Shown piece after piece: positions 1 to 52,259 of a stretch of 52,259 bases of DNA. The stretch lies in the IMG/VR virus record IMGVR_UViG_3300030106_001108, positions 1 to 52,259 of that record; one strand, written 5' to 3'. The stretch's first letter is position 1. Every line of letters begins with the position of its first letter. Below the pieces are notes generated by a model. It was not told the origin of the DNA, searched no databases, and worked only from the letters and a program-made list of their open reading frames with translations. The position numbers and the translations under genes were made by a program. The stretch comes from a virus (lineage: Duplodnaviria; Caudoviricetes).

Positions 1-1
1 A

Positions 2-337
2 TTGTATGCGCAGTATGGCGAGGAGACAGGTGCTAGTTTAGTACTTGAACTTACTGCTGAACAGCGTAATTTACTTAGTCCTGAAGTAGCTAATACTATA
101 CTGGGTGAACACTATAAACTGTGGGAAGATGGCGTAGTTTATTTGCTCATGGACCATGAATACTATTCTGACGTAGCTGGTTTTAAAGTTTTTCAACAGT
201 TTGATCCTACTAGCGGGGGTGTAGAAGAAGCTATAAAGTTTCTTTCTTCCGCCATGGGTATTACTTTTTATACTGTTGACAACCCCTACGCTGGTCTTGA
301 CTATCATCTTAATATGATGAATCAAACAGATGAGTAA
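2..337 (+). CDS. Hypothetical phage protein, probably 5'-truncated at the window edge
   Basis: Open frame from the window start to TAA at 335-337; no recognisable motif. Confidence 0.55.
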   Translation: MYAQYGEETGASLVLELTAEQRNLLSPEVANTILGEHYKLWEDGVVYLLMDHEYYSDVAGFKVFQQFDPTSGGVEEAIKFLSSAMGITFYTVDNPYAGLDYHLNMMNQTDE

Positions 338-433
338 AAGCTGTTACTTATATACTCTGGTGGAAAAAAGAAAAAGCAAAAATTAATTTTCTAGACATTT
401 AGCCAATAGGGTAATAGGGCAACGACCGTGGAG

Positions 434-590
434 CATCTCCACTGGTCCTTTTTTTGGGGTTATTGGCTGGGCTATTACGGGGCTATTACCACCGAACAGG
501 TAATAGGGTTTAAAATGGGTGGTTTATGGTAATAGTTATGCTAAAACATGTATTAGTATTTAGCGAAGCTATAGACATCTCCACTGGTCC
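434..590. repeat. 15-bp direct repeat CATCTCCACTGGTCC (434-448, 576-590) flanking a TAATAG/CTATTA cluster
   Basis: Exact copies read from the sequence. Confidence 0.85.
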
Positions 591-614
591 CTTATAGTAA
601 ACAACTTACGAACC

Positions 615-826
615 ACGGACAAAGACACACGAACAAAAATATATTGACCCGCACAAAGACACATGGTCCATGGTACATGATCCCTAAACCAAAGACATGG
701 CCAATACGATCAATAGTGCACAGATCACGATCTTGATCTCAAAGACAAAGACATCACGATCAGGATCCGCATCCCAAAGACACCGAACCATGGACCATGG
801 CACATGGCATCACGATCATGATCTCT
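615..826. repeat. AAAGACA/GATC/CATG-rich block 1
   Basis: AAAGACA at about 621, 655, 691, 741, 747 and 776, with many GATC and CATG tetramers. Confidence 0.8.
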
Positions 827-838
827 TTATAAACGCAC

Positions 839-862
839 AAAAAAAGGGGGCTTACGCCCCCC
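839..862 (-). terminator. Intrinsic terminator of 869..1096
   Basis: Minus strand GGGGGC-GTAA-GCCCCC followed by T7, just past the stop codon. Confidence 0.85.
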
Positions 863-868
863 AGCCCG

Positions 869-1096
869 TTAGCCTAACACTAAACTTTTGATTTTATTTA
901 AATCGTAGTTTAGGTCAGTTTTACCGTAGCCCAACGTTTTATAGTGAGCTAACGCATTTTCGTAGGACATACCATTAACCGCTTTAGCACGGCTAACGTT
1001 ATGATCTGAACGAGCTTTACCGCTTACGAAAGTAAGCTTACCCTGACCGACTTTAGGGGCGACCGACCCTTTAACAGCTTTATTTAATTTAGCCAT
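869..1096 (-). CDS. Small basic protein (75 aa), paralogue of 1574..1807; probable early gene
   Basis: Shares MAKLN, HN..RAK.V.G..Y.NALA.YK..GYGKTDLNYD with 1574..1807; has its own promoter and terminator. Confidence 0.8.
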   Translation of the reverse strand: MAKLNKAVKGSVAPKVGQGKLTFVSGKARSDHNVSRAKAVNGMSYENALAHYKTLGYGKTDLNYDLNKIKSLVLG

Positions 1097-1162
1097 TTTT
1101 ATTTTACCCAGCGGTTAGTAAGTTAACATTAAGTAGCACCGCTTTACTAACTTAATATACTA

Positions 1163-1191
1163 ATATTAGGTCTGATCGCTAAATAAGTAAA
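1163..1191 (-). promoter_or_regulatory. Sigma70-like promoter TTTACT-17-TAATAT for 869..1096
   Basis: Plus strand AGTAAA 1186-1191 and ATATTA 1163-1168, 17-nt spacer. Confidence 0.6.
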
Positions 1192-1218
1192 GTAAAATAT
1201 TTACTTTTTTTTACTGAT

Positions 1219-1247
1219 TTTACTTTACTTTTTAACGGATTTATAGT
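1219..1247 (+). promoter_or_regulatory. Divergent promoter TTTACT-17-TATAGT
   Basis: TTTACT 1219-1224, TATAGT 1242-1247; mirrored at 1954-1982. Confidence 0.6.
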
Positions 1248-1256
1248 AAGGGAAAA

Positions 1257-1270
1257 AGTAAGTACTTACT
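1257..1270. promoter_or_regulatory. Perfect 14-bp palindrome AGTAAGTACTTACT (operator-like)
   Basis: Identical copies at 1996-2009 and 2041-2054; the operator role is inferred. Confidence 0.65.
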
Positions 1271-1280
1271 ATCACTGAAA

Positions 1281-1406
1281 CGCGAGCAGAGCTCGCGATC
1301 CAGATCGTCGTCGCCTACGGCGACGACACAAAGACATTAAGACAAAGACACAAAGACAAAGACAAAGAACCAAAGACAAGGAACTATGCATCATGATCAC
1401 GATCGC
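1281..1406. repeat. GC hairpins plus AAAGACA/GATC block 2
   Basis: CGCGAGC-AGA-GCTCGCG (1281-1297), GTCGTCGCC-TAC-GGCGACGAC (1307-1327), then tandem AAGACA units to about 1380. Confidence 0.8.
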
Positions 1407-1417
1407 TTTAGGTAAAT

Positions 1418-1443
1418 AAAAAAATCCCCCGTTACCGAGGGAT
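1418..1443 (-). terminator. Intrinsic terminator after the 22-aa ORF
   Basis: Minus strand ATCCCTCG-GTAA-CGGGGGAT followed by T7. Confidence 0.7.
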
Positions 1444-1448
1444 GAGGT

Positions 1449-1517
1449 TTAACTACCTAAGTAACAGATACTTAGAGCTATACCGAACATTACTAGAAAG
1501 TATAATATAATTTCCAT
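1449..1517 (-). CDS. 22-aa hydrophobic peptide MEIILYFLVMFGIALSICYLGS (not in the ORF track)
   Basis: Hand translation; upstream AGGTAGGT resembles the RBS of 1574..1807; followed by a terminator. Confidence 0.55.
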   Translation of the reverse strand: MEIILYFLVMFGIALSICYLGS

Positions 1518-1544
1518 TTTACCTACCTATTTATTAATTAATAT

Positions 1545-1566
1545 AAAGGGGGGCATACGCCCCCCC
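1545..1566 (-). terminator. Terminator-like hairpin after 1574..1807 (short T tract)
   Basis: Minus strand GGGGGGC-GTAT-GCCCCCC-TTTAT. Confidence 0.7.
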
Positions 1567-1573
1567 GCCTAGC

Positions 1574-1807
1574 CTAGCTTACTAGTAACCTACCGCCCCT
1601 AATATCGTAATTAAGGTCAGTTTTACCGTAGCCGATACTTTTATAATACGCTAGGGCGTTAGCGTAGGTATAACCGCCTACTTTTTTAGCCCTATTAATA
1701 TTATGAGACGCCCCGTTTTTATTAACGTAAGTTAATTTAGCGGTAGCGTTAATATTAGCTACGTTTACTTTAACGCTAGGTTTTTTATTACTATTTAATT
1801 TAGCCAT
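1574..1807 (-). CDS. Small basic protein (77 aa), paralogue of 869..1096
   Basis: Shared GYGKTDLNYD and NALA.YK motifs; AGGT RBS; own promoter. Confidence 0.8.
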   Translation of the reverse strand: MAKLNSNKKPSVKVNVANINATAKLTYVNKNGASHNINRAKKVGGYTYANALAYYKSIGYGKTDLNYDIRGGRLLVS

Positions 1808-1864
1808 AATTTTACCTATTTATTAGGGGGCTATTTTTAACGTAAGCCCCTTTAACGTAAGTAT

Positions 1865-1894
1865 ATTATAACCTTATTTAGTAAGTAAAGTAAA
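1865..1894 (-). promoter_or_regulatory. Promoter TTTACT-18-TATAAT for 1574..1807
   Basis: Plus strand AGTAAA 1889-1894 and ATTATA 1865-1870. Confidence 0.6.
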
Positions 1895-1953
1895 GTATTT
1901 ATTTAATTATTTATAAAATAAAGTATATAAAATTTATATACTTTTTTATTTAA

Positions 1954-1982
1954 TTTACTTTACTTTTTACTAAAAATATGAT
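1954..1982 (+). promoter_or_regulatory. Divergent promoter TTTACT-17-TATGAT
   Basis: TTTACT 1954-1959, TATGAT 1977-1982. Confidence 0.6.
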
Positions 1983-1986
1983 ACGT

Positions 1987-2070
1987 AAAAAAGTTAGTAA
2001 GTACTTACTTTTTTCCCTGCGGGGCACACACAAAAAAGTTAGTAAGTACTTACTTTTTTCCCTGCGGGGC
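1987..2070. repeat. Perfect 39-bp direct repeat (1987-2025, 2032-2070), each holding the 14-bp palindrome
   Basis: AAAAAAGTTAGTAAGTACTTACTTTTTTCCCTGCGGGGC twice, with a 6-nt spacer. Confidence 0.95.
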
Positions 2071-2076
2071 TAGTCG

Positions 2077-2170
2077 GCGAGCAGAGCTCGCACACACAGG
2101 CACCAGAGTCGCGACATGATCGCGACAGACGCGACAGACGCGACACATGATCTACGGATCTACTGATCAC
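2077..2170. repeat. GCGAGCAGAGCTCGC hairpin plus CGCGACA/GATC block 3
   Basis: 15-mer identical to 1282-1296; repeated CGCGACA and GATC. Confidence 0.8.
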
Positions 2171-2244
2171 CCCCCTCCCCCCTTATGAGAGTACGACAGT
2201 GACAAAAGCTCTAGCTAAGATTTAAGCACTCATAACAGTAAAAC

Positions 2245-2272
2245 TTTACTTTTCGACTCAGTAGGCTAGAAT
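2245..2272 (+). promoter_or_regulatory. Candidate promoter TTTACT-16-TAGAAT upstream of the morphogenesis genes
   Basis: Same -35 hexamer as the other promoters. Confidence 0.45.
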
Positions 2273-2314
2273 TAGGGACTCCTACTAAAAATTTTTTGCA
2301 AAATTTGCAGGGCT

Positions 2315-2662
2315 ATGAGAGAATACTTTGAATACATAAAACCCGTATGTCCGTACTCACTAGAGTCATACGATAATAACAAACTACTAGTATTAGACTA
2401 TGATCCACGTTCCTTAGAGCATTACTATAATATTATAGACCGTTATGATGCTATTTTATTTAAGTGTCACCCCTCAACCGATCGCGACTGCCTTATATCC
2501 ATAGTCGAGGATCTAGCCGACGAACGCCCATGTGCCATGTGGTTTTGGTCACATCCCGACGACAAACATTATTCTACTCCTATGCCTAGTATAATTATGC
2601 AGAATAAAGTAAACTTAAAAAAAGCTCGTAAGGAATATTTCAAAAAATTAAATGGAAAATAA
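2315..2662 (+). CDS. Hypothetical protein (CPY...HPD motifs, weakly DUF1415-like)
   Basis: 115-aa ORF overlapping the next gene; family call tentative. Confidence 0.6.
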   Translation: MREYFEYIKPVCPYSLESYDNNKLLVLDYDPRSLEHYYNIIDRYDAILFKCHPSTDRDCLISIVEDLADERPCAMWFWSHPDDKHYSTPMPSIIMQNKVNLKKARKEYFKKLNGK

Positions 2663-4904
2663 ATATAAACCTTTAGGTTATCAAGATTTACTAGATCGGT
2701 TAGAGTATAAAGAAATGTTGGAACGCATGAGCTCAACCACGGACCCTGAGTTTGCTAGACCACCAACGAGAATGGGGGATATTTATCCTAGGGAACCTGG
2801 ACCTACAGAAAAGTTTGGCAACCTTATTGGTAAAGGTTTATTAAAACTGCCTTACGTATTTGAAGATGAACGCTCAGCTATGTCAACTGGACAAGACACA
2901 GCTAATGTATTAGCTTTTACCCCTGGAATAGGAAACGTACTCGGTTACCTTGAAGGACAAAAAATGACTGATGAGGGCAGTCCTTTATTAGGTAGCGTTA
3001 TAACAGGGCTTTCAGCTGGTTTTGGACCAGTGGCTAAAGGATCAGGGTCAATACCTACGCCTCCAGTAAAAGCCTCCCCTACACCTAAAGGTTTAGAACA
3101 CAAAGTACTGCACACCGCTGACCGTCCTAAAGAAATAAAAAATGCGGCAAAATGGGACGCTGAATCACAAGCTGAAGATACAACAGAAGTCTTAGATATT
3201 TTCACTGGAGCAAGTCCATACATAAACCGTAAAGGTTTAATGCCTTTAAGGTACGGGGACAATGATACACAAATGACTAGCCAAATAGCTTTATTTGAAT
3301 CAGATTTATATACGCCTAAAAATAGAAATAAATTATTCCCTATAGAAAACATATTTCAAGCTATGAGGCGTTATGGGGTAACGGGTAAAGGTAGCGTAAA
3401 CCAAAACGTAAAAAGACAAATAGAAGATTTTATATCTCCTGAATTTATAGCTAACAACCCTAAAGCAACCCCAGCTTCAGTGATGCAGGAACTACAGAAA
3501 AATGCACCTAAAATACACGAAACACATGCATATTACAATCCTCAAAGTACAATGGGAGAATATGACCCAAGAGGTGATTCACTAGGTTATTCGCAGCAAA
3601 CAACTAGAAGACCACGTAACGACCTTGATGATCCTACTCTCACACCCGAGGAGTCTGTAGAACAAACGGATTATGCTTACGGTGAGCGTGCATTTAGTAT
3701 GTTTGATGACGGACGTATTTACGGTAAAAAACCCACCCTTGATGAGCCTGAACCTAAAGTAAGTTTTGTTACAGGTGAATATCACGGTGATGTAGCAAGA
3801 GGCAGGTTAGATATACACGGAACAAAACAATCTGGTGGCGAAAATAGATATATGCACTCAAGATATACACTAGAAGATATAGGTGATGACGCTAACGTAT
3901 ATGTAAAACAAGAATCTCAAAGTGACGCTTATAGTTTAAGTAGAGATCAAGACGCGATAGCTGCGAGGGTATCAGGTAATAAAGACGGTGTAGGTATGAG
4001 CGATATGGAGAGTATCCAGTATGAATATTCTTATCCTGTTCTTGAAGGGGACGAAGTTTTATTCGATAGAATAAAAAGTGGAGATTTTACAGCGGTAGGT
4101 CAACTGTTAAAATCTAGAGACCACACAAGTGGCTCTGGAGCTACATTATACAATTATTTAAAAAATACTGGTAAACTTGACGATTTCAATAATGAATTTG
4201 GTATGTTATTAAAAGTCAATAGTGATGAACTAGATGAAGCAAAACGTATTTTAAGGGCTAAAAATGAAGGAGACCCTGGATACTACCAAGCTTTGGACGA
4301 TTTTAATGAAATTACTGATAGAAACAGACAACAAGAACTTAGATTATTAACTAAATACAGTAAAGAATTAGAAAAAAATATAAAAACTTTAAACTTACCC
4401 AGAAGCGCAGACTGGTTCACTGACGATTTTAAATTAGATTTACAAACTGCGGTAAAAAATGATTCACCGTACGCATTATTTCCTATAAATGCTAGAGCGT
4501 TAGCCCCTCCTTCTGGTAACACACAAGTAATACCACCTAAATTGGTTCCTTTTACAATAAGAAAATTCAAAGATAAAAAGAACGTTAGGCTCGACTTTGA
4601 CGAAGATGGTAAATTTTTAGGTGTATCACAAAACATAGACGGAAAATTTAGAAGAGTATTATTCGCTGAACCTAACCCTACTGATGTTAATCGAGCTCGT
4701 AGCTATACTGATTTATATAAAAGAGCTATAAAACAAACCGAACAAGACTATGGAGTAAAACTTAACCCTACTAAGTACACTGACGAGTTCGATCAAGAGT
4801 ATTTAAAAATAATACTCACCCCAGAATTAAAATCATCTTTTCAAACGTTTAGAATGAAAGATGGTGGAGCAGCAAGCATACTGCCTTTAAAATATGGATT
4901 CTAA
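2652..4904 (+). CDS. Large hypothetical protein, possibly virion-internal
   Basis: 750 aa; Gly-rich hydrophobic segment near the N-terminus; C-terminal MKDGG...LKY motif shared with 35041..37269. Confidence 0.75.
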   Translation: MENKYKPLGYQDLLDRLEYKEMLERMSSTTDPEFARPPTRMGDIYPREPGPTEKFGNLIGKGLLKLPYVFEDERSAMSTGQDTANVLAFTPGIGNVLGYLEGQKMTDEGSPLLGSVITGLSAGFGPVAKGSGSIPTPPVKASPTPKGLEHKVLHTADRPKEIKNAAKWDAESQAEDTTEVLDIFTGASPYINRKGLMPLRYGDNDTQMTSQIALFESDLYTPKNRNKLFPIENIFQAMRRYGVTGKGSVNQNVKRQIEDFISPEFIANNPKATPASVMQELQKNAPKIHETHAYYNPQSTMGEYDPRGDSLGYSQQTTRRPRNDLDDPTLTPEESVEQTDYAYGERAFSMFDDGRIYGKKPTLDEPEPKVSFVTGEYHGDVARGRLDIHGTKQSGGENRYMHSRYTLEDIGDDANVYVKQESQSDAYSLSRDQDAIAARVSGNKDGVGMSDMESIQYEYSYPVLEGDEVLFDRIKSGDFTAVGQLLKSRDHTSGSGATLYNYLKNTGKLDDFNNEFGMLLKVNSDELDEAKRILRAKNEGDPGYYQALDDFNEITDRNRQQELRLLTKYSKELEKNIKTLNLPRSADWFTDDFKLDLQTAVKNDSPYALFPINARALAPPSGNTQVIPPKLVPFTIRKFKDKKNVRLDFDEDGKFLGVSQNIDGKFRRVLFAEPNPTDVNRARSYTDLYKRAIKQTEQDYGVKLNPTKYTDEFDQEYLKIILTPELKSSFQTFRMKDGGAASILPLKYGF

Positions 4905-6408
4905 TCTAAAAGATTTACCTGAATCAATACTACGTGAACACCTTGAACTAACCGAAAGGTTAGAACAACTTGAAAAAGTAGAACGTTGTCAAACTGGTTT
5001 TATGGATTTTGTAAAAGACCAGTGGCCACAGTTCATAGCTGGTGCACATCACAAAAAAATGGCTGACGCTTTTGACCGTATAGCAACAGGTAAAATAAAA
5101 CGACTCATTATTAATATGCCTCCACGTCATACTAAAAGTGAGTTTGCTAGTCATTACTTTCCCGCTTATTTAGTAGGACGTAACCCAAACTTAAAAATAC
5201 TACAAGCTACACACACCGCAGATTTAGCAGTAAAGTTTGGACGTAAAATTAGGGACTTGATGTTAACGGATGATTATCAAAACGTATTCCCTGATGTACT
5301 TATAAACCCAGACTCAAAAGCAGCAGGTAAATGGGAAACTCAAGATAAACGTAACCCTAAACTAAAAGGTGAATATTATGCTGCTGGTGTGGGCGGTGCA
5401 CTAGCGGGTAGAGGTGCGGACTTATTTATTATTGACGACCCACACAGTGAACAAGATGCCATGAATCCTAAAAGCATGGATGACACGTACGACTGGTACA
5501 CTAGCGGACCGCGTCAAAGGTTACAGCCAGGAGGGGCTATAGTAATAGTGATGACCCGCTGGAATATTAACGACCTCACGGGTAGATTACTTAGAGACGC
5601 AGCACGTGACCCTAAAGCTGACCAGTGGGAAGTTATAGAACTACCCGCTATACTGCCTAGTGGTAAGCCCTTATGGCCAGAGTATTGGTCATTAGAAGAA
5701 ATAGAAAGTGTAAAAGCTAGTTTACGTGGTGGACCAAAATGGCACGCACAATACATGCAGAATCCTACCAGTGAAGAAGGAGCATTAATAAAACGTGAGT
5801 GGTGGATGGAGTGGAAAAAAGAAAAGCCACCAGTGTGTGATTATTTAATACAAAGTTATGACACAGCGTTTTTAAAAAGTTCTAGTGCGGACTACTCAGC
5901 TATTACTACGTGGGGAGTTTTTTACCCAGAGGGAACTATAGGCGATGAAATATACGACGGTACAGTAGCACACATAATTTTACTAGACTGTATAAAAGGT
6001 AAATATTCATTCCCTGAATTAAAAGGCGTAGCCCTAGAACAGTATCATGAGTGGACACCTGACACAGTAATTATAGAGAGTAAAGCTAGTGGCATACCGC
6101 TTACACAAGAATTACGCAATATAGGAATACCCGTACAAAACTTTACACCCAGTAAAGGAAATGATAAGATTGCTAGAGTTAACGCTAGTACACCTTTGTT
6201 TGAGTCAGGTCTAGTATGGGCACCTGACACTAAATGGGCTAACGAGGTTATTGAGGAGTGTGCGATTTTTCCTGCTGGAGAAAACGATGACTTAGTCGAC
6301 TCTACTACTCAAGCCATGTTACGTTTTAGACAAGGTGGGTTTGTAAAATTACCTAGCGATTGGGAAGAAGATGAACTATACTACAAACGTAAAGTAAGTT
6401 ATTATTAA
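4894..6408 (+). CDS. terL: Terminase large subunit
   Basis: Walker A-like MPPRHTKS, Walker B IIDDP, coupling motif MTRW, nuclease motifs SYDTA and DDLVDSTTQA. Confidence 0.97.
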   Translation: MDSNLKDLPESILREHLELTERLEQLEKVERCQTGFMDFVKDQWPQFIAGAHHKKMADAFDRIATGKIKRLIINMPPRHTKSEFASHYFPAYLVGRNPNLKILQATHTADLAVKFGRKIRDLMLTDDYQNVFPDVLINPDSKAAGKWETQDKRNPKLKGEYYAAGVGGALAGRGADLFIIDDPHSEQDAMNPKSMDDTYDWYTSGPRQRLQPGGAIVIVMTRWNINDLTGRLLRDAARDPKADQWEVIELPAILPSGKPLWPEYWSLEEIESVKASLRGGPKWHAQYMQNPTSEEGALIKREWWMEWKKEKPPVCDYLIQSYDTAFLKSSSADYSAITTWGVFYPEGTIGDEIYDGTVAHIILLDCIKGKYSFPELKGVALEQYHEWTPDTVIIESKASGIPLTQELRNIGIPVQNFTPSKGNDKIARVNASTPLFESGLVWAPDTKWANEVIEECAIFPAGENDDLVDSTTQAMLRFRQGGFVKLPSDWEEDELYYKRKVSYY

Positions 6409-6410
6409 CC

Positions 6411-8831
6411 ATGGCTGTAGAAAAAGAATTACTTAATATCGATAAAGACGGTTCAATAGATATAGAAATAGCAGAAGCTATGGCAGGTGCAGCACCAGAA
6501 CCTATGAGTACGGAAGTTCAATTACCAGAAGAAATGAACGTACAAGGTGAGCTTACTTCAGCTTTTGAAATAGATCAAGACGGTAACGTAGTTCCCATGT
6601 TTGAACAAGAAGAAGTTACGGTATCCGATCATCAAGCTAATCTTGCTGAGTCACTAGACTCCTCCGACTTATCCACATTAGCTAGTGAACTTTTAGAAGC
6701 ATACGATTCAGATAAAGATTCTCGACAAGATTGGCTTGATACTTTTAGTAAAGGTTTAGAACTATTAGGTATAAAAACAGAAGAAAGAGAAGAACCATTC
6801 CCAGGTGCAACAGGCGTACATCACCCATTATTAAGTGAAGCCGTAACACAATTTCAAGCTCAATCCTATAAAGAGTTGTTACCTCCTGGTGGACCAGTAA
6901 AAACTAGAGTGATGGGTAACGAAACACCTGAAGTAGCAGGTCAAAATCAACGTGTAAAAGAATTTATGAACTATCAAATCACTGAAGTCATGAAAGAATA
7001 TGACCCAGAGATGGATAGTTTACTGTTTTACCTACCGTTAGCAGGCAGTGCATTTAAAAAAGTGTATTACGATAACCTTTTAGGTAGAGCTACTAGCCGA
7101 TTAGTCAAAGCTGAGAACTTAGTAGTAGCTTATGAGACCGTTGATTTAGAAACTAGCCCACGTTTTACCCACGTAATGACTATGACAGGCAACGATTTAA
7201 AGAAATTACAGCTAAACGGGACATATAAAAACATAGAAATAGGTGATGCGTCACCAGATATTGACATAAATGAAGCAAAAGAGAAGATGGATGAGCTACA
7301 AGGCATATCTCCATCAATGACAGACTACGATGAGTACACAGTTTTAGAGATGCATGTCAATTTAGAGCTATCAGATGAGGATAATTATGGTTTTGCGGTG
7401 CCTTATGTAGTCACAATACTAGAAGAACAGGGCGAAATACTGTCAATTAGGCGTAATTGGGAAGCAGAAGACGAATTATTCAATAAAAAAGAGTATTTTG
7501 TACATTATAAGTTCCTTCCAGGACTAGGATTTTACGGTTTTGGGCTAATTCACATGATTGGAGGGCTAACTAAGTCCGCAACAGCTATTTTACGTCAATT
7601 AGTTGACGCTGGTACGCTTAGTAACCTGCCTGCAGGCTTTAAAGCACGTGGAATGAGAGTACAAGGCGAAGATGAGCCTCTCAGACCAGGAGAATTTAGA
7701 GATGTTGACGTTCCAGGGGGCGTAATACGTGATGCATTGATGCCTTTACCTTATAAAGAGCCTAGTGCCGTGTTAAGTCAGTTATTAGGCATAATTATTG
7801 ACTCTGGAAGACGTTTTGCTTCAATTGCTGACATGAATGTAGGTGATATAGGCTCACAACAGCTACCAGTAGGCACAACAGTAGCTATGTTAGAACGTGG
7901 CAGTAAAGTCATGAGTGCTATACATAAACGTATGCATTATGCACAGAAAAAAGAATTTAAACTGTTAGCTAGTATTTTTAGTAGAAGCTTACCCCCGATT
8001 TACCCCTATGAAGTACCAGGAGCATCAAAAGAAATAAAAGCTTCTGATTTTGACTCAAAAATTGATATAATTCCTGTAAGTGACCCTAATATCTTTAGTA
8101 TGGCACAAAGAGTGATGTTAGCTCAACAAGAGTTAGAAATGGCACGAGCAGCACCAGAAATACACGATTTACGAGAAGCGTACAAACGCATGTACGAAGC
8201 TTTAGAGGTAAAAAACATAGATATGCTTTTACCACCTCCACCCGATATTCCTGCACGTGACCCTATAACCGAGCAACAAGTAGTACTAACTGGTCAACCT
8301 ATAAAGGCTTATCCTTTCCAAAATCACGATGCATATATTGCTAGTCATAGTGCGTTTTTACAAAACCCAATGGTACAACAAAATCAAAACGCTACTATTG
8401 CGATTCAAGCCAATATACAAGAACATCAAGCTATGAAGTATAAACAGCAGATTGAACAAGTACTAGGTCAGCAGTTACCAGAAATGGGTGAAGGTCAAAT
8501 GCCACCTGAGGTTATGAATGAAATAGCAAACATGGCAGCACAAGCTACTCAAGTAGTAACAGGTCAAGAGCAAGCCTTAATACAAGCACAGCAAAACGCA
8601 CAAGTACAACCGCTAGTAGAATTAAAACAAGCAGAAATACAACAAAAAGCACAGAGTGACCAAATAAAAGCTGAGGTAGATTTACGTAGACAACAATCAG
8701 CAGAAGCGATAGCTGAAATGAAAATAGCACAACAAAGAGAAGAAGCTCAAATGAAAGAGAACGAAAATGTACGTAAAGAATATAGAGAACTATTAAAAGA
8801 CGTAAGGGACGCAGATAACAGTGTTGAATAG
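6411..8831 (+). CDS. Portal protein (P22-like)
   Basis: Follows terL; 806 aa; HPLLSEAV..FQA, LPLAGSAFKKVY and FYGFGLIH motifs; Gln-rich coiled-coil C-terminus. Confidence 0.9.
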   Translation: MAVEKELLNIDKDGSIDIEIAEAMAGAAPEPMSTEVQLPEEMNVQGELTSAFEIDQDGNVVPMFEQEEVTVSDHQANLAESLDSSDLSTLASELLEAYDSDKDSRQDWLDTFSKGLELLGIKTEEREEPFPGATGVHHPLLSEAVTQFQAQSYKELLPPGGPVKTRVMGNETPEVAGQNQRVKEFMNYQITEVMKEYDPEMDSLLFYLPLAGSAFKKVYYDNLLGRATSRLVKAENLVVAYETVDLETSPRFTHVMTMTGNDLKKLQLNGTYKNIEIGDASPDIDINEAKEKMDELQGISPSMTDYDEYTVLEMHVNLELSDEDNYGFAVPYVVTILEEQGEILSIRRNWEAEDELFNKKEYFVHYKFLPGLGFYGFGLIHMIGGLTKSATAILRQLVDAGTLSNLPAGFKARGMRVQGEDEPLRPGEFRDVDVPGGVIRDALMPLPYKEPSAVLSQLLGIIIDSGRRFASIADMNVGDIGSQQLPVGTTVAMLERGSKVMSAIHKRMHYAQKKEFKLLASIFSRSLPPIYPYEVPGASKEIKASDFDSKIDIIPVSDPNIFSMAQRVMLAQQELEMARAAPEIHDLREAYKRMYEALEVKNIDMLLPPPPDIPARDPITEQQVVLTGQPIKAYPFQNHDAYIASHSAFLQNPMVQQNQNATIAIQANIQEHQAMKYKQQIEQVLGQQLPEMGEGQMPPEVMNEIANMAAQATQVVTGQEQALIQAQQNAQVQPLVELKQAEIQQKAQSDQIKAEVDLRRQQSAEAIAEMKIAQQREEAQMKENENVRKEYRELLKDVRDADNSVE

Positions 8832-9009
8832 AGCTAATTTTGAAGAATTGATGGGCGGTAACGCTAATCGTAGAAGACTCAGAAACGGTGGAGTGCCAAA
8901 GGGCTATCATAGAATGCCAGATGGTACTATAATGAAAGATTCTGATATGAAAAAGAAAACTAATGGCGGGTCAATGACTAACGCCAAAAAACATTTAAGG
9001 AGACCATAA
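8821..9009 (+). CDS. Small basic protein
   Basis: 62 aa; GYHRMPDGTIM motif; overlaps the portal stop. Confidence 0.7.
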   Translation: MLNRANFEELMGGNANRRRLRNGGVPKGYHRMPDGTIMKDSDMKKKTNGGSMTNAKKHLRRP

Positions 9010-9010
9010 A

Positions 9011-9175
9011 ATGCCAGGAAATAGAGGTAAAAAGAAAAAAGTAAAAAAAGTAATGATGAATCGAGGTGGCGGTGGCGACAAGCTCAAACTCAAAAGGGGC
9101 GGTGGAGCTAAAAAGAAACGAGGTATGGCTAGAGGTTGCGGTAAAGCAACTAAAGGCAGGGGGTATAATAAATAA
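9011..9175 (+). CDS. 54-aa Lys/Gly-rich protein (not in the ORF track)
   Basis: Hand translation MPGNRGKKKK...ARGCGKATKGRGYNK; AGGAG upstream; fills the gap exactly. Confidence 0.75.
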   Translation: MPGNRGKKKKVKKVMMNRGGGGDKLKLKRGGGAKKKRGMARGCGKATKGRGYNK

Positions 9176-9504
9176 TGGCTAAACCAGGATTATACGCAAA
9201 CATACACGCTAAACGTAGAAGAATAAAAGCAGGCTCAGGCGAGAAAATGAGAAAACCTGGATCTAAAGGTGCACCTACAGCACAAAATTTTAAAGATGCT
9301 GCTAAAACTGCTAAAAAAGAGCATGGCGGAATAGTTAAAATGACTCATGGTGGTGACGGTAAAACACACGGTGGTCAGAAAAAACTTGATAAAAATAAAG
9401 ACGGTAAAATAACTGGTGCAGATTTTAAAATGATGAAGCACGGTGGACATGTCGTAGCAGGTAACGCAAACCGTAGGAGAAATAGACAAAGTGCCAAGAG
9501 CTAA
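9175..9504 (+). CDS. Small basic protein with an EF-hand-like loop
   Basis: PGLYANIHAKRRRI start; DKNKDGKITGADF is a DxNxDG loop. Confidence 0.8.
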   Translation: MAKPGLYANIHAKRRRIKAGSGEKMRKPGSKGAPTAQNFKDAAKTAKKEHGGIVKMTHGGDGKTHGGQKKLDKNKDGKITGADFKMMKHGGHVVAGNANRRRNRQSAKS

Positions 9505-9754
9505 ACCTAGGAGAGGAAAAGCTAGGGTAAAAGTAACTAAATCAGGTAAAAGGGTAAGTTACGGTCAAGCAGGTAAAGCCAAAGGTGGTGGTCCTAGAGT
9601 AAAACCAGGAACATCAAAAGGTGACTCTTACTGCGCAAGAAGTTACGGTATTAAAAAAAGATTATCAAAAAAGAAAAGAAATAATCCTAACACTCCTAAC
9701 AATTTATCCAGAAAAAGATGGAAGTGTGTAGGTAAAAAATCTAGAAGAAAATAA
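9491..9754 (+). CDS. Small basic protein
   Basis: SYCARS...SRKRWKC motif; very Lys/Arg-rich; GTG start. Confidence 0.75.
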   Translation: MPRAKPRRGKARVKVTKSGKRVSYGQAGKAKGGGPRVKPGTSKGDSYCARSYGIKKRLSKKKRNNPNTPNNLSRKRWKCVGKKSRRK

Positions 9755-9924
9755 TGTTAGATAAACTGCGTAAACAGATTATAGAACGACAAGAGGAACT
9801 AAAAAATACTCTTGCAGGTGGTGGAGTACAAAACTTTGAAAGTTACCACAGGATAGTAGGCGAAATAACAAGTCTGTCGTTTACTCTCTCACTTATACAA
9901 GACTTGCACAAGGACGATGATTAA
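9754..9924 (+). CDS. 56-aa helical protein upstream of GroES (not in the ORF track)
   Basis: Hand translation MLDKLRKQII...YHRIVGEI...KDDD; TAATG coupling. Confidence 0.75.
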   Translation: MLDKLRKQIIERQEELKNTLAGGGVQNFESYHRIVGEITSLSFTLSLIQDLHKDDD

Positions 9925-9926
9925 AA

Positions 9927-10388
9927 ATGTCAAAAAACATAAATGCCTTTGGTTCAGGCGGAGAACCAATACCCGATAAAGTAGAACGATTTACTGAACC
10001 TGTAGAGCCTGCACCTAGTGTGACTCCAGAATCAGTACATGAAGATGGTGACTTACAATCTAAGTTACCTAAACCCACAGGTTATAGAATTTTAATACTA
10101 CCTTTTAGTCCTAAACAAAAAACTAAAGGTGGTATTTATTTACATGATTCAGTGTTAGAAAAAGAACGTATAGGTACTAACGTTGGATATGTAGTAGCAC
10201 TCGGTCCAGATGCATACCGTGACTCAGGTAAATTTCCTGAAGGAGCTTGGTGTAAACCTAAAGACTGGGTGATATTTGGTAGGTATGCAGGAGCCAGACT
10301 CAAAATAGAGGGTGGTGAACTGCGTTTATTAAACGATGATGAAGTTTTAGCTGTTATCTCAGATCCTGAAGATATACAATCAGTTTAA
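9927..10388 (+). CDS. groES: Co-chaperonin GroES (Cpn10)
   Basis: KPTGYRILI, KTKGGIYL mobile loop, VVALGP, YAG, LLNDDEVLAVI. Confidence 0.92.
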   Translation: MSKNINAFGSGGEPIPDKVERFTEPVEPAPSVTPESVHEDGDLQSKLPKPTGYRILILPFSPKQKTKGGIYLHDSVLEKERIGTNVGYVVALGPDAYRDSGKFPEGAWCKPKDWVIFGRYAGARLKIEGGELRLLNDDEVLAVISDPEDIQSV

Positions 10389-10416
10389 ATGAATCACGCA
10401 CATAAGGAGAAATAAC

Positions 10417-11325
10417 ATGGCAGAAGAGGCTATGCAAGTAGAAGAAAATCAGGACGGTGCAGAAGTTGAGATCCCAGAGGTCGAAACTGAAGAAACTGAA
10501 TCTGAAGTAAAGATAGAAGAGACTGAAACCGAAACTGTTGAAGCTAAATCAGAGCAAGAAAGTGAGATAGAAGATTACAGTGAAGGAGTAAAAAAACGTA
10601 TAAATAAATTAACCTATAAGGTTAGAGAATCAGAAAGAAGAGAACAAGCAGCCATTGATTATGCTAAGTCTATTCAGGAAGAATTAAATAAAACTAAAAA
10701 TAAACTTTCAAAATCTGACGAAAACCTTTATAGTGAATACAGTACACGAGTAACTTCAGAGTTAAACTCGGCACAAGAGAGATATAAGAAAGCTCATGAG
10801 TCAGGTGACACAGACGCTTTGTTAGAGGCTCAAAAAGATTTAGCCAAGTTAGCAGTAGAAGAAGAAAGCTTAAAAAGGGTAAAACCTAAAAAAGCTGAAA
10901 CTGAAGAAGTTGTTCAAGATGAGCAGGATGCTAAACCAATATGGGAAAAGCAACCAGTACAAGAGGCTCCAGAGCCAGACCCTAAAGCACAGGCTTGGGC
11001 AAAAAAGAACGAATGGTTTGGAGACGACCTCGCTATGACAACTGCAGCATTTGCGTTTCATAGACAGCTCACAGAAGCAGAGGGTTATGATCCTACTTCT
11101 GATGAATATTATACAGAAGTAGATAAAAGGCTTGCTGAGGCTTTTCCTCATAAATTAGGAAAGTCTCAAAAAGAAGTGAAAGAGACGGTAGCAGGTTCTA
11201 GCAAAGGAGTTGGAACTACTAAAGCTCGATCACGTAGAACTATAAAACTCACACCGAGTCAAGTAGCGATAGCAAAAAGATTAGGTGTGCCACTAGAAGA
11301 ATATGCTAAGCATATTAAGGAGTAA
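10417..11325 (+). CDS. Putative capsid scaffolding protein
   Basis: Acidic coiled coil, VKKRINKLT, C-terminal LTPSQVAIAKRLGVPLEEYAK; upstream of the capsid gene. Confidence 0.75.
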   Translation: MAEEAMQVEENQDGAEVEIPEVETEETESEVKIEETETETVEAKSEQESEIEDYSEGVKKRINKLTYKVRESERREQAAIDYAKSIQEELNKTKNKLSKSDENLYSEYSTRVTSELNSAQERYKKAHESGDTDALLEAQKDLAKLAVEEESLKRVKPKKAETEEVVQDEQDAKPIWEKQPVQEAPEPDPKAQAWAKKNEWFGDDLAMTTAAFAFHRQLTEAEGYDPTSDEYYTEVDKRLAEAFPHKLGKSQKEVKETVAGSSKGVGTTKARSRRTIKLTPSQVAIAKRLGVPLEEYAKHIKE

Positions 11326-11328
11326 AAA

Positions 11329-11805
11329 ATGGTAGATAAAGATAAAACTACTGAACCAGATCGTTCTCCACGATCTGCTGAAAGTCGAGATAAAGAATCT
11401 CGCCGTAAACCTTGGCAACCCCCGTCTTTGTTAGACGCACCTCCCCCACCACAGGGATATGTCTACAGGTGGATACGTGAATCAATGATTGGTCAAAATG
11501 ACCCAGCGAATATGTCTAAACGTATTCGTGAGGGTTGGGAACCAGTAAGGGCAGAAGATCATCCAGATTTTGAAGCTCCTACCGTTGATGATGGTAAACA
11601 TGCTGGAGTCATAGGAGTTGGTGGCTTAATTCTCGCTAAGATCCCCAAGGAAACTGTTGATGAAAGAAGAGAGTATTATCAAAATCTCTCTGACTCTCAA
11701 ATACAAGCAGTCGATAATGATCTTATGAGAGAAAGTAACCAAGTAATGCCTATTAGTAATCCTAATAGAACTACTAAAGTTACATTTGGTAAAGGTGGTT
11801 CTTAA
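11329..11805 (+). CDS. Conserved head-region protein
   Basis: WQPPSLL..PPPP.GYVYRWIR...REGWEPV; position in the head operon. Confidence 0.75.
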   Translation: MVDKDKTTEPDRSPRSAESRDKESRRKPWQPPSLLDAPPPPQGYVYRWIRESMIGQNDPANMSKRIREGWEPVRAEDHPDFEAPTVDDGKHAGVIGVGGLILAKIPKETVDERREYYQNLSDSQIQAVDNDLMRESNQVMPISNPNRTTKVTFGKGGS

Positions 11806-11854
11806 TTTTATGTTAAGGGCTTAATAAAATTTATTTTTTATAAGGTGAATTAAA

Positions 11855-12394
11855 ATGGCAAATACAAATGCCCCAGACGGATTCACACCAGCTTATCATA
11901 TGTCAGGTGGCGTAATCAGACCTTCAGAATTTGCGATAGCAAGTGCTACTAATGCCTCGATTTTTTCAGGCGATGTAGTAAATCTCTCTAGTGGTTACGT
12001 TATACAGGGTACTGCAACAGGTACTCCACTCGGCGTATTTTACGGTGTAGAATTTACAGCAACCGATGGTTCAATTGTTTTCTCAAACATGTGGACTGCC
12101 GACACTGCTACATTAGGTTCTGCGGATGCTAAAGCTTTTGTATATGTTGATCCTGATATTGTTTACGAGGCTCAGTCTACTGGTACTCCTACACAAGCAT
12201 CTATAGGTACAACTAATACTATAAGCACAACCGCAGGTAATACTTCAACAGGTCGATCAAAAGAGGGTGTGACTACAACAACTTCTAGTGGTATTGCGAC
12301 AGTAGTAGGCTTCCCAGATAAGCCAAATAATTCTATTGGTCAATACGCTAGAGTGTATGTAACATTCCCAGCTTCTGTATTCGGCAATAGCTAA
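11855..12394 (+). CDS. Putative capsid decoration/cement protein
   Basis: Small beta-rich Ser/Thr/Gly protein immediately before the major capsid gene. Confidence 0.65.
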   Translation: MANTNAPDGFTPAYHMSGGVIRPSEFAIASATNASIFSGDVVNLSSGYVIQGTATGTPLGVFYGVEFTATDGSIVFSNMWTADTATLGSADAKAFVYVDPDIVYEAQSTGTPTQASIGTTNTISTTAGNTSTGRSKEGVTTTTSSGIATVVGFPDKPNNSIGQYARVYVTFPASVFGNS

Positions 12395-12407
12395 AAGGTG
12401 ATTTAAA

Positions 12408-13316
12408 ATGGCAATAAATAGAGCTCAATTAGTAAAAGAACTCGAACCAGGACTAAATGCACTTTTTGGTCTTGAGTACGACAGATACGAAAACGAACAT
12501 ACTGAAATTTTTGATACTGAAAATTCAGAAAGAGCGTTTGAAGAAGAAGTCATGCTATCAGGTTTCGGTCAAGCTCCCGTCAAAGGCGAGGGTGCAGCTG
12601 TGACTTATGATACAGCACAAGAAACTTTCACAGCAAGGTACAGCCATGAAACTGTAGCTTTAGCTTTCTCGTTGACAGAAGAAGCTATAGAGGACAACCT
12701 CTATGACAGCTTATCTTCAAGATACACTAAAGCTTTAGCTAGATCAATGGCTACTACTAAGCAAGTGAAAGCAGCAAATGTACTTAATAATGGTTTCTCA
12801 ACTTCCTTCCCAGGAGGCGACGGTAAACCTCTTATGACAACTGACCATCCTACCTTATCAGGTGGTGATCAGTCAAATGAGCCAAGCACCGCAGCTGACT
12901 TGAATGAAACTTCATTAGAAAACGCAATGATTGATATTTCACAGTTTGTTGATGAAAGAGGCATTAAAATTAATGTTCAAGCTAGAAAACTTATTATTCC
13001 ACCTCAACTACAGTTCGTAGCTGAGAGAGTGTTAAAAACTCCAGGAAGAGTAGGTACTTCTGATAATGATATTAACGCACTAAGCAACATGGGTATGCTC
13101 CCTGAGGGTTATGTGGTAAATCATTACTTGACAGATACTGATGCATTCTTCATTAAAACAGATGCACCTAACGGATTAAAACACTTCGTTAGATCTCCTA
13201 TGTCTACAGGCATGGAGGGTGATTTTGAAACTGGAAACGTTAGATACAAAGCAAGAGAGAGATACTCTTTCGGGTTTAGTGACTGGCGTGGAATCTACGG
13301 ATCTCCAGGAGCATAA
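12408..13316 (+). CDS. Major capsid protein
   Basis: MAINRAQLVKELEPGLNALFGLEY start, KARERYSFGFSDWRG end; strong terminator follows. Confidence 0.9.
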   Translation: MAINRAQLVKELEPGLNALFGLEYDRYENEHTEIFDTENSERAFEEEVMLSGFGQAPVKGEGAAVTYDTAQETFTARYSHETVALAFSLTEEAIEDNLYDSLSSRYTKALARSMATTKQVKAANVLNNGFSTSFPGGDGKPLMTTDHPTLSGGDQSNEPSTAADLNETSLENAMIDISQFVDERGIKINVQARKLIIPPQLQFVAERVLKTPGRVGTSDNDINALSNMGMLPEGYVVNHYLTDTDAFFIKTDAPNGLKHFVRSPMSTGMEGDFETGNVRYKARERYSFGFSDWRGIYGSPGA

Positions 13317-13332
13317 TTCGTTTTTCGAATTT

Positions 13333-13361
13333 AAAGGGAGTTTCGGCTCCCTTTCTTTTTT
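13333..13361 (+). terminator. Intrinsic terminator after the capsid gene
   Basis: AAAGGGAGT-TTCG-GCTCCCTTT followed by a T tract. Confidence 0.9.
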
Positions 13362-13467
13362 ATACAATACAGTATATCATTCAATTCTAGGGTTTATTAA
13401 CTTGTTCTATTAACTGACCTAGCAGACAAGCCAAGATAATAGAACTTATTTCCTCAGGAGGGAAATT

Positions 13468-13974
13468 ATGGCACAATCGACATTCTCAGGTCCAGTAAAA
13501 TCTTTAGCTGGATTTATATCAGCAGGTAATGCAGTAGTTGTTAGTTTAACAGCTGACACATCTCTTACAGTTGCAGCACACGCAGGTAAAATTCTTACTT
13601 GTAACGACGCAGACGGTAAGTTCACTTTACCTAGTATAGTAGCAACCGATCCAGGTGATAACTCAGATCCTAATCAATTAAATAACTTAGGGGCTTCTTT
13701 CTATTTCGTAGTAGAAACTGCAGCAACCGATATGGATATTTTAACTGATGGAACTGATAAATTCGTAGGCGGGTTATATACAGGTAAAGACGACGCTACT
13801 GGTAAAACATTTATATCAGGTGCATCTAACGATGTTATCACTATGAATGGTTCTACTAAAGGCGGACTAGCTGGTAGTATAGTAAAAGTTACAGCTATAG
13901 GATCAGCGAAATACGCAGTAGAGGGTATTATCTTAGGATCAGGAACTATAGTAACACCATTCGCTGACGCGTAG
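13468..13974 (+). CDS. Virion structural protein (minor capsid/head fibre candidate)
   Basis: MAQSTFSGPVKS start; GGAGG RBS; beta-rich. Confidence 0.7.
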   Translation: MAQSTFSGPVKSLAGFISAGNAVVVSLTADTSLTVAAHAGKILTCNDADGKFTLPSIVATDPGDNSDPNQLNNLGASFYFVVETAATDMDILTDGTDKFVGGLYTGKDDATGKTFISGASNDVITMNGSTKGGLAGSIVKVTAIGSAKYAVEGIILGSGTIVTPFADA

Positions 13975-13983
13975 GAGTAAATT

Positions 13984-14391
13984 ATGGCAGACGCAGTAAC
14001 CTCAACTACTATTGTTGATGATGATAGAAAAGCTATTATACAGCTCACTAACACATCAGACGGAACAGGTGAGTCAGCCGTAACAAAGGTTGATGTAAGT
14101 GCTTTAGCAACTAGAAAAGGTGATGGTGCAACTTGCACTGGATGCAAACTTGCTAAAATTACTTACTCAACTTTTGGTATGAGTGTTAAACTGCTATGGG
14201 ACGCTACTACAGACACTATATGTTGGGATTTAAATTCTGACTATAGTGATGATATAGATTTCTCAGAGTTTGGTGGTTTACAAAACACAGCAGCAGCAAG
14301 TGGTAAAACAGGTGATATAAAACTAACTACCACTGGACATGCTAGCGGTGACTCTTACGTCATAGTATTAACAATTATTAAAGAGTTTTAA
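13984..14391 (+). CDS. Virion structural protein
   Basis: AGGAG RBS; operon context. Confidence 0.7.
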   Translation: MADAVTSTTIVDDDRKAIIQLTNTSDGTGESAVTKVDVSALATRKGDGATCTGCKLAKITYSTFGMSVKLLWDATTDTICWDLNSDYSDDIDFSEFGGLQNTAAASGKTGDIKLTTTGHASGDSYVIVLTIIKEF

Positions 14392-14393
14392 TA

Positions 14394-15071
14394 ATGGCTA
14401 CTTCAGGTAGTAAAACATTCTCTTTAAGTATATCTGACACTATTGAAGAAGCATTTGAGTTAGCGGGTATCGAACTTAGAACGGGGTATGATGCAGAAAC
14501 TGCTAGACGGTCACTTAACATTATGTTTGCAGATTGGTCTAACAGGGGTGTTAATCTTTGGACTATAGAACAAGTTACAACTACTTTAACTTCAGGTACT
14601 TCAAGTTATACACTTAATTCTTATGATATTGATATAGTGTCAGCTGTTATACAACAGACTGATGGTAATTCAAACACCACAGATTTAAACATAGAACGTA
14701 TAGGTAGAACAGAGTATCTACAAATACCTGACAAAACTATAACTGGTAGACCAACTCAACTATTTTTAGATAGACAAACTACTCCTGTAGTAAAATTATG
14801 GCCAGTTCCTGATGACACATACACATATAAATTAATAGCGAACACTATCCAGCGTATAGATGATGTAACAGCTTCTAACGAAGATCCAGAAGTGCCGTCA
14901 AGATTTATACCTTGTATGGTCAGTGGGTTAGCTTATTATATAGCTATGAAGAAAAACCCAGAAAGAGTGGGGTTATTAAAACAACAATATGAACAGGATT
15001 TTAAACTAGCTGCAGATGAGGATCGTAATAGAGCTTCTTTGAGGCTCGTACCATCTAGGAGTTCTTATTAA
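14394..15071 (+). CDS. Putative head-tail adaptor
   Basis: IEEAFE..G...ARRSLN.MFADWSNRGVNLW, LWPVPD, GLAYYIA. Confidence 0.7.
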   Translation: MATSGSKTFSLSISDTIEEAFELAGIELRTGYDAETARRSLNIMFADWSNRGVNLWTIEQVTTTLTSGTSSYTLNSYDIDIVSAVIQQTDGNSNTTDLNIERIGRTEYLQIPDKTITGRPTQLFLDRQTTPVVKLWPVPDDTYTYKLIANTIQRIDDVTASNEDPEVPSRFIPCMVSGLAYYIAMKKNPERVGLLKQQYEQDFKLAADEDRNRASLRLVPSRSSY

Positions 15072-15430
15072 TGGCGTATGCTTCTGGTAAAAAATCTTTA
15101 GCTAGATGCGACAGATGCGGATTCGTAGAAAAATATCTTGATTTAAAAGAAGAATGGAATGGACTAAGGGTGTGTTCTGAATGTTATGAACCCAAACACC
15201 CACAACTTGACCCACAACCACATAGGGTAGACCCAGAGGCTATACGTAACCCTAGACCAACAGAACCAGCACCGACTTTGAGTTTAGGTAAAATAATAAT
15301 TTCAAACCCTAAAGATATAAACGGTGTAAGCTCACCTATAATGTGGGCTAAAAACAGTAACACCATAGGGACTCAGTTTGACGGTTATAAAGCTACAACT
15401 AGTCTTGGAACAGTAAATATAGTAACATAA
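15071..15430 (+). CDS. Zn-ribbon protein
   Basis: CDRCG...VCSEC.EPKHPQ. Confidence 0.75.
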   Translation: MAYASGKKSLARCDRCGFVEKYLDLKEEWNGLRVCSECYEPKHPQLDPQPHRVDPEAIRNPRPTEPAPTLSLGKIIISNPKDINGVSSPIMWAKNSNTIGTQFDGYKATTSLGTVNIVT

Positions 15431-15433
15431 ATT

Positions 15434-16084
15434 ATGAGCTGGACATATTCAACATTAAAAACTGCCATACAAGATTATATTGAAAGCACTGAAAGTAGTT
15501 TAGTAACAAACTTACCCAATTTTATTGAAAGTACAGAAGAAAGAATATTAAAATCTGTACAGTTAGATGTTTTTAGAAAAAACGTTACAGGCACAGCATC
15601 AAGTAGTAATTCTTATTTAGCTATGCCTAGTGACTTTTTAGCACCCTTTAGTTTAGCTGTTATAGACAGTAGTAGTAATTACAATTACCTAAAATTAAAA
15701 CATGTTTCTTTTATACGTGATTATCAGCCTGCTACAGCTACGACAGGCACGCCTAAGTACTATGCTGAATTTGATGAAAGTAGATTTATATTAGCACCTA
15801 CACCTAACAGTAGTTTTACATTTGAATTACATTATTTTTACAGACCAGCTTCACTTACGGCTGGAGCTGACAGCGGTACAACTTGGTTGTCTACTAACGC
15901 AATGAATGCTATGTTGTATGGTTGTTTAGTAGAAGCTTGTACTTACTTAAAAATGTTTGAAAGTATTCCTATATACGAACAAAAATATCAAGAAGCATTA
16001 GCTATGTTGAAAAATCTTGGTGAAGGAAAAGATACTAGAGATCAATATAGATATGATGAAATAAGGAGACAACCACAAGCATGA
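15434..16084 (+). CDS. Putative adaptor/tail tubular protein
   Basis: TYSTLKTAIQDY, GTPKYYA, LAPTPN, LYGCLVEA. Confidence 0.7.
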   Translation: MSWTYSTLKTAIQDYIESTESSLVTNLPNFIESTEERILKSVQLDVFRKNVTGTASSSNSYLAMPSDFLAPFSLAVIDSSSNYNYLKLKHVSFIRDYQPATATTGTPKYYAEFDESRFILAPTPNSSFTFELHYFYRPASLTAGADSGTTWLSTNAMNAMLYGCLVEACTYLKMFESIPIYEQKYQEALAMLKNLGEGKDTRDQYRYDEIRRQPQA

Positions 16085-16371
16085 TAGAGGTAGATACAGA
16101 GGTAGCTTTAGGCAGTATAGGTGTAGCGACTACTAATAATAGTGGACACACTCCAGAGTTTTGGGCACAACGTTGCACCGATCGTATTTGTGGTATATCA
16201 GAAAATGCTGCACCACATATACGACAACAAGCAGAAGCATATAAACTAGCTATTTATGAACAAGTACTATATCATATTAAACAGGCAATAAACAGCCATG
16301 TAGTTACTTTGAATAGTAAATTAACTAAACAAGGTCACGAGGACATGGCTAAAATTTTGAAGGAGCTATAA
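16081..16371 (+). CDS. Hypothetical protein
   Basis: Coupled ORF in the tail operon. Confidence 0.7.
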   Translation: MIEVDTEVALGSIGVATTNNSGHTPEFWAQRCTDRICGISENAAPHIRQQAEAYKLAIYEQVLYHIKQAINSHVVTLNSKLTKQGHEDMAKILKEL

Positions 16372-16802
16372 TGGCAATTGATTCAACTTTAACAACTAGT
16401 TTTAAAAAAGAATTATTAGAGGCTAAACATAATTTTTTAGCCTCTGGTGGTAACAGTTTTAAACTAGCTTTATACACCAGCTCAGCATCAATAGGTGCAA
16501 CAACTACAGCATACACTACTTCTAATGAAGCTAGTGGAACCAACTACACAGCAGGAGGTGCAGCACTCACTAATGTCGACCCTACTTCAAGTGGTACAAC
16601 TGGTTTTACAGATTTTAATGATTTAACTTTTAGTAACGCTACAGTCACTGCTAGAGGTTGTATGATATATAACGACACGGCATCTGGTGACCCATCAGTA
16701 GCATGTATCGATTTTGGTGGCGATAAAACATCTACAGCAGGTGATTTTACAATAGTTTTTCCCTCAGCAGCAGCAAGTACAGCGATTATACGTATAGCGT
16801 AA
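16371..16802 (+). CDS. Tail-associated structural protein
   Basis: SFKKELL..H.F....FKLALYT, DFGGDKT. Confidence 0.7.
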   Translation: MAIDSTLTTSFKKELLEAKHNFLASGGNSFKLALYTSSASIGATTTAYTTSNEASGTNYTAGGAALTNVDPTSSGTTGFTDFNDLTFSNATVTARGCMIYNDTASGDPSVACIDFGGDKTSTAGDFTIVFPSAAASTAIIRIA

Positions 16803-16803
16803 A

Positions 16804-17508
16804 ATGGCTGAGATCCTAAACGGTTGGGGTCGAGCAGGTTGGGGCGAACTTGCTTTCGGTCAGGGCACTGTACCAGTCACACTTACAGCACCAGCAGCAG
16901 CAACTGCAGGTGCACCAACAGCTGGAGTAAACGCCCAAGCAATAGCAACAGTTTCAGGAGTCACGGCTAGTGTTGGTTCTGTTGTAGTAGAAATACAAGC
17001 AGATGCTAATGTTACGCCCTCAGGACAAGCAGGAACCTCAGCTTTAGCTAACCCTAGTTTAGTAACTAACAATAATTTATCTGTATCTGGTTTAGTAGGA
17101 ACTTCAGCATTAGGTACAGCAACATTATCTACTAATAATAATCTTTCTGTGTCTGGTTTAGCTGGTACTTCAGCGTTAGGCACTATAACTTTAGTAACTA
17201 ATAATAATATTTCTGTATCTGGTTTAGCTGGTACTTCAGCGTTAGGTACACCTACACTCACTCTTCAAAATAATATTTCGGTTGATGGGTTTGGCGCAGA
17301 GTCAAGTTTAGGTCAAGTAAGTCTCACGGGCACGGCTAATGTATCAGTAACTCTTAATGCAGCAACAGGTGGTGTCGGGGTTATACTTGTATGGTCAATT
17401 ATAGATCCAGCACAGGATCCATCTTGGAGCGATATAAATACTACTAATACTCCTAGTTGGACTGCAGTTACTACTACTAATGATCCTGATTGGGAACAAG
17501 TAGCTTAA
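16804..17508 (+). CDS. Tail-associated protein with internal 22-aa repeats
   Basis: GWG motifs; repeats of TNNN(L/I)SVSGL.GTSALGT at about 17060-17270. Confidence 0.75.
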   Translation: MAEILNGWGRAGWGELAFGQGTVPVTLTAPAAATAGAPTAGVNAQAIATVSGVTASVGSVVVEIQADANVTPSGQAGTSALANPSLVTNNNLSVSGLVGTSALGTATLSTNNNLSVSGLAGTSALGTITLVTNNNISVSGLAGTSALGTPTLTLQNNISVDGFGAESSLGQVSLTGTANVSVTLNAATGGVGVILVWSIIDPAQDPSWSDINTTNTPSWTAVTTTNDPDWEQVA

Positions 17509-17533
17509 CTTTTATGAAAAAACAACTTATAAT
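17505..17533 (+). promoter_or_regulatory. Candidate promoter TTAACT-17-TATAAT for the tail fibre gene
   Basis: Hexamers at 17505-17510 and 17528-17533. Confidence 0.5.
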
Positions 17534-17554
17534 AAATTTGCACGGAGATAAACA

Positions 17555-20500
17555 ATGGCAACTTATGTAAATAATCTCAGGTTAAAAGAAATATCCACAG
17601 GAGATGAGTCGGGTACTTGGGGCACTAGCACTAATACTAACTTAACTTTAGTAGGTGAAGCATTCGGTTACGCAACTAAAGCTGTAGCTAACGCTTCAAC
17701 AGATACACTCACTATACCAGACGGCAGTGAAACCGACAGCGAACCTAGAAGAATGTACCTCAAACTCACAGGTGGAGGTCAAGCTTGTACTGTGACTTTA
17801 GCACCAAACACAGTTTCTAAAGTTTGGTTAATTGAAAACGCAACAAGTTATACACTCACAATGTCACAAGGTAGTGGTGCCAATGTAGCAATATTAGCAG
17901 GTCAGGTAAAAATGATAGCTACAGACGGAGCAGGTTCTGGTGCAGCAGTTTACGACTTACTTCAAGACTTAGCTATACCAGATTTATTTATAGACGATGA
18001 TTTAAAATTACAATCAGATGGAGCTATTATAAGTTTTGGTGCAGACGGAGATATAACACTTACACACACAGCCGATACAGGTTTAACTACTAACGGCACT
18101 TTTCAAGCCACAACCATCACTGCAACTACAGCTTTTGTACCAGATGCTAGTGACGGAGCTGCATTAGGTACAAGTTCGCTTGAGTTTAGCGATTTATTTT
18201 TAGCAGACGGTGCAGTTATAAATTTAGGTGCTGATCAAGACACCACTTTAACTCACGTAGCTGACACAGGTATATTACTTAACAGTACAAGACAATTACA
18301 GTTTGGTGATTCTGGTACATATATACACCAATCAGCAGATGGAGTACTAGACCTAGTTTCAGACACTGAAATAGAAATAAACGCTACTACTATTGATATA
18401 AACGGTAATGCAGACGTATCAGGAACAGTTACCGCTACTGGTACTTCTGTTTTTGCTAGTCTTGACATTTCAGGAGATATAGATGTAGACGGAACTACTA
18501 ACTTAGATGCAGTAGATATTGATGGAGCTGTAGATGTAGCAGGTATTATTACTACAAGCACACCTGGAAGTAACAATGTAAGATTAGGTGATGGTGCTGG
18601 TGCTGCAATAGAAAGTGGCGGAACTAGAAATGTTGCCATAGGCTCTAATGCTGGTGCTGCAATAACTACTGGTGATTATAATGTAGCTATTGGATATAAT
18701 GCTCTTAATGCAGAAGATACAGGAACTAGGTCAACGGCTGTAGGTTATTTTGCTTTAGATACACAAAACAATGATGACGCTAACCATAATACAGCATTAG
18801 GCTTTACTGCGTTAGAAAAAACAACAACTGGTCAATATAATACAGGTTTAGGTTCACAAGCACTTAATGCTAATACAACTGCTAATAACAATACAGCAGT
18901 TGGATATAATTCTTTAGTGTTAAACACTACAGGTAGACAAAATGTAGCAGTAGGTTCTACGAGCCTTGATGCAAACACAACTGGAGAAAACAATACTGCT
19001 GTAGGATACGATGCCCTTTCTGCTAATACAACAGCAGATGAAAATACAGGAGTCGGAGGTTTTGCTCTTAATGCAAATACTACAGGTGATAAAAATACAG
19101 CAGTTGGTTTATATTCTTTACTTAGCAATACTGAAGGCACACACAATGTTGCTATTGGTAGAAGTGCTTTACAGAGCAACACTACAGCAAGTCATAATGT
19201 AGCAGTAGGCTCTACTTGCCTTGATGCTAATACCACAGGTGCTCAAAATGTTGGTATAGGCAGAGATACTTTATCAGCTAATACAACTGGTCAAGATAAC
19301 GTAGGTGTTGGTTATGCATCACTTCAAGCAGCCACTACAGCAAGTAACAATACAGGGCTTGGCTCTAAATCATTAAGGTCAAACACTACGGGGGCTCAAA
19401 ACACAGCAATAGGTGCTGAGTGTGCAGACGCAATTACTACAGGCTCTAACAATACAGCTGTTGGTTATGAAGCTATGGGTAAGCTAACAACTGGTACTGA
19501 TAATGTTGCTATGGGTAGAGCAGCTTTACTAGACACTACATCAGGAGCAGGTAATGTTGCTATAGGTGTTGAATCGTTAGAAAACAATACAGGTAATGAA
19601 AACACAGCAATAGGTAAACATGCTTTAAGAGGTAATACGACTGGTGGTAGTAATGTTGCTATCGGTATTAATGCTCTAAATACTGATGATACAGGAAGTT
19701 ATACTGTAGCTATAGGTAGAAACGCTTTATTAAATCAAAATGCTGGAGATAATTCTGCAAACGTAGCTGTTGGTTATAATACAGGTTCAGCTATTACAAC
19801 AGGAACAAGTAATACTTTAATCGGTTATATTGTTGGTGATGCAATAACAACTGCTGGTGGTAATACAGCAATGGGATATGCAGCATTAACTAACTGTACC
19901 ACAGGCGACTCTCATACTATTATGGGTTTTGAAGCTGGTGAAGATTTAAGTACGGGAGCACACGCTGTTTTCTTAGGTTATAGAGCAGCCATGAACTCAA
20001 CCACAGGTAATTATAATGTTGTTATAGGTAGTAATTCTGCCGCACAAATGACTACAGGTAGTAGTAACACAGTACTAGGTTATGGTGCTGGTACTTCAAT
20101 AGTAGATTCATCTAGTAATATATTAATAGGTTATGATGCTGAAAGTAGTAGTGGTGGTTCTAGTGAATTAGTCATAGGTGTTTCTGTAGTTGGTAAAGGC
20201 GATAACACAGGTTTTATATCTGCGAATGGAAGTATATATCAAGGTAATAATTCATCATCTTGGGCAACAACTTCTGACAGAAGAATTAAAAAGAATATAG
20301 AAGATAATAACATAGGTTTAGAAGCTATAAATAAAATACAAGTTAAAAACTTTGAATATAGAACTAAAGATGAAATAACTGATTTTGATAATGTTGATTC
20401 AGTAACAGTTAATAAAGAAGGAGTGCAAGTAGGAGTTATAGCACAAGAAATAGAAAATGTTTTACCAGATGTAGTCAAAGAAGAATCAACAGGAGTAAAA

Positions 20501-20602
20501 ACTGTTGACCCAGATAATATTACTTGGTATCTTGTAAACGCAGTAAAAGAACTTTCTGCACAAGTAGAAGAATTAAAAGCTAAATTAAACGAAGGAGAAT
20601 GA
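17555..20602 (+). CDS. Tail fibre/spike with ~14-aa beta-roll repeats and a C-terminal intramolecular chaperone (peptidase S74)
   Basis: GTWG..TN.NL N-terminal anchor; many N(T/V)A(V/I)G..AL..NTTG repeats; SDRRIKKNI...GVIAQEIE...coiled coil. Confidence 0.9.
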   Translation: MATYVNNLRLKEISTGDESGTWGTSTNTNLTLVGEAFGYATKAVANASTDTLTIPDGSETDSEPRRMYLKLTGGGQACTVTLAPNTVSKVWLIENATSYTLTMSQGSGANVAILAGQVKMIATDGAGSGAAVYDLLQDLAIPDLFIDDDLKLQSDGAIISFGADGDITLTHTADTGLTTNGTFQATTITATTAFVPDASDGAALGTSSLEFSDLFLADGAVINLGADQDTTLTHVADTGILLNSTRQLQFGDSGTYIHQSADGVLDLVSDTEIEINATTIDINGNADVSGTVTATGTSVFASLDISGDIDVDGTTNLDAVDIDGAVDVAGIITTSTPGSNNVRLGDGAGAAIESGGTRNVAIGSNAGAAITTGDYNVAIGYNALNAEDTGTRSTAVGYFALDTQNNDDANHNTALGFTALEKTTTGQYNTGLGSQALNANTTANNNTAVGYNSLVLNTTGRQNVAVGSTSLDANTTGENNTAVGYDALSANTTADENTGVGGFALNANTTGDKNTAVGLYSLLSNTEGTHNVAIGRSALQSNTTASHNVAVGSTCLDANTTGAQNVGIGRDTLSANTTGQDNVGVGYASLQAATTASNNTGLGSKSLRSNTTGAQNTAIGAECADAITTGSNNTAVGYEAMGKLTTGTDNVAMGRAALLDTTSGAGNVAIGVESLENNTGNENTAIGKHALRGNTTGGSNVAIGINALNTDDTGSYTVAIGRNALLNQNAGDNSANVAVGYNTGSAITTGTSNTLIGYIVGDAITTAGGNTAMGYAALTNCTTGDSHTIMGFEAGEDLSTGAHAVFLGYRAAMNSTTGNYNVVIGSNSAAQMTTGSSNTVLGYGAGTSIVDSSSNILIGYDAESSSGGSSELVIGVSVVGKGDNTGFISANGSIYQGNNSSSWATTSDRRIKKNIEDNNIGLEAINKIQVKNFEYRTKDEITDFDNVDSVTVNKEGVQVGVIAQEIENVLPDVVKEESTGVKTVDPDNITWYLVNAVKELSAQVEELKAKLNEGE

Positions 20603-20603
20603 T

Positions 20604-20882
20604 ATGGCACAAACAGTAACAGAATGTTTAAATGTGGCTACTGACAGCGTAAATCTTATAAATGGTGTAAAAGCTGGAAGTTGGGATGTTGAAGGTATGA
20701 CACAAGCTGAAATAAATTCAATGGTACAAAGAAATGTTGACCATTTAGAAACTATTTTAGAATATGCACCTGTTGATAGTGATGATGAAACGCCTAATGT
20801 AAAAGGCTCATCTAGTAGTAAAAAAACTGATTGTACTAACGCTATCACTGTAGGTAAAGCGTACATAACTTCAAATAGTTAA
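20604..20882 (+). CDS. Hypothetical protein (fibre-associated)
   Basis: GGAG RBS; directly after the fibre gene. Confidence 0.7.
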   Translation: MAQTVTECLNVATDSVNLINGVKAGSWDVEGMTQAEINSMVQRNVDHLETILEYAPVDSDDETPNVKGSSSSKKTDCTNAITVGKAYITSNS

Positions 20883-20911
20883 CAAGACTAAACACTTGAG
20901 GAGGTGTAATT

Positions 20912-21157
20912 ATGTCAAATGTGGATAATGGTATCGTTATAGATGGTACTGAAATTAAAGAGTCAGATATGACTCAAAAACAAATTTATTTAACAAATCA
21001 ATGTAAAGATTTATTAAATAAAAAAGGTAGGCTTGAATTTGAATTAGATCAAGTACAAGCTAGTTTAAACGTGTTTCAGCAAGCTTTGGTACAGGAAACT
21101 AAAAAAGAAGCAGATGAAATACTTGACTCAGAGAAATCTGAAGGAGAGAAAAAATGA
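20912..21157 (+). CDS. Small coiled-coil protein
   Basis: GAGGAGGT RBS. Confidence 0.75.
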   Translation: MSNVDNGIVIDGTEIKESDMTQKQIYLTNQCKDLLNKKGRLEFELDQVQASLNVFQQALVQETKKEADEILDSEKSEGEKK

Positions 21158-21282
21158 TGTGGGCTAATATTATAGTTTGGATTACAGCAATTATATCTAT
21201 AGCTTCAGTTATAGCAGCAATAACTCCAACCCCTAAAGATGACCATTGGTTTAGCTATTTAAAAGCTAAGGACAAAGGATGA
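21154..21282 (+). CDS. 42-aa single-TM protein with a TPTPKDD motif (holin-like; not in the ORF track)
   Basis: Hand translation; ATGA coupling on both sides. Confidence 0.7.
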   Translation: MMWANIIVWITAIISIASVIAAITPTPKDDHWFSYLKAKDKG

Positions 21283-21440
21283 GTTGGTTAGAAAAAATGT
21301 GGAGCAAAGTTACTGGTACTGAAAAAGTAAAAGTAAGAGCTAGAAACAAAAAAGGACACTACGTAGCTGATGATAAATCTACACCTGATGTGGATGAAGC
21401 TTGGACTACTAAAAGAGTGAAAAAATCTGAAAAATCCTAA
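21279..21440 (+). CDS. 53-aa protein with RARNKKGHYVADDKSTPDVDEAW (not in the ORF track)
   Basis: Hand translation; coupled to both neighbours. Confidence 0.75.
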   Translation: MSWLEKMWSKVTGTEKVKVRARNKKGHYVADDKSTPDVDEAWTTKRVKKSEKS

Positions 21441-21820
21441 TGGCTAAATCACCTGATGCGTTTGTTTATAACGCTACATTAGAACGTATAGTAGATGGCG
21501 ATACTTTTGATTGTTGTCTAGATTTAGGTTTTGATGTAAAGCTACACAAACAACGCGTCAGACTTGCAGGTATAGATACACCTGAAAGTAGAACTAGAGA
21601 TTTAGCAGAAAAGAAACTAGGTCTAGCAGCAAAAGCACGATTAAAAGAATTGTGTATAGGCACTTTAAAAGTTAAGTCTTTAGGTAAAGGAAAGTATGGT
21701 CGTATATTAGGCATACCTTATACAGAAGATGGCAGAGATATATGTCAAGTGTTAATAAAAGAGGGTCATGCCGTAGCATACGACGGAGGCAAAAAGAAAA
21801 AAGTTTGGGGTGATTACTAA
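21440..21820 (+). CDS. Thermonuclease (staphylococcal nuclease-like)
   Basis: VDGDT, RVRLAGIDTPE, KYGRILG, EGHA. Confidence 0.92.
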   Translation: MAKSPDAFVYNATLERIVDGDTFDCCLDLGFDVKLHKQRVRLAGIDTPESRTRDLAEKKLGLAAKARLKELCIGTLKVKSLGKGKYGRILGIPYTEDGRDICQVLIKEGHAVAYDGGKKKKVWGDY

Positions 21821-22170
21821 TGGAATCAGTCGTCACTTTAATTCAAGAAGTAGGGTTTCCTATCGCTGCAGCTCTTGGGCTTGGGTGGTTTATTTATAAA
21901 CTTATCATGCGTATAGTTGACGGCATGGAAACTAAACTAGACACCGTTGATGAAAAAGTAGAAGGACAGATAGCAGCAATAGAAGAAAGGTTAGGAACTA
22001 AATTAGATACACAACACGGTATATTAGTAGCCCTAATAGATAGAGTACGTAGTTTAGATAATGAAATTATAAGGCAAGATACGTTAGTAAAAACTATACT
22101 AGGTGTACCACAACTTATAGACAGTAATAAAATAGCTAAAGCGAGTAGAGATGACCAAAGAAAAGACTGA
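21820..22170 (+). CDS. Membrane-anchored coiled-coil protein (YvrJ/holin-like)
   Basis: VGFPIAA TM helix followed by a coiled coil. Confidence 0.65.
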   Translation: MESVVTLIQEVGFPIAAALGLGWFIYKLIMRIVDGMETKLDTVDEKVEGQIAAIEERLGTKLDTQHGILVALIDRVRSLDNEIIRQDTLVKTILGVPQLIDSNKIAKASRDDQRKD

Positions 22171-22636
22171 TAATACTTGGATTTATAGGGTAGCAGGATT
22201 GCTATGTATTTTCTTTTTTCTTGTAGTTTTAACAAAACCTTTATTGGCAGACACTATAACTTTTAAATTTAAAAATCCTAGTTTTAGTGGCATAGGCACG
22301 TCAAGTCACTACCTGACTATAGAAAACCAAGAGTTTAACCGTAAAGAAGCATTGAAAGCAGAAATCAAAGCTTTACAAGAACAAATAGAAAGAGATAAAG
22401 AAAATACCACTCTAGCTCGTTTTATCAGGAACCTCGAGAGTCGTATTTATGCACAACTTTCTAGACAATTAGTAGAAAATTTATTTGGGGAAACTCCCAG
22501 TACAGAGGGTACTTTAACCCTTGAAGGCAACACTATTAAATACAGCGTTGTTGATGGAATAATTACTTTAACTATAACAGATGCAGATGGGAATGTTACG
22601 ACTATATCTTTACCCGTTGGTAATTTTACTTTCTAG
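22151..22636 (+). CDS. csgF: Curli assembly protein CsgF-like
   Basis: Signal peptide, then F.FKNPSFSG...SHYL.IEN; LESRIYAQLSRQL; adjacent to csgG. Confidence 0.8.
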   Translation: MTKEKTDNTWIYRVAGLLCIFFFLVVLTKPLLADTITFKFKNPSFSGIGTSSHYLTIENQEFNRKEALKAEIKALQEQIERDKENTTLARFIRNLESRIYAQLSRQLVENLFGETPSTEGTLTLEGNTIKYSVVDGIITLTITDADGNVTTISLPVGNFTF

Positions 22637-23450
22637 TTGTAGCCTTACACCTGTAGATAAAAGTCTTACAACTACTGAAACTTTACCAAACGTTTTACAA
22701 GCACAGTCTGAGGAGCTGTTTAATGTAGCTCAACCTAAAGTACCCATAGTAGTAGCAGTTTACCCTAATAGTTTCACTGATCAAACAGGTCAACGTAAAA
22801 GTAATAGTGAGTTTGCTCTATTCAGTACAGCTTTAACACAAGCACCCAATCATTTACTAATACGTTCACTTAAAAACGCTTCTAACGGTAAGTTTTTTAG
22901 AGTAGCAGAAAGGGTAGGTTTAGATAATTTAACTAAAGAAAGACAACTTATACGTTCAGCAAGAGAGCAAAATGAAGATAAAGATGGGGCTAAACCACTT
23001 ATGCCTTTATTATTTGCTGGTGTTTTAGTTGAAGGTGCAGTTATAGGTTATGACACTAATATAAAAAGTGGTGGCATTGGAGCTAGATATTTAGGTATAG
23101 GTTCTAGTAAACAGTATAGAATAGATAATATTACTATCTCCCTACGTATGGTGAGTGTAGCTACAGGTGAAGTTTTAATTGATGTATTAATAACTAAAGA
23201 AATATACAGTTATGGTCAATCACAAGACGTATTTAAGTTTATTGAAGCAGGTACAGAGCTAGTAGAAATAGAGATGGGTGACTCACAAAACGAAGTCACA
23301 ACACTAGCACTTTTAAGGGCTATAGAGTCAGGAGTTTTAGAAATCATAAAAATAGGTTATAGTAAAGGTTTCTGGGAGGAAAAATATGAAACAATTGATA
23401 TTGATAAGCCTGATTGTGGCGACGAGTGTAACGAAGCTATACGGGGCTGA
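22593..23450 (+). CDS. csgG: Curli secretion channel lipoprotein CsgG
   Basis: Lipobox LSSC; VAVY...F.DQTGQRK, ER.GL.NL.KERQ.IR, EGAVIGYDTN, GG.GARYLGIG; the start could be 22581. Confidence 0.92.
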   Translation: MLRLYLYPLVILLSSCSLTPVDKSLTTTETLPNVLQAQSEELFNVAQPKVPIVVAVYPNSFTDQTGQRKSNSEFALFSTALTQAPNHLLIRSLKNASNGKFFRVAERVGLDNLTKERQLIRSAREQNEDKDGAKPLMPLLFAGVLVEGAVIGYDTNIKSGGIGARYLGIGSSKQYRIDNITISLRMVSVATGEVLIDVLITKEIYSYGQSQDVFKFIEAGTELVEIEMGDSQNEVTTLALLRAIESGVLEIIKIGYSKGFWEEKYETIDIDKPDCGDECNEAIRG

Positions 23451-24102
23451 TAATGAAATATATGTTGACCAGAGTGGTGCAACAGCTAATATAGATTTAG
23501 AACAACTTGGTTCTGGAAATATAATAGGTGGTTTAAATTCTGCAGCAGGTAGTTTAACTGCTTTAGATTTAGATGGGCTTAGTTTAACGTTAGATATAAA
23601 TCAATTAGGTGACACTAATAAATTTTTAGGCGATATATTAGGTGATAGTATCACAGGTTTTTTTGAGTTTGACGGTGATAGTAATACTTTTACTATACAA
23701 GGTGACCCAACAAATACTTATGGTATAGACAGTTCTAATTACAACGTAAGCGTAACAGGTACTACTAATACTTTTACTTTAGATCACGGCACAAGTGCTC
23801 TTGCTGCTACGTTAGATTTAGATTGGATTATACAAGGCGATGGCAACACTTTTGATTTTGACATAAATTATGATGGTGGTACTTCTTATGTTGATGTTGA
23901 TGGAGATAGTAATACTCTGAACTTTACAGGTTCTGGTTATGCTGGTGGATATTTTTATTTAGACCAGACAGGTAATTCTAGAACATTTAATATACAACAA
24001 TTAAGTACACAAGATAATGACTGGCTTAAGATTATTTCTAACGGTAATAACGGTACTGTTTGCGTCATTCAAAACGACCAAGGTACAAGCACAAGCTGTT
24101 GA
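23386..24102 (+). CDS. Secreted curlin-like beta-solenoid protein
   Basis: Signal peptide; repeated (I/L).Q.G..N and DGDSNT units; Asp/Asn/Gly/Thr-rich; terminal Cys pair. Confidence 0.7.
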   Translation: MKQLILISLIVATSVTKLYGADNEIYVDQSGATANIDLEQLGSGNIIGGLNSAAGSLTALDLDGLSLTLDINQLGDTNKFLGDILGDSITGFFEFDGDSNTFTIQGDPTNTYGIDSSNYNVSVTGTTNTFTLDHGTSALAATLDLDWIIQGDGNTFDFDINYDGGTSYVDVDGDSNTLNFTGSGYAGGYFYLDQTGNSRTFNIQQLSTQDNDWLKIISNGNNGTVCVIQNDQGTSTSC

Positions 24103-25129
24103 TATAGGTGATATTTCTGAATTAAGGGGTAACGCCCAAATACTAAGGGATAAACCTTATCAAGCTGATTTAGAATTTGCTATACAAAGCAATGATGAAG
24201 CTATAACTACTAACGGTAGAATGGCCATAACTTTTCTTGACGAGTCGGTAGTCAAACTTACTGAACACTCACAACTACTCATTGATGAGTATATTTACGA
24301 CCCTGACCCTAGTAAATCAAAAATGTCACTTAATTTTGCTTTAGGTACAGCTAGATTTATAACAGGTAATTTAAACCGTATAGATAAACAGAATATAAAA
24401 CTTAGTACACCTACAGCGAATATCGCCATACGTGGTACAGATTTCACGGCTACCGTAGATGAGTTAGGTAGAAGTTTAATTATACTATTACCAGACGCTC
24501 TAGGACTCTCCAGCGGTGAAATAGAAGTAGTTACGGCTATGGGTACGGTTATATTAAATAAGCCCTATGAAGCTACTACAGTTAATGTGTTTGAATCAGC
24601 ACCTAGTAAACCTGTTGTATTAGATTTAAGTTTAGATATTATTGATAATATGTTAATAGTTACCCCGCCTAAAGAGGAACAAGTTTTAACAGAAGAGTCT
24701 AACGTAGTAAAAACTAATAATTTTTTAGACTTTAATGATTTAGATATTGATTATTTAGCAGAAGATTTTTTAGATGATAACAGTTTAGAATTTACAGAAC
24801 TAGATATAAATTATTTAGATGTAAATTTTTTAGAAGATTTACTAGACATACTTGACGTACTTGCTATTAAAGAAGAGGAGGATCAATTAGCGTTGGCTAC
24901 AGGTATCAACATAAGCGGAACTTTGATAGGTCAAGATGCTAATACACAAATTACAACAATTATTACAGGTCAAACTATAAGTTTACGCAGAAAAGTAAGC
25001 GAAAACGCTAGGGTTGACTTAAACGTAGAGGGCAGTTATACAGTAATCTTTATTCAAGATGGGGTTTCAAATACAGTAAAAATAAACGGTGGCGGTGATT
25101 CTGTTATAACTATAAAACAGAGCAGTTAA
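24017..25129 (+). CDS. FecR-domain periplasmic protein
   Basis: Signal peptide; ITFLDESVVKLTEHS, GTARFITG, TPTANIAIRGTDF; acidic linker. Confidence 0.85.
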   Translation: MTGLRLFLTVITVLFASFKTTKVQAQAVDIGDISELRGNAQILRDKPYQADLEFAIQSNDEAITTNGRMAITFLDESVVKLTEHSQLLIDEYIYDPDPSKSKMSLNFALGTARFITGNLNRIDKQNIKLSTPTANIAIRGTDFTATVDELGRSLIILLPDALGLSSGEIEVVTAMGTVILNKPYEATTVNVFESAPSKPVVLDLSLDIIDNMLIVTPPKEEQVLTEESNVVKTNNFLDFNDLDIDYLAEDFLDDNSLEFTELDINYLDVNFLEDLLDILDVLAIKEEEDQLALATGINISGTLIGQDANTQITTIITGQTISLRRKVSENARVDLNVEGSYTVIFIQDGVSNTVKINGGGDSVITIKQSS

Positions 25130-25130
25130 A

Positions 25131-26864
25131 ATGAAACGATACATAATACCATTATTAATATTATTAGCATTACCTTTATTATTTCAAAGTACACCTACTG
25201 AAATAATTAAATTAAAAACATTTGATGCTTTGATAAAAACTCCAGAGCCATCAGGTAATTTTGTTATACTTAATATTACAGAGGACGATGTAGAACGTGA
25301 GGGCGGTTATCCATTACCTAGAGATCGTTTAGCAAACATACAACTTGAATTACTGGGCAAAGGTGCATTAGGTGTAGGTTGGGTCATATCATTCCCACAA
25401 GCAGATAGAATGGGCGGTGATAGTAGGTTCGTTAGCAGTTTAGGTTATGCACCTAGTGTTTTGGCTACGTTTGAAAACGGTAAAGGTGTGTACCCTAAAA
25501 CAACAGGAACTGTCATAAGAGGACCAGATGCTGGCGGTATACAATCTACAGGCATAAAAGAAAACTATTATGTGTATGAAAATATTTTGCAGGGTGTTGC
25601 TACAGCTCCTACTGAGGTTGACCAACTTGTAAGGCGTATTCCTCTCTTACTTAAGAGCCCGAATGGTTGGTCAGCTTCTTTCGGCACACAAGTTTTAAAA
25701 ATTTTAACCAACACTCCAACATACATAATCACAACCAATGATAACGGGGTACAAGAAATAGCAGTTAGGGGTTTACCACCAGTTAAAACAGATAGTTTTG
25801 GTCGTAAATGGATAAGTTGGGTTGATACGCCACAAACAGATTTACAAGAAATGAACGTAAATGGTAAATTTGTGTTTGTAGGTGTTACCGCTAACGGTGT
25901 CATGCCACAAGTTGCTACTCCTGTAGGTTTACTAGAGCCACACAAAATACAGGCAGCACTCGCTGAATCTATACTGATACAAAATAGTCCTTACATACCT
26001 GATTGGTCACTAGCTGTTGAATTAACTGTATTTTTATTTGGTGTAGTGTTAATATGGTTTTTACTTCAATATTTAGGTATAACTTTAGGGATAGTTACTG
26101 CGTCAGGTGTAATGATACTTACTGGTTTTTTAGGTTATTATTCTATAACTAAAGGAATATTGATTGATGTAACTTGGACATTAATTTCTGAATTTATAAC
26201 TGCTTCTACTGCATTTTACCTACGTTTTAGACAACAATATAAATTACGTCAATTAATTAAAAAACAGTTTGAACATTATCTCGATCCACGACAGGTAAAA
26301 TTACTACAGAAAAATCCTGATTTATTAAAATTAGGTGGTGAAAAAAGAAACTGTACTTTTTTATTCACCGACGTAAGAGGTTTTACATCTTTATCAGAAA
26401 AATTAGAACCAGAACAGGTTACTGAAATTATGAACAAAGCCTTAACTATACAATCAAATGCTGTAAAAGAGTATGGAGGTATGGTTGATAAGTATATTGG
26501 TGATGCAATGATGGCTATATTTAATGCTCCTATAGATTTACCTAACCATGAAGATAGAGCTATAAAAACAGCATTAAAAATAATAGAAGATATGAAAAAA
26601 GCAGATATAGGAGTAGCAATAGGAATAGGAATTAATACGGGTAAAGCAGTAGTAGGCAACATGGGAAGCGAAACTAGGTTTGATTATTCAGCGATAGGAG
26701 ACCCTGTTAACACTGCTGCTAGGCTTGAATCAGCAACTAAAGAAGTAGGTGTAGATTTAATAATAGGTGAAAATACTAAAAAAAGTTGCGATTTTAAGTT
26801 AAAATTGTTAAAACCAATTAAAGTTAAGGGTAAAAAAGAATCATTAACTATATATACGGTATGA
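25131..26864 (+). CDS. CHASE2-domain class III adenylate cyclase
   Basis: N-terminal TM; GGYPLPR, D.LVRRIPL, VFVGVTA and TPVG CHASE2 motifs; 3 TMs; FTDVRGFT, DKYIGDA, GINTG, IGDPVNTAARLES. Confidence 0.93.
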   Translation: MKRYIIPLLILLALPLLFQSTPTEIIKLKTFDALIKTPEPSGNFVILNITEDDVEREGGYPLPRDRLANIQLELLGKGALGVGWVISFPQADRMGGDSRFVSSLGYAPSVLATFENGKGVYPKTTGTVIRGPDAGGIQSTGIKENYYVYENILQGVATAPTEVDQLVRRIPLLLKSPNGWSASFGTQVLKILTNTPTYIITTNDNGVQEIAVRGLPPVKTDSFGRKWISWVDTPQTDLQEMNVNGKFVFVGVTANGVMPQVATPVGLLEPHKIQAALAESILIQNSPYIPDWSLAVELTVFLFGVVLIWFLLQYLGITLGIVTASGVMILTGFLGYYSITKGILIDVTWTLISEFITASTAFYLRFRQQYKLRQLIKKQFEHYLDPRQVKLLQKNPDLLKLGGEKRNCTFLFTDVRGFTSLSEKLEPEQVTEIMNKALTIQSNAVKEYGGMVDKYIGDAMMAIFNAPIDLPNHEDRAIKTALKIIEDMKKADIGVAIGIGINTGKAVVGNMGSETRFDYSAIGDPVNTAARLESATKEVGVDLIIGENTKKSCDFKLKLLKPIKVKGKKESLTIYTV

Positions 26865-27076
26865 ATATGAATAAAACATTAAGTGTTCAAGACGTGGCTG
26901 CAGATCTTGCAGTTTCTAAAAAAGAAAACGCAGAACGTTGGAAAACTGCATTCAATGAGTTTGCTGATATTAAACAAGAAATAACCTCTATAAACAATAC
27001 TATAAAAATGGCTACGTTTGGCGTATTTAGTTTTATAGGTGCATTAACTATAGCGGTCGTAACGGTGATTATATGA
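26861..27076 (+). CDS. Small coiled-coil protein with a C-terminal TM
   Basis: Coupled ORF; hydrophobic C-terminus. Confidence 0.7.
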   Translation: MNMNKTLSVQDVAADLAVSKKENAERWKTAFNEFADIKQEITSINNTIKMATFGVFSFIGALTIAVVTVII

Positions 27077-27552
27077 AAGGAATATTAAAAAACATAGTAG
27101 GAGCAGTAGCTCCAACAATAGGTACAGCATTAGGTGGACCAATGGGTAATATGGCTATGGGTAAAATAGCTGAAGTATTAGGCGTATCTAATGACCAAAA
27201 ATCTATACAACAAGCTATACAAAACGCTACACCAGAACAAATGTTAGAGTTGAAAAAAGCTGAGCAAGAGTTTGAAGTACAGATGAAAGAACTTGACGTA
27301 GACGTTTTTAAACTTGAAGTAGCTGACAAACAAAATGCTAGAGGCATGTTCAGTAAAGATTGGACTGCTAGAATAATAGGTTTATTTACTATAGGTGGAT
27401 TTTTAGGATACATATTTTTAGTTACCTTACAACCACCAGAACAAAACAGTGAAGCACTGATTAACTTAGTGCTAGGTTACTTAGGAGGGTTAGCAAGTGC
27501 AATTATTTCGTTCTATTTTGGGGCGTCTCACACCAGCGATAAAGGAGAGTAG
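27073..27552 (+). CDS. Putative holin
   Basis: APTIGTALGGP start, two C-terminal TMs, FYFGAS; directly upstream of the lysozyme. Confidence 0.7.
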   Translation: MKGILKNIVGAVAPTIGTALGGPMGNMAMGKIAEVLGVSNDQKSIQQAIQNATPEQMLELKKAEQEFEVQMKELDVDVFKLEVADKQNARGMFSKDWTARIIGLFTIGGFLGYIFLVTLQPPEQNSEALINLVLGYLGGLASAIISFYFGASHTSDKGE

Positions 27553-27553
27553 T

Positions 27554-27997
27554 ATGAAAATATCACAAGAGGGCTTGTCCCTTATAAAAAAATTTGAGGG
27601 TTGTGAGCTTGAAGCCTATAAATGTGCTGCGGGCGTATGGACAATAGGTTACGGTTCAACAAAAGGAGTAGAAGAGGGCAATACCATCACACAAGAAGAA
27701 GCTGATAAACTTCTACTGGATGAGATGGAAGAGTACGAAGGATACATAAACGATATGGTTAAAGTAGATTTAAAACAAAATGAGTTTGATGCTTTAGTTT
27801 CGTGGGTATATAATTTAGGTTCTTCTAATCTTAGTTCTTCTACTTTATTACAAAAATTAAATACTAAAGAATGGGACGATGTACCTAATCAAATAAAAAG
27901 ATGGAATAAAGCGGGTGGTAAAGTTTTACAAGGCTTAATAAGAAGAAGAGAAGCAGAAGCTTTATTATTCGAGGGTAAAGAGTGGCACGAGGTTTAA
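27554..27997 (+). CDS. Endolysin, GH24 (T4/P21-type) lysozyme
   Basis: FEG..L.AY.C.AGVWTIGYG, FDALVSW.YNLG, GLIRRREAE; start moved to ATG 27554 after AGGAG. Confidence 0.95.
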   Translation: MKISQEGLSLIKKFEGCELEAYKCAAGVWTIGYGSTKGVEEGNTITQEEADKLLLDEMEEYEGYINDMVKVDLKQNEFDALVSWVYNLGSSNLSSSTLLQKLNTKEWDDVPNQIKRWNKAGGKVLQGLIRRREAEALLFEGKEWHEV

Positions 27998-27998
27998 T

Positions 27999-29864
27999 AT
28001 GCCGTTAAATAAATTTGTATTCAAACCTGGAATAATGCGTGAGGGCACAGCCTATGATAATGAGGGCGGGTGGTTTGATACAAACTTAGTACGTTTTAAC
28101 GCAGGCAGACCAGAAAAAATAGGCGGTTGGCGTAAAGATACACCAAATAGTTTTTTAGGAACTTGTCGAGCTTTACACTCTTGGGTATCTTTAAACGGTA
28201 GCAAATTTTTAGGTTTAGGCACACATTTAAAATATTACATAAATGAAGGAGATAATTTTAATGATGTTACCCCCATACGAGCCACGACTACTGATGGCAT
28301 TACTTTTTCTGCTACTGATGGTAGCTCTACTATAACAGCGACTGACTCAAGTCATGGAGCAGTACAGGGTGATTTTGTTACTATAAGCGGAGCATCTAGT
28401 TTAGGCGGTAATATAACCGCAGCAGTTTTAAATCAGGAATATCAAATAGTTAGTGTTCCTACTTCTAATACATATACATTTACCGCTAAAGATACTGACA
28501 GCAATACAGTTACAGCTAATAGTAGTGATAGCGGAAACGGTGGTAGTGGGGTAGACGGTGCATATCAAATAAACGTAGGTCTTGATACTTACGTACAATC
28601 AACAGGCTGGGGTGTAAGCACTTGGGGAGCAGGTGGTTACGGTTCAGTTACAGCTTTATCAGACACTAACCAATTACGTTTATGGTCACATGACCACTTT
28701 GGTGAGGACTTGTTATTAGCTGTACGTAACGGGGCTATATATTATCATGATACTAGCGACGGATTGTCTGCTAGAGCTGAAGCACTTACAGCACAAACTG
28801 GTGCTAATTTAGTGCCTACTAAATGTTTAGGTGTTACAGTATCAGAAACAGACAGGCATATTATAGTTTTAGGTGCTGACCCTATATCAGGAACAAGTAG
28901 AACTGGTACTATTGATCCTATGTTAGTAGCGTTTGGTGACCAAGAAAGTTTATTAGAGTTTGAGCCAAAAGAAACTAATACAGCTGGTAGTTTAAGATTA
29001 TCTGAGGGTAGTTTAATAGTTGGTTCAGTAAAAGCTAGACAAGAAACACTTATATGGACAGATACTGCTTTATACAGTATGCAGTTTATAGGACCACCAT
29101 TTACTTTTAGTATAAATTTAATTAACAATAATACTGGGCTCATATCTCCTAACGGGGCTATTACTTCACCTAGTGGTGTTTATTGGATGGGTTATGATAA
29201 TTTCTATATTTATAACGGTAGTGTAAAAAAAGTACCCTGTAGTGTACTGAGTTACGTTTTTGATGATTTAAATGCAGGACAAGCATATAAAATATTTGCG
29301 TTTACTAATAATGCACATGATGAAGTAGGTTGGTTTTATCCTTCAGCTGACTCAGAAGAAATTGATAGATACGTAGTTTATGACTTTAATGACAATGTTT
29401 GGACTTACGGTCAGTTAAGCAGAACTGCATGGCTCGACGAGGGTACTGTTAGTTATCCTAGAGCTACTAGCAATAATTATTTATATGAACATGAGTTTGG
29501 TTATAACGATGACGGTAACCCTATGACTAATGTATTTATTGAGAGCAGTGATTTTGATATAGGCGACGGTGAACAGTTTGCTTTTATCAATAGAATTATA
29601 CCAGACATAAAATTTTTAAATAACAGTTCGGCTGGTAAAGTAAACATAGTTTTAAAAACTAGAGATTTTCCTGGAGATACACTCACTACTAATAGCACTA
29701 ATGCGGTAGGTAGTACAACACAACAAACACACGTAAGAGGCAGAGCTAGACAAGTCGTACTCAGGCTTGAATCTTATGACGGTAACACTAATTCTGGTAA
29801 TGATGATACTGGGTGGAGACTAGGTGCAACTAGGATCGATACAAGGAATGACGGTAGAAGATGA
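27999..29864 (+). CDS. Tail nozzle/DNA stabilisation protein (P22 gp10-like)
   Basis: 621-aa beta-propeller-like protein; PEKIGGW, EVGWFYPS, DRYVVY; precedes the ejection genes. Confidence 0.7.
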   Translation: MPLNKFVFKPGIMREGTAYDNEGGWFDTNLVRFNAGRPEKIGGWRKDTPNSFLGTCRALHSWVSLNGSKFLGLGTHLKYYINEGDNFNDVTPIRATTTDGITFSATDGSSTITATDSSHGAVQGDFVTISGASSLGGNITAAVLNQEYQIVSVPTSNTYTFTAKDTDSNTVTANSSDSGNGGSGVDGAYQINVGLDTYVQSTGWGVSTWGAGGYGSVTALSDTNQLRLWSHDHFGEDLLLAVRNGAIYYHDTSDGLSARAEALTAQTGANLVPTKCLGVTVSETDRHIIVLGADPISGTSRTGTIDPMLVAFGDQESLLEFEPKETNTAGSLRLSEGSLIVGSVKARQETLIWTDTALYSMQFIGPPFTFSINLINNNTGLISPNGAITSPSGVYWMGYDNFYIYNGSVKKVPCSVLSYVFDDLNAGQAYKIFAFTNNAHDEVGWFYPSADSEEIDRYVVYDFNDNVWTYGQLSRTAWLDEGTVSYPRATSNNYLYEHEFGYNDDGNPMTNVFIESSDFDIGDGEQFAFINRIIPDIKFLNNSSAGKVNIVLKTRDFPGDTLTTNSTNAVGSTTQQTHVRGRARQVVLRLESYDGNTNSGNDDTGWRLGATRIDTRNDGRR

Positions 29865-30202
29865 GTAAACTTTTAGCTACTAGGCTACCTATATCTATGG
29901 GTGATGTAGTAACTCCTGATATCTATAATAGGTTAGTTAGGATATTAGAGATTAATTTAGGCACATTCGACCCTGACAATACTAGACAAATAACAACAGC
30001 AGAACGTGATACACTCAAATTTAACGTAGGTAGTTTAATATGGAATACAGACGTAGAAGTATTACAAGTATGGAACGGTTATAAGTGGTTAGATATAGGA
30101 GAAAGGTTAATAGACCGTGGTTATGAGGCTACAGCGAGTGTAGGTCGAGTTACAGTAGCCCTAGACGGCGATACTTCTATAGAGATTGGTATAAATAATT
30201 AA
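29861..30202 (+). CDS. Structural/hypothetical protein
   Basis: Coupled ORF; GSLIWNTD..LQVWNG.W. Confidence 0.7.
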   Translation: MSKLLATRLPISMGDVVTPDIYNRLVRILEINLGTFDPDNTRQITTAERDTLKFNVGSLIWNTDVEVLQVWNGYKWLDIGERLIDRGYEATASVGRVTVALDGDTSIEIGINN

Positions 30203-30258
30203 GTATATGAGTTGTTTATAAACTATACAGCTCGTGAACTTGTATATATAATAGATTT

Positions 30259-31218
30259 ATGGGCGGATTGAAGAGCGCATTTAAAAGTATTAAAAGGTTC
30301 GTTAAAAAGAACACGAGAGACATCGCTACTGTTATAGGTTTCGCTGTAGGTGGACCGATAGGTGCTGCTATAGGTCAAGGCATAGGTTCTTTAGGTGAGG
30401 GTAGAGATTTAAGTAAATCACTCAGAAGTAGTTTAAAAGTTTATGCTGGAGCTAATATGGCACAAGGTGCTGGACTATCAGGAGGTCAAGATGGTTTTGG
30501 TATTAGTTTCGGTACGCCTGTAGATAACACAGGGGGTCTAGGTGGATTTTTCCAAGACGTAGGGGCTACAGGCAGAGATATGTTTACTGGTAAAGATGCT
30601 GCTAAATTCGGTAGTGGCGACCTAATGGGCAGTTTTAAAGATTTAAATATGTTACAAAAAGCTGGTGTTGGTTTAATAGGTTCTGATATTGCAAGTGGTA
30701 TGATGGGCGATGAGACACCAGCTAGGACTCCTGGACCGATTGACCAAAGCGGATATTTAACTGAGGGTTTAACTCCTGCTATGCTCAGCGATGTATATGG
30801 TACTCAAGGCTCAAGTACAGGTATATCAGGTAGTATGCCTAGTTTAAGTTCAGCTTACGCATATGACCCAGTAAACTCTACTATAGCTGAGTTATTAAAA
30901 GAAAAAGAAAGGTATGAATTAGAGTTTCCTGAGTTCGCTAGAGTTAACGTAAAAGACGGTGGTATAGCGAGGTTGGCTGATGGCGGTGAACTACCAGAAG
31001 TTGATTTAAGAGAACATGGCGGTGAAACACATGACTCTGAAGGCTCAGGTGATGAAGATACCATACCAGCACTACTAGCAGACGGTGAGTTCGTAATGAC
31101 TAAACAGTCTGTTAAAGGTATAGGAGACGGTGATCATGATAAGGGTATAGCTAGACTATACGCTATGATGGATATGAATGAAAACAAAGCTCAAATGATG
31201 GGCTTAGGAAGAGCATAA
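30259..31218 (+). CDS. Putative ejection (DNA transfer) protein
   Basis: Gly-zipper hydrophobic N-terminus; G.G.EDTIPALLADGEFVMT C-terminal domain. Confidence 0.65.
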   Translation: MGGLKSAFKSIKRFVKKNTRDIATVIGFAVGGPIGAAIGQGIGSLGEGRDLSKSLRSSLKVYAGANMAQGAGLSGGQDGFGISFGTPVDNTGGLGGFFQDVGATGRDMFTGKDAAKFGSGDLMGSFKDLNMLQKAGVGLIGSDIASGMMGDETPARTPGPIDQSGYLTEGLTPAMLSDVYGTQGSSTGISGSMPSLSSAYAYDPVNSTIAELLKEKERYELEFPEFARVNVKDGGIARLADGGELPEVDLREHGGETHDSEGSGDEDTIPALLADGEFVMTKQSVKGIGDGDHDKGIARLYAMMDMNENKAQMMGLGRA

Positions 31219-32561
31219 TGGCAGAAGTAACAACAGGACGTAGCGAAACCCTACCTCCGCAGTATTATCAAGACTTAATGAGAGGAATCCCAGGGGCAAA
31301 CGTTCCTGGTATAATGCCTTTATTAAATCAAAACTTAGTAAATCAATTACAAAGTATGGGCGTTCCTGGTGGTACACCCTATACTTATCAAGGTCAAAGG
31401 ATAGCAGATTTTACACCTGCGGAACGTATGGGTATGCGATTAGCTGGTGAAAACGTAGGCTCTTACCAACCGTTTTTTGATCAAGCAGCACAAATGGCTA
31501 GGCAAGGTTATAGTGACGCTAGAGGCAGTGCTATGGAGGGTCAAGATTTTATGCGCCAAGGTGCATTATCAGGTGCACAAGGTATAGGCGAAGCACAAAA
31601 TTTACTCAGAGGCGTTCCAGGATTAGCAAGAGACGCAACTTTTGAAGGGTTGGGGGGAATACGTACAGGTCAAGGTACTTTAGGTCAGGCTACTGATATA
31701 TTAGGCGGTGCTGCTCAAGGTTTTGACCCTAGAGGTATTTCTAGTTTTATGAACCCATATGAAGATGCTGTAGTTGGTAGAGCTATGCAAGACCTTGAAG
31801 AACAAGGAGCAAAAGCAGATATAGCAGGTAGAGCACAAGCTATAGGCTCTGGTGCTTTCGGTGGTAGTAGAGCTAGATTAGGTGCACAAGAAAGAGAAGA
31901 AGCATTACGTAAAGCCCAGCTTGAAACCGCAGCAGGATTAAGAAGACAAGGTTATGAATCAGCAGCAGGTAGGGCACAATCAGCATTTGAAAATCAACAA
32001 GCTAGACAGCTTAATCAGGCTAATGCTATGGCTAATATAGGTCAACGTCAAGCGGGTATGGGTGCACAAGTAGCTGGGTTAGGGCAAAATTTAGCAGGTA
32101 CTATTGGTACTGCTGCTGGAGGACTAGGTAGTTTAGGTACAGGACTAAGTAACATATACGGTGGCACAGGTAGAAACTTAGCTAGTAGCGGACTACAGGC
32201 TGGTCAGTTTGGTTCTAACGTAGGCGGTCAAATGGCTGGGCTAGGTCAAGGGTTATCAGCTTTACGTCAAGGTGATGTTAACACTATGATGAATATAGGT
32301 GGTATGCAACGTGGACAAAACCAAGCTGGTTTAGACTTAGCATATCAAAACTTTGTAGGTCAATATAACTTACCAACACAGTTAATAGGTCAAACCGCAG
32401 GTATAGCACAGGGGTTAGCCCCTACTTTAGGTGGTACAGTTTTACAACGAGGTGAAACTAGTGGCGGTAACAATAACTTAATGAGCAATTTAGGCACCGC
32501 TATAGCTGGGTACGGAGTCTACAAAGATTTAACTTCTCCTAGTGGTGTGAGTGTCACATGA
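31218..32561 (+). CDS. Putative ejection protein
   Basis: Gly/Gln/Ala-rich; FMNPY...V and GAFGGSR motifs. Confidence 0.7.
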   Translation: MAEVTTGRSETLPPQYYQDLMRGIPGANVPGIMPLLNQNLVNQLQSMGVPGGTPYTYQGQRIADFTPAERMGMRLAGENVGSYQPFFDQAAQMARQGYSDARGSAMEGQDFMRQGALSGAQGIGEAQNLLRGVPGLARDATFEGLGGIRTGQGTLGQATDILGGAAQGFDPRGISSFMNPYEDAVVGRAMQDLEEQGAKADIAGRAQAIGSGAFGGSRARLGAQEREEALRKAQLETAAGLRRQGYESAAGRAQSAFENQQARQLNQANAMANIGQRQAGMGAQVAGLGQNLAGTIGTAAGGLGSLGTGLSNIYGGTGRNLASSGLQAGQFGSNVGGQMAGLGQGLSALRQGDVNTMMNIGGMQRGQNQAGLDLAYQNFVGQYNLPTQLIGQTAGIAQGLAPTLGGTVLQRGETSGGNNNLMSNLGTAIAGYGVYKDLTSPSGVSVT

Positions 32562-35041
32562 TAAATCAAGAAGACTTAACTAAAAATATTGATAGATCAA
32601 GGCTTTTGAGTCAAGCTAAAACTATGCTAGATCAAAACATACCTATGGAAACTATATCTCAACAGTTAGGTTTAGACAGAAACACATTAAATAATTTATT
32701 ATTACAAAATCAATTAATGCCAGAAACAGTGCTGCAACCAGAAGATTATAGAAGCAGTTACGGTCCAACAGGCATTATGTCTAATCAAATACAAGACGCT
32801 GACACTAATATGGTTATTGACGATATAGTGAAAGGCGGTGAAAAAAGTGAAGATATCATTGAATTTTTAGGTGTCGATTTAGGTGTAGATCTAGGTAACT
32901 TAGGCGGTAATCCTGACGATGATACTACTCAAACTTTAGGTCAAGCTTTGAACTCTGGTAGTGTGGCTGGGTCAATAGGTAGTACGGACGCTATGTCTTC
33001 TTTCCTTGAAAACGCTAGTTTCCTTGAAAATTTAAGTGACCCTGAAAAATTAGAAGTTTATAAAAAAGCAGCAGCAGACATTATAGGTGAACCAGACTAT
33101 GATGCTTTATTAAAAGAACCAGATAAAATTATGCCTTACCTAGCAGCAGGTTTATCTTTAATTCAATCAGGTGAAAAAGGAGACGAGTGGGGAGCAGCAC
33201 TCGGTAAAGCGTTTATAAGTGGTTATGGCACTAAAATAAAAGAAGAAAAAGAATTTACAAAAGGTAAACGAGCTTTAGAACTTGACAGACAAAATAAAAT
33301 TAATTCATTAGTAACTACTTTTGCTGTTCAAGATTTTGCAACTAGAGCATCACTCAATAAAACACTATTAAATTCAAGTTTAAAAGCTCCTATAGAAGTT
33401 GACATAGTTGGTCCAAGTGGCACATACGCTGATAAATCAACACTATATATGGATGAAACAAAATTTGCTGAGTATGCAAGGCTTAATCCAGGCAAAATAA
33501 GAGAAGCTAAAAATTTTAACAAACAACCATACACACTCATTGATAAAAACGGTATAGGGGTAAATGTATGGATGGATAATGATATGATAAATGAATTATC
33601 TAACAATCCTTTATTAGCTGGTAGAATTAAACAAGGTCACGAAGACAGAACTAGCGGTAAATTATATAGATATACTCAAAACGGTGAAACGGTTGAAAAG
33701 TTTTTAACTCAAGAAGCATTCAATGCTTTGCCTAAAGAGGTAAGAGAAAACGCCATACCTATGCCTACTACTGGTGGTACTCCCCAATGGGTACGAGATA
33801 ACGTAAGTGGTGAGGAACTTTGGATAGCCCCTACTGAACTACTTAGAAACTCAAACAAATATACGAAAATTATGAACGGTTGGAGCATGATTACAAATGC
33901 TGATGGTAGTACGGAAATGTCTTATGGATCTAATCAGCAACTAAGAGAAGCAAACAAAAAATACGAAATAGTTAACAATAAACTTTTAGGAGTTGATAGA
34001 GGGTTTGATAATTATTTTATTGCGGCAGACCAACTTGATAAAGCTATCACTGATTTTACATCACAATACCCAGAGCAAGCAGATTTACTTTTTGACAATT
34101 TAGCAGGTAACTTCACTAATTTCGCTGATAATGTAGCTATATCTTTAGGGGCTTTTAACAATATGTTTACTGCACCAGAAGACGAAGGTGGGTATAGATT
34201 TAAAATACAAACAGAAGCAAACGATAAAGGAACTTACGTCGATTACGAGGTAATGAGACAAAGTGTTGTAGGTAGTACCGAGTTTCAAGAATTTAAGAAA
34301 AGCCCTTTCGCTAGAATGTTAGAAGCTTCAGGTATCACGGGGGCTAGACTTGATGCAGCATTATTTGATTTAGCTATGTTGGGTGCTGCTAGTATGAATA
34401 TTGATAAAGGTCTTGACCTAAGAGCTATATCGGATTTTGAAACTAAGCAATTTATGAAATTACAAGGTGGTAACGTTGCCTCACTTAAACAATATCAAGC
34501 AGTAGCAAATGATTTTAGACTCAAACTAGTAAAGAAAAACATAGCTGAAATTGATAGAAATTTGTTAGAGTCTAATTTATTACTTATTACAGATAGATTT
34601 GGACAGCCAGACTTGGTAAAACAAGAAGCGTTAAAAAAGACTGGTTTGAAAATTAGAAAAAAATTAGAAGAAAGGTTAGCAAGTCTTGAAGAAATGGATA
34701 CTAGTGAAAAATTAAATTCTAAAGTAGAAACTTTCGTAATTGACACTGAAGTGGGCGGTGGTGATGAAAATGTAAAAGTTTTCCCCACTATTCAAATAAG
34801 TCCTAATAGTCAATTTGGGCAAAGTATAGGGATTACCGAACCTATAAACACAGAGACTAAACTAGAATTAGTTGACGGTACGTTTAGTTACCGTGATTTA
34901 ATGAATAATTATGCGAGATATGCTAACGAACCACAATTACAACAAAGTTATTATTTATCATTACAAAAACAACTAACCCCAGCACAGTTTCAAATACTTA
35001 ACATACACTTACTAGAAGCTGGATTAATACAGGTACAATAA
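32558..35041 (+). CDS. Large putative internal virion protein
   Basis: 827 aa, coupled within the ejection cluster. Confidence 0.65.
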   Translation: MINQEDLTKNIDRSRLLSQAKTMLDQNIPMETISQQLGLDRNTLNNLLLQNQLMPETVLQPEDYRSSYGPTGIMSNQIQDADTNMVIDDIVKGGEKSEDIIEFLGVDLGVDLGNLGGNPDDDTTQTLGQALNSGSVAGSIGSTDAMSSFLENASFLENLSDPEKLEVYKKAAADIIGEPDYDALLKEPDKIMPYLAAGLSLIQSGEKGDEWGAALGKAFISGYGTKIKEEKEFTKGKRALELDRQNKINSLVTTFAVQDFATRASLNKTLLNSSLKAPIEVDIVGPSGTYADKSTLYMDETKFAEYARLNPGKIREAKNFNKQPYTLIDKNGIGVNVWMDNDMINELSNNPLLAGRIKQGHEDRTSGKLYRYTQNGETVEKFLTQEAFNALPKEVRENAIPMPTTGGTPQWVRDNVSGEELWIAPTELLRNSNKYTKIMNGWSMITNADGSTEMSYGSNQQLREANKKYEIVNNKLLGVDRGFDNYFIAADQLDKAITDFTSQYPEQADLLFDNLAGNFTNFADNVAISLGAFNNMFTAPEDEGGYRFKIQTEANDKGTYVDYEVMRQSVVGSTEFQEFKKSPFARMLEASGITGARLDAALFDLAMLGAASMNIDKGLDLRAISDFETKQFMKLQGGNVASLKQYQAVANDFRLKLVKKNIAEIDRNLLESNLLLITDRFGQPDLVKQEALKKTGLKIRKKLEERLASLEEMDTSEKLNSKVETFVIDTEVGGGDENVKVFPTIQISPNSQFGQSIGITEPINTETKLELVDGTFSYRDLMNNYARYANEPQLQQSYYLSLQKQLTPAQFQILNIHLLEAGLIQVQ

Positions 35042-37269
35042 TGGCACAGAATGATATTATAGACATAGACGAAATTATTGATCAAAACATTGATTATAGT
35101 CAGCCTATACCTACGATGACACAACCTATACCTGACCCAGTTATAGATAAGGTTTACCCTAGTGGTGAAGAAACTCCAGGACAACTTTTCCCTAATGATT
35201 TTAAAAATTACATTCTTGATAAAACTAATATCAGTCCTAGTATATTAGATACTATTTTAGGCAGACCGTACAGTTTTAGAGATAGGTTTGTAAACCTCAA
35301 CCCTAAAGACGCAATAAGAGATTTGTTTAGGTTTACAACTCCTGGAAAACAACCGTTAGATAGAGATACACAACAACCTTTTGGGCTTAATTTTATGGAG
35401 TTAGTAAATCCTACTGACCCAAAAACTAAACGAGCTGAATCTTTAGGTATAGATGTAGATAAAGGTGCACCTTTTCAAGTACAAAAAGACGCTACGTATT
35501 TACCACCTGATAATTATGAAAGAGGTGTAAAAGCTTTATTAGTAGAAGCATATCCAGGTGTACCACTTGAAGCTTTTGAACTAGCTAAAGAACCAAACAC
35601 AAACAGAATAGTATATAAAGATCCTGAAACTGGTCAAAAACAGTTTGTTACTCCTCCTGGTATTGATTGGCCAGATGTTACAGCTATTATGGAACCTCTA
35701 TCATTAGAGATAGGTGCTGGTATAGGTGGGTTTATGGCAGGTAGTTCAGTTGGTCCAGCAGTTGGTGGTGTTGCAGGTGGAACAGGTGGACTCATAGGTA
35801 CGGCAGCACTCACAGACAGTGGTTTTTGGCAAGCTACAGGTGCAGCAGCAGGTGCTACTGCTGGTGCAGTATCAGCGCCAATCACTTTTACTGTTATGGG
35901 TGAGACCATGGCACATTTTATATGGAGATATAATAATTTAAGGGGTATGAAAGATAGAGGCATACTTGATGAAACCTACACTCCAGATAAAATTTTAAAA
36001 ACTGCTATAGATGACAGTAAAATGATTGCTGTGTATAGTGCTGGCGGTAACGCAGCATTCGCAGGGATAGCAAAATTTTTAGGTCGTAACCCTGCTAGTG
36101 CTTTAGGTATTGACGAAGATGAATTTTTAAACGCTTTTGAAGAAGTACAAAAAAGAATAGAAGCAGGTGGTCCAGAATCCACAGTTCTTGCTAATCTTAC
36201 TACACCTCAAGTACTAGGGTCAGTTGATGAAGGACTACCTATACGTAAAGATGCTATGCAACGTGAAATTGATGTTTCAGCAGAAAAAAATCCTGAAGTT
36301 GAACGTAGGATACTTCAACAACAAGAAGATATTGATTTAGGTTACGGGAAAGTATTTGATGATTTAGGTATAGATACAGTTGTATTTCGTGATCAAGACA
36401 TAGCTAGAGTCAAAAAAGATTTCGGTAGAGATATAGGTGGTTTTTTTGACCCTGAAAATGTTAATCCTAGGATAGGTGAAGGATTCGGGGTAGTACAAGC
36501 AGATAGATTAGCTATGTCTAAAAAAGTAAAAAATTTAACACAAGGTGCTGACCCAGAGGGTGTGTTTGATGAAATATGGACTAAGGGTAAGATAACTAGA
36601 GTTGACACATTTTTAGATATGGTGCCAGCGAATAAACAGACACAGTTTAAAAATTTAGTTTATAGAGATTTTTTAGAAAAAACTAAACCTATTAATGGAA
36701 AGTTTGATACTAACGCTGTTTCTAAATATCTAGTTGACCATGGTGATCAGCTTAAAGCTCTTTACGGGGAAGAGTTTGTTAACGGTTTAAGAACGTATAA
36801 TAAACTTATAAAAGATATTACTTTTGATGCTCCTAGAATAGGAATAGCAGATTTAGAGTGGACTAAACTTTTAAACGTTTTAGCTAGATCTTATTTAGGT
36901 ATTTTTACTAGACCTGGAAGAATGATTACTGCTGGTACAAGAACTACTGAAAGATTTAGAAGAGCTTCGTTTGAAGAAATGTTATTAAACCCTGAAGAAT
37001 TAGTCAAACGTTTAAAAACAAAACAATTTTTTGAAAGTCCTGAAGGACAAGCATTTTATACTACAGCTAGAGCCATAGCTAGAGCTTATGAACAAGCAGA
37101 TGGTGACTTAGCTGATTTAGAAAGAGGTGCAGATACAGAGTTAGAAACACAAAAACAAATGGCTGGTGATGATATACTCAGTTTATTTAATTTAGAAGAT
37201 TTAGAGATGAATAGAGGCGGTGAAGCTGAAAGACCGTTGATGGCATTAAAATACGACGTAGGTAATTGA
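35041..37269 (+). CDS. Large putative internal virion protein with a Gly/Ala hydrophobic segment
   Basis: 742 aa; GAGIGG...GAAAGA stretch; C-terminal MNRGG...LKY. Confidence 0.7.
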   Translation: MAQNDIIDIDEIIDQNIDYSQPIPTMTQPIPDPVIDKVYPSGEETPGQLFPNDFKNYILDKTNISPSILDTILGRPYSFRDRFVNLNPKDAIRDLFRFTTPGKQPLDRDTQQPFGLNFMELVNPTDPKTKRAESLGIDVDKGAPFQVQKDATYLPPDNYERGVKALLVEAYPGVPLEAFELAKEPNTNRIVYKDPETGQKQFVTPPGIDWPDVTAIMEPLSLEIGAGIGGFMAGSSVGPAVGGVAGGTGGLIGTAALTDSGFWQATGAAAGATAGAVSAPITFTVMGETMAHFIWRYNNLRGMKDRGILDETYTPDKILKTAIDDSKMIAVYSAGGNAAFAGIAKFLGRNPASALGIDEDEFLNAFEEVQKRIEAGGPESTVLANLTTPQVLGSVDEGLPIRKDAMQREIDVSAEKNPEVERRILQQQEDIDLGYGKVFDDLGIDTVVFRDQDIARVKKDFGRDIGGFFDPENVNPRIGEGFGVVQADRLAMSKKVKNLTQGADPEGVFDEIWTKGKITRVDTFLDMVPANKQTQFKNLVYRDFLEKTKPINGKFDTNAVSKYLVDHGDQLKALYGEEFVNGLRTYNKLIKDITFDAPRIGIADLEWTKLLNVLARSYLGIFTRPGRMITAGTRTTERFRRASFEEMLLNPEELVKRLKTKQFFESPEGQAFYTTARAIARAYEQADGDLADLERGADTELETQKQMAGDDILSLFNLEDLEMNRGGEAERPLMALKYDVGN

Positions 37270-37270
37270 T

Positions 37271-38527
37271 ATGAGTTTTTTAAAAAAATTAGGACAAATG
37301 TTAAGTAACAGACCTGATAGAGATGGTCCAAGTCACGGGGGCGGTAGTCCAGATATAATAAAACCGCCAGACAACAGAGTTATGGGTGACCAAGGTTTAG
37401 GTGGTTATCTTAACCCTAATCAATTAGAAATGTTTACCAACCCACCTGTACCAAATAACCAAGCTGGTCTTATGAATATGGCTAACTTATTACAGCAGCA
37501 ACAAGATACGTTTGGTGGTATGCTCACTTATCCCTCTCCCCCTAGTGATGATGGTACAGGCGGTGGTGGTACTGGTGGCGGTGGTGGCACTGGTGGTGGC
37601 ACTGGTGGTGGCACTGGTGGCGGTGGTGGCACTGGTGGCGGTGGAGGTACTGGTGGCGGTGGTGGCACTGGTGGCGGTGGAAGTAGAGATGAAAGAGATC
37701 GTCAGGAAATTATAGATGAAATTAGAAGGAGAAGAGAAGAGGAAGAAAGGAGAAGAAGAGAAGTTCCACCAGAAGATTTTAAATTTCCACCAGAGGGTAT
37801 CCCAGGCATACCTGTCGATATCCCAGGAGTACCGCCTATGACACCGCCTATGACACCGCCTATGACACCGCCTATGACACCGCCTATGACACCGCCTATG
37901 ACACCGCCTAGAAGAGATGAGCAAATATTTGTACCTCCTAAAGATATAGGTGACGTAGATATGCCGAGATTAAATATGCCTAGGTTTCAAGGTTTACGTG
38001 ATTTACCACAAAATTTTGATATACCTGTTCCTAGATTACCAACAGGTATGGAAACTTTAGTATCTCCAGATATTTTTATGAATAGAAGAAATACAGAAAG
38101 GCAAAACTTCGTGGCTGGTGGTGCACCAGCAAAAATACTCAACGCTATAGCAAGAGCAGGTAAAGGAGTAAAGAAAAAACTTGGCGAAGCAGACAGAAAA
38201 TTTGAAGAAGCAAGACAGAGAAGCGGAATTTTTCCTGGCACATCAGACCCAGTCAATAATCCATTTACATATTTAGATGCTAAGATAATGGGGGGTCTTA
38301 TGACACCGCCTGTTGTATTAGCAGGTATAAATGAAAAACGAAAAAGAGATGATTTAAGTTTGGCTAACTCTTATGGTCAAAAAGCTGCAGCAGAAGGCAA
38401 AACTTTAGAAGAGGCTATTAGACAATATACTGAAGATGCAAAAGTTCAAGGTCTCCCTACAGTTCAATATTATTTAATGGAAATAGAAAACGGTTACAAT
38501 CAAGCAATGCAAAATACTTCACGTTAA
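37271..38527 (+). CDS. Low-complexity protein with Gly-rich and PPMT repeats
   Basis: 418 aa; last gene of the plus-strand operon; converges on the helicase. Confidence 0.75.
   Translation: MSFLKKLGQMLSNRPDRDGPSHGGGSPDIIKPPDNRVMGDQGLGGYLNPNQLEMFTNPPVPNNQAGLMNMANLLQQQQDTFGGMLTYPSPPSDDGTGGGGTGGGGGTGGGTGGGTGGGGGTGGGGGTGGGGGTGGGGSRDERDRQEIIDEIRRRREEEERRRREVPPEDFKFPPEGIPGIPVDIPGVPPMTPPMTPPMTPPMTPPMTPPMTPPRRDEQIFVPPKDIGDVDMPRLNMPRFQGLRDLPQNFDIPVPRLPTGMETLVSPDIFMNRRNTERQNFVAGGAPAKILNAIARAGKGVKKKLGEADRKFEEARQRSGIFPGTSDPVNNPFTYLDAKIMGGLMTPPVVLAGINEKRKRDDLSLANSYGQKAAAEGKTLEEAIRQYTEDAKVQGLPTVQYYLMEIENGYNQAMQNTSR
37552..37681 (+). repeat. GGN/ACT tandem repeats encoding (G3-5T)n
   Basis: Read directly from the sequence. 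Confidence 0.9.
37831..37910 (+). repeat. Perfect 12-bp tandem repeat ACCGCCTATGAC, 6 full copies plus 8 bp
   Basis: Read directly; encodes (PPMT)n. Confidence 0.95.
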
Positions 38528-39964
38528 CCAGTCTTTTAATTTATCTTCACCTAATATAGTACTAGCTATTGATTGTTTTTTACGTAAAGCTTTAACTATT
38601 TTTTCATCAACAGTACGTTCACACACTATATCAATATATGTTACCTTGTTAGTTTGACCTATACGGTGGGCACGGTCTTCTGATTGTAAACGTTTTTCTA
38701 AATCATAGTTATTACTAAAGTAAATAACAGTTTTAGCAGCAGTCAAAGTTATGCCGTAACCACCAGTTTGAGTATTACCTACAAAAAATCTCATAGGACT
38801 GTCTGGGTTTTGAAACTCATTTATAACATACTCTCTACGTTCTTGTGGCACATCACCATAGTATGTACCTACAGAATTTTCACCATAGATATCTATTAAT
38901 AGTTTTTCTATCCTTTTTATATCGTGACGGTAATTAGCCCAAATGATCACTTTACCGTCAGTTTCTTCTAAAATAGAGGACAATTCTGAGACTCTATTAT
39001 TAGGTAACTCGGTAATACTACCGTCATCCGTCCCTATGAATCCGCATGAAATTTGATGTAAACGTATTATTTGAGTCATTATGTGATTTATGGTCACTAA
39101 CTTTTTATTAGCTAATTGAGTAGCAGCAAATTTTTGTAATTCTCTATACGCTTTAGTTTGTTCAGGTGTCATCTCTATTTCTCTACGTATATAAATTTTT
39201 TCTGGTAAATCTAAACAGTCTTTTTTCAAAACCCTGTGGCTAAACTTACCTAAAGTTTCATTTAACTCATCTAAATTTTTGTAACCTGTAACAAATTTAA
39301 AAGTTCTGCCTTGACCAGTCATTTCTTTCATGTCTGCATATCTAGCACGGAATGCGTAATAACTGCTAAACCCTAATAAAGCTGGATCTAAAAACATGCA
39401 CTGACTATACAAATCAAGTGGACTTTTAGTTATAGGTGACCCAGTTAAAATTCTTCTATAATGTGCATACTTACCTAAACGCACACAACTCTGTGTTCTT
39501 TTAGCTGATGGATTTTTTATAGTAGTACTTTCATCTATGATAAACATAGTTCGGTTAGCCTGTATAAATTTATTTGCATATTGACAACCTTTTTTAGTGC
39601 TAAAAGCTTCTATATTCATAACTAGTATTTTTAATTTTTTATCATATTGAAATAAATTTTCTAATTGTTTTAGAAACTTTTTAGTATGGCTACTGCTCCA
39701 TTTTACAACTTCATATTCTACTTCGTCTGGTATGTGTGCTAGTAGTTCTTTATTTACCCATGTACTATATACACCTTTAGGTGCAACAATCAAAACGTTG
39801 TTTAATTTATTGTTATTATATAAATAAACAAAATTATCAATAACTACTTTTGATTTACCACAACCCATCTCCATAAACAAAGCGTATTGATTTCTATCAC
39901 AAGATTCGTTAAGTGCTTCTAGTTGATGGTCGTAGGGTTTAGTTTTGAATTTATACTTATCCAT
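38519..39964 (-). CDS. SNF2-family (SF2) helicase
   Basis: MEMGCGKS, IIDESTTIKN, LTGSP, QSEDRAHRIGQ. Confidence 0.93.
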   Translation of the reverse strand: MDKYKFKTKPYDHQLEALNESCDRNQYALFMEMGCGKSKVVIDNFVYLYNNNKLNNVLIVAPKGVYSTWVNKELLAHIPDEVEYEVVKWSSSHTKKFLKQLENLFQYDKKLKILVMNIEAFSTKKGCQYANKFIQANRTMFIIDESTTIKNPSAKRTQSCVRLGKYAHYRRILTGSPITKSPLDLYSQCMFLDPALLGFSSYYAFRARYADMKEMTGQGRTFKFVTGYKNLDELNETLGKFSHRVLKKDCLDLPEKIYIRREIEMTPEQTKAYRELQKFAATQLANKKLVTINHIMTQIIRLHQISCGFIGTDDGSITELPNNRVSELSSILEETDGKVIIWANYRHDIKRIEKLLIDIYGENSVGTYYGDVPQERREYVINEFQNPDSPMRFFVGNTQTGGYGITLTAAKTVIYFSNNYDLEKRLQSEDRAHRIGQTNKVTYIDIVCERTVDEKIVKALRKKQSIASTILGEDKLKDWLT

Positions 39965-40147
39965 ATCTCGTCTCTTATATAGTTATATAATAAACTAGGT
40001 CATAAAAAATAAAAAGGATATTGCATGTTTTAGCTTAATAGCCTACTAATAGCTTTTGCTAATAGCCCTTAAACCCTCTATTCTACGATGTTTTTTACCA
40101 CCCCTATTACTGATATTACCTTTTTTTAATATTTTTATTGATTATGC

Positions 40148-40175
40148 TTTACTTATTTTATTTTCCCTTTATAGT
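40148..40175 (+). promoter_or_regulatory. Candidate promoter TTTACT-16-TATAGT for the replication operon
   Basis: Same hexamers as 1219-1247. Confidence 0.5.
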
Positions 40176-40211
40176 AATAGGTAATTAAATTTAGCCGTTT
40201 AATTAATACCC

Positions 40212-40310
40212 AAAACCGTATTCGTCATAGGTACGGTTTTTACTAAAACAGGGCAATGTAATTATGCACCCCCTGTTTTTAAGTGGGGGGTAATAACCAT
40301 ACCCCTCACT
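40212..40310. other. Three consecutive inverted repeats
   Basis: AAAACCGTA/TACGGTTTT, AAAACAGGG/CCCTGTTTT, AGTGGGGGGTA/TACCCCTCACT. Confidence 0.75.
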
Positions 40311-40332
40311 ATTTTAAGATAAGAGAGACAAG

Positions 40333-40644
40333 ATGAGTGTGTATGTAGTAGAAAAGCCAAGCGACAATAAAAACATTTCTTCGGCTTTAGATTATGGTAA
40401 GTTTGAATTTATATTAGACAGTCGTTCTAATATGATTTACAGTCCTGTACCTACCGTCAATAGAATACGTTACAAATTACAAAACTTTAACGACAATGAT
40501 TACCTATTATTAATTGGTGATCCTGTTGCTATTGGCGTTTGTATGCATCATGCTTTACTTTCTAATAGAGGTAGGGCTAAATTATTAAAGTGGGATAACC
40601 GTGATTATAAATATAATATCGTAGAGGTAGATATAAATGTTTGA
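40333..40644 (+). CDS. Hypothetical protein
   Basis: A..YG, DYLLLIGDP, LKWD motifs; first gene of the operon. Confidence 0.8.
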   Translation: MSVYVVEKPSDNKNISSALDYGKFEFILDSRSNMIYSPVPTVNRIRYKLQNFNDNDYLLLIGDPVAIGVCMHHALLSNRGRAKLLKWDNRDYKYNIVEVDINV

Positions 40645-41170
40645 TGATATAAATAAAGAGGTTAGTGAGGTCTCTCTAAAAACGCTCACCGATAAAGCAA
40701 ATAAAATGGTAGAGCTTGAAGAATTAGTAGAAGAAAAACAAGCTAGTCTAAAAGCTACACAAAAAGAATTAAAAACTTTAAGTGAAGAAGAAATACCTGC
40801 TTTACTAAGTGAAGTAGGATTAAGTGAAATAACTTTAACTAATGGTCATAAGATAAGCACTAAAGCTTATTATTATGGACGTATAACTGAACATAACCAA
40901 CAAGAAGCATTTGAGTGGTTACAAAACAATGGTCATGGAGATATTATAAAAAATGTAGTATCTGTAAATTTTGGCAGGGACGAAGACGTTAATGCCGAAC
41001 AGCTCTTAGAAACCCTTAAAGATAGTGGGTACTCTACCAGCGGTAAAAAGTGGGTAGAGCCTATGACTCTTAAAGCGTTTATAAGGGAACAAGTTGAAAG
41101 TGGTAATGACCTCCCACTTGAAACTTTTAATGTTTACGTAGGTCAAAAAACAAGGATAAATAAAAAATGA
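40637..41170 (+). CDS. Conserved replication-region protein
   Basis: Coiled coil, AFEWL..NGHGDIIK, PMTLKAFIRE. Confidence 0.75.
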   Translation: MFDDINKEVSEVSLKTLTDKANKMVELEELVEEKQASLKATQKELKTLSEEEIPALLSEVGLSEITLTNGHKISTKAYYYGRITEHNQQEAFEWLQNNGHGDIIKNVVSVNFGRDEDVNAEQLLETLKDSGYSTSGKKWVEPMTLKAFIREQVESGNDLPLETFNVYVGQKTRINKK

Positions 41171-41934
41171 AAAATGAAATAAGTGAAAAGAAAAATACTG
41201 ATATAGCCGTACCGTCAGAGTTTTACGATGACGCAGGTAGTGGGCTTGAAAATATTGGTGCTGAAGACGTTACTATACCACGTTTAAAAATCTTACAGGC
41301 TATGAGCCCAGAGGTTAATAAACATGACGGTAAGTATGTTGACGGTGCTAGTACAGGCGACATTATCAATACGGTAACAAGTACACTTTATAACGAAAGT
41401 AACCCACTAATAGTATTACCTGTGGCGTATAAACGTTTGTTTTTAGAGTGGACACCTAGAGAGTCTGGGGGAGGGCTAGTAGCTCAACACGATGACCCTG
41501 CTGTTTTAGAAAAAACTACTAAAAATGAGCAGTATCAAGACGTTCTAGAAAACGGTAACTATATCCAAACTTCAGCTACACATTTTGTATTAGTTATTAA
41601 TGCAGACGGTAGCTATGACACAGCTATGATATCTATGGCGGGTACACAACTTAAAAGGTCTCGTACATGGAACTCAATGATGGCTAGTGTAAAGATGAAG
41701 TCTGGCGATAAAGTATTTACACCACCTACTTTTAGCCATAAGTATGGTTTAAATTGTGTACAAGAGTCTAACGACCGTGGTACATGGTTTGGTTGGGGTA
41801 TTACTGCTAAAGGTCAGGTTACTGGAGATGAGATGACTTACTATGAAGCTGCAAAAACTTTTGCTGAACAAGTAGGGGGAATAAATTTATCTCAAACTAG
41901 TGCTAACGCTGAGACGGGCGAAGCACCGTTTTAA
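41167..41934 (+). CDS. Putative single-stranded DNA-binding protein
   Basis: IPRLKILQ..SPEV; C-terminal acidic-PF tail (EAPF); followed by a terminator; precedes the primase. Confidence 0.6.
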   Translation: MKNEISEKKNTDIAVPSEFYDDAGSGLENIGAEDVTIPRLKILQAMSPEVNKHDGKYVDGASTGDIINTVTSTLYNESNPLIVLPVAYKRLFLEWTPRESGGGLVAQHDDPAVLEKTTKNEQYQDVLENGNYIQTSATHFVLVINADGSYDTAMISMAGTQLKRSRTWNSMMASVKMKSGDKVFTPPTFSHKYGLNCVQESNDRGTWFGWGITAKGQVTGDEMTYYEAAKTFAEQVGGINLSQTSANAETGEAPF

Positions 41935-41941
41935 TTAACGT

Positions 41942-41969
41942 GGGGGAGTAATATCCCCCTTTTATTTTT
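41942..41969 (+). terminator. Intrinsic terminator
   Basis: GGGGGA-GTAATA-TCCCCC followed by a T-rich tract. Confidence 0.8.
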
Positions 41970-41978
41970 GGAGAGTGT

Positions 41979-43484
41979 GTGGAGTTACACAAGAGTTTTT
42001 ACGACATTTTTGAGGGATCACGTAGAGCTCACGGTGTATTCAATATAGATCAAAACGGCACAGGATTAAAACAACAAGGCGTAGCTAAAACAATTAAAAC
42101 CGCTGGTCCAACTTCAGAAAATTGGAGGGCACATCTAGACGGTAAAGCTGGGCTAGGCATAATTCCTATCAATGAAGATAACCAAGTACGTTGGGGGGCT
42201 ATAGATATAGATACCTATTCCCTCGACATACCAGAACTAGTATTAAAAATACAATCATTTAATCTACCTTTAGTAGTATGTAGGTCAAAAAGTGGCGGTG
42301 CCCATGTATTTTGTTTTGTAAAAGAATTTATACCTGCTGGAGATATGCAAGATAAACTAAGAGAATTAGCAGCAGGATTGGGCTATGGCGGAGTAGAAAT
42401 ATTTCCTAAGCAAAGAGAAGTTTTAGTTGATAGAGGAGATATAGGAAGCTGGTTAAACATGCCATATTTTGAGGGTGAAAATTCTGTAAGGTATGGGTAT
42501 AACCCTAAAGGTGTAGCATTAAGTCCAGAAGAGTTTGTAGCTTATGTACGTAGTCAAACTATAACTCATCAAGAAGTATTAGATTTAAAAGTACCTGAGA
42601 TAGATGATATAGAGGGTGGACCACCGTGTTTAAAAATATTATTAAAGCAAGGATTCCCCGAGGGTACACGAAACAATGGCTTGTTTAACGTAGGTGTTTA
42701 TTTAAAACAAGCTACACCCGATAAATGGGAAAATCAAATAGAAGAATATAACCGTAAATATGTAAGTCCGCCTTTACCAGCACAAGAAGTATTAACTTTA
42801 ATAAGTACGTTAAAGAAAAAAGAATACAATTATAAATGCAGTGATGAACCTATACGTTCCTACTGCGATGTACAAAAGTGCAGAACGTGTAAGTTTGGTG
42901 TAGGTAAAGGCAATACAGCACCAACTTTTTCTAGTTTATCTAAGCTTGATTCTAAACCACCGCTGTGGTTTTTATCTATAGACGATAAACGTTTAGAGCT
43001 AACTACAGAAGAATTACAAAATCAAACTAAATTTCAAAGGGTGTGTATGGAAACGTTAAACCTTATGCCTCCTAAAACTAATGAACGTGCATGGCAAGCA
43101 CAGATACAATCTCTTATGGATAACGGTATGGAAATTATAGAAGTAACTTCTGACGTATCAACACATGGTCAGTTTTTAGAATTACTAGAATCATTTACTA
43201 CCGACTTAGCACAAGCTAGTACACGAGAAGAAGTATTACTAGGTAAACCTTATAGTGAGGGTGGTTTTACGTATTTTAGAATAAAAGATTTTAGAGAGTT
43301 TTTAGTTAAACATAAATTCACAGAGTTAGAAACTAATAAAATAGCTAGTAAGTTAAGGGATATGAAAGCACAAACTAAGTTTTGGAATTTAAAAGGTAGA
43401 GGAACTAACGTTTGGTTTATAAAAGAATTTGAGTATAAAGATAATACTTTAGAGGGGCATAACTTTGAGGACGATTTACTATGA
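41979..43484 (+). CDS. AEP-superfamily primase with a PriCT-like domain
   Basis: AIDID, RSKSGGAH, LNMPY, PPC...EGTRNNGLF, Cys cluster; GTG start. Confidence 0.85.
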   Translation: MELHKSFYDIFEGSRRAHGVFNIDQNGTGLKQQGVAKTIKTAGPTSENWRAHLDGKAGLGIIPINEDNQVRWGAIDIDTYSLDIPELVLKIQSFNLPLVVCRSKSGGAHVFCFVKEFIPAGDMQDKLRELAAGLGYGGVEIFPKQREVLVDRGDIGSWLNMPYFEGENSVRYGYNPKGVALSPEEFVAYVRSQTITHQEVLDLKVPEIDDIEGGPPCLKILLKQGFPEGTRNNGLFNVGVYLKQATPDKWENQIEEYNRKYVSPPLPAQEVLTLISTLKKKEYNYKCSDEPIRSYCDVQKCRTCKFGVGKGNTAPTFSSLSKLDSKPPLWFLSIDDKRLELTTEELQNQTKFQRVCMETLNLMPPKTNERAWQAQIQSLMDNGMEIIEVTSDVSTHGQFLELLESFTTDLAQASTREEVLLGKPYSEGGFTYFRIKDFREFLVKHKFTELETNKIASKLRDMKAQTKFWNLKGRGTNVWFIKEFEYKDNTLEGHNFEDDLL

Positions 43485-44983
43485 AAGAGTGGAATATTGT
43501 TCTTGGACCTCCAGGCACAGGTAAAACTACATATTTATTAAATACCGTAGAGAATTTATTTGATAAGGGTATAGCCCCGTATGAGTTAGCATACGTTGCT
43601 TTTACTAAAAAAGCTGCAACAGAAGCTCTATCAAGAGCCATAGTTAAGTTTGACTATGCTGAAGACTCATACACATATTTTAGAACTATACACTCGCTGT
43701 GTTATTTTTGGCAGGGTTTAACTAAAACAGATATTCTTGACCGTAAAGATTTACGCACGTTTAGTAAGTTGATAGGAGAAAAAATAAGTAGTGCATGGGA
43801 CGGTGAAAATTTAATGGCGTTAAACTCAAAAGGTGATAACATGTTATTTTTAGAAAACATGGCACGTAATACCTGTTCTGATTATAAAAGGACATGGATG
43901 TTATCTAACTCTGATATAAGTTGGATGCATTTTGATTGGTTTGTACAAAGTTATAACAATTTTAAAGAGAGTAATTTCTTATTAGATTATACAGATATGC
44001 TTTCTGGTTTTTTAAATATGGACACTAGCCCTATGTTAAAAGCTTTGATAGTAGATGAAGCTCAAGACTTATCAGCTTTACAATGGAAGTGTGTACATAA
44101 GTTAGCTAAAGAAACTGAGCATGTTTACATAGCAGGTGATGATGACCAAGCTATTTATAAATGGGCAGGTGCAGATACAGAGCATTTTATAAATTTACAT
44201 GGTAAAGAAATATACCTTGATCAATCTTATAGAGTACCTAGAAAAATACATGACGTAGCTTTGAACATAGTTAGTAGAATAAAACGCAGAAGAGATAAAA
44301 CTTGGATACCTAAAAAAGAAGAGGGTACAGTTACTTATCACAAAAGTTTTGAACACATAGACATATCAAAAGGTGAGTGGTTGATACTAGCTAGGAACAA
44401 TTACCTACTAGGTAAAGTAGAAGAGCACGTAAAAAATTCTGGATATTTCTATACTAAAAGTGGTAAGCCTAGTGTTACAGATAATTTAATACAGGCTATT
44501 AAAGATTGGGAAAGTTTACGTAAGGGTAAAAGTTTAGAGGGATATAAAATTAAAAAGATTTACGGTTATATGAAGGCAGGCAGAGGTGTGAAAGTAGGAT
44601 ATAAAACTATGAAAAAAGCTGACCCTGAAGCTTTCTACTCAATCAATGATCTTAAAAAAGATTATGGTTTGATGGTAGATGGTATATGGCACAAGTGTTT
44701 TGATTTATTAGGCAATATCAATACTCAATATATAATCAATGGTTTAAAGAAAGGTGAAAAAGTAAATGCTTCAAGAATTAAAATGAATACCATACACGCT
44801 ACTAAGGGCGGTGAATGTGATAACGTTATACTTTTAACCGACGTAGCTACTAAAACGTATGACGAGCTTATACGTAGCCCTGACAATGAGTGTAGGGCTT
44901 TTTATGTAGGCGTAACTAGAGCTAAGCAAAACCTACACATAGTACAAGGGAGAACTAGGAAAGAATTTAAAATTATGATTTAA
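43481..44983 (+). CDS. UvrD/Rep-like SF1 helicase
   Basis: GPPGTGKT, FTKKAA, DEAQD, GDDDQAIY, QSYR, TIHATKGGE, YVGVTRAK. Confidence 0.95.
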   Translation: MKEWNIVLGPPGTGKTTYLLNTVENLFDKGIAPYELAYVAFTKKAATEALSRAIVKFDYAEDSYTYFRTIHSLCYFWQGLTKTDILDRKDLRTFSKLIGEKISSAWDGENLMALNSKGDNMLFLENMARNTCSDYKRTWMLSNSDISWMHFDWFVQSYNNFKESNFLLDYTDMLSGFLNMDTSPMLKALIVDEAQDLSALQWKCVHKLAKETEHVYIAGDDDQAIYKWAGADTEHFINLHGKEIYLDQSYRVPRKIHDVALNIVSRIKRRRDKTWIPKKEEGTVTYHKSFEHIDISKGEWLILARNNYLLGKVEEHVKNSGYFYTKSGKPSVTDNLIQAIKDWESLRKGKSLEGYKIKKIYGYMKAGRGVKVGYKTMKKADPEAFYSINDLKKDYGLMVDGIWHKCFDLLGNINTQYIINGLKKGEKVNASRIKMNTIHATKGGECDNVILLTDVATKTYDELIRSPDNECRAFYVGVTRAKQNLHIVQGRTRKEFKIMI

Positions 44984-45014
44984 CTTTACTTTTTATACTG
45001 AAGTAAAGTAAAAT
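44983..45014 (+). promoter_or_regulatory. Promoter/operator: inverted ACTTTACTT-N9-AAGTAAAGT; TTTACT-18-TAAAAT
   Basis: Read directly in the short intergenic gap. Confidence 0.55.
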
Positions 45015-45034
45015 TATACATAGGATAAGTTAGT

Positions 45035-45529
45035 ATGAATATATTTTACGTAGATAAAGACCCAGCAAATGCTGCTATGTGTTTACCAGATAAACTAGTA
45101 GTAAAAATGCCTTTAGAATCAGCTCAAATGCTAAGTACAGCACACCGTTTATTAAGTGGCGATGACTACTGTGATGAGCGTGGTATTTACTTAAAGGCTT
45201 ACATGAATCATCCATGTACTATATGGGCTAGGGAAACTAGTCAAAATTACTTATGGTTATATTATCACTTTTATTTTTTATGTAGAGAGTATGAAACTAG
45301 GTATGATAGACAGCATTTAAGTTTTACAAAACTTAACGATGCATTATCTCAATTACCGCTCAATATACCTGATGCAGGTTTAACTACTATGCCTCAAGCT
45401 ATGCCTGACGAGTACAAAAACAATGACCCAGTACAAGCTTACCGTGATTACGTAGTCAATGAAAAAACTTACGCACAGTGGAATAAAATACCTAGCAGAC
45501 AACCAGAGTGGTGGCAAATTGCGTCCTAG
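45035..45529 (+). CDS. Pyrimidine-dimer DNA glycosylase-like protein
   Basis: MNIF..D.DP...A....DK.VVKM.LESAQMLST, NHPCTIW, QAMP, AYR.Y. Confidence 0.7.
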   Translation: MNIFYVDKDPANAAMCLPDKLVVKMPLESAQMLSTAHRLLSGDDYCDERGIYLKAYMNHPCTIWARETSQNYLWLYYHFYFLCREYETRYDRQHLSFTKLNDALSQLPLNIPDAGLTTMPQAMPDEYKNNDPVQAYRDYVVNEKTYAQWNKIPSRQPEWWQIAS

Positions 45530-45863
45530 TAGTGCTAAGGCTAAAGGACGTAAGCTACAGCAGTGGTTTACTAATAAATTAGTAGAGATACTTAAACTTG
45601 ATGCAGAAGATTTAGAAAGCAGACCTATGGGTAGTCAAGGTGAAGATATAATTATGGGTAAACAGTCACGTGATAAGTTTCCTTATAGTATAGAGTGTAA
45701 AAATCAAGAAGCAGTTAACTTGTGGAAAGCGTATGCACAAGCAGAAGAAAACTGTAAAGGTTACGAGCCTTTAGTAGTGCTTAAACGTAATAGAAGTAAA
45801 CCACTAGTATTACTTGAAGCTGAATATTTTATTAAATTACATGAGGAGAAAAATGAGAGCTGA
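45519..45863 (+). CDS. Holliday junction resolvase-like PD-(D/E)xK nuclease
   Basis: SAKAKGRKLQ, GEDI, IECKNQE; likely TTG start at 45519. Confidence 0.75.
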   Translation: MRPSSAKAKGRKLQQWFTNKLVEILKLDAEDLESRPMGSQGEDIIMGKQSRDKFPYSIECKNQEAVNLWKAYAQAEENCKGYEPLVVLKRNRSKPLVLLEAEYFIKLHEEKNES

Positions 45864-46701
45864 TTTAAATTTAAAAAGGGTAGATGATTTTAATAGGTTT
45901 ATGGTAGAAAGACATAATATATTTATACGTAAAGAGTTATCAAAACTACCATACCCATGGAGTCAAGACCCTATACTAACCGAGTTTAGTTTTTGTAACG
46001 TGTATCGTGAGTTAGACAAGGTAACTATATGGATAAGGGAAAACTGGAGAGAGCCACACGCTGACAACCCTAACCTACCTTTTGCTATGGCTATGGCTAG
46101 GCAAATAAATTGGCCAGACACTCTTGAGGAAATAGGTTTTCCTCATACGTTTGACCCTGAAAAAGTAAAAGCCATAATGCAGGCTAGAAAAGATAGGGGC
46201 GAAAAGGTATATACAGGGGCATACATGTTAACTGGTACGTTGGGTGGCACTAAGATAGAGCAAACCGTAGATAAAATACTGTTGCCTTTATATAAAAATT
46301 TTCCTAATGACTATAGTAGTTTAGAAAATTGTTGGAAAAGTTTTTTACCATACGCTGGGTTTAGTGATTTTATGTCTTACGAAGTAGTAACAGATTTACG
46401 ACACACTAAATGGTTAGCGGGAGCACCAGATATCATGACTTGGGCTAATCCTGGACCAGGAGCTATGAGAGGACTAAATAGAATATTTGGCAGGGAATTA
46501 AATAGTAAACAAAAGAAACCTTTATTTATACAAGAAATGAGAGATTTACTAGCCTTACTTAATAATGAGCCACTACCACTAGAGATGAGAGATATAGAAC
46601 ATTGTCTATGTGAGTTTGATAAATACGAGAGGGTACGTCTAGGTCAAGGTAGACCACGTGCTAAATATAAACCACGTGAATATACGGAGGATCTACTATA
46701 A
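45853..46701 (+). CDS. aGPT-Pplase1 / 5-hmdU DNA kinase helical-domain-like protein (thymine hypermodification)
   Basis: ERH.IF..K....PWS.DPIL..F.FCNVYRE.D, F..YEVVTD, GPGA.RGL, IEH.LCEFDKY; start after GAGGAG. Confidence 0.8.
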   Translation: MRADLNLKRVDDFNRFMVERHNIFIRKELSKLPYPWSQDPILTEFSFCNVYRELDKVTIWIRENWREPHADNPNLPFAMAMARQINWPDTLEEIGFPHTFDPEKVKAIMQARKDRGEKVYTGAYMLTGTLGGTKIEQTVDKILLPLYKNFPNDYSSLENCWKSFLPYAGFSDFMSYEVVTDLRHTKWLAGAPDIMTWANPGPGAMRGLNRIFGRELNSKQKKPLFIQEMRDLLALLNNEPLPLEMRDIEHCLCEFDKYERVRLGQGRPRAKYKPREYTEDLL

Positions 46702-47483
46702 TGATTATTTATATTCCAACTAGAGGCAGGGCAGACAACCAAGTTACCTTGTCATTTTTTCCAGAAGACATGCGTAAAGACGTAGTGTTAGTTATCGATG
46801 AAGATGAAAAACATTTATACGAAAATAAATACGATTGTAAATACATGGTTATACCTGAAGATATAAAAGGTATAGCTAAAAAACGTCAGTACATACATAA
46901 ACATACTGAGGATAAAAAGATAGTAATGTTAGATGATGATTTACGTTTTTATATACGTAAGTCTCCTACAGACTGGCATTTAAGATACTTAGAGCCTGAA
47001 GAGTATAAAGCTTTATTTGGTTTACTTGATAAGTGGCTAGACGATTATGCCCATGTAGGCGTAAGTGCTAGGGAGGGTAATAATAGAGTAGAACACCTAG
47101 CGGTAGAAAATACAAGATATATGAGGGTACTAGGCTATAACTTAGATATGTTTGATGGTATAGAGTTAGGCAGAGTTGATGTTATGGAAGACTTTGACAT
47201 AAATCTGCAATTATTGCGTCAAGGTAAGCCGAGTAAAATTAGCTACTATTACGCACAAGGTCAAAAAAGCTCTAACGCAGAGGGTGGCTGTAGTGAGTGG
47301 CGTACTATAGAAGTACATAACGCTGGGGCAGAAAAGCTACACGCCCTACACCCAGATTTTGTTAAGGTAGTAGAAAAAGAAACTAAAACTGCTTGGAATG
47401 GTTTGCCTCGTAAAGATGTAAATGTACAGTGGAAAAGAGCTTTTAAAAGTGGTCAGCAGGTAAAACAAGGAGGGCTGTGGTAA
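46701..47483 (+). CDS. GT-A fold glycosyltransferase, TET-associated (TAGT)/GREB1-like
   Basis: IYIPTRGR, GIAKKRQ, MLDDD (DxD), EDFD..LQLL..G, GGC, HP.FVK. Confidence 0.78.
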   Translation: MIIYIPTRGRADNQVTLSFFPEDMRKDVVLVIDEDEKHLYENKYDCKYMVIPEDIKGIAKKRQYIHKHTEDKKIVMLDDDLRFYIRKSPTDWHLRYLEPEEYKALFGLLDKWLDDYAHVGVSAREGNNRVEHLAVENTRYMRVLGYNLDMFDGIELGRVDVMEDFDINLQLLRQGKPSKISYYYAQGQKSSNAEGGCSEWRTIEVHNAGAEKLHALHPDFVKVVEKETKTAWNGLPRKDVNVQWKRAFKSGQQVKQGGLW

Positions 47484-48490
47484 TGGATGTTATAAACTGT
47501 AGAAATGTAAATGATGGGTTTATAAAAGCTATGGATATGCTATCTTTTGATCAACAAGATATAAGAGAAAGTAGAGCAGGTCAAGTAATAGAGCATGATA
47601 CACCAGTAGCTACGGTATTTAGTAAACCTTATGAAAGAGTTTTATTTGAAGAAGTAAGAGACGCTAATCCTTTCTTTCACTTTATGGAGGGGCTATGGAT
47701 GTTAGCGGGTCGTAATGATTTAGGGTTTGTAAGAAAGTACAATAAACGTATGTCTGAGTATAGTGACGACGGTATAAGTTTACATGGTGCATACGGCTAT
47801 AGATGGATAAAACATTTTAACGTTAATCAAATAGATGTAATAATTAAAAGATTGAAAAAAGATCCTACCGATAGACGTTGTGTTTTACAAATGTGGGACG
47901 CTAAGTCTGACCTCAACCGTGCTGGAGTAGATGTGCCTTGTAATACGTGTATATATTTTAAGATACGTAATAACGAGTTATTGATGACTGTAAGTAATAG
48001 GTCTAACGATGTTATATGGGGCACATTCGGGGCTAATATAGTACATATGTCTATGTTACAGGAATATGTGGCTAGTGCCTTAGATGTTAGTATCGGGGCG
48101 TATACTCAGGTTAGTGATAGTTTCCATGCTTATACCAATGTGTTTGATGAGATGCATGCTAGGCTTGAAGAGTTAGAATTATTTGATTTTTATTTTATGA
48201 AACATATAGAAAACCCATATGAAAATAGAGCTATAAACTATTACCCAATGGTAAACCAGACTAGTATAGTAGACTGGAATAAAGATTTAGATAAATTTTT
48301 AGAACGTAAACCTTTTGAAGATATGGACTTTGAAGATATATTCTTCAGTCATGTAGCTGTACCATTACAAGATGCTTGGGCATTACATAAACTAGGCGAA
48401 ACTGATGACGCTATGTCAGAAGTACAAGAGTGTATAGCTACTGACTGGGCAACAGCAGGCTTTGACTGGCTTATGAGGAGAGCTAAATGA
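47483..48490 (+). CDS. Thymidylate synthase-superfamily enzyme, likely dUMP hydroxymethylase
   Basis: RDANPFFH, AYG.RW, DRR.V, PCN, RSND..WG..GAN (Asn = uracil specificity), SFHAY. Confidence 0.85.
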   Translation: MDVINCRNVNDGFIKAMDMLSFDQQDIRESRAGQVIEHDTPVATVFSKPYERVLFEEVRDANPFFHFMEGLWMLAGRNDLGFVRKYNKRMSEYSDDGISLHGAYGYRWIKHFNVNQIDVIIKRLKKDPTDRRCVLQMWDAKSDLNRAGVDVPCNTCIYFKIRNNELLMTVSNRSNDVIWGTFGANIVHMSMLQEYVASALDVSIGAYTQVSDSFHAYTNVFDEMHARLEELELFDFYFMKHIENPYENRAINYYPMVNQTSIVDWNKDLDKFLERKPFEDMDFEDIFFSHVAVPLQDAWALHKLGETDDAMSEVQECIATDWATAGFDWLMRRAK

Positions 48491-49173
48491 GTGATAAAAT
48501 TTATCAATGGTCGTATAGTAGACTTAGCACGTTTGAGAGCTGTCCTAAAAAAGCATACTATGCTTATGTTAAACGTATTAAAGAGCCTGGAAATAAATAC
48601 ATGGAACGTGGTAAAACTATGCACAGCATGTGTGAGGATTATATAAGGGGCAGATACGAAGACATACCTAAAGAGTTAGCTGATTTTGAAGAAGCTTTTG
48701 ATAATTTAAAAGAGCTACATTTAAAAGGTTATGTAACTTGTGAGGGTGATTGGGCTTTTGATAAAGACTGGAAACCTGCTCCTTGGTTTGGTGACACAAC
48801 TTGGGGCAGAGCTAAAGTAGATGCTTTTGTATACATAGACGGTCAACCTAACGCTAGAGTTATAGATTTTAAAACAGGTAGGTATGACGGTAATCAAGAA
48901 ACACACAGAGAGCAGTGTGAGTTATATGGAGCCGTTGTGTTAGAACGTATGCCAGAAGTAGAAACTATAACTACAGAGCTGTGGTATTTAGACCATGGTA
49001 AAATAGATAGATATGAATATAGTGAAGATAACATTACCTATAAAAGAGAAAAGCTTAATAATAGAGCCGTAGCTATGACAGAAGCTACAGAGTTTCCAGC
49101 TAAACCGAGTACATTCGGTTGTAAGTGGTGTTATTTTGGTAAGGAGAAAATTTGTGAAGACAGGTATGAATGA
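48487..49173 (+). CDS. PD-(D/E)xK exonuclease (Cas4/RecB-like, 4-Cys)
   Basis: WSYS.L..F..CP, G..MH, KVD...IDFKTG, C..C.......C. Confidence 0.85.
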   Translation: MSDKIYQWSYSRLSTFESCPKKAYYAYVKRIKEPGNKYMERGKTMHSMCEDYIRGRYEDIPKELADFEEAFDNLKELHLKGYVTCEGDWAFDKDWKPAPWFGDTTWGRAKVDAFVYIDGQPNARVIDFKTGRYDGNQETHREQCELYGAVVLERMPEVETITTELWYLDHGKIDRYEYSEDNITYKREKLNNRAVAMTEATEFPAKPSTFGCKWCYFGKEKICEDRYE

Positions 49174-49657
49174 TTTATTTAATATGATACGTGGTGGGGC
49201 TATAAAACGCTACCACACCTTAGAGATTATAGGTGAGCAGTCAGTCGCTTCTCACTCTTGGGGCGTAGCTATTATCCTACAGTTTTTAGAACCTAACGTA
49301 AGTAAACAAGCTATATTAAGAGCCTTAACTCATGACGTAGCAGAACTTTTTACTGGTGACGTGCCTGCTCCTGTAAAATGGGATAACCCTGATTTAGTAG
49401 AAGTATTAAAAAGGATAGAGGATAAGTATGAGAGTGACATAGGTATAGAGTATGAACTTACCCCACAAGAAATAGCGTTAGGTAAACAGGCTGACATGTT
49501 TGAGTTATTGGTTTTTTGTGTACGTCAAAGGCGTTTAGGCAATACTAATATGAATGAAGTTTTTAGCAACGGTGTTGAGTATTTAGCATCAATTAATTTA
49601 AATAGTAGAGGTAAAGAGTTGCTAGGTTATCTCACTAAAATTTATGGAGGAATATAA
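49166..49657 (+). CDS. HD-domain 5'-deoxynucleotidase (YfbR-like)
   Basis: RYH, SVASHS, ALTHDVAE..TGD.P.PVK, KQAD. Confidence 0.88.
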   Translation: MNDLFNMIRGGAIKRYHTLEIIGEQSVASHSWGVAIILQFLEPNVSKQAILRALTHDVAELFTGDVPAPVKWDNPDLVEVLKRIEDKYESDIGIEYELTPQEIALGKQADMFELLVFCVRQRRLGNTNMNEVFSNGVEYLASINLNSRGKELLGYLTKIYGGI

Positions 49658-49956
49658 TGGAAGGAAGTGACTTTAACATTATAAGAAAACTAGCTAACTT
49701 AGACGTTAGTAAACTAGAACAAGCTGAACGTAGCTACGGCGACAGTTGGCGTAAACGTGGTGGCATAGGTGCTTTTATGATGCTAGCACGTAAGTGGGAT
49801 AGGATAGAGAATCAAGTAACTAAAGACGGTTATGACATATTTGAGTCTATCTATAATGACCCTAGTGATACAGGTATATTAGATGATATACGTGATTTAC
49901 GTAGATATTTACTATTAGTTGAGGGGTTTATGAGTAACGGTGAAAACTTTGACTAG
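49657..49956 (+). CDS. Nucleotide-modification-associated (Nmad1/MazG-like) helical protein
   Basis: YGDSW..RG......RKWDR, D.I.DL..Y. Confidence 0.65.
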   Translation: MEGSDFNIIRKLANLDVSKLEQAERSYGDSWRKRGGIGAFMMLARKWDRIENQVTKDGYDIFESIYNDPSDTGILDDIRDLRRYLLLVEGFMSNGENFD

Positions 49957-50368
49957 AGGCATAACGTTTAGTGCTTTTGATTTATTTCATGCTGGTCATG
50001 TGGCTATGTTATCTGAGGCTAAAGGTCAGTGTGATTATTTAGTTGCTTGTATCCACGCTGACCCCAGTAAAGAAAACCCAGATAAAAATAAACCTGTACA
50101 AAGTTTATTAGAACGTCAAATACAAGTAAACGGCTGTCGTTATGTAGACGAAACTATAGTTTACGAAAGCGAAGAAGACTTACGTAATATATTAAGAACT
50201 ATACCTTGGGACGTTAGAATTATAGGTGAAGAATATATGAATAAACATTTTACAGGTAAAGAGGAATTTAATTTACCTAGTAAAAAAGTTTACTACAATT
50301 ACAGACAACATACATTCAGTAGTAGCGAGTTAAGAAGTAGAATACAATGCAAGACACAAGACAAATAA
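49940..50368 (+). CDS. Cytidylyltransferase (TagD/glycerol-3-phosphate CT-like)
   Basis: FDLFHAGH (HxGH), KPVQS..ER, YVDE, R.H..SSSELR. Confidence 0.9.
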   Translation: MKTLTRGITFSAFDLFHAGHVAMLSEAKGQCDYLVACIHADPSKENPDKNKPVQSLLERQIQVNGCRYVDETIVYESEEDLRNILRTIPWDVRIIGEEYMNKHFTGKEEFNLPSKKVYYNYRQHTFSSSELRSRIQCKTQDK

Positions 50369-52239
50369 GTTTGTTTACGCCCGAGGTGGACTGGACTCCA
50401 CCCAGTAGTTTACCAGAGTTGAGTGGATACAACGAAGTAGCTATTGATCTAGAGACATACGATCCATTACTAATGTCTCATGGTCCATCTTGGGCATTCC
50501 CAGACGCTGGGTATATAACTGGTGTAGCTATAGCCACTAAAGATTTTAGTTTGTATTTTCCTATACAACATAAAGGCGGTGGTAATTTAGATAAAGAATT
50601 AGTTTTGAGGTGGTTAGGTAAACAAATGTTACACAATAACGATAAGATATTTCATAATTCTTTATATGATATGGGTTGGCTAAAACGCTACGGTATAACT
50701 GTAAACGGCAAAATACAAGACACAATGTTTGCTGCTCCTTTAATAGATGAAAACCAATATAGTTACTCACTAAATAGTCTGGGAGAAAAATATTGTGGGG
50801 AGAAAAAAGACGAAACTTTACTTTACAATGCAGCTCGTGCTTATGGTGTTGATGCTAAAAGCGAGATGTATCTACTACCTGCTAAATATGTTGGTCCCTA
50901 CGGTGAGCAAGATGCAGCATTAACTTTAAAATTATGGGGCGTGTTTAAAAAATTAATAGAGTTAGAAAACGTAGGAAAAATATACGAGCTTGAAACTGGC
51001 TTAATACCTATATTACTTGACATGAGGTATAAAGGAGTACCAGTTGATTTAGGCGTAGCTGAGCAGGTAAGTAAAAGGTTACAAAAAGAGGAAAACGATA
51101 TACTAAATAATATACATAAAGAGTTCGGTATGAAACCAGAACTCTGGGCAGCACAGTCAGTAGCTACGGTATTTGATAGAGCTGGTCTAAGTTACCCACG
51201 AACACCTAAAACTAACGCCCCATCATTTGCTGGAGACTGGCTAGAAACACACGACCATAAGTTAGCTAATAACATAGCACGAGCACGTAAGTTAAATAAA
51301 GCTAGGACTACATTCATAGATAAAATGATATTAGAGCATAACGTAAACGGTAGAATACATGGAGAGTTACACCCTTTACGTAGTGACCGTGGAGGCACAG
51401 TGACAGGTAGGTTTAGTAGTAGCAACCCTAATTTACAACAAGTACCAGCACGTAATGAAGATATTGGTCCTCTTATACGTAGTATTTTTGTACCTGAAAA
51501 AGATCATTACTGGGGCGTGTTTGATTATTCTCAACAAGAACCTAGACTTACAGTTCACTATGCTTCGGCTACCGAACAAGAGGGTGCAAGCGAGGCAGTA
51601 GATGCTTACCGTAATCAAGACGCTGATTTTCATCAAGTAGTAGCAGATATGGCTAACATAAGTCGTAAAGAAGCTAAGATTATTAATTTAGGATTAAGCT
51701 ACGGTATGGGTAAAGAAAAATTAGTAAAACAATTAGATTTATCAATGCAGGAAGCAGAGGTTTTATTTGACACATACCATAAAAGAGTTCCTTTTATAAA
51801 AGGGCTACGTGATCAATGTGCTAGGCTCGGTGCTAATCGTGGATACATTACAACTATAGCTGGTCGTAAATGCAGGTTTAATTTATACGAGCCTAAAAAT
51901 GAAAGAAAGACACCGTACCCTTATGAAAAAGCAATAACAGAATATGGTAGTCAAGTTAAAAGGGCATACACTTACAAAGCTATGAATAGACTTATACAAG
52001 GCTCAGCAGCAGACATGACTAAACAAGCCATGCTTGAGCTGTATAAAGAGGGCATACTGCCCCACACACAAGTTCACGATGAGTTAGATATATCTGTAAC
52101 TGACTCAAAACAATGTGAAGTCATTATGAAAATAATGTCTGAATGCACACCTTTATGTGTTCCCAATAAAGTTGATGCAGAGATAGGTAGAAGTTGGGGA
52201 GAAGCAACCGTACACTACAAGGAGTTTTTTAATGAGTAA
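50347..52239 (+). CDS. DNA polymerase, family A, with 3'-5' exonuclease
   Basis: IDLET, HN..YD, TGRFSS..PNLQQ, DYSQQEPR, AK.IN.G..YG, N..IQGSAAD, VHDE. Confidence 0.97.
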   Translation: MQDTRQISLFTPEVDWTPPSSLPELSGYNEVAIDLETYDPLLMSHGPSWAFPDAGYITGVAIATKDFSLYFPIQHKGGGNLDKELVLRWLGKQMLHNNDKIFHNSLYDMGWLKRYGITVNGKIQDTMFAAPLIDENQYSYSLNSLGEKYCGEKKDETLLYNAARAYGVDAKSEMYLLPAKYVGPYGEQDAALTLKLWGVFKKLIELENVGKIYELETGLIPILLDMRYKGVPVDLGVAEQVSKRLQKEENDILNNIHKEFGMKPELWAAQSVATVFDRAGLSYPRTPKTNAPSFAGDWLETHDHKLANNIARARKLNKARTTFIDKMILEHNVNGRIHGELHPLRSDRGGTVTGRFSSSNPNLQQVPARNEDIGPLIRSIFVPEKDHYWGVFDYSQQEPRLTVHYASATEQEGASEAVDAYRNQDADFHQVVADMANISRKEAKIINLGLSYGMGKEKLVKQLDLSMQEAEVLFDTYHKRVPFIKGLRDQCARLGANRGYITTIAGRKCRFNLYEPKNERKTPYPYEKAITEYGSQVKRAYTYKAMNRLIQGSAADMTKQAMLELYKEGILPHTQVHDELDISVTDSKQCEVIMKIMSECTPLCVPNKVDAEIGRSWGEATVHYKEFFNE

Positions 52240-52259
52240 ACGTACAGAGAAAGATCAGA

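What the first reader, a model, noticed from the sequence alone, without database searches (positions are those of the whole stretch)
1561..1978. Near-total avoidance of 5'-TC and 5'-TG on both strands, next to blocks built from those same dinucleotides
Seen: by hand count, 1561-1978 holds only about 8 TC/GA/TG/CA dinucleotides. After about 1710 the only one is the start codon's CAT. The four dinucleotides reduce to one rule: no T followed by C or G on either strand. The encoded protein has no E, Q, W or C, whose codons force these dinucleotides, and the RBS is AGGT rather than AGGAG. Blocks at 615-826, 1281-1406 and 2077-2170 are instead packed with GATC, CATG and GACA. The first unit (869-1260) is depleted more weakly. 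Inference: this phage encodes thymine hypermodification. If the bulky base is installed at T[C/G], early genes are kept unmodified for host RNA polymerase while the flanking blocks are maximally modified. That would be a sequence-programmed modification landscape acting as insulators, terminators (compare base J in kinetoplastids), ejection pauses or packaging marks.
Basis: partly seen in the sequence, partly recalled or inferred. Interest (0 to 1): 0.88.

Follow-up and report, generated by a model that had tools for sequence, protein, structure and literature searches.

The report
Modification-free early gene island in phage
A marine phage that chemically decorates its own thymines has stripped the decoration's target dinucleotides from one small, first-expressed gene unit, apparently so the host's RNA polymerase can read it at once.

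Summary
Window 1561-1978 holds 8 TC/GA/TG/CA dinucleotides. Shuffles give 87.3±6.9, and the lowest of 717 GC-matched windows has 48. The 77-aa gene at 1574-1807(-) has 8; its protein allows a minimum of 4, and synonymous resampling gives 37±4.

The window is an HTVC023P-type marine phage contig. It encodes a 5-hmdU DNA kinase, a dUMP-hydroxymethylase-like thymidylate synthase homologue and a glycosyltransferase. Published work places kinase-dependent thymidine hypermodification at T[C/G].

The island recurs in relatives:
- Four of five complete kinase-bearing relatives have an extreme island and one a mild one. Some of their genes sit at the absolute minimum count.
- It is absent in two same-family phages without the kinase.
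- It is absent in seven distant kinase-bearing phages.

Depletion hits the template strand first. A weaker template-strand depletion marks replication genes against structural genes in all six kinase-bearing genomes, and in neither kinase-less one.

Best reading (about 0.6): an immediate-early unit kept free of hypermodified thymine for host RNA polymerase. The GATC/CATG-rich flanking blocks are conserved, but their role is open. The modification itself was not measured.

The parts
1515..2014 (.). Core of the T[C/G]-free island. It holds 12 TS dinucleotides in 500 nt, counted on both strands. It spans the terminator, gene A, the 5'UTR, the promoter and the AT-rich upstream region.
   Evidence: shuffles give 103.6±7.4, and the lowest of 539 GC-matched windows has 65.
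1574..1807 (-). Gene A, a 77-aa basic protein of unknown function. A weak winged-helix-like fold is possible. Its TS count is 8, the minimum possible is 4, and 37 is expected.
   Evidence: No Pfam or PHROG hit. AF2 pLDDT 81.5. Best structural Z is 4.0.
1865..1894 (-). Sigma-70-like promoter TTTACT-18-TATAAT for gene A. The -35 hexamer is a TS-free variant of TTGACA.
   Evidence: 10 of 12 to consensus. The same TTTACT-N16-18-TATAAT lies upstream of the homologues in G006 and G007, and near-matches lie upstream in L007, L011, L012 and L015.
1814..1817 (-). Ribosome-binding site AGGT, 6 nt before the ATG. It avoids the GA of AGGAG.
   Evidence: Read.
1547..1566 (-). Intrinsic-terminator-like hairpin GGGGGGGCGTATGCCCCCC followed by a T-run, after gene A.
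1449..1517 (-). Tiny 22-aa hydrophobic ORF with an AGGTAGGT ribosome-binding site, lying between the two terminators.
   Evidence: translation. It is conserved in L001 but not in L002.
1424..1443 (-). Second terminator-like hairpin.
869..1096 (-). Gene B, a 75-aa paralogue of A. TS is depleted only on its template strand (O/E 0.41). The non-template strand is at 0.98.
845..862 (-). Terminator-like hairpin after gene B.
615..826 (.). TS-dense block 1: 78 TS against 52.5 expected. Built from GATC, CCATGG and CAAAGACA repeats.
1281..1406 (.). TS-dense block 2. It has two 3-nt-loop hairpins, seven (C)AAAGACA repeats, and a GATC cluster.
2077..2170 (.). TS-dense block 3, between the island and the packaging and structural genes.
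1987..2070 (.). Two 39-nt direct repeats, each carrying the 14-bp palindrome AGTAAGTACTTACT. A third, inverted copy lies at 1250-1271.
   Evidence: D7, I2, I3, I9.
1954..1982 (+). Divergent promoter-like site TTTACT-17-TATGAT pointing toward the structural genes. A similar site lies at 1219-1247.
   Evidence: It is a weaker match in L002.
39951..40250 (.). Second, milder TS-poor region (200-bp O/E 0.42-0.59). It lies between the divergent SNF2 helicase gene and the replication module and contains TTTACT-16-TATAGT.
   Evidence: The spot recurs about 5.5 kb upstream of the kinase gene in related loci.
45814..46701 (+). 5-hmdU DNA kinase homologue, 40.8% identical to the matching region of phage M6.
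46701..47483 (+). TAGT-like glycosyltransferase.
47477..48490 (+). Thymidylate-synthase homologue, a candidate dUMP hydroxymethylase.

Best explanation
The island is a small transcription unit read by host RNA polymerase. It runs from an AT-rich upstream region and the promoter TTTACT-18-TATAAT through the AGGT ribosome-binding site and gene A to its terminator. Selection has purged it of T[C/G] on both strands.

T[C/G] is the dinucleotide at which 5-hmdU-kinase-dependent thymidine hypermodification is installed in related systems. This stretch of virion DNA should therefore carry plain T or 5-hmU while the rest of the genome is decorated.

Inferred benefit: host RNA polymerase can bind, melt and elongate on the incoming, fully modified genome without meeting bulky bases, so gene A is made first and fast. 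The same pressure acts more weakly on gene B and on the replication module, on the template strand only. It does not act on structural genes. Those would be transcribed later from newly replicated DNA that is not yet hypermodified.

Shown: the depletion, its selection, its conservation, its strand order, and its co-occurrence with the kinase genes in the genomes examined. Inferred: that TS is this phage's modification motif, that the modification hinders the host polymerase, and that gene A is immediate-early.
For: Depletion beyond composition and coding.

Selection:
- L007 and L008 differ from the window at 50-51 of about 346 sites yet hold 7-8 TS. Random substitution gives about 36±4.6, with a minimum of 20 in 2000 trials.
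- Distant homologues sit at the absolute minimum: G007 5 of min 5 (41 expected); G010 5 of min 5 (49 expected) and 6 of min 6 (46 expected).
- Of 11 distinct gene A relatives, 9 have z ≤ -4.3 and 2 have z about -2.

Link to the modification system:
- The kinase family was found in 3 of 5 relatives' records searched. The 2 without it are 14-19 kb fragments.
- Among 5 complete kinase-bearing relatives, 4 have an extreme island (200-bp O/E ≤ 0.10) and 1 a mild one (0.37).
- Two same-family phages, HTVC023P and 023Pt_psg01, have no tblastn hit to the kinase, glycosyltransferase or TS homologue. Neither has an island: lowest O/E 0.53 and 0.62.

Motif identity: TS was reported as the hypermodified context in M6, ViI and phiW-14 (PMC6449724, passages). 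TG, and less so TC, was reported for dapT (PMC13458397, passages).

Transcription link:
- In 12 of 13 depleted genes the template-strand O/E is below the non-template O/E. Gene B is 0.41 against 0.98.
- In 34 control ORFs the template O/E is 0.96±0.09.
- Replication-module genes have template-strand O/E 0.83-0.94 against 0.99-1.04 for structural genes in 6 of 6 kinase-bearing genomes (Mann-Whitney p 7e-3 to 5e-7). The non-template strand shows no significant difference. In 0 of 2 kinase-less genomes is there a difference (p about 0.4).
- The TS-free promoter motif is conserved.

In vitro precedent: kinase phosphorylation of a 5-hmU template cut E. coli RNA polymerase output to 10% of that from 5-hmU DNA, while 5-hmU itself gave about 350% of T-DNA (PMC6457204, abstract and passages).

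Codon choice overrides usage: Arg is AGG three times (15% genome use) and never AGA (53%). GCA, ACA, GGA, TCA and CCA are not used.
Against: - No chemical or sequencing evidence that this phage's DNA is modified, or modified at TS. The specificity is borrowed from kinases 27-41% identical.
- Seven more distant kinase-bearing phages have no island: M6, Pam3 and G011-G015, with lowest O/E 0.53-0.78. The kinase alone does not demand one.
- Phages such as M6 evidently get transcribed without an island.
- L012 and L014 carry the gene with almost no coding depletion: 38-41 TS, close to the random value.
- Genome-wide, the template strand of most genes carries more TS than the coding strand: 6430 against 4427.
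- Early timing of gene A is not shown. The one RNA run laid covered parts of 2575-5707, not the island, and consisted of contigs.
- The six kinase-bearing genomes are relatives, not independent samples. The kinase-less controls have only 6-7 replication genes each.
- G008 reverses the strand order: non-template O/E 0.49, template 0.65.
Confidence: 0.6

Rival explanations
1. The island must stay unmodified for a DNA transaction other than transcription. Candidates are packaging initiation or genome ends (a pac or cos-like site next to the terminase genes), a replication origin that must melt, or binding of a regulator to the palindromes and TAATAG-type repeats. The GATC-rich blocks would then be modification-sensed packaging signals, in the manner recalled for P1 pac and Dam methylation.
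For: - In all five complete relatives the island sits directly upstream of the packaging module, in either orientation.
- It is AT-rich and repeat-rich, with 14-bp palindromes and iteron-like repeats.
- The GATC clusters are conserved in the blocks.
- The TS-free state of the promoter and upstream part is the most widely conserved piece. It holds even in L012, where the coding part is barely depleted.
Against: - The depletion follows the transcription unit from promoter to terminator and reaches the codon-level minimum inside the ORF.
- It is strand-ordered with respect to the gene's template strand.
- The same strand-specific signal extends to a whole gene module 40 kb away.
- No genome ends could be mapped. 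The runs found were held only as contigs.
Confidence: 0.15
2. The avoided dinucleotides are the target of something other than the phage's own modification. One option is a host or phage nuclease or defence with very short T[C/G]-type specificity. Another is an RNA-level constraint on the messenger, which would lack UC, UG, GA and CA, for example escape from an endoribonuclease.
For: - The dinucleotide set is its own reverse complement. A one-strand (RNA) rule and a two-strand (DNA) rule therefore cannot be separated inside the gene.
- The island genes are plausible anti-defence candidates, being small, basic and of unknown function.
Against: - The 171-nt non-coding stretch 1808-1978, which includes the segment between the two divergent -35 boxes, has 0 TS.
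- The set coincides exactly with the published hypermodification motif.
- The feature is absent in same-family phages without the kinase genes.
- No known ribonuclease with such dinucleotide specificity is recalled. This is recall, not a search.
Confidence: 0.07
3. The depletion is a by-product of AT-richness, amino-acid composition, or recent acquisition of foreign DNA with odd composition.
For: The region is AT-rich: GC is 0.30 overall and 0.17 upstream. The protein is rich in K, N, A and Y.
Against: - Shuffles, GC-matched windows and synonymous resampling all reject it.
- The depletion is maintained through 14-21% sequence divergence.
- It recurs in a different small-gene family in G009.
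Confidence: 0.02

Closest known systems
5-hmdU-kinase-dependent thymidine hypermodification of phages M6, ViI, phiW-14 and SP10 (Lee 2018; Lee 2021; Flodman 2019)
   Same: - It has a thymidylate-synthase homologue and a 5-hmdU DNA kinase next to the phage DNA polymerase.
- The kinase is 40.8% identical to the matching region of M6.
- TS was reported as the modified context in those phages.
- HTVC023P-type clades V, VIII and IX were already reported to carry this gene pair (PMC9599517, passages).
   Different: - Neither M6 nor Pam3 has a TS-free island.
- Here a TAGT-like glycosyltransferase sits beside the kinase. No aGPT-Pplase2, PLP or radical-SAM partner was seen among the ORFs scanned.
- The chemical nature of the base is unknown.
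Restriction-site (short-motif) avoidance in phage genomes
   Same: Selection removes a short DNA word that an enzyme would act on. This genome also shows the classical form: CCGG 0 observed against 35 expected, GGCC 7 against 45, GCGC 7 against 40.
   Different: The avoided word is the target of the phage's own modifying enzyme. It is a dinucleotide. It is avoided locally, in one transcription unit, and it is enriched next door.
Base J (glucosyl-hydroxymethyluracil) at transcription-unit borders in kinetoplastids
   Same: A bulky 5-hmU-derived base would be concentrated at the borders of transcription units, and a glycosyltransferase is present. Base J's restricted placement at transcription starts and stops is stated in the abstract listed (PMC4344527).
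   Different: Base J belongs to a eukaryotic system. Its placement depends on JBP hydroxylases, not on a dinucleotide rule. No effect of the blocks on bacterial transcription was tested here.
Immediate-early anti-defence genes on first-expressed DNA (T7 gene 0.3, T5 pre-early genes); recalled, not searched
   Same: Small genes with strong host-type promoters lie at a module border and are presumably expressed first.
   Different: Those phages do not use base modification to privilege these genes. The function and timing of gene A are unknown.
Dam-methylation-sensing GATC clusters (P1 pac site, oriC/SeqA); recalled, not searched
   Same: GATC is about 26 times denser in the blocks than in the rest of the genome: 39 against 1.5 per kb. 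The blocks lie next to the packaging genes.
   Different: The mark would be hypermodified T rather than methyl-A. No packaging data are available.

Membership tests
5-hmdU-kinase-dependent thymidine hypermodification system | 5-hmdU DNA kinase (HMUDK) | tested here: met
   Pfam PF18723 scores 5.3e-48 (164 bits; cut-off 25) at 45814-46701. It is 40.8% identical to M6 by tblastn.
5-hmdU-kinase-dependent thymidine hypermodification system | dUMP hydroxymethylase (thymidylate-synthase homologue) supplying 5-hmdU | tested here: inconclusive
   Pfam Thymidylat_synt scores 2.7e-21 at 47477-48490. Whether it hydroxymethylates rather than methylates was not tested.
5-hmdU-kinase-dependent thymidine hypermodification system | Downstream transferase that replaces the phosphate (aGPT-Pplase2, or a PLP or radical-SAM enzyme) | tested here: inconclusive
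   None was seen among the 18 window ORFs scanned in Pfam. Many small ORFs were not scanned. A TAGT-like glycosyltransferase (6e-26) and a cytidylyltransferase-like protein are present instead.
5-hmdU-kinase-dependent thymidine hypermodification system | Hypermodified thymidine present in virion DNA at T[C/G] | not testable with these tools
   Known only from the literature on other phages. All sequencing runs found were held as assembled contigs.
Sigma-70-type early promoter plus intrinsic terminator unit | -35 and -10 hexamers at 16-18 nt spacing, and a GC hairpin followed by a T-run | tested here: met
   TTTACT-18-TATAAT matches 10 of 12 positions. Terminators lie at 1547-1566, 1424-1443 and 845-862; 13 terminator-like hits against 1.7±1.4 in shuffles. 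The motif is conserved in relatives. Function was not tested.
Winged-helix / small DNA-binding protein (gene A) | Recognisable fold or family match | tested here: inconclusive
   No Pfam or PHROG hit. Foldseek against the PDB found nothing at E ≤ 0.001. The best VIA Z is 4.0, with several winged-helix domains at Z 2.7-3.5. There are weak profile hits (about 4e-7) to CapR/DUF4379 repeats.
Base-J-like transcription insulator (TS-dense blocks) | A modified base that stops or blocks RNA polymerase at unit borders | not testable with these tools
   Only position and density are shown: the fraction of T in TS context is 0.6-0.8 in the blocks against 0.32-0.35 overall.

The most novel reading that the evidence does not exclude
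TS density is a genome-encoded programme that uses the phage's own hypermodification as a clock.
- On the incoming, fully decorated genome only TS-free or template-TS-poor units can be transcribed: the island first, then the replication module.
- The structural genes lie behind TS-dense, GATC/CATG-rich plugs. In these plugs the modified T lies mostly on the template strand for late-gene-directed transcription, so the genes stay silent.
- Replication then makes 5-hmU DNA, which is an excellent template, and the late genes switch on.
- Hypermodification follows, silences the DNA again and marks it as ready for packaging.

This would be a replication-coupled early-to-late switch written in dinucleotides.
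Probability: 0.25. Interest if true: 0.9.

Novelty: new variant of a known kind. Interest (0 to 1): 0.8.

Why it matters
Thymidine hypermodification has been treated as a blanket shield against restriction enzymes. Here the sequence suggests that a phage lineage shapes where the shield is laid down: none over a first-expressed gene unit, less on the template strand of replication genes, and very dense in flanking blocks.

If this is confirmed, dinucleotide content would predict both the modification landscape and the temporal class of genes in an abundant group of ocean phages, the HTVC023P type that infects SAR11. It would be a bacterial-virus counterpart of base-modification control of transcription. 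It would also give a design rule for expressing genes from hypermodified DNA.

The claim is directly testable on native virion DNA.

Tried and rejected
- **Public runs.** 20 of the 23 listed rows hold part of the stretch, and all are kept as contigs. I laid four. The single RNA run gave pieces within 2575-5707 and none on the island. Contigs give no depth, ends or timing, so this says nothing about expression or genome termini.
- **Function of gene A.** Nothing came from Pfam or PHROGs, from the word-based search (26 hits, all at least 74% identical over the aligned stretch, unnamed), from the profile search of 1.84 billion representatives (9 hits), from Foldseek against the PDB, from the VIA wide search (best Z 4.0), or from the ESM Atlas.
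- **Rfam on 300-2400.** No match reached a gathering score. There are no tRNAs.
- **Generality.** I looked for TS-free islands in M6, Pam3 and five distant kinase-bearing contigs and found none. Within ±10 kb of the kinase gene in 80 loci (1.28 Mb), only 2 loci had a 200-bp window below O/E 0.3. Both were at the promoter region homologous to window 39950-40250.
- **Strand bias of the blocks.** I considered it as evidence for a directional barrier. I down-weighted it because the bias has the same sign as the genome-wide skew of 6430 against 4427, G007 is balanced and G006 is weak.
- **Circular closure of the contig.** An ORF runs off the 3' end but does not continue in frame at the 5' end, and complete relatives are 60-63 kb. 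The window is probably incomplete.
- **Literature.** Searches for an earlier description of TS-free islands found none. One search was badly framed and gave nothing useful.
Full report
**What the window is.** The window is the whole record held, a single contig of 52,259 bp. It is a tailed-phage genome related to the HTVC023P-type Pelagibacter phages. Nucleotide similarity over the terminase and portal genes is shown. By tblastn, DNA polymerase is 49-53% identical, TerL 57-63% and the SNF2 helicase 45-55%.

Nearly all genes lie on the + strand. The packaging and structural module runs 2315-38527. An SNF2 helicase lies on the minus strand at 38519-39964. The replication and nucleotide module runs from 40333 to the contig end. 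The contig is probably incomplete: an ORF leaves the 3' end out of frame with the 5' end, and complete relatives are 60-63 kb.

**The observation.** There are 8 TC/GA/TG/CA in 1561-1978 against 87 expected, and 1 in 1710-1978. Mononucleotide shuffles give 87.3±6.9 (minimum 66 of 5000). The 717 GC-matched windows elsewhere in the genome average 78.8, and the lowest has 48. The 171-nt non-coding stretch 1808-1978 has none, against 24.2±3.7 in shuffles.

The four longest TS-free gaps of the genome are all here. With the protein held fixed and codons drawn from the genome's usage, gene 1574-1807(-) should carry 37.2±4.3. It carries 8, and the lowest number its protein allows is 4. Four control ORFs are unremarkable.

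Codon choice goes against the genome's habits. Arg is AGG three times and never AGA. GCA, ACA, GGA, TCA and CCA are not used. AT content and amino-acid composition therefore do not explain the depletion.

**Anatomy**. Read on the minus strand, the region is two tandem units.
- *Unit 2:* TS-dense block 3 (2170-2077); two 39-nt repeats, each with the palindrome AGTAAGTACTTACT; an AT-rich upstream region; promoter TTTACT-18-TATAAT (1894-1865); a 5'UTR with a small hairpin; the ribosome-binding site AGGT; gene A (77 aa); a GC-only terminator hairpin (1566-1547); a 22-aa hydrophobic ORF (1517-1449); and a second terminator (1443-1424).
- *Unit 1:* TS-dense block 2 (1406-1281); a TS-poor promoter region; gene B (75 aa, a paralogue of A with 55-56% identity); a terminator (862-845); and TS-dense block 1 (826-615).

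Promoter-like sites on the + strand (1219-1247, 1954-1982, 2245-2272) point toward the structural genes. The blocks are built from GATC, CCATGG and (C)AAAGACA repeats. Although they make up 0.8% of the genome, they hold 17 of 95 GATC and 11 of 121 CATG. A second, milder TS-poor region (39951-40250; O/E 0.42-0.59) lies between the divergent helicase and replication genes and contains TTTACT-16-TATAGT.

**The modification genes and the motif.** Pfam finds a 5-hmdU DNA kinase (5e-48), a TAGT-like glycosyltransferase (6e-26) and a thymidylate-synthase homologue (3e-21) at 45814-48490. Nearby are an HD-type dNMP-phosphatase-like protein and a cytidylyltransferase-like protein. The kinase is 40.8% identical to the matching region of phage M6.

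From the literature:
- Flodman et al. 2019 (passages read) found that restriction sites resistant in M6, ViI and phiW-14 DNA share TG or TC. They attributed this to the kinase.
- Lee et al. 2021 (section 15 read) showed that M6 gp54 phosphorylates about 23% of the 5-hmU in SP8 DNA and protects NcoI sites.
- A 2026 NAR paper (passages read) reports a diaminopropane-thymine mostly at TG, less at TC, and rarely at TT or TA.
- An mSystems 2022 paper (passages read) reports the TS plus aGPT-Pplase1 gene pair in HTVC023P-type clades V, VIII and IX.

I found no paper describing islands free of that context.

**Conservation and selection.** A pattern scan of viral contigs matched 82 stretches, of which 14 encode a relative of the small protein.
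- Every locus long enough to show the region downstream of gene A (all but the truncated L004 and L014) carries the tandem A/B pair, and in each locus the only strongly TS-poor stretch sits on gene A and its upstream region.
- Of 11 distinct gene A sequences, 9 have z ≤ -4.3 under synonymous resampling, and two (L012, L014) have z about -2. Gene B ranges from z +0.6 to -3.4.
- L007 differs from the window at 50 of 346 aligned sites yet has 7 TS. Random substitution would give 35.9±4.6, with a minimum of 20 in 2000 trials. L012 and L014, with 38-41 TS, are near the random value.
- The TS-dense blocks flank both units in L007, L011, L012 and L015. The fraction of T in TS context is 0.6-0.8 in the blocks, 0.00-0.1 in the island core (up to about 0.2-0.36 across the coding part in L011 and L012) and 0.32-0.35 overall.

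Five complete relatives whose kinase is 63-72% identical all have family members. Four have extreme islands (lowest 200-bp O/E 0.10, 0.05, 0.0 and 0.0-0.04; gaps up to 287 nt) and one a mild island (0.37).
- In G007 and G010 the island genes sit exactly at the minimum their proteins allow: 5 of 5, 5 of 5 and 6 of 6, against 41-49 expected.
- In G009 the island holds a different small-gene pair, so the property belongs to the locus, not to one protein family.
- The island is always immediately upstream of the packaging module, in either orientation.
- TTTACT-N16-18-TATAAT or a near match precedes the depleted gene in the window, G006, G007 and several loci.

**Association with the kinase.** The kinase family was found in 3 of 5 relatives' records searched. 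The two without it are 14-19 kb fragments. HTVC023P and 023Pt_psg01 share the backbone but give no tblastn hit (E ≤ 1e-3) to the kinase, the glycosyltransferase, the TS homologue or the small proteins. They have no island: lowest O/E 0.53 and 0.62, longest gaps 45 and 41 nt.

The kinase is not sufficient, however. M6, Pam3 and five more distant kinase-bearing contigs, two of them only 68% and 81% complete, have none: lowest O/E 0.53-0.78.

**Why transcription.**
- *Extent.* The depletion matches a transcription unit and reaches the codon-level minimum.
- *Strand order.* Where depletion is partial, it is on the template strand. Gene B has template O/E 0.41 and non-template 0.98. L012 and L014 have 0.51-0.55 against 1.10. 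In all, 12 of 13 depleted genes have the lower value on the template strand, and G008 is the exception. In 34 other ORFs of the window the template O/E is 0.96±0.09 and the non-template 0.92±0.13.
- *Genome-wide gradient.* In all six kinase-bearing genomes, replication-module genes have lower synonymous template-strand TS (0.83-0.94) than structural genes (0.99-1.04), with Mann-Whitney p from 7e-3 to 5e-7. The non-template strand shows no significant difference (p 0.23-0.79). The two kinase-less relatives show no template-strand difference (1.03 against 1.01, p about 0.4). ORFs with ambiguous bases were skipped in that run. The six genomes are relatives, and the controls have only 6-7 replication genes.
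- *In vitro precedent.* Vaníková et al. 2019 (abstract and passages) report that bulky major-groove groups block E. coli RNA polymerase. Their 5-hmU templates gave about 350% of normal output. Kinase phosphorylation of those templates cut output to 10% of the 5-hmU level.

Together these fit a gradient from the island, through gene B and the replication genes, to the structural genes. The gradient reflects how much each class depends on transcription from the parental, decorated genome.

**What stays open.**
- Nothing here measures the modification, the timing of gene A or the effect of the blocks.
- The blocks' TS lie mainly on the strand that is template for transcription toward the structural genes in the window, five loci, G008, G009 and G010. 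G006 is weak and G007 balanced. The genome-wide skew has the same sign, so I treat this only as a lead.
- A packaging or origin role for the island and blocks remains possible.
- The function of protein A is unknown. The AF2 model has pLDDT 81.5, with a strand, three helices and a strand. No convincing structural match was found. There are weak profile hits to repeats of CapR/DUF4379 proteins.

**Verdict.** The roles proposed for the flanking blocks are untested. I rate it a new variant of a known kind (motif avoidance and base-modification control of gene expression), with high interest because it is directly testable on native DNA.

Noticed in passing
whole window; also G006-G010, HTVC023P, 023Pt_psg01: Four-base palindromes that contain no T are almost purged from the window. 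CCGG is 0 observed against 35 expected, GGCC 7 against 45, GCGC 7 against 40, and CGCG 11 against 25. The five kinase-bearing relatives show the same, except GCGC in G006. The two kinase-less relatives do not (CCGG 25/29 and 67/56). T-containing palindromes are near expectation. This fits a phage that relies on thymine modification and must remove sites the modification cannot protect. Separately, 023Pt_psg01 has 0 CATG against 144 expected.
   Followed up: partly
window 1449-1517 (-): A 22-aa hydrophobic ORF (MEIILYFLVMFGIALSICYLGS) with an AGGTAGGT ribosome-binding site lies between the two terminators after gene A. It is nearly identical in L001 and absent in L002.
   Followed up: partly
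window 1250-1271, 1995-2016, 2040-2061: Three copies of a TS-free 14-bp palindrome, AGTAAGTACTTACT, are present. The two on the right sit in 39-nt direct repeats, and the left copy is inverted relative to them. Each lies just downstream of a + strand promoter-like site, which is an operator-like placement.
   Followed up: no
window 1282-1296 and 2077-2091: An identical 15-nt hairpin, GCGAGCAGAGCTCGC (6-bp stem, 3-nt loop), opens blocks 2 and 3. A second hairpin with a 3-nt loop, GTCGTCGCC-TAC-GGCGACGAC, follows it in block 2.
   Followed up: no
window 400-540, 1821-1835, 40040-40190: TS-free words of the type GGTAATAGGG, GCTATTAC and CTAATAGC recur in both regulatory regions and in the 5'UTR of gene A. 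They may be binding sites for a regulator.
   Followed up: no
G009 19261-20400: In this complete relative the TS-free island holds a different pair of small paralogous genes (proteins beginning ..KYxLNAKIVLG..). One of the pair is almost TS-free and the other is only weakly depleted, which mirrors the A/B pattern.
   Followed up: partly
protein A residues 24-39; P0032, P0033: The segment KLTYVNKNGASHNIN resembles the repeated KLDYICKNGHEHSI unit of CapR/DUF4379 (probable treble-clef zinc finger) proteins, with E about 4e-7. The Cys positions are not Cys in protein A. Cys codons contain TG, so TS avoidance may have cost the protein a zinc site.
   Followed up: no
window ends (52232-52259 and 1-337): An ORF starts 28 nt before the contig's 3' end, and an open frame enters at the 5' end, but the two are out of frame. 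The kinase gene is about 8 kb from the island across the junction here, against 16-18 kb in relatives. About 8-10 kb is probably missing.
   Followed up: partly
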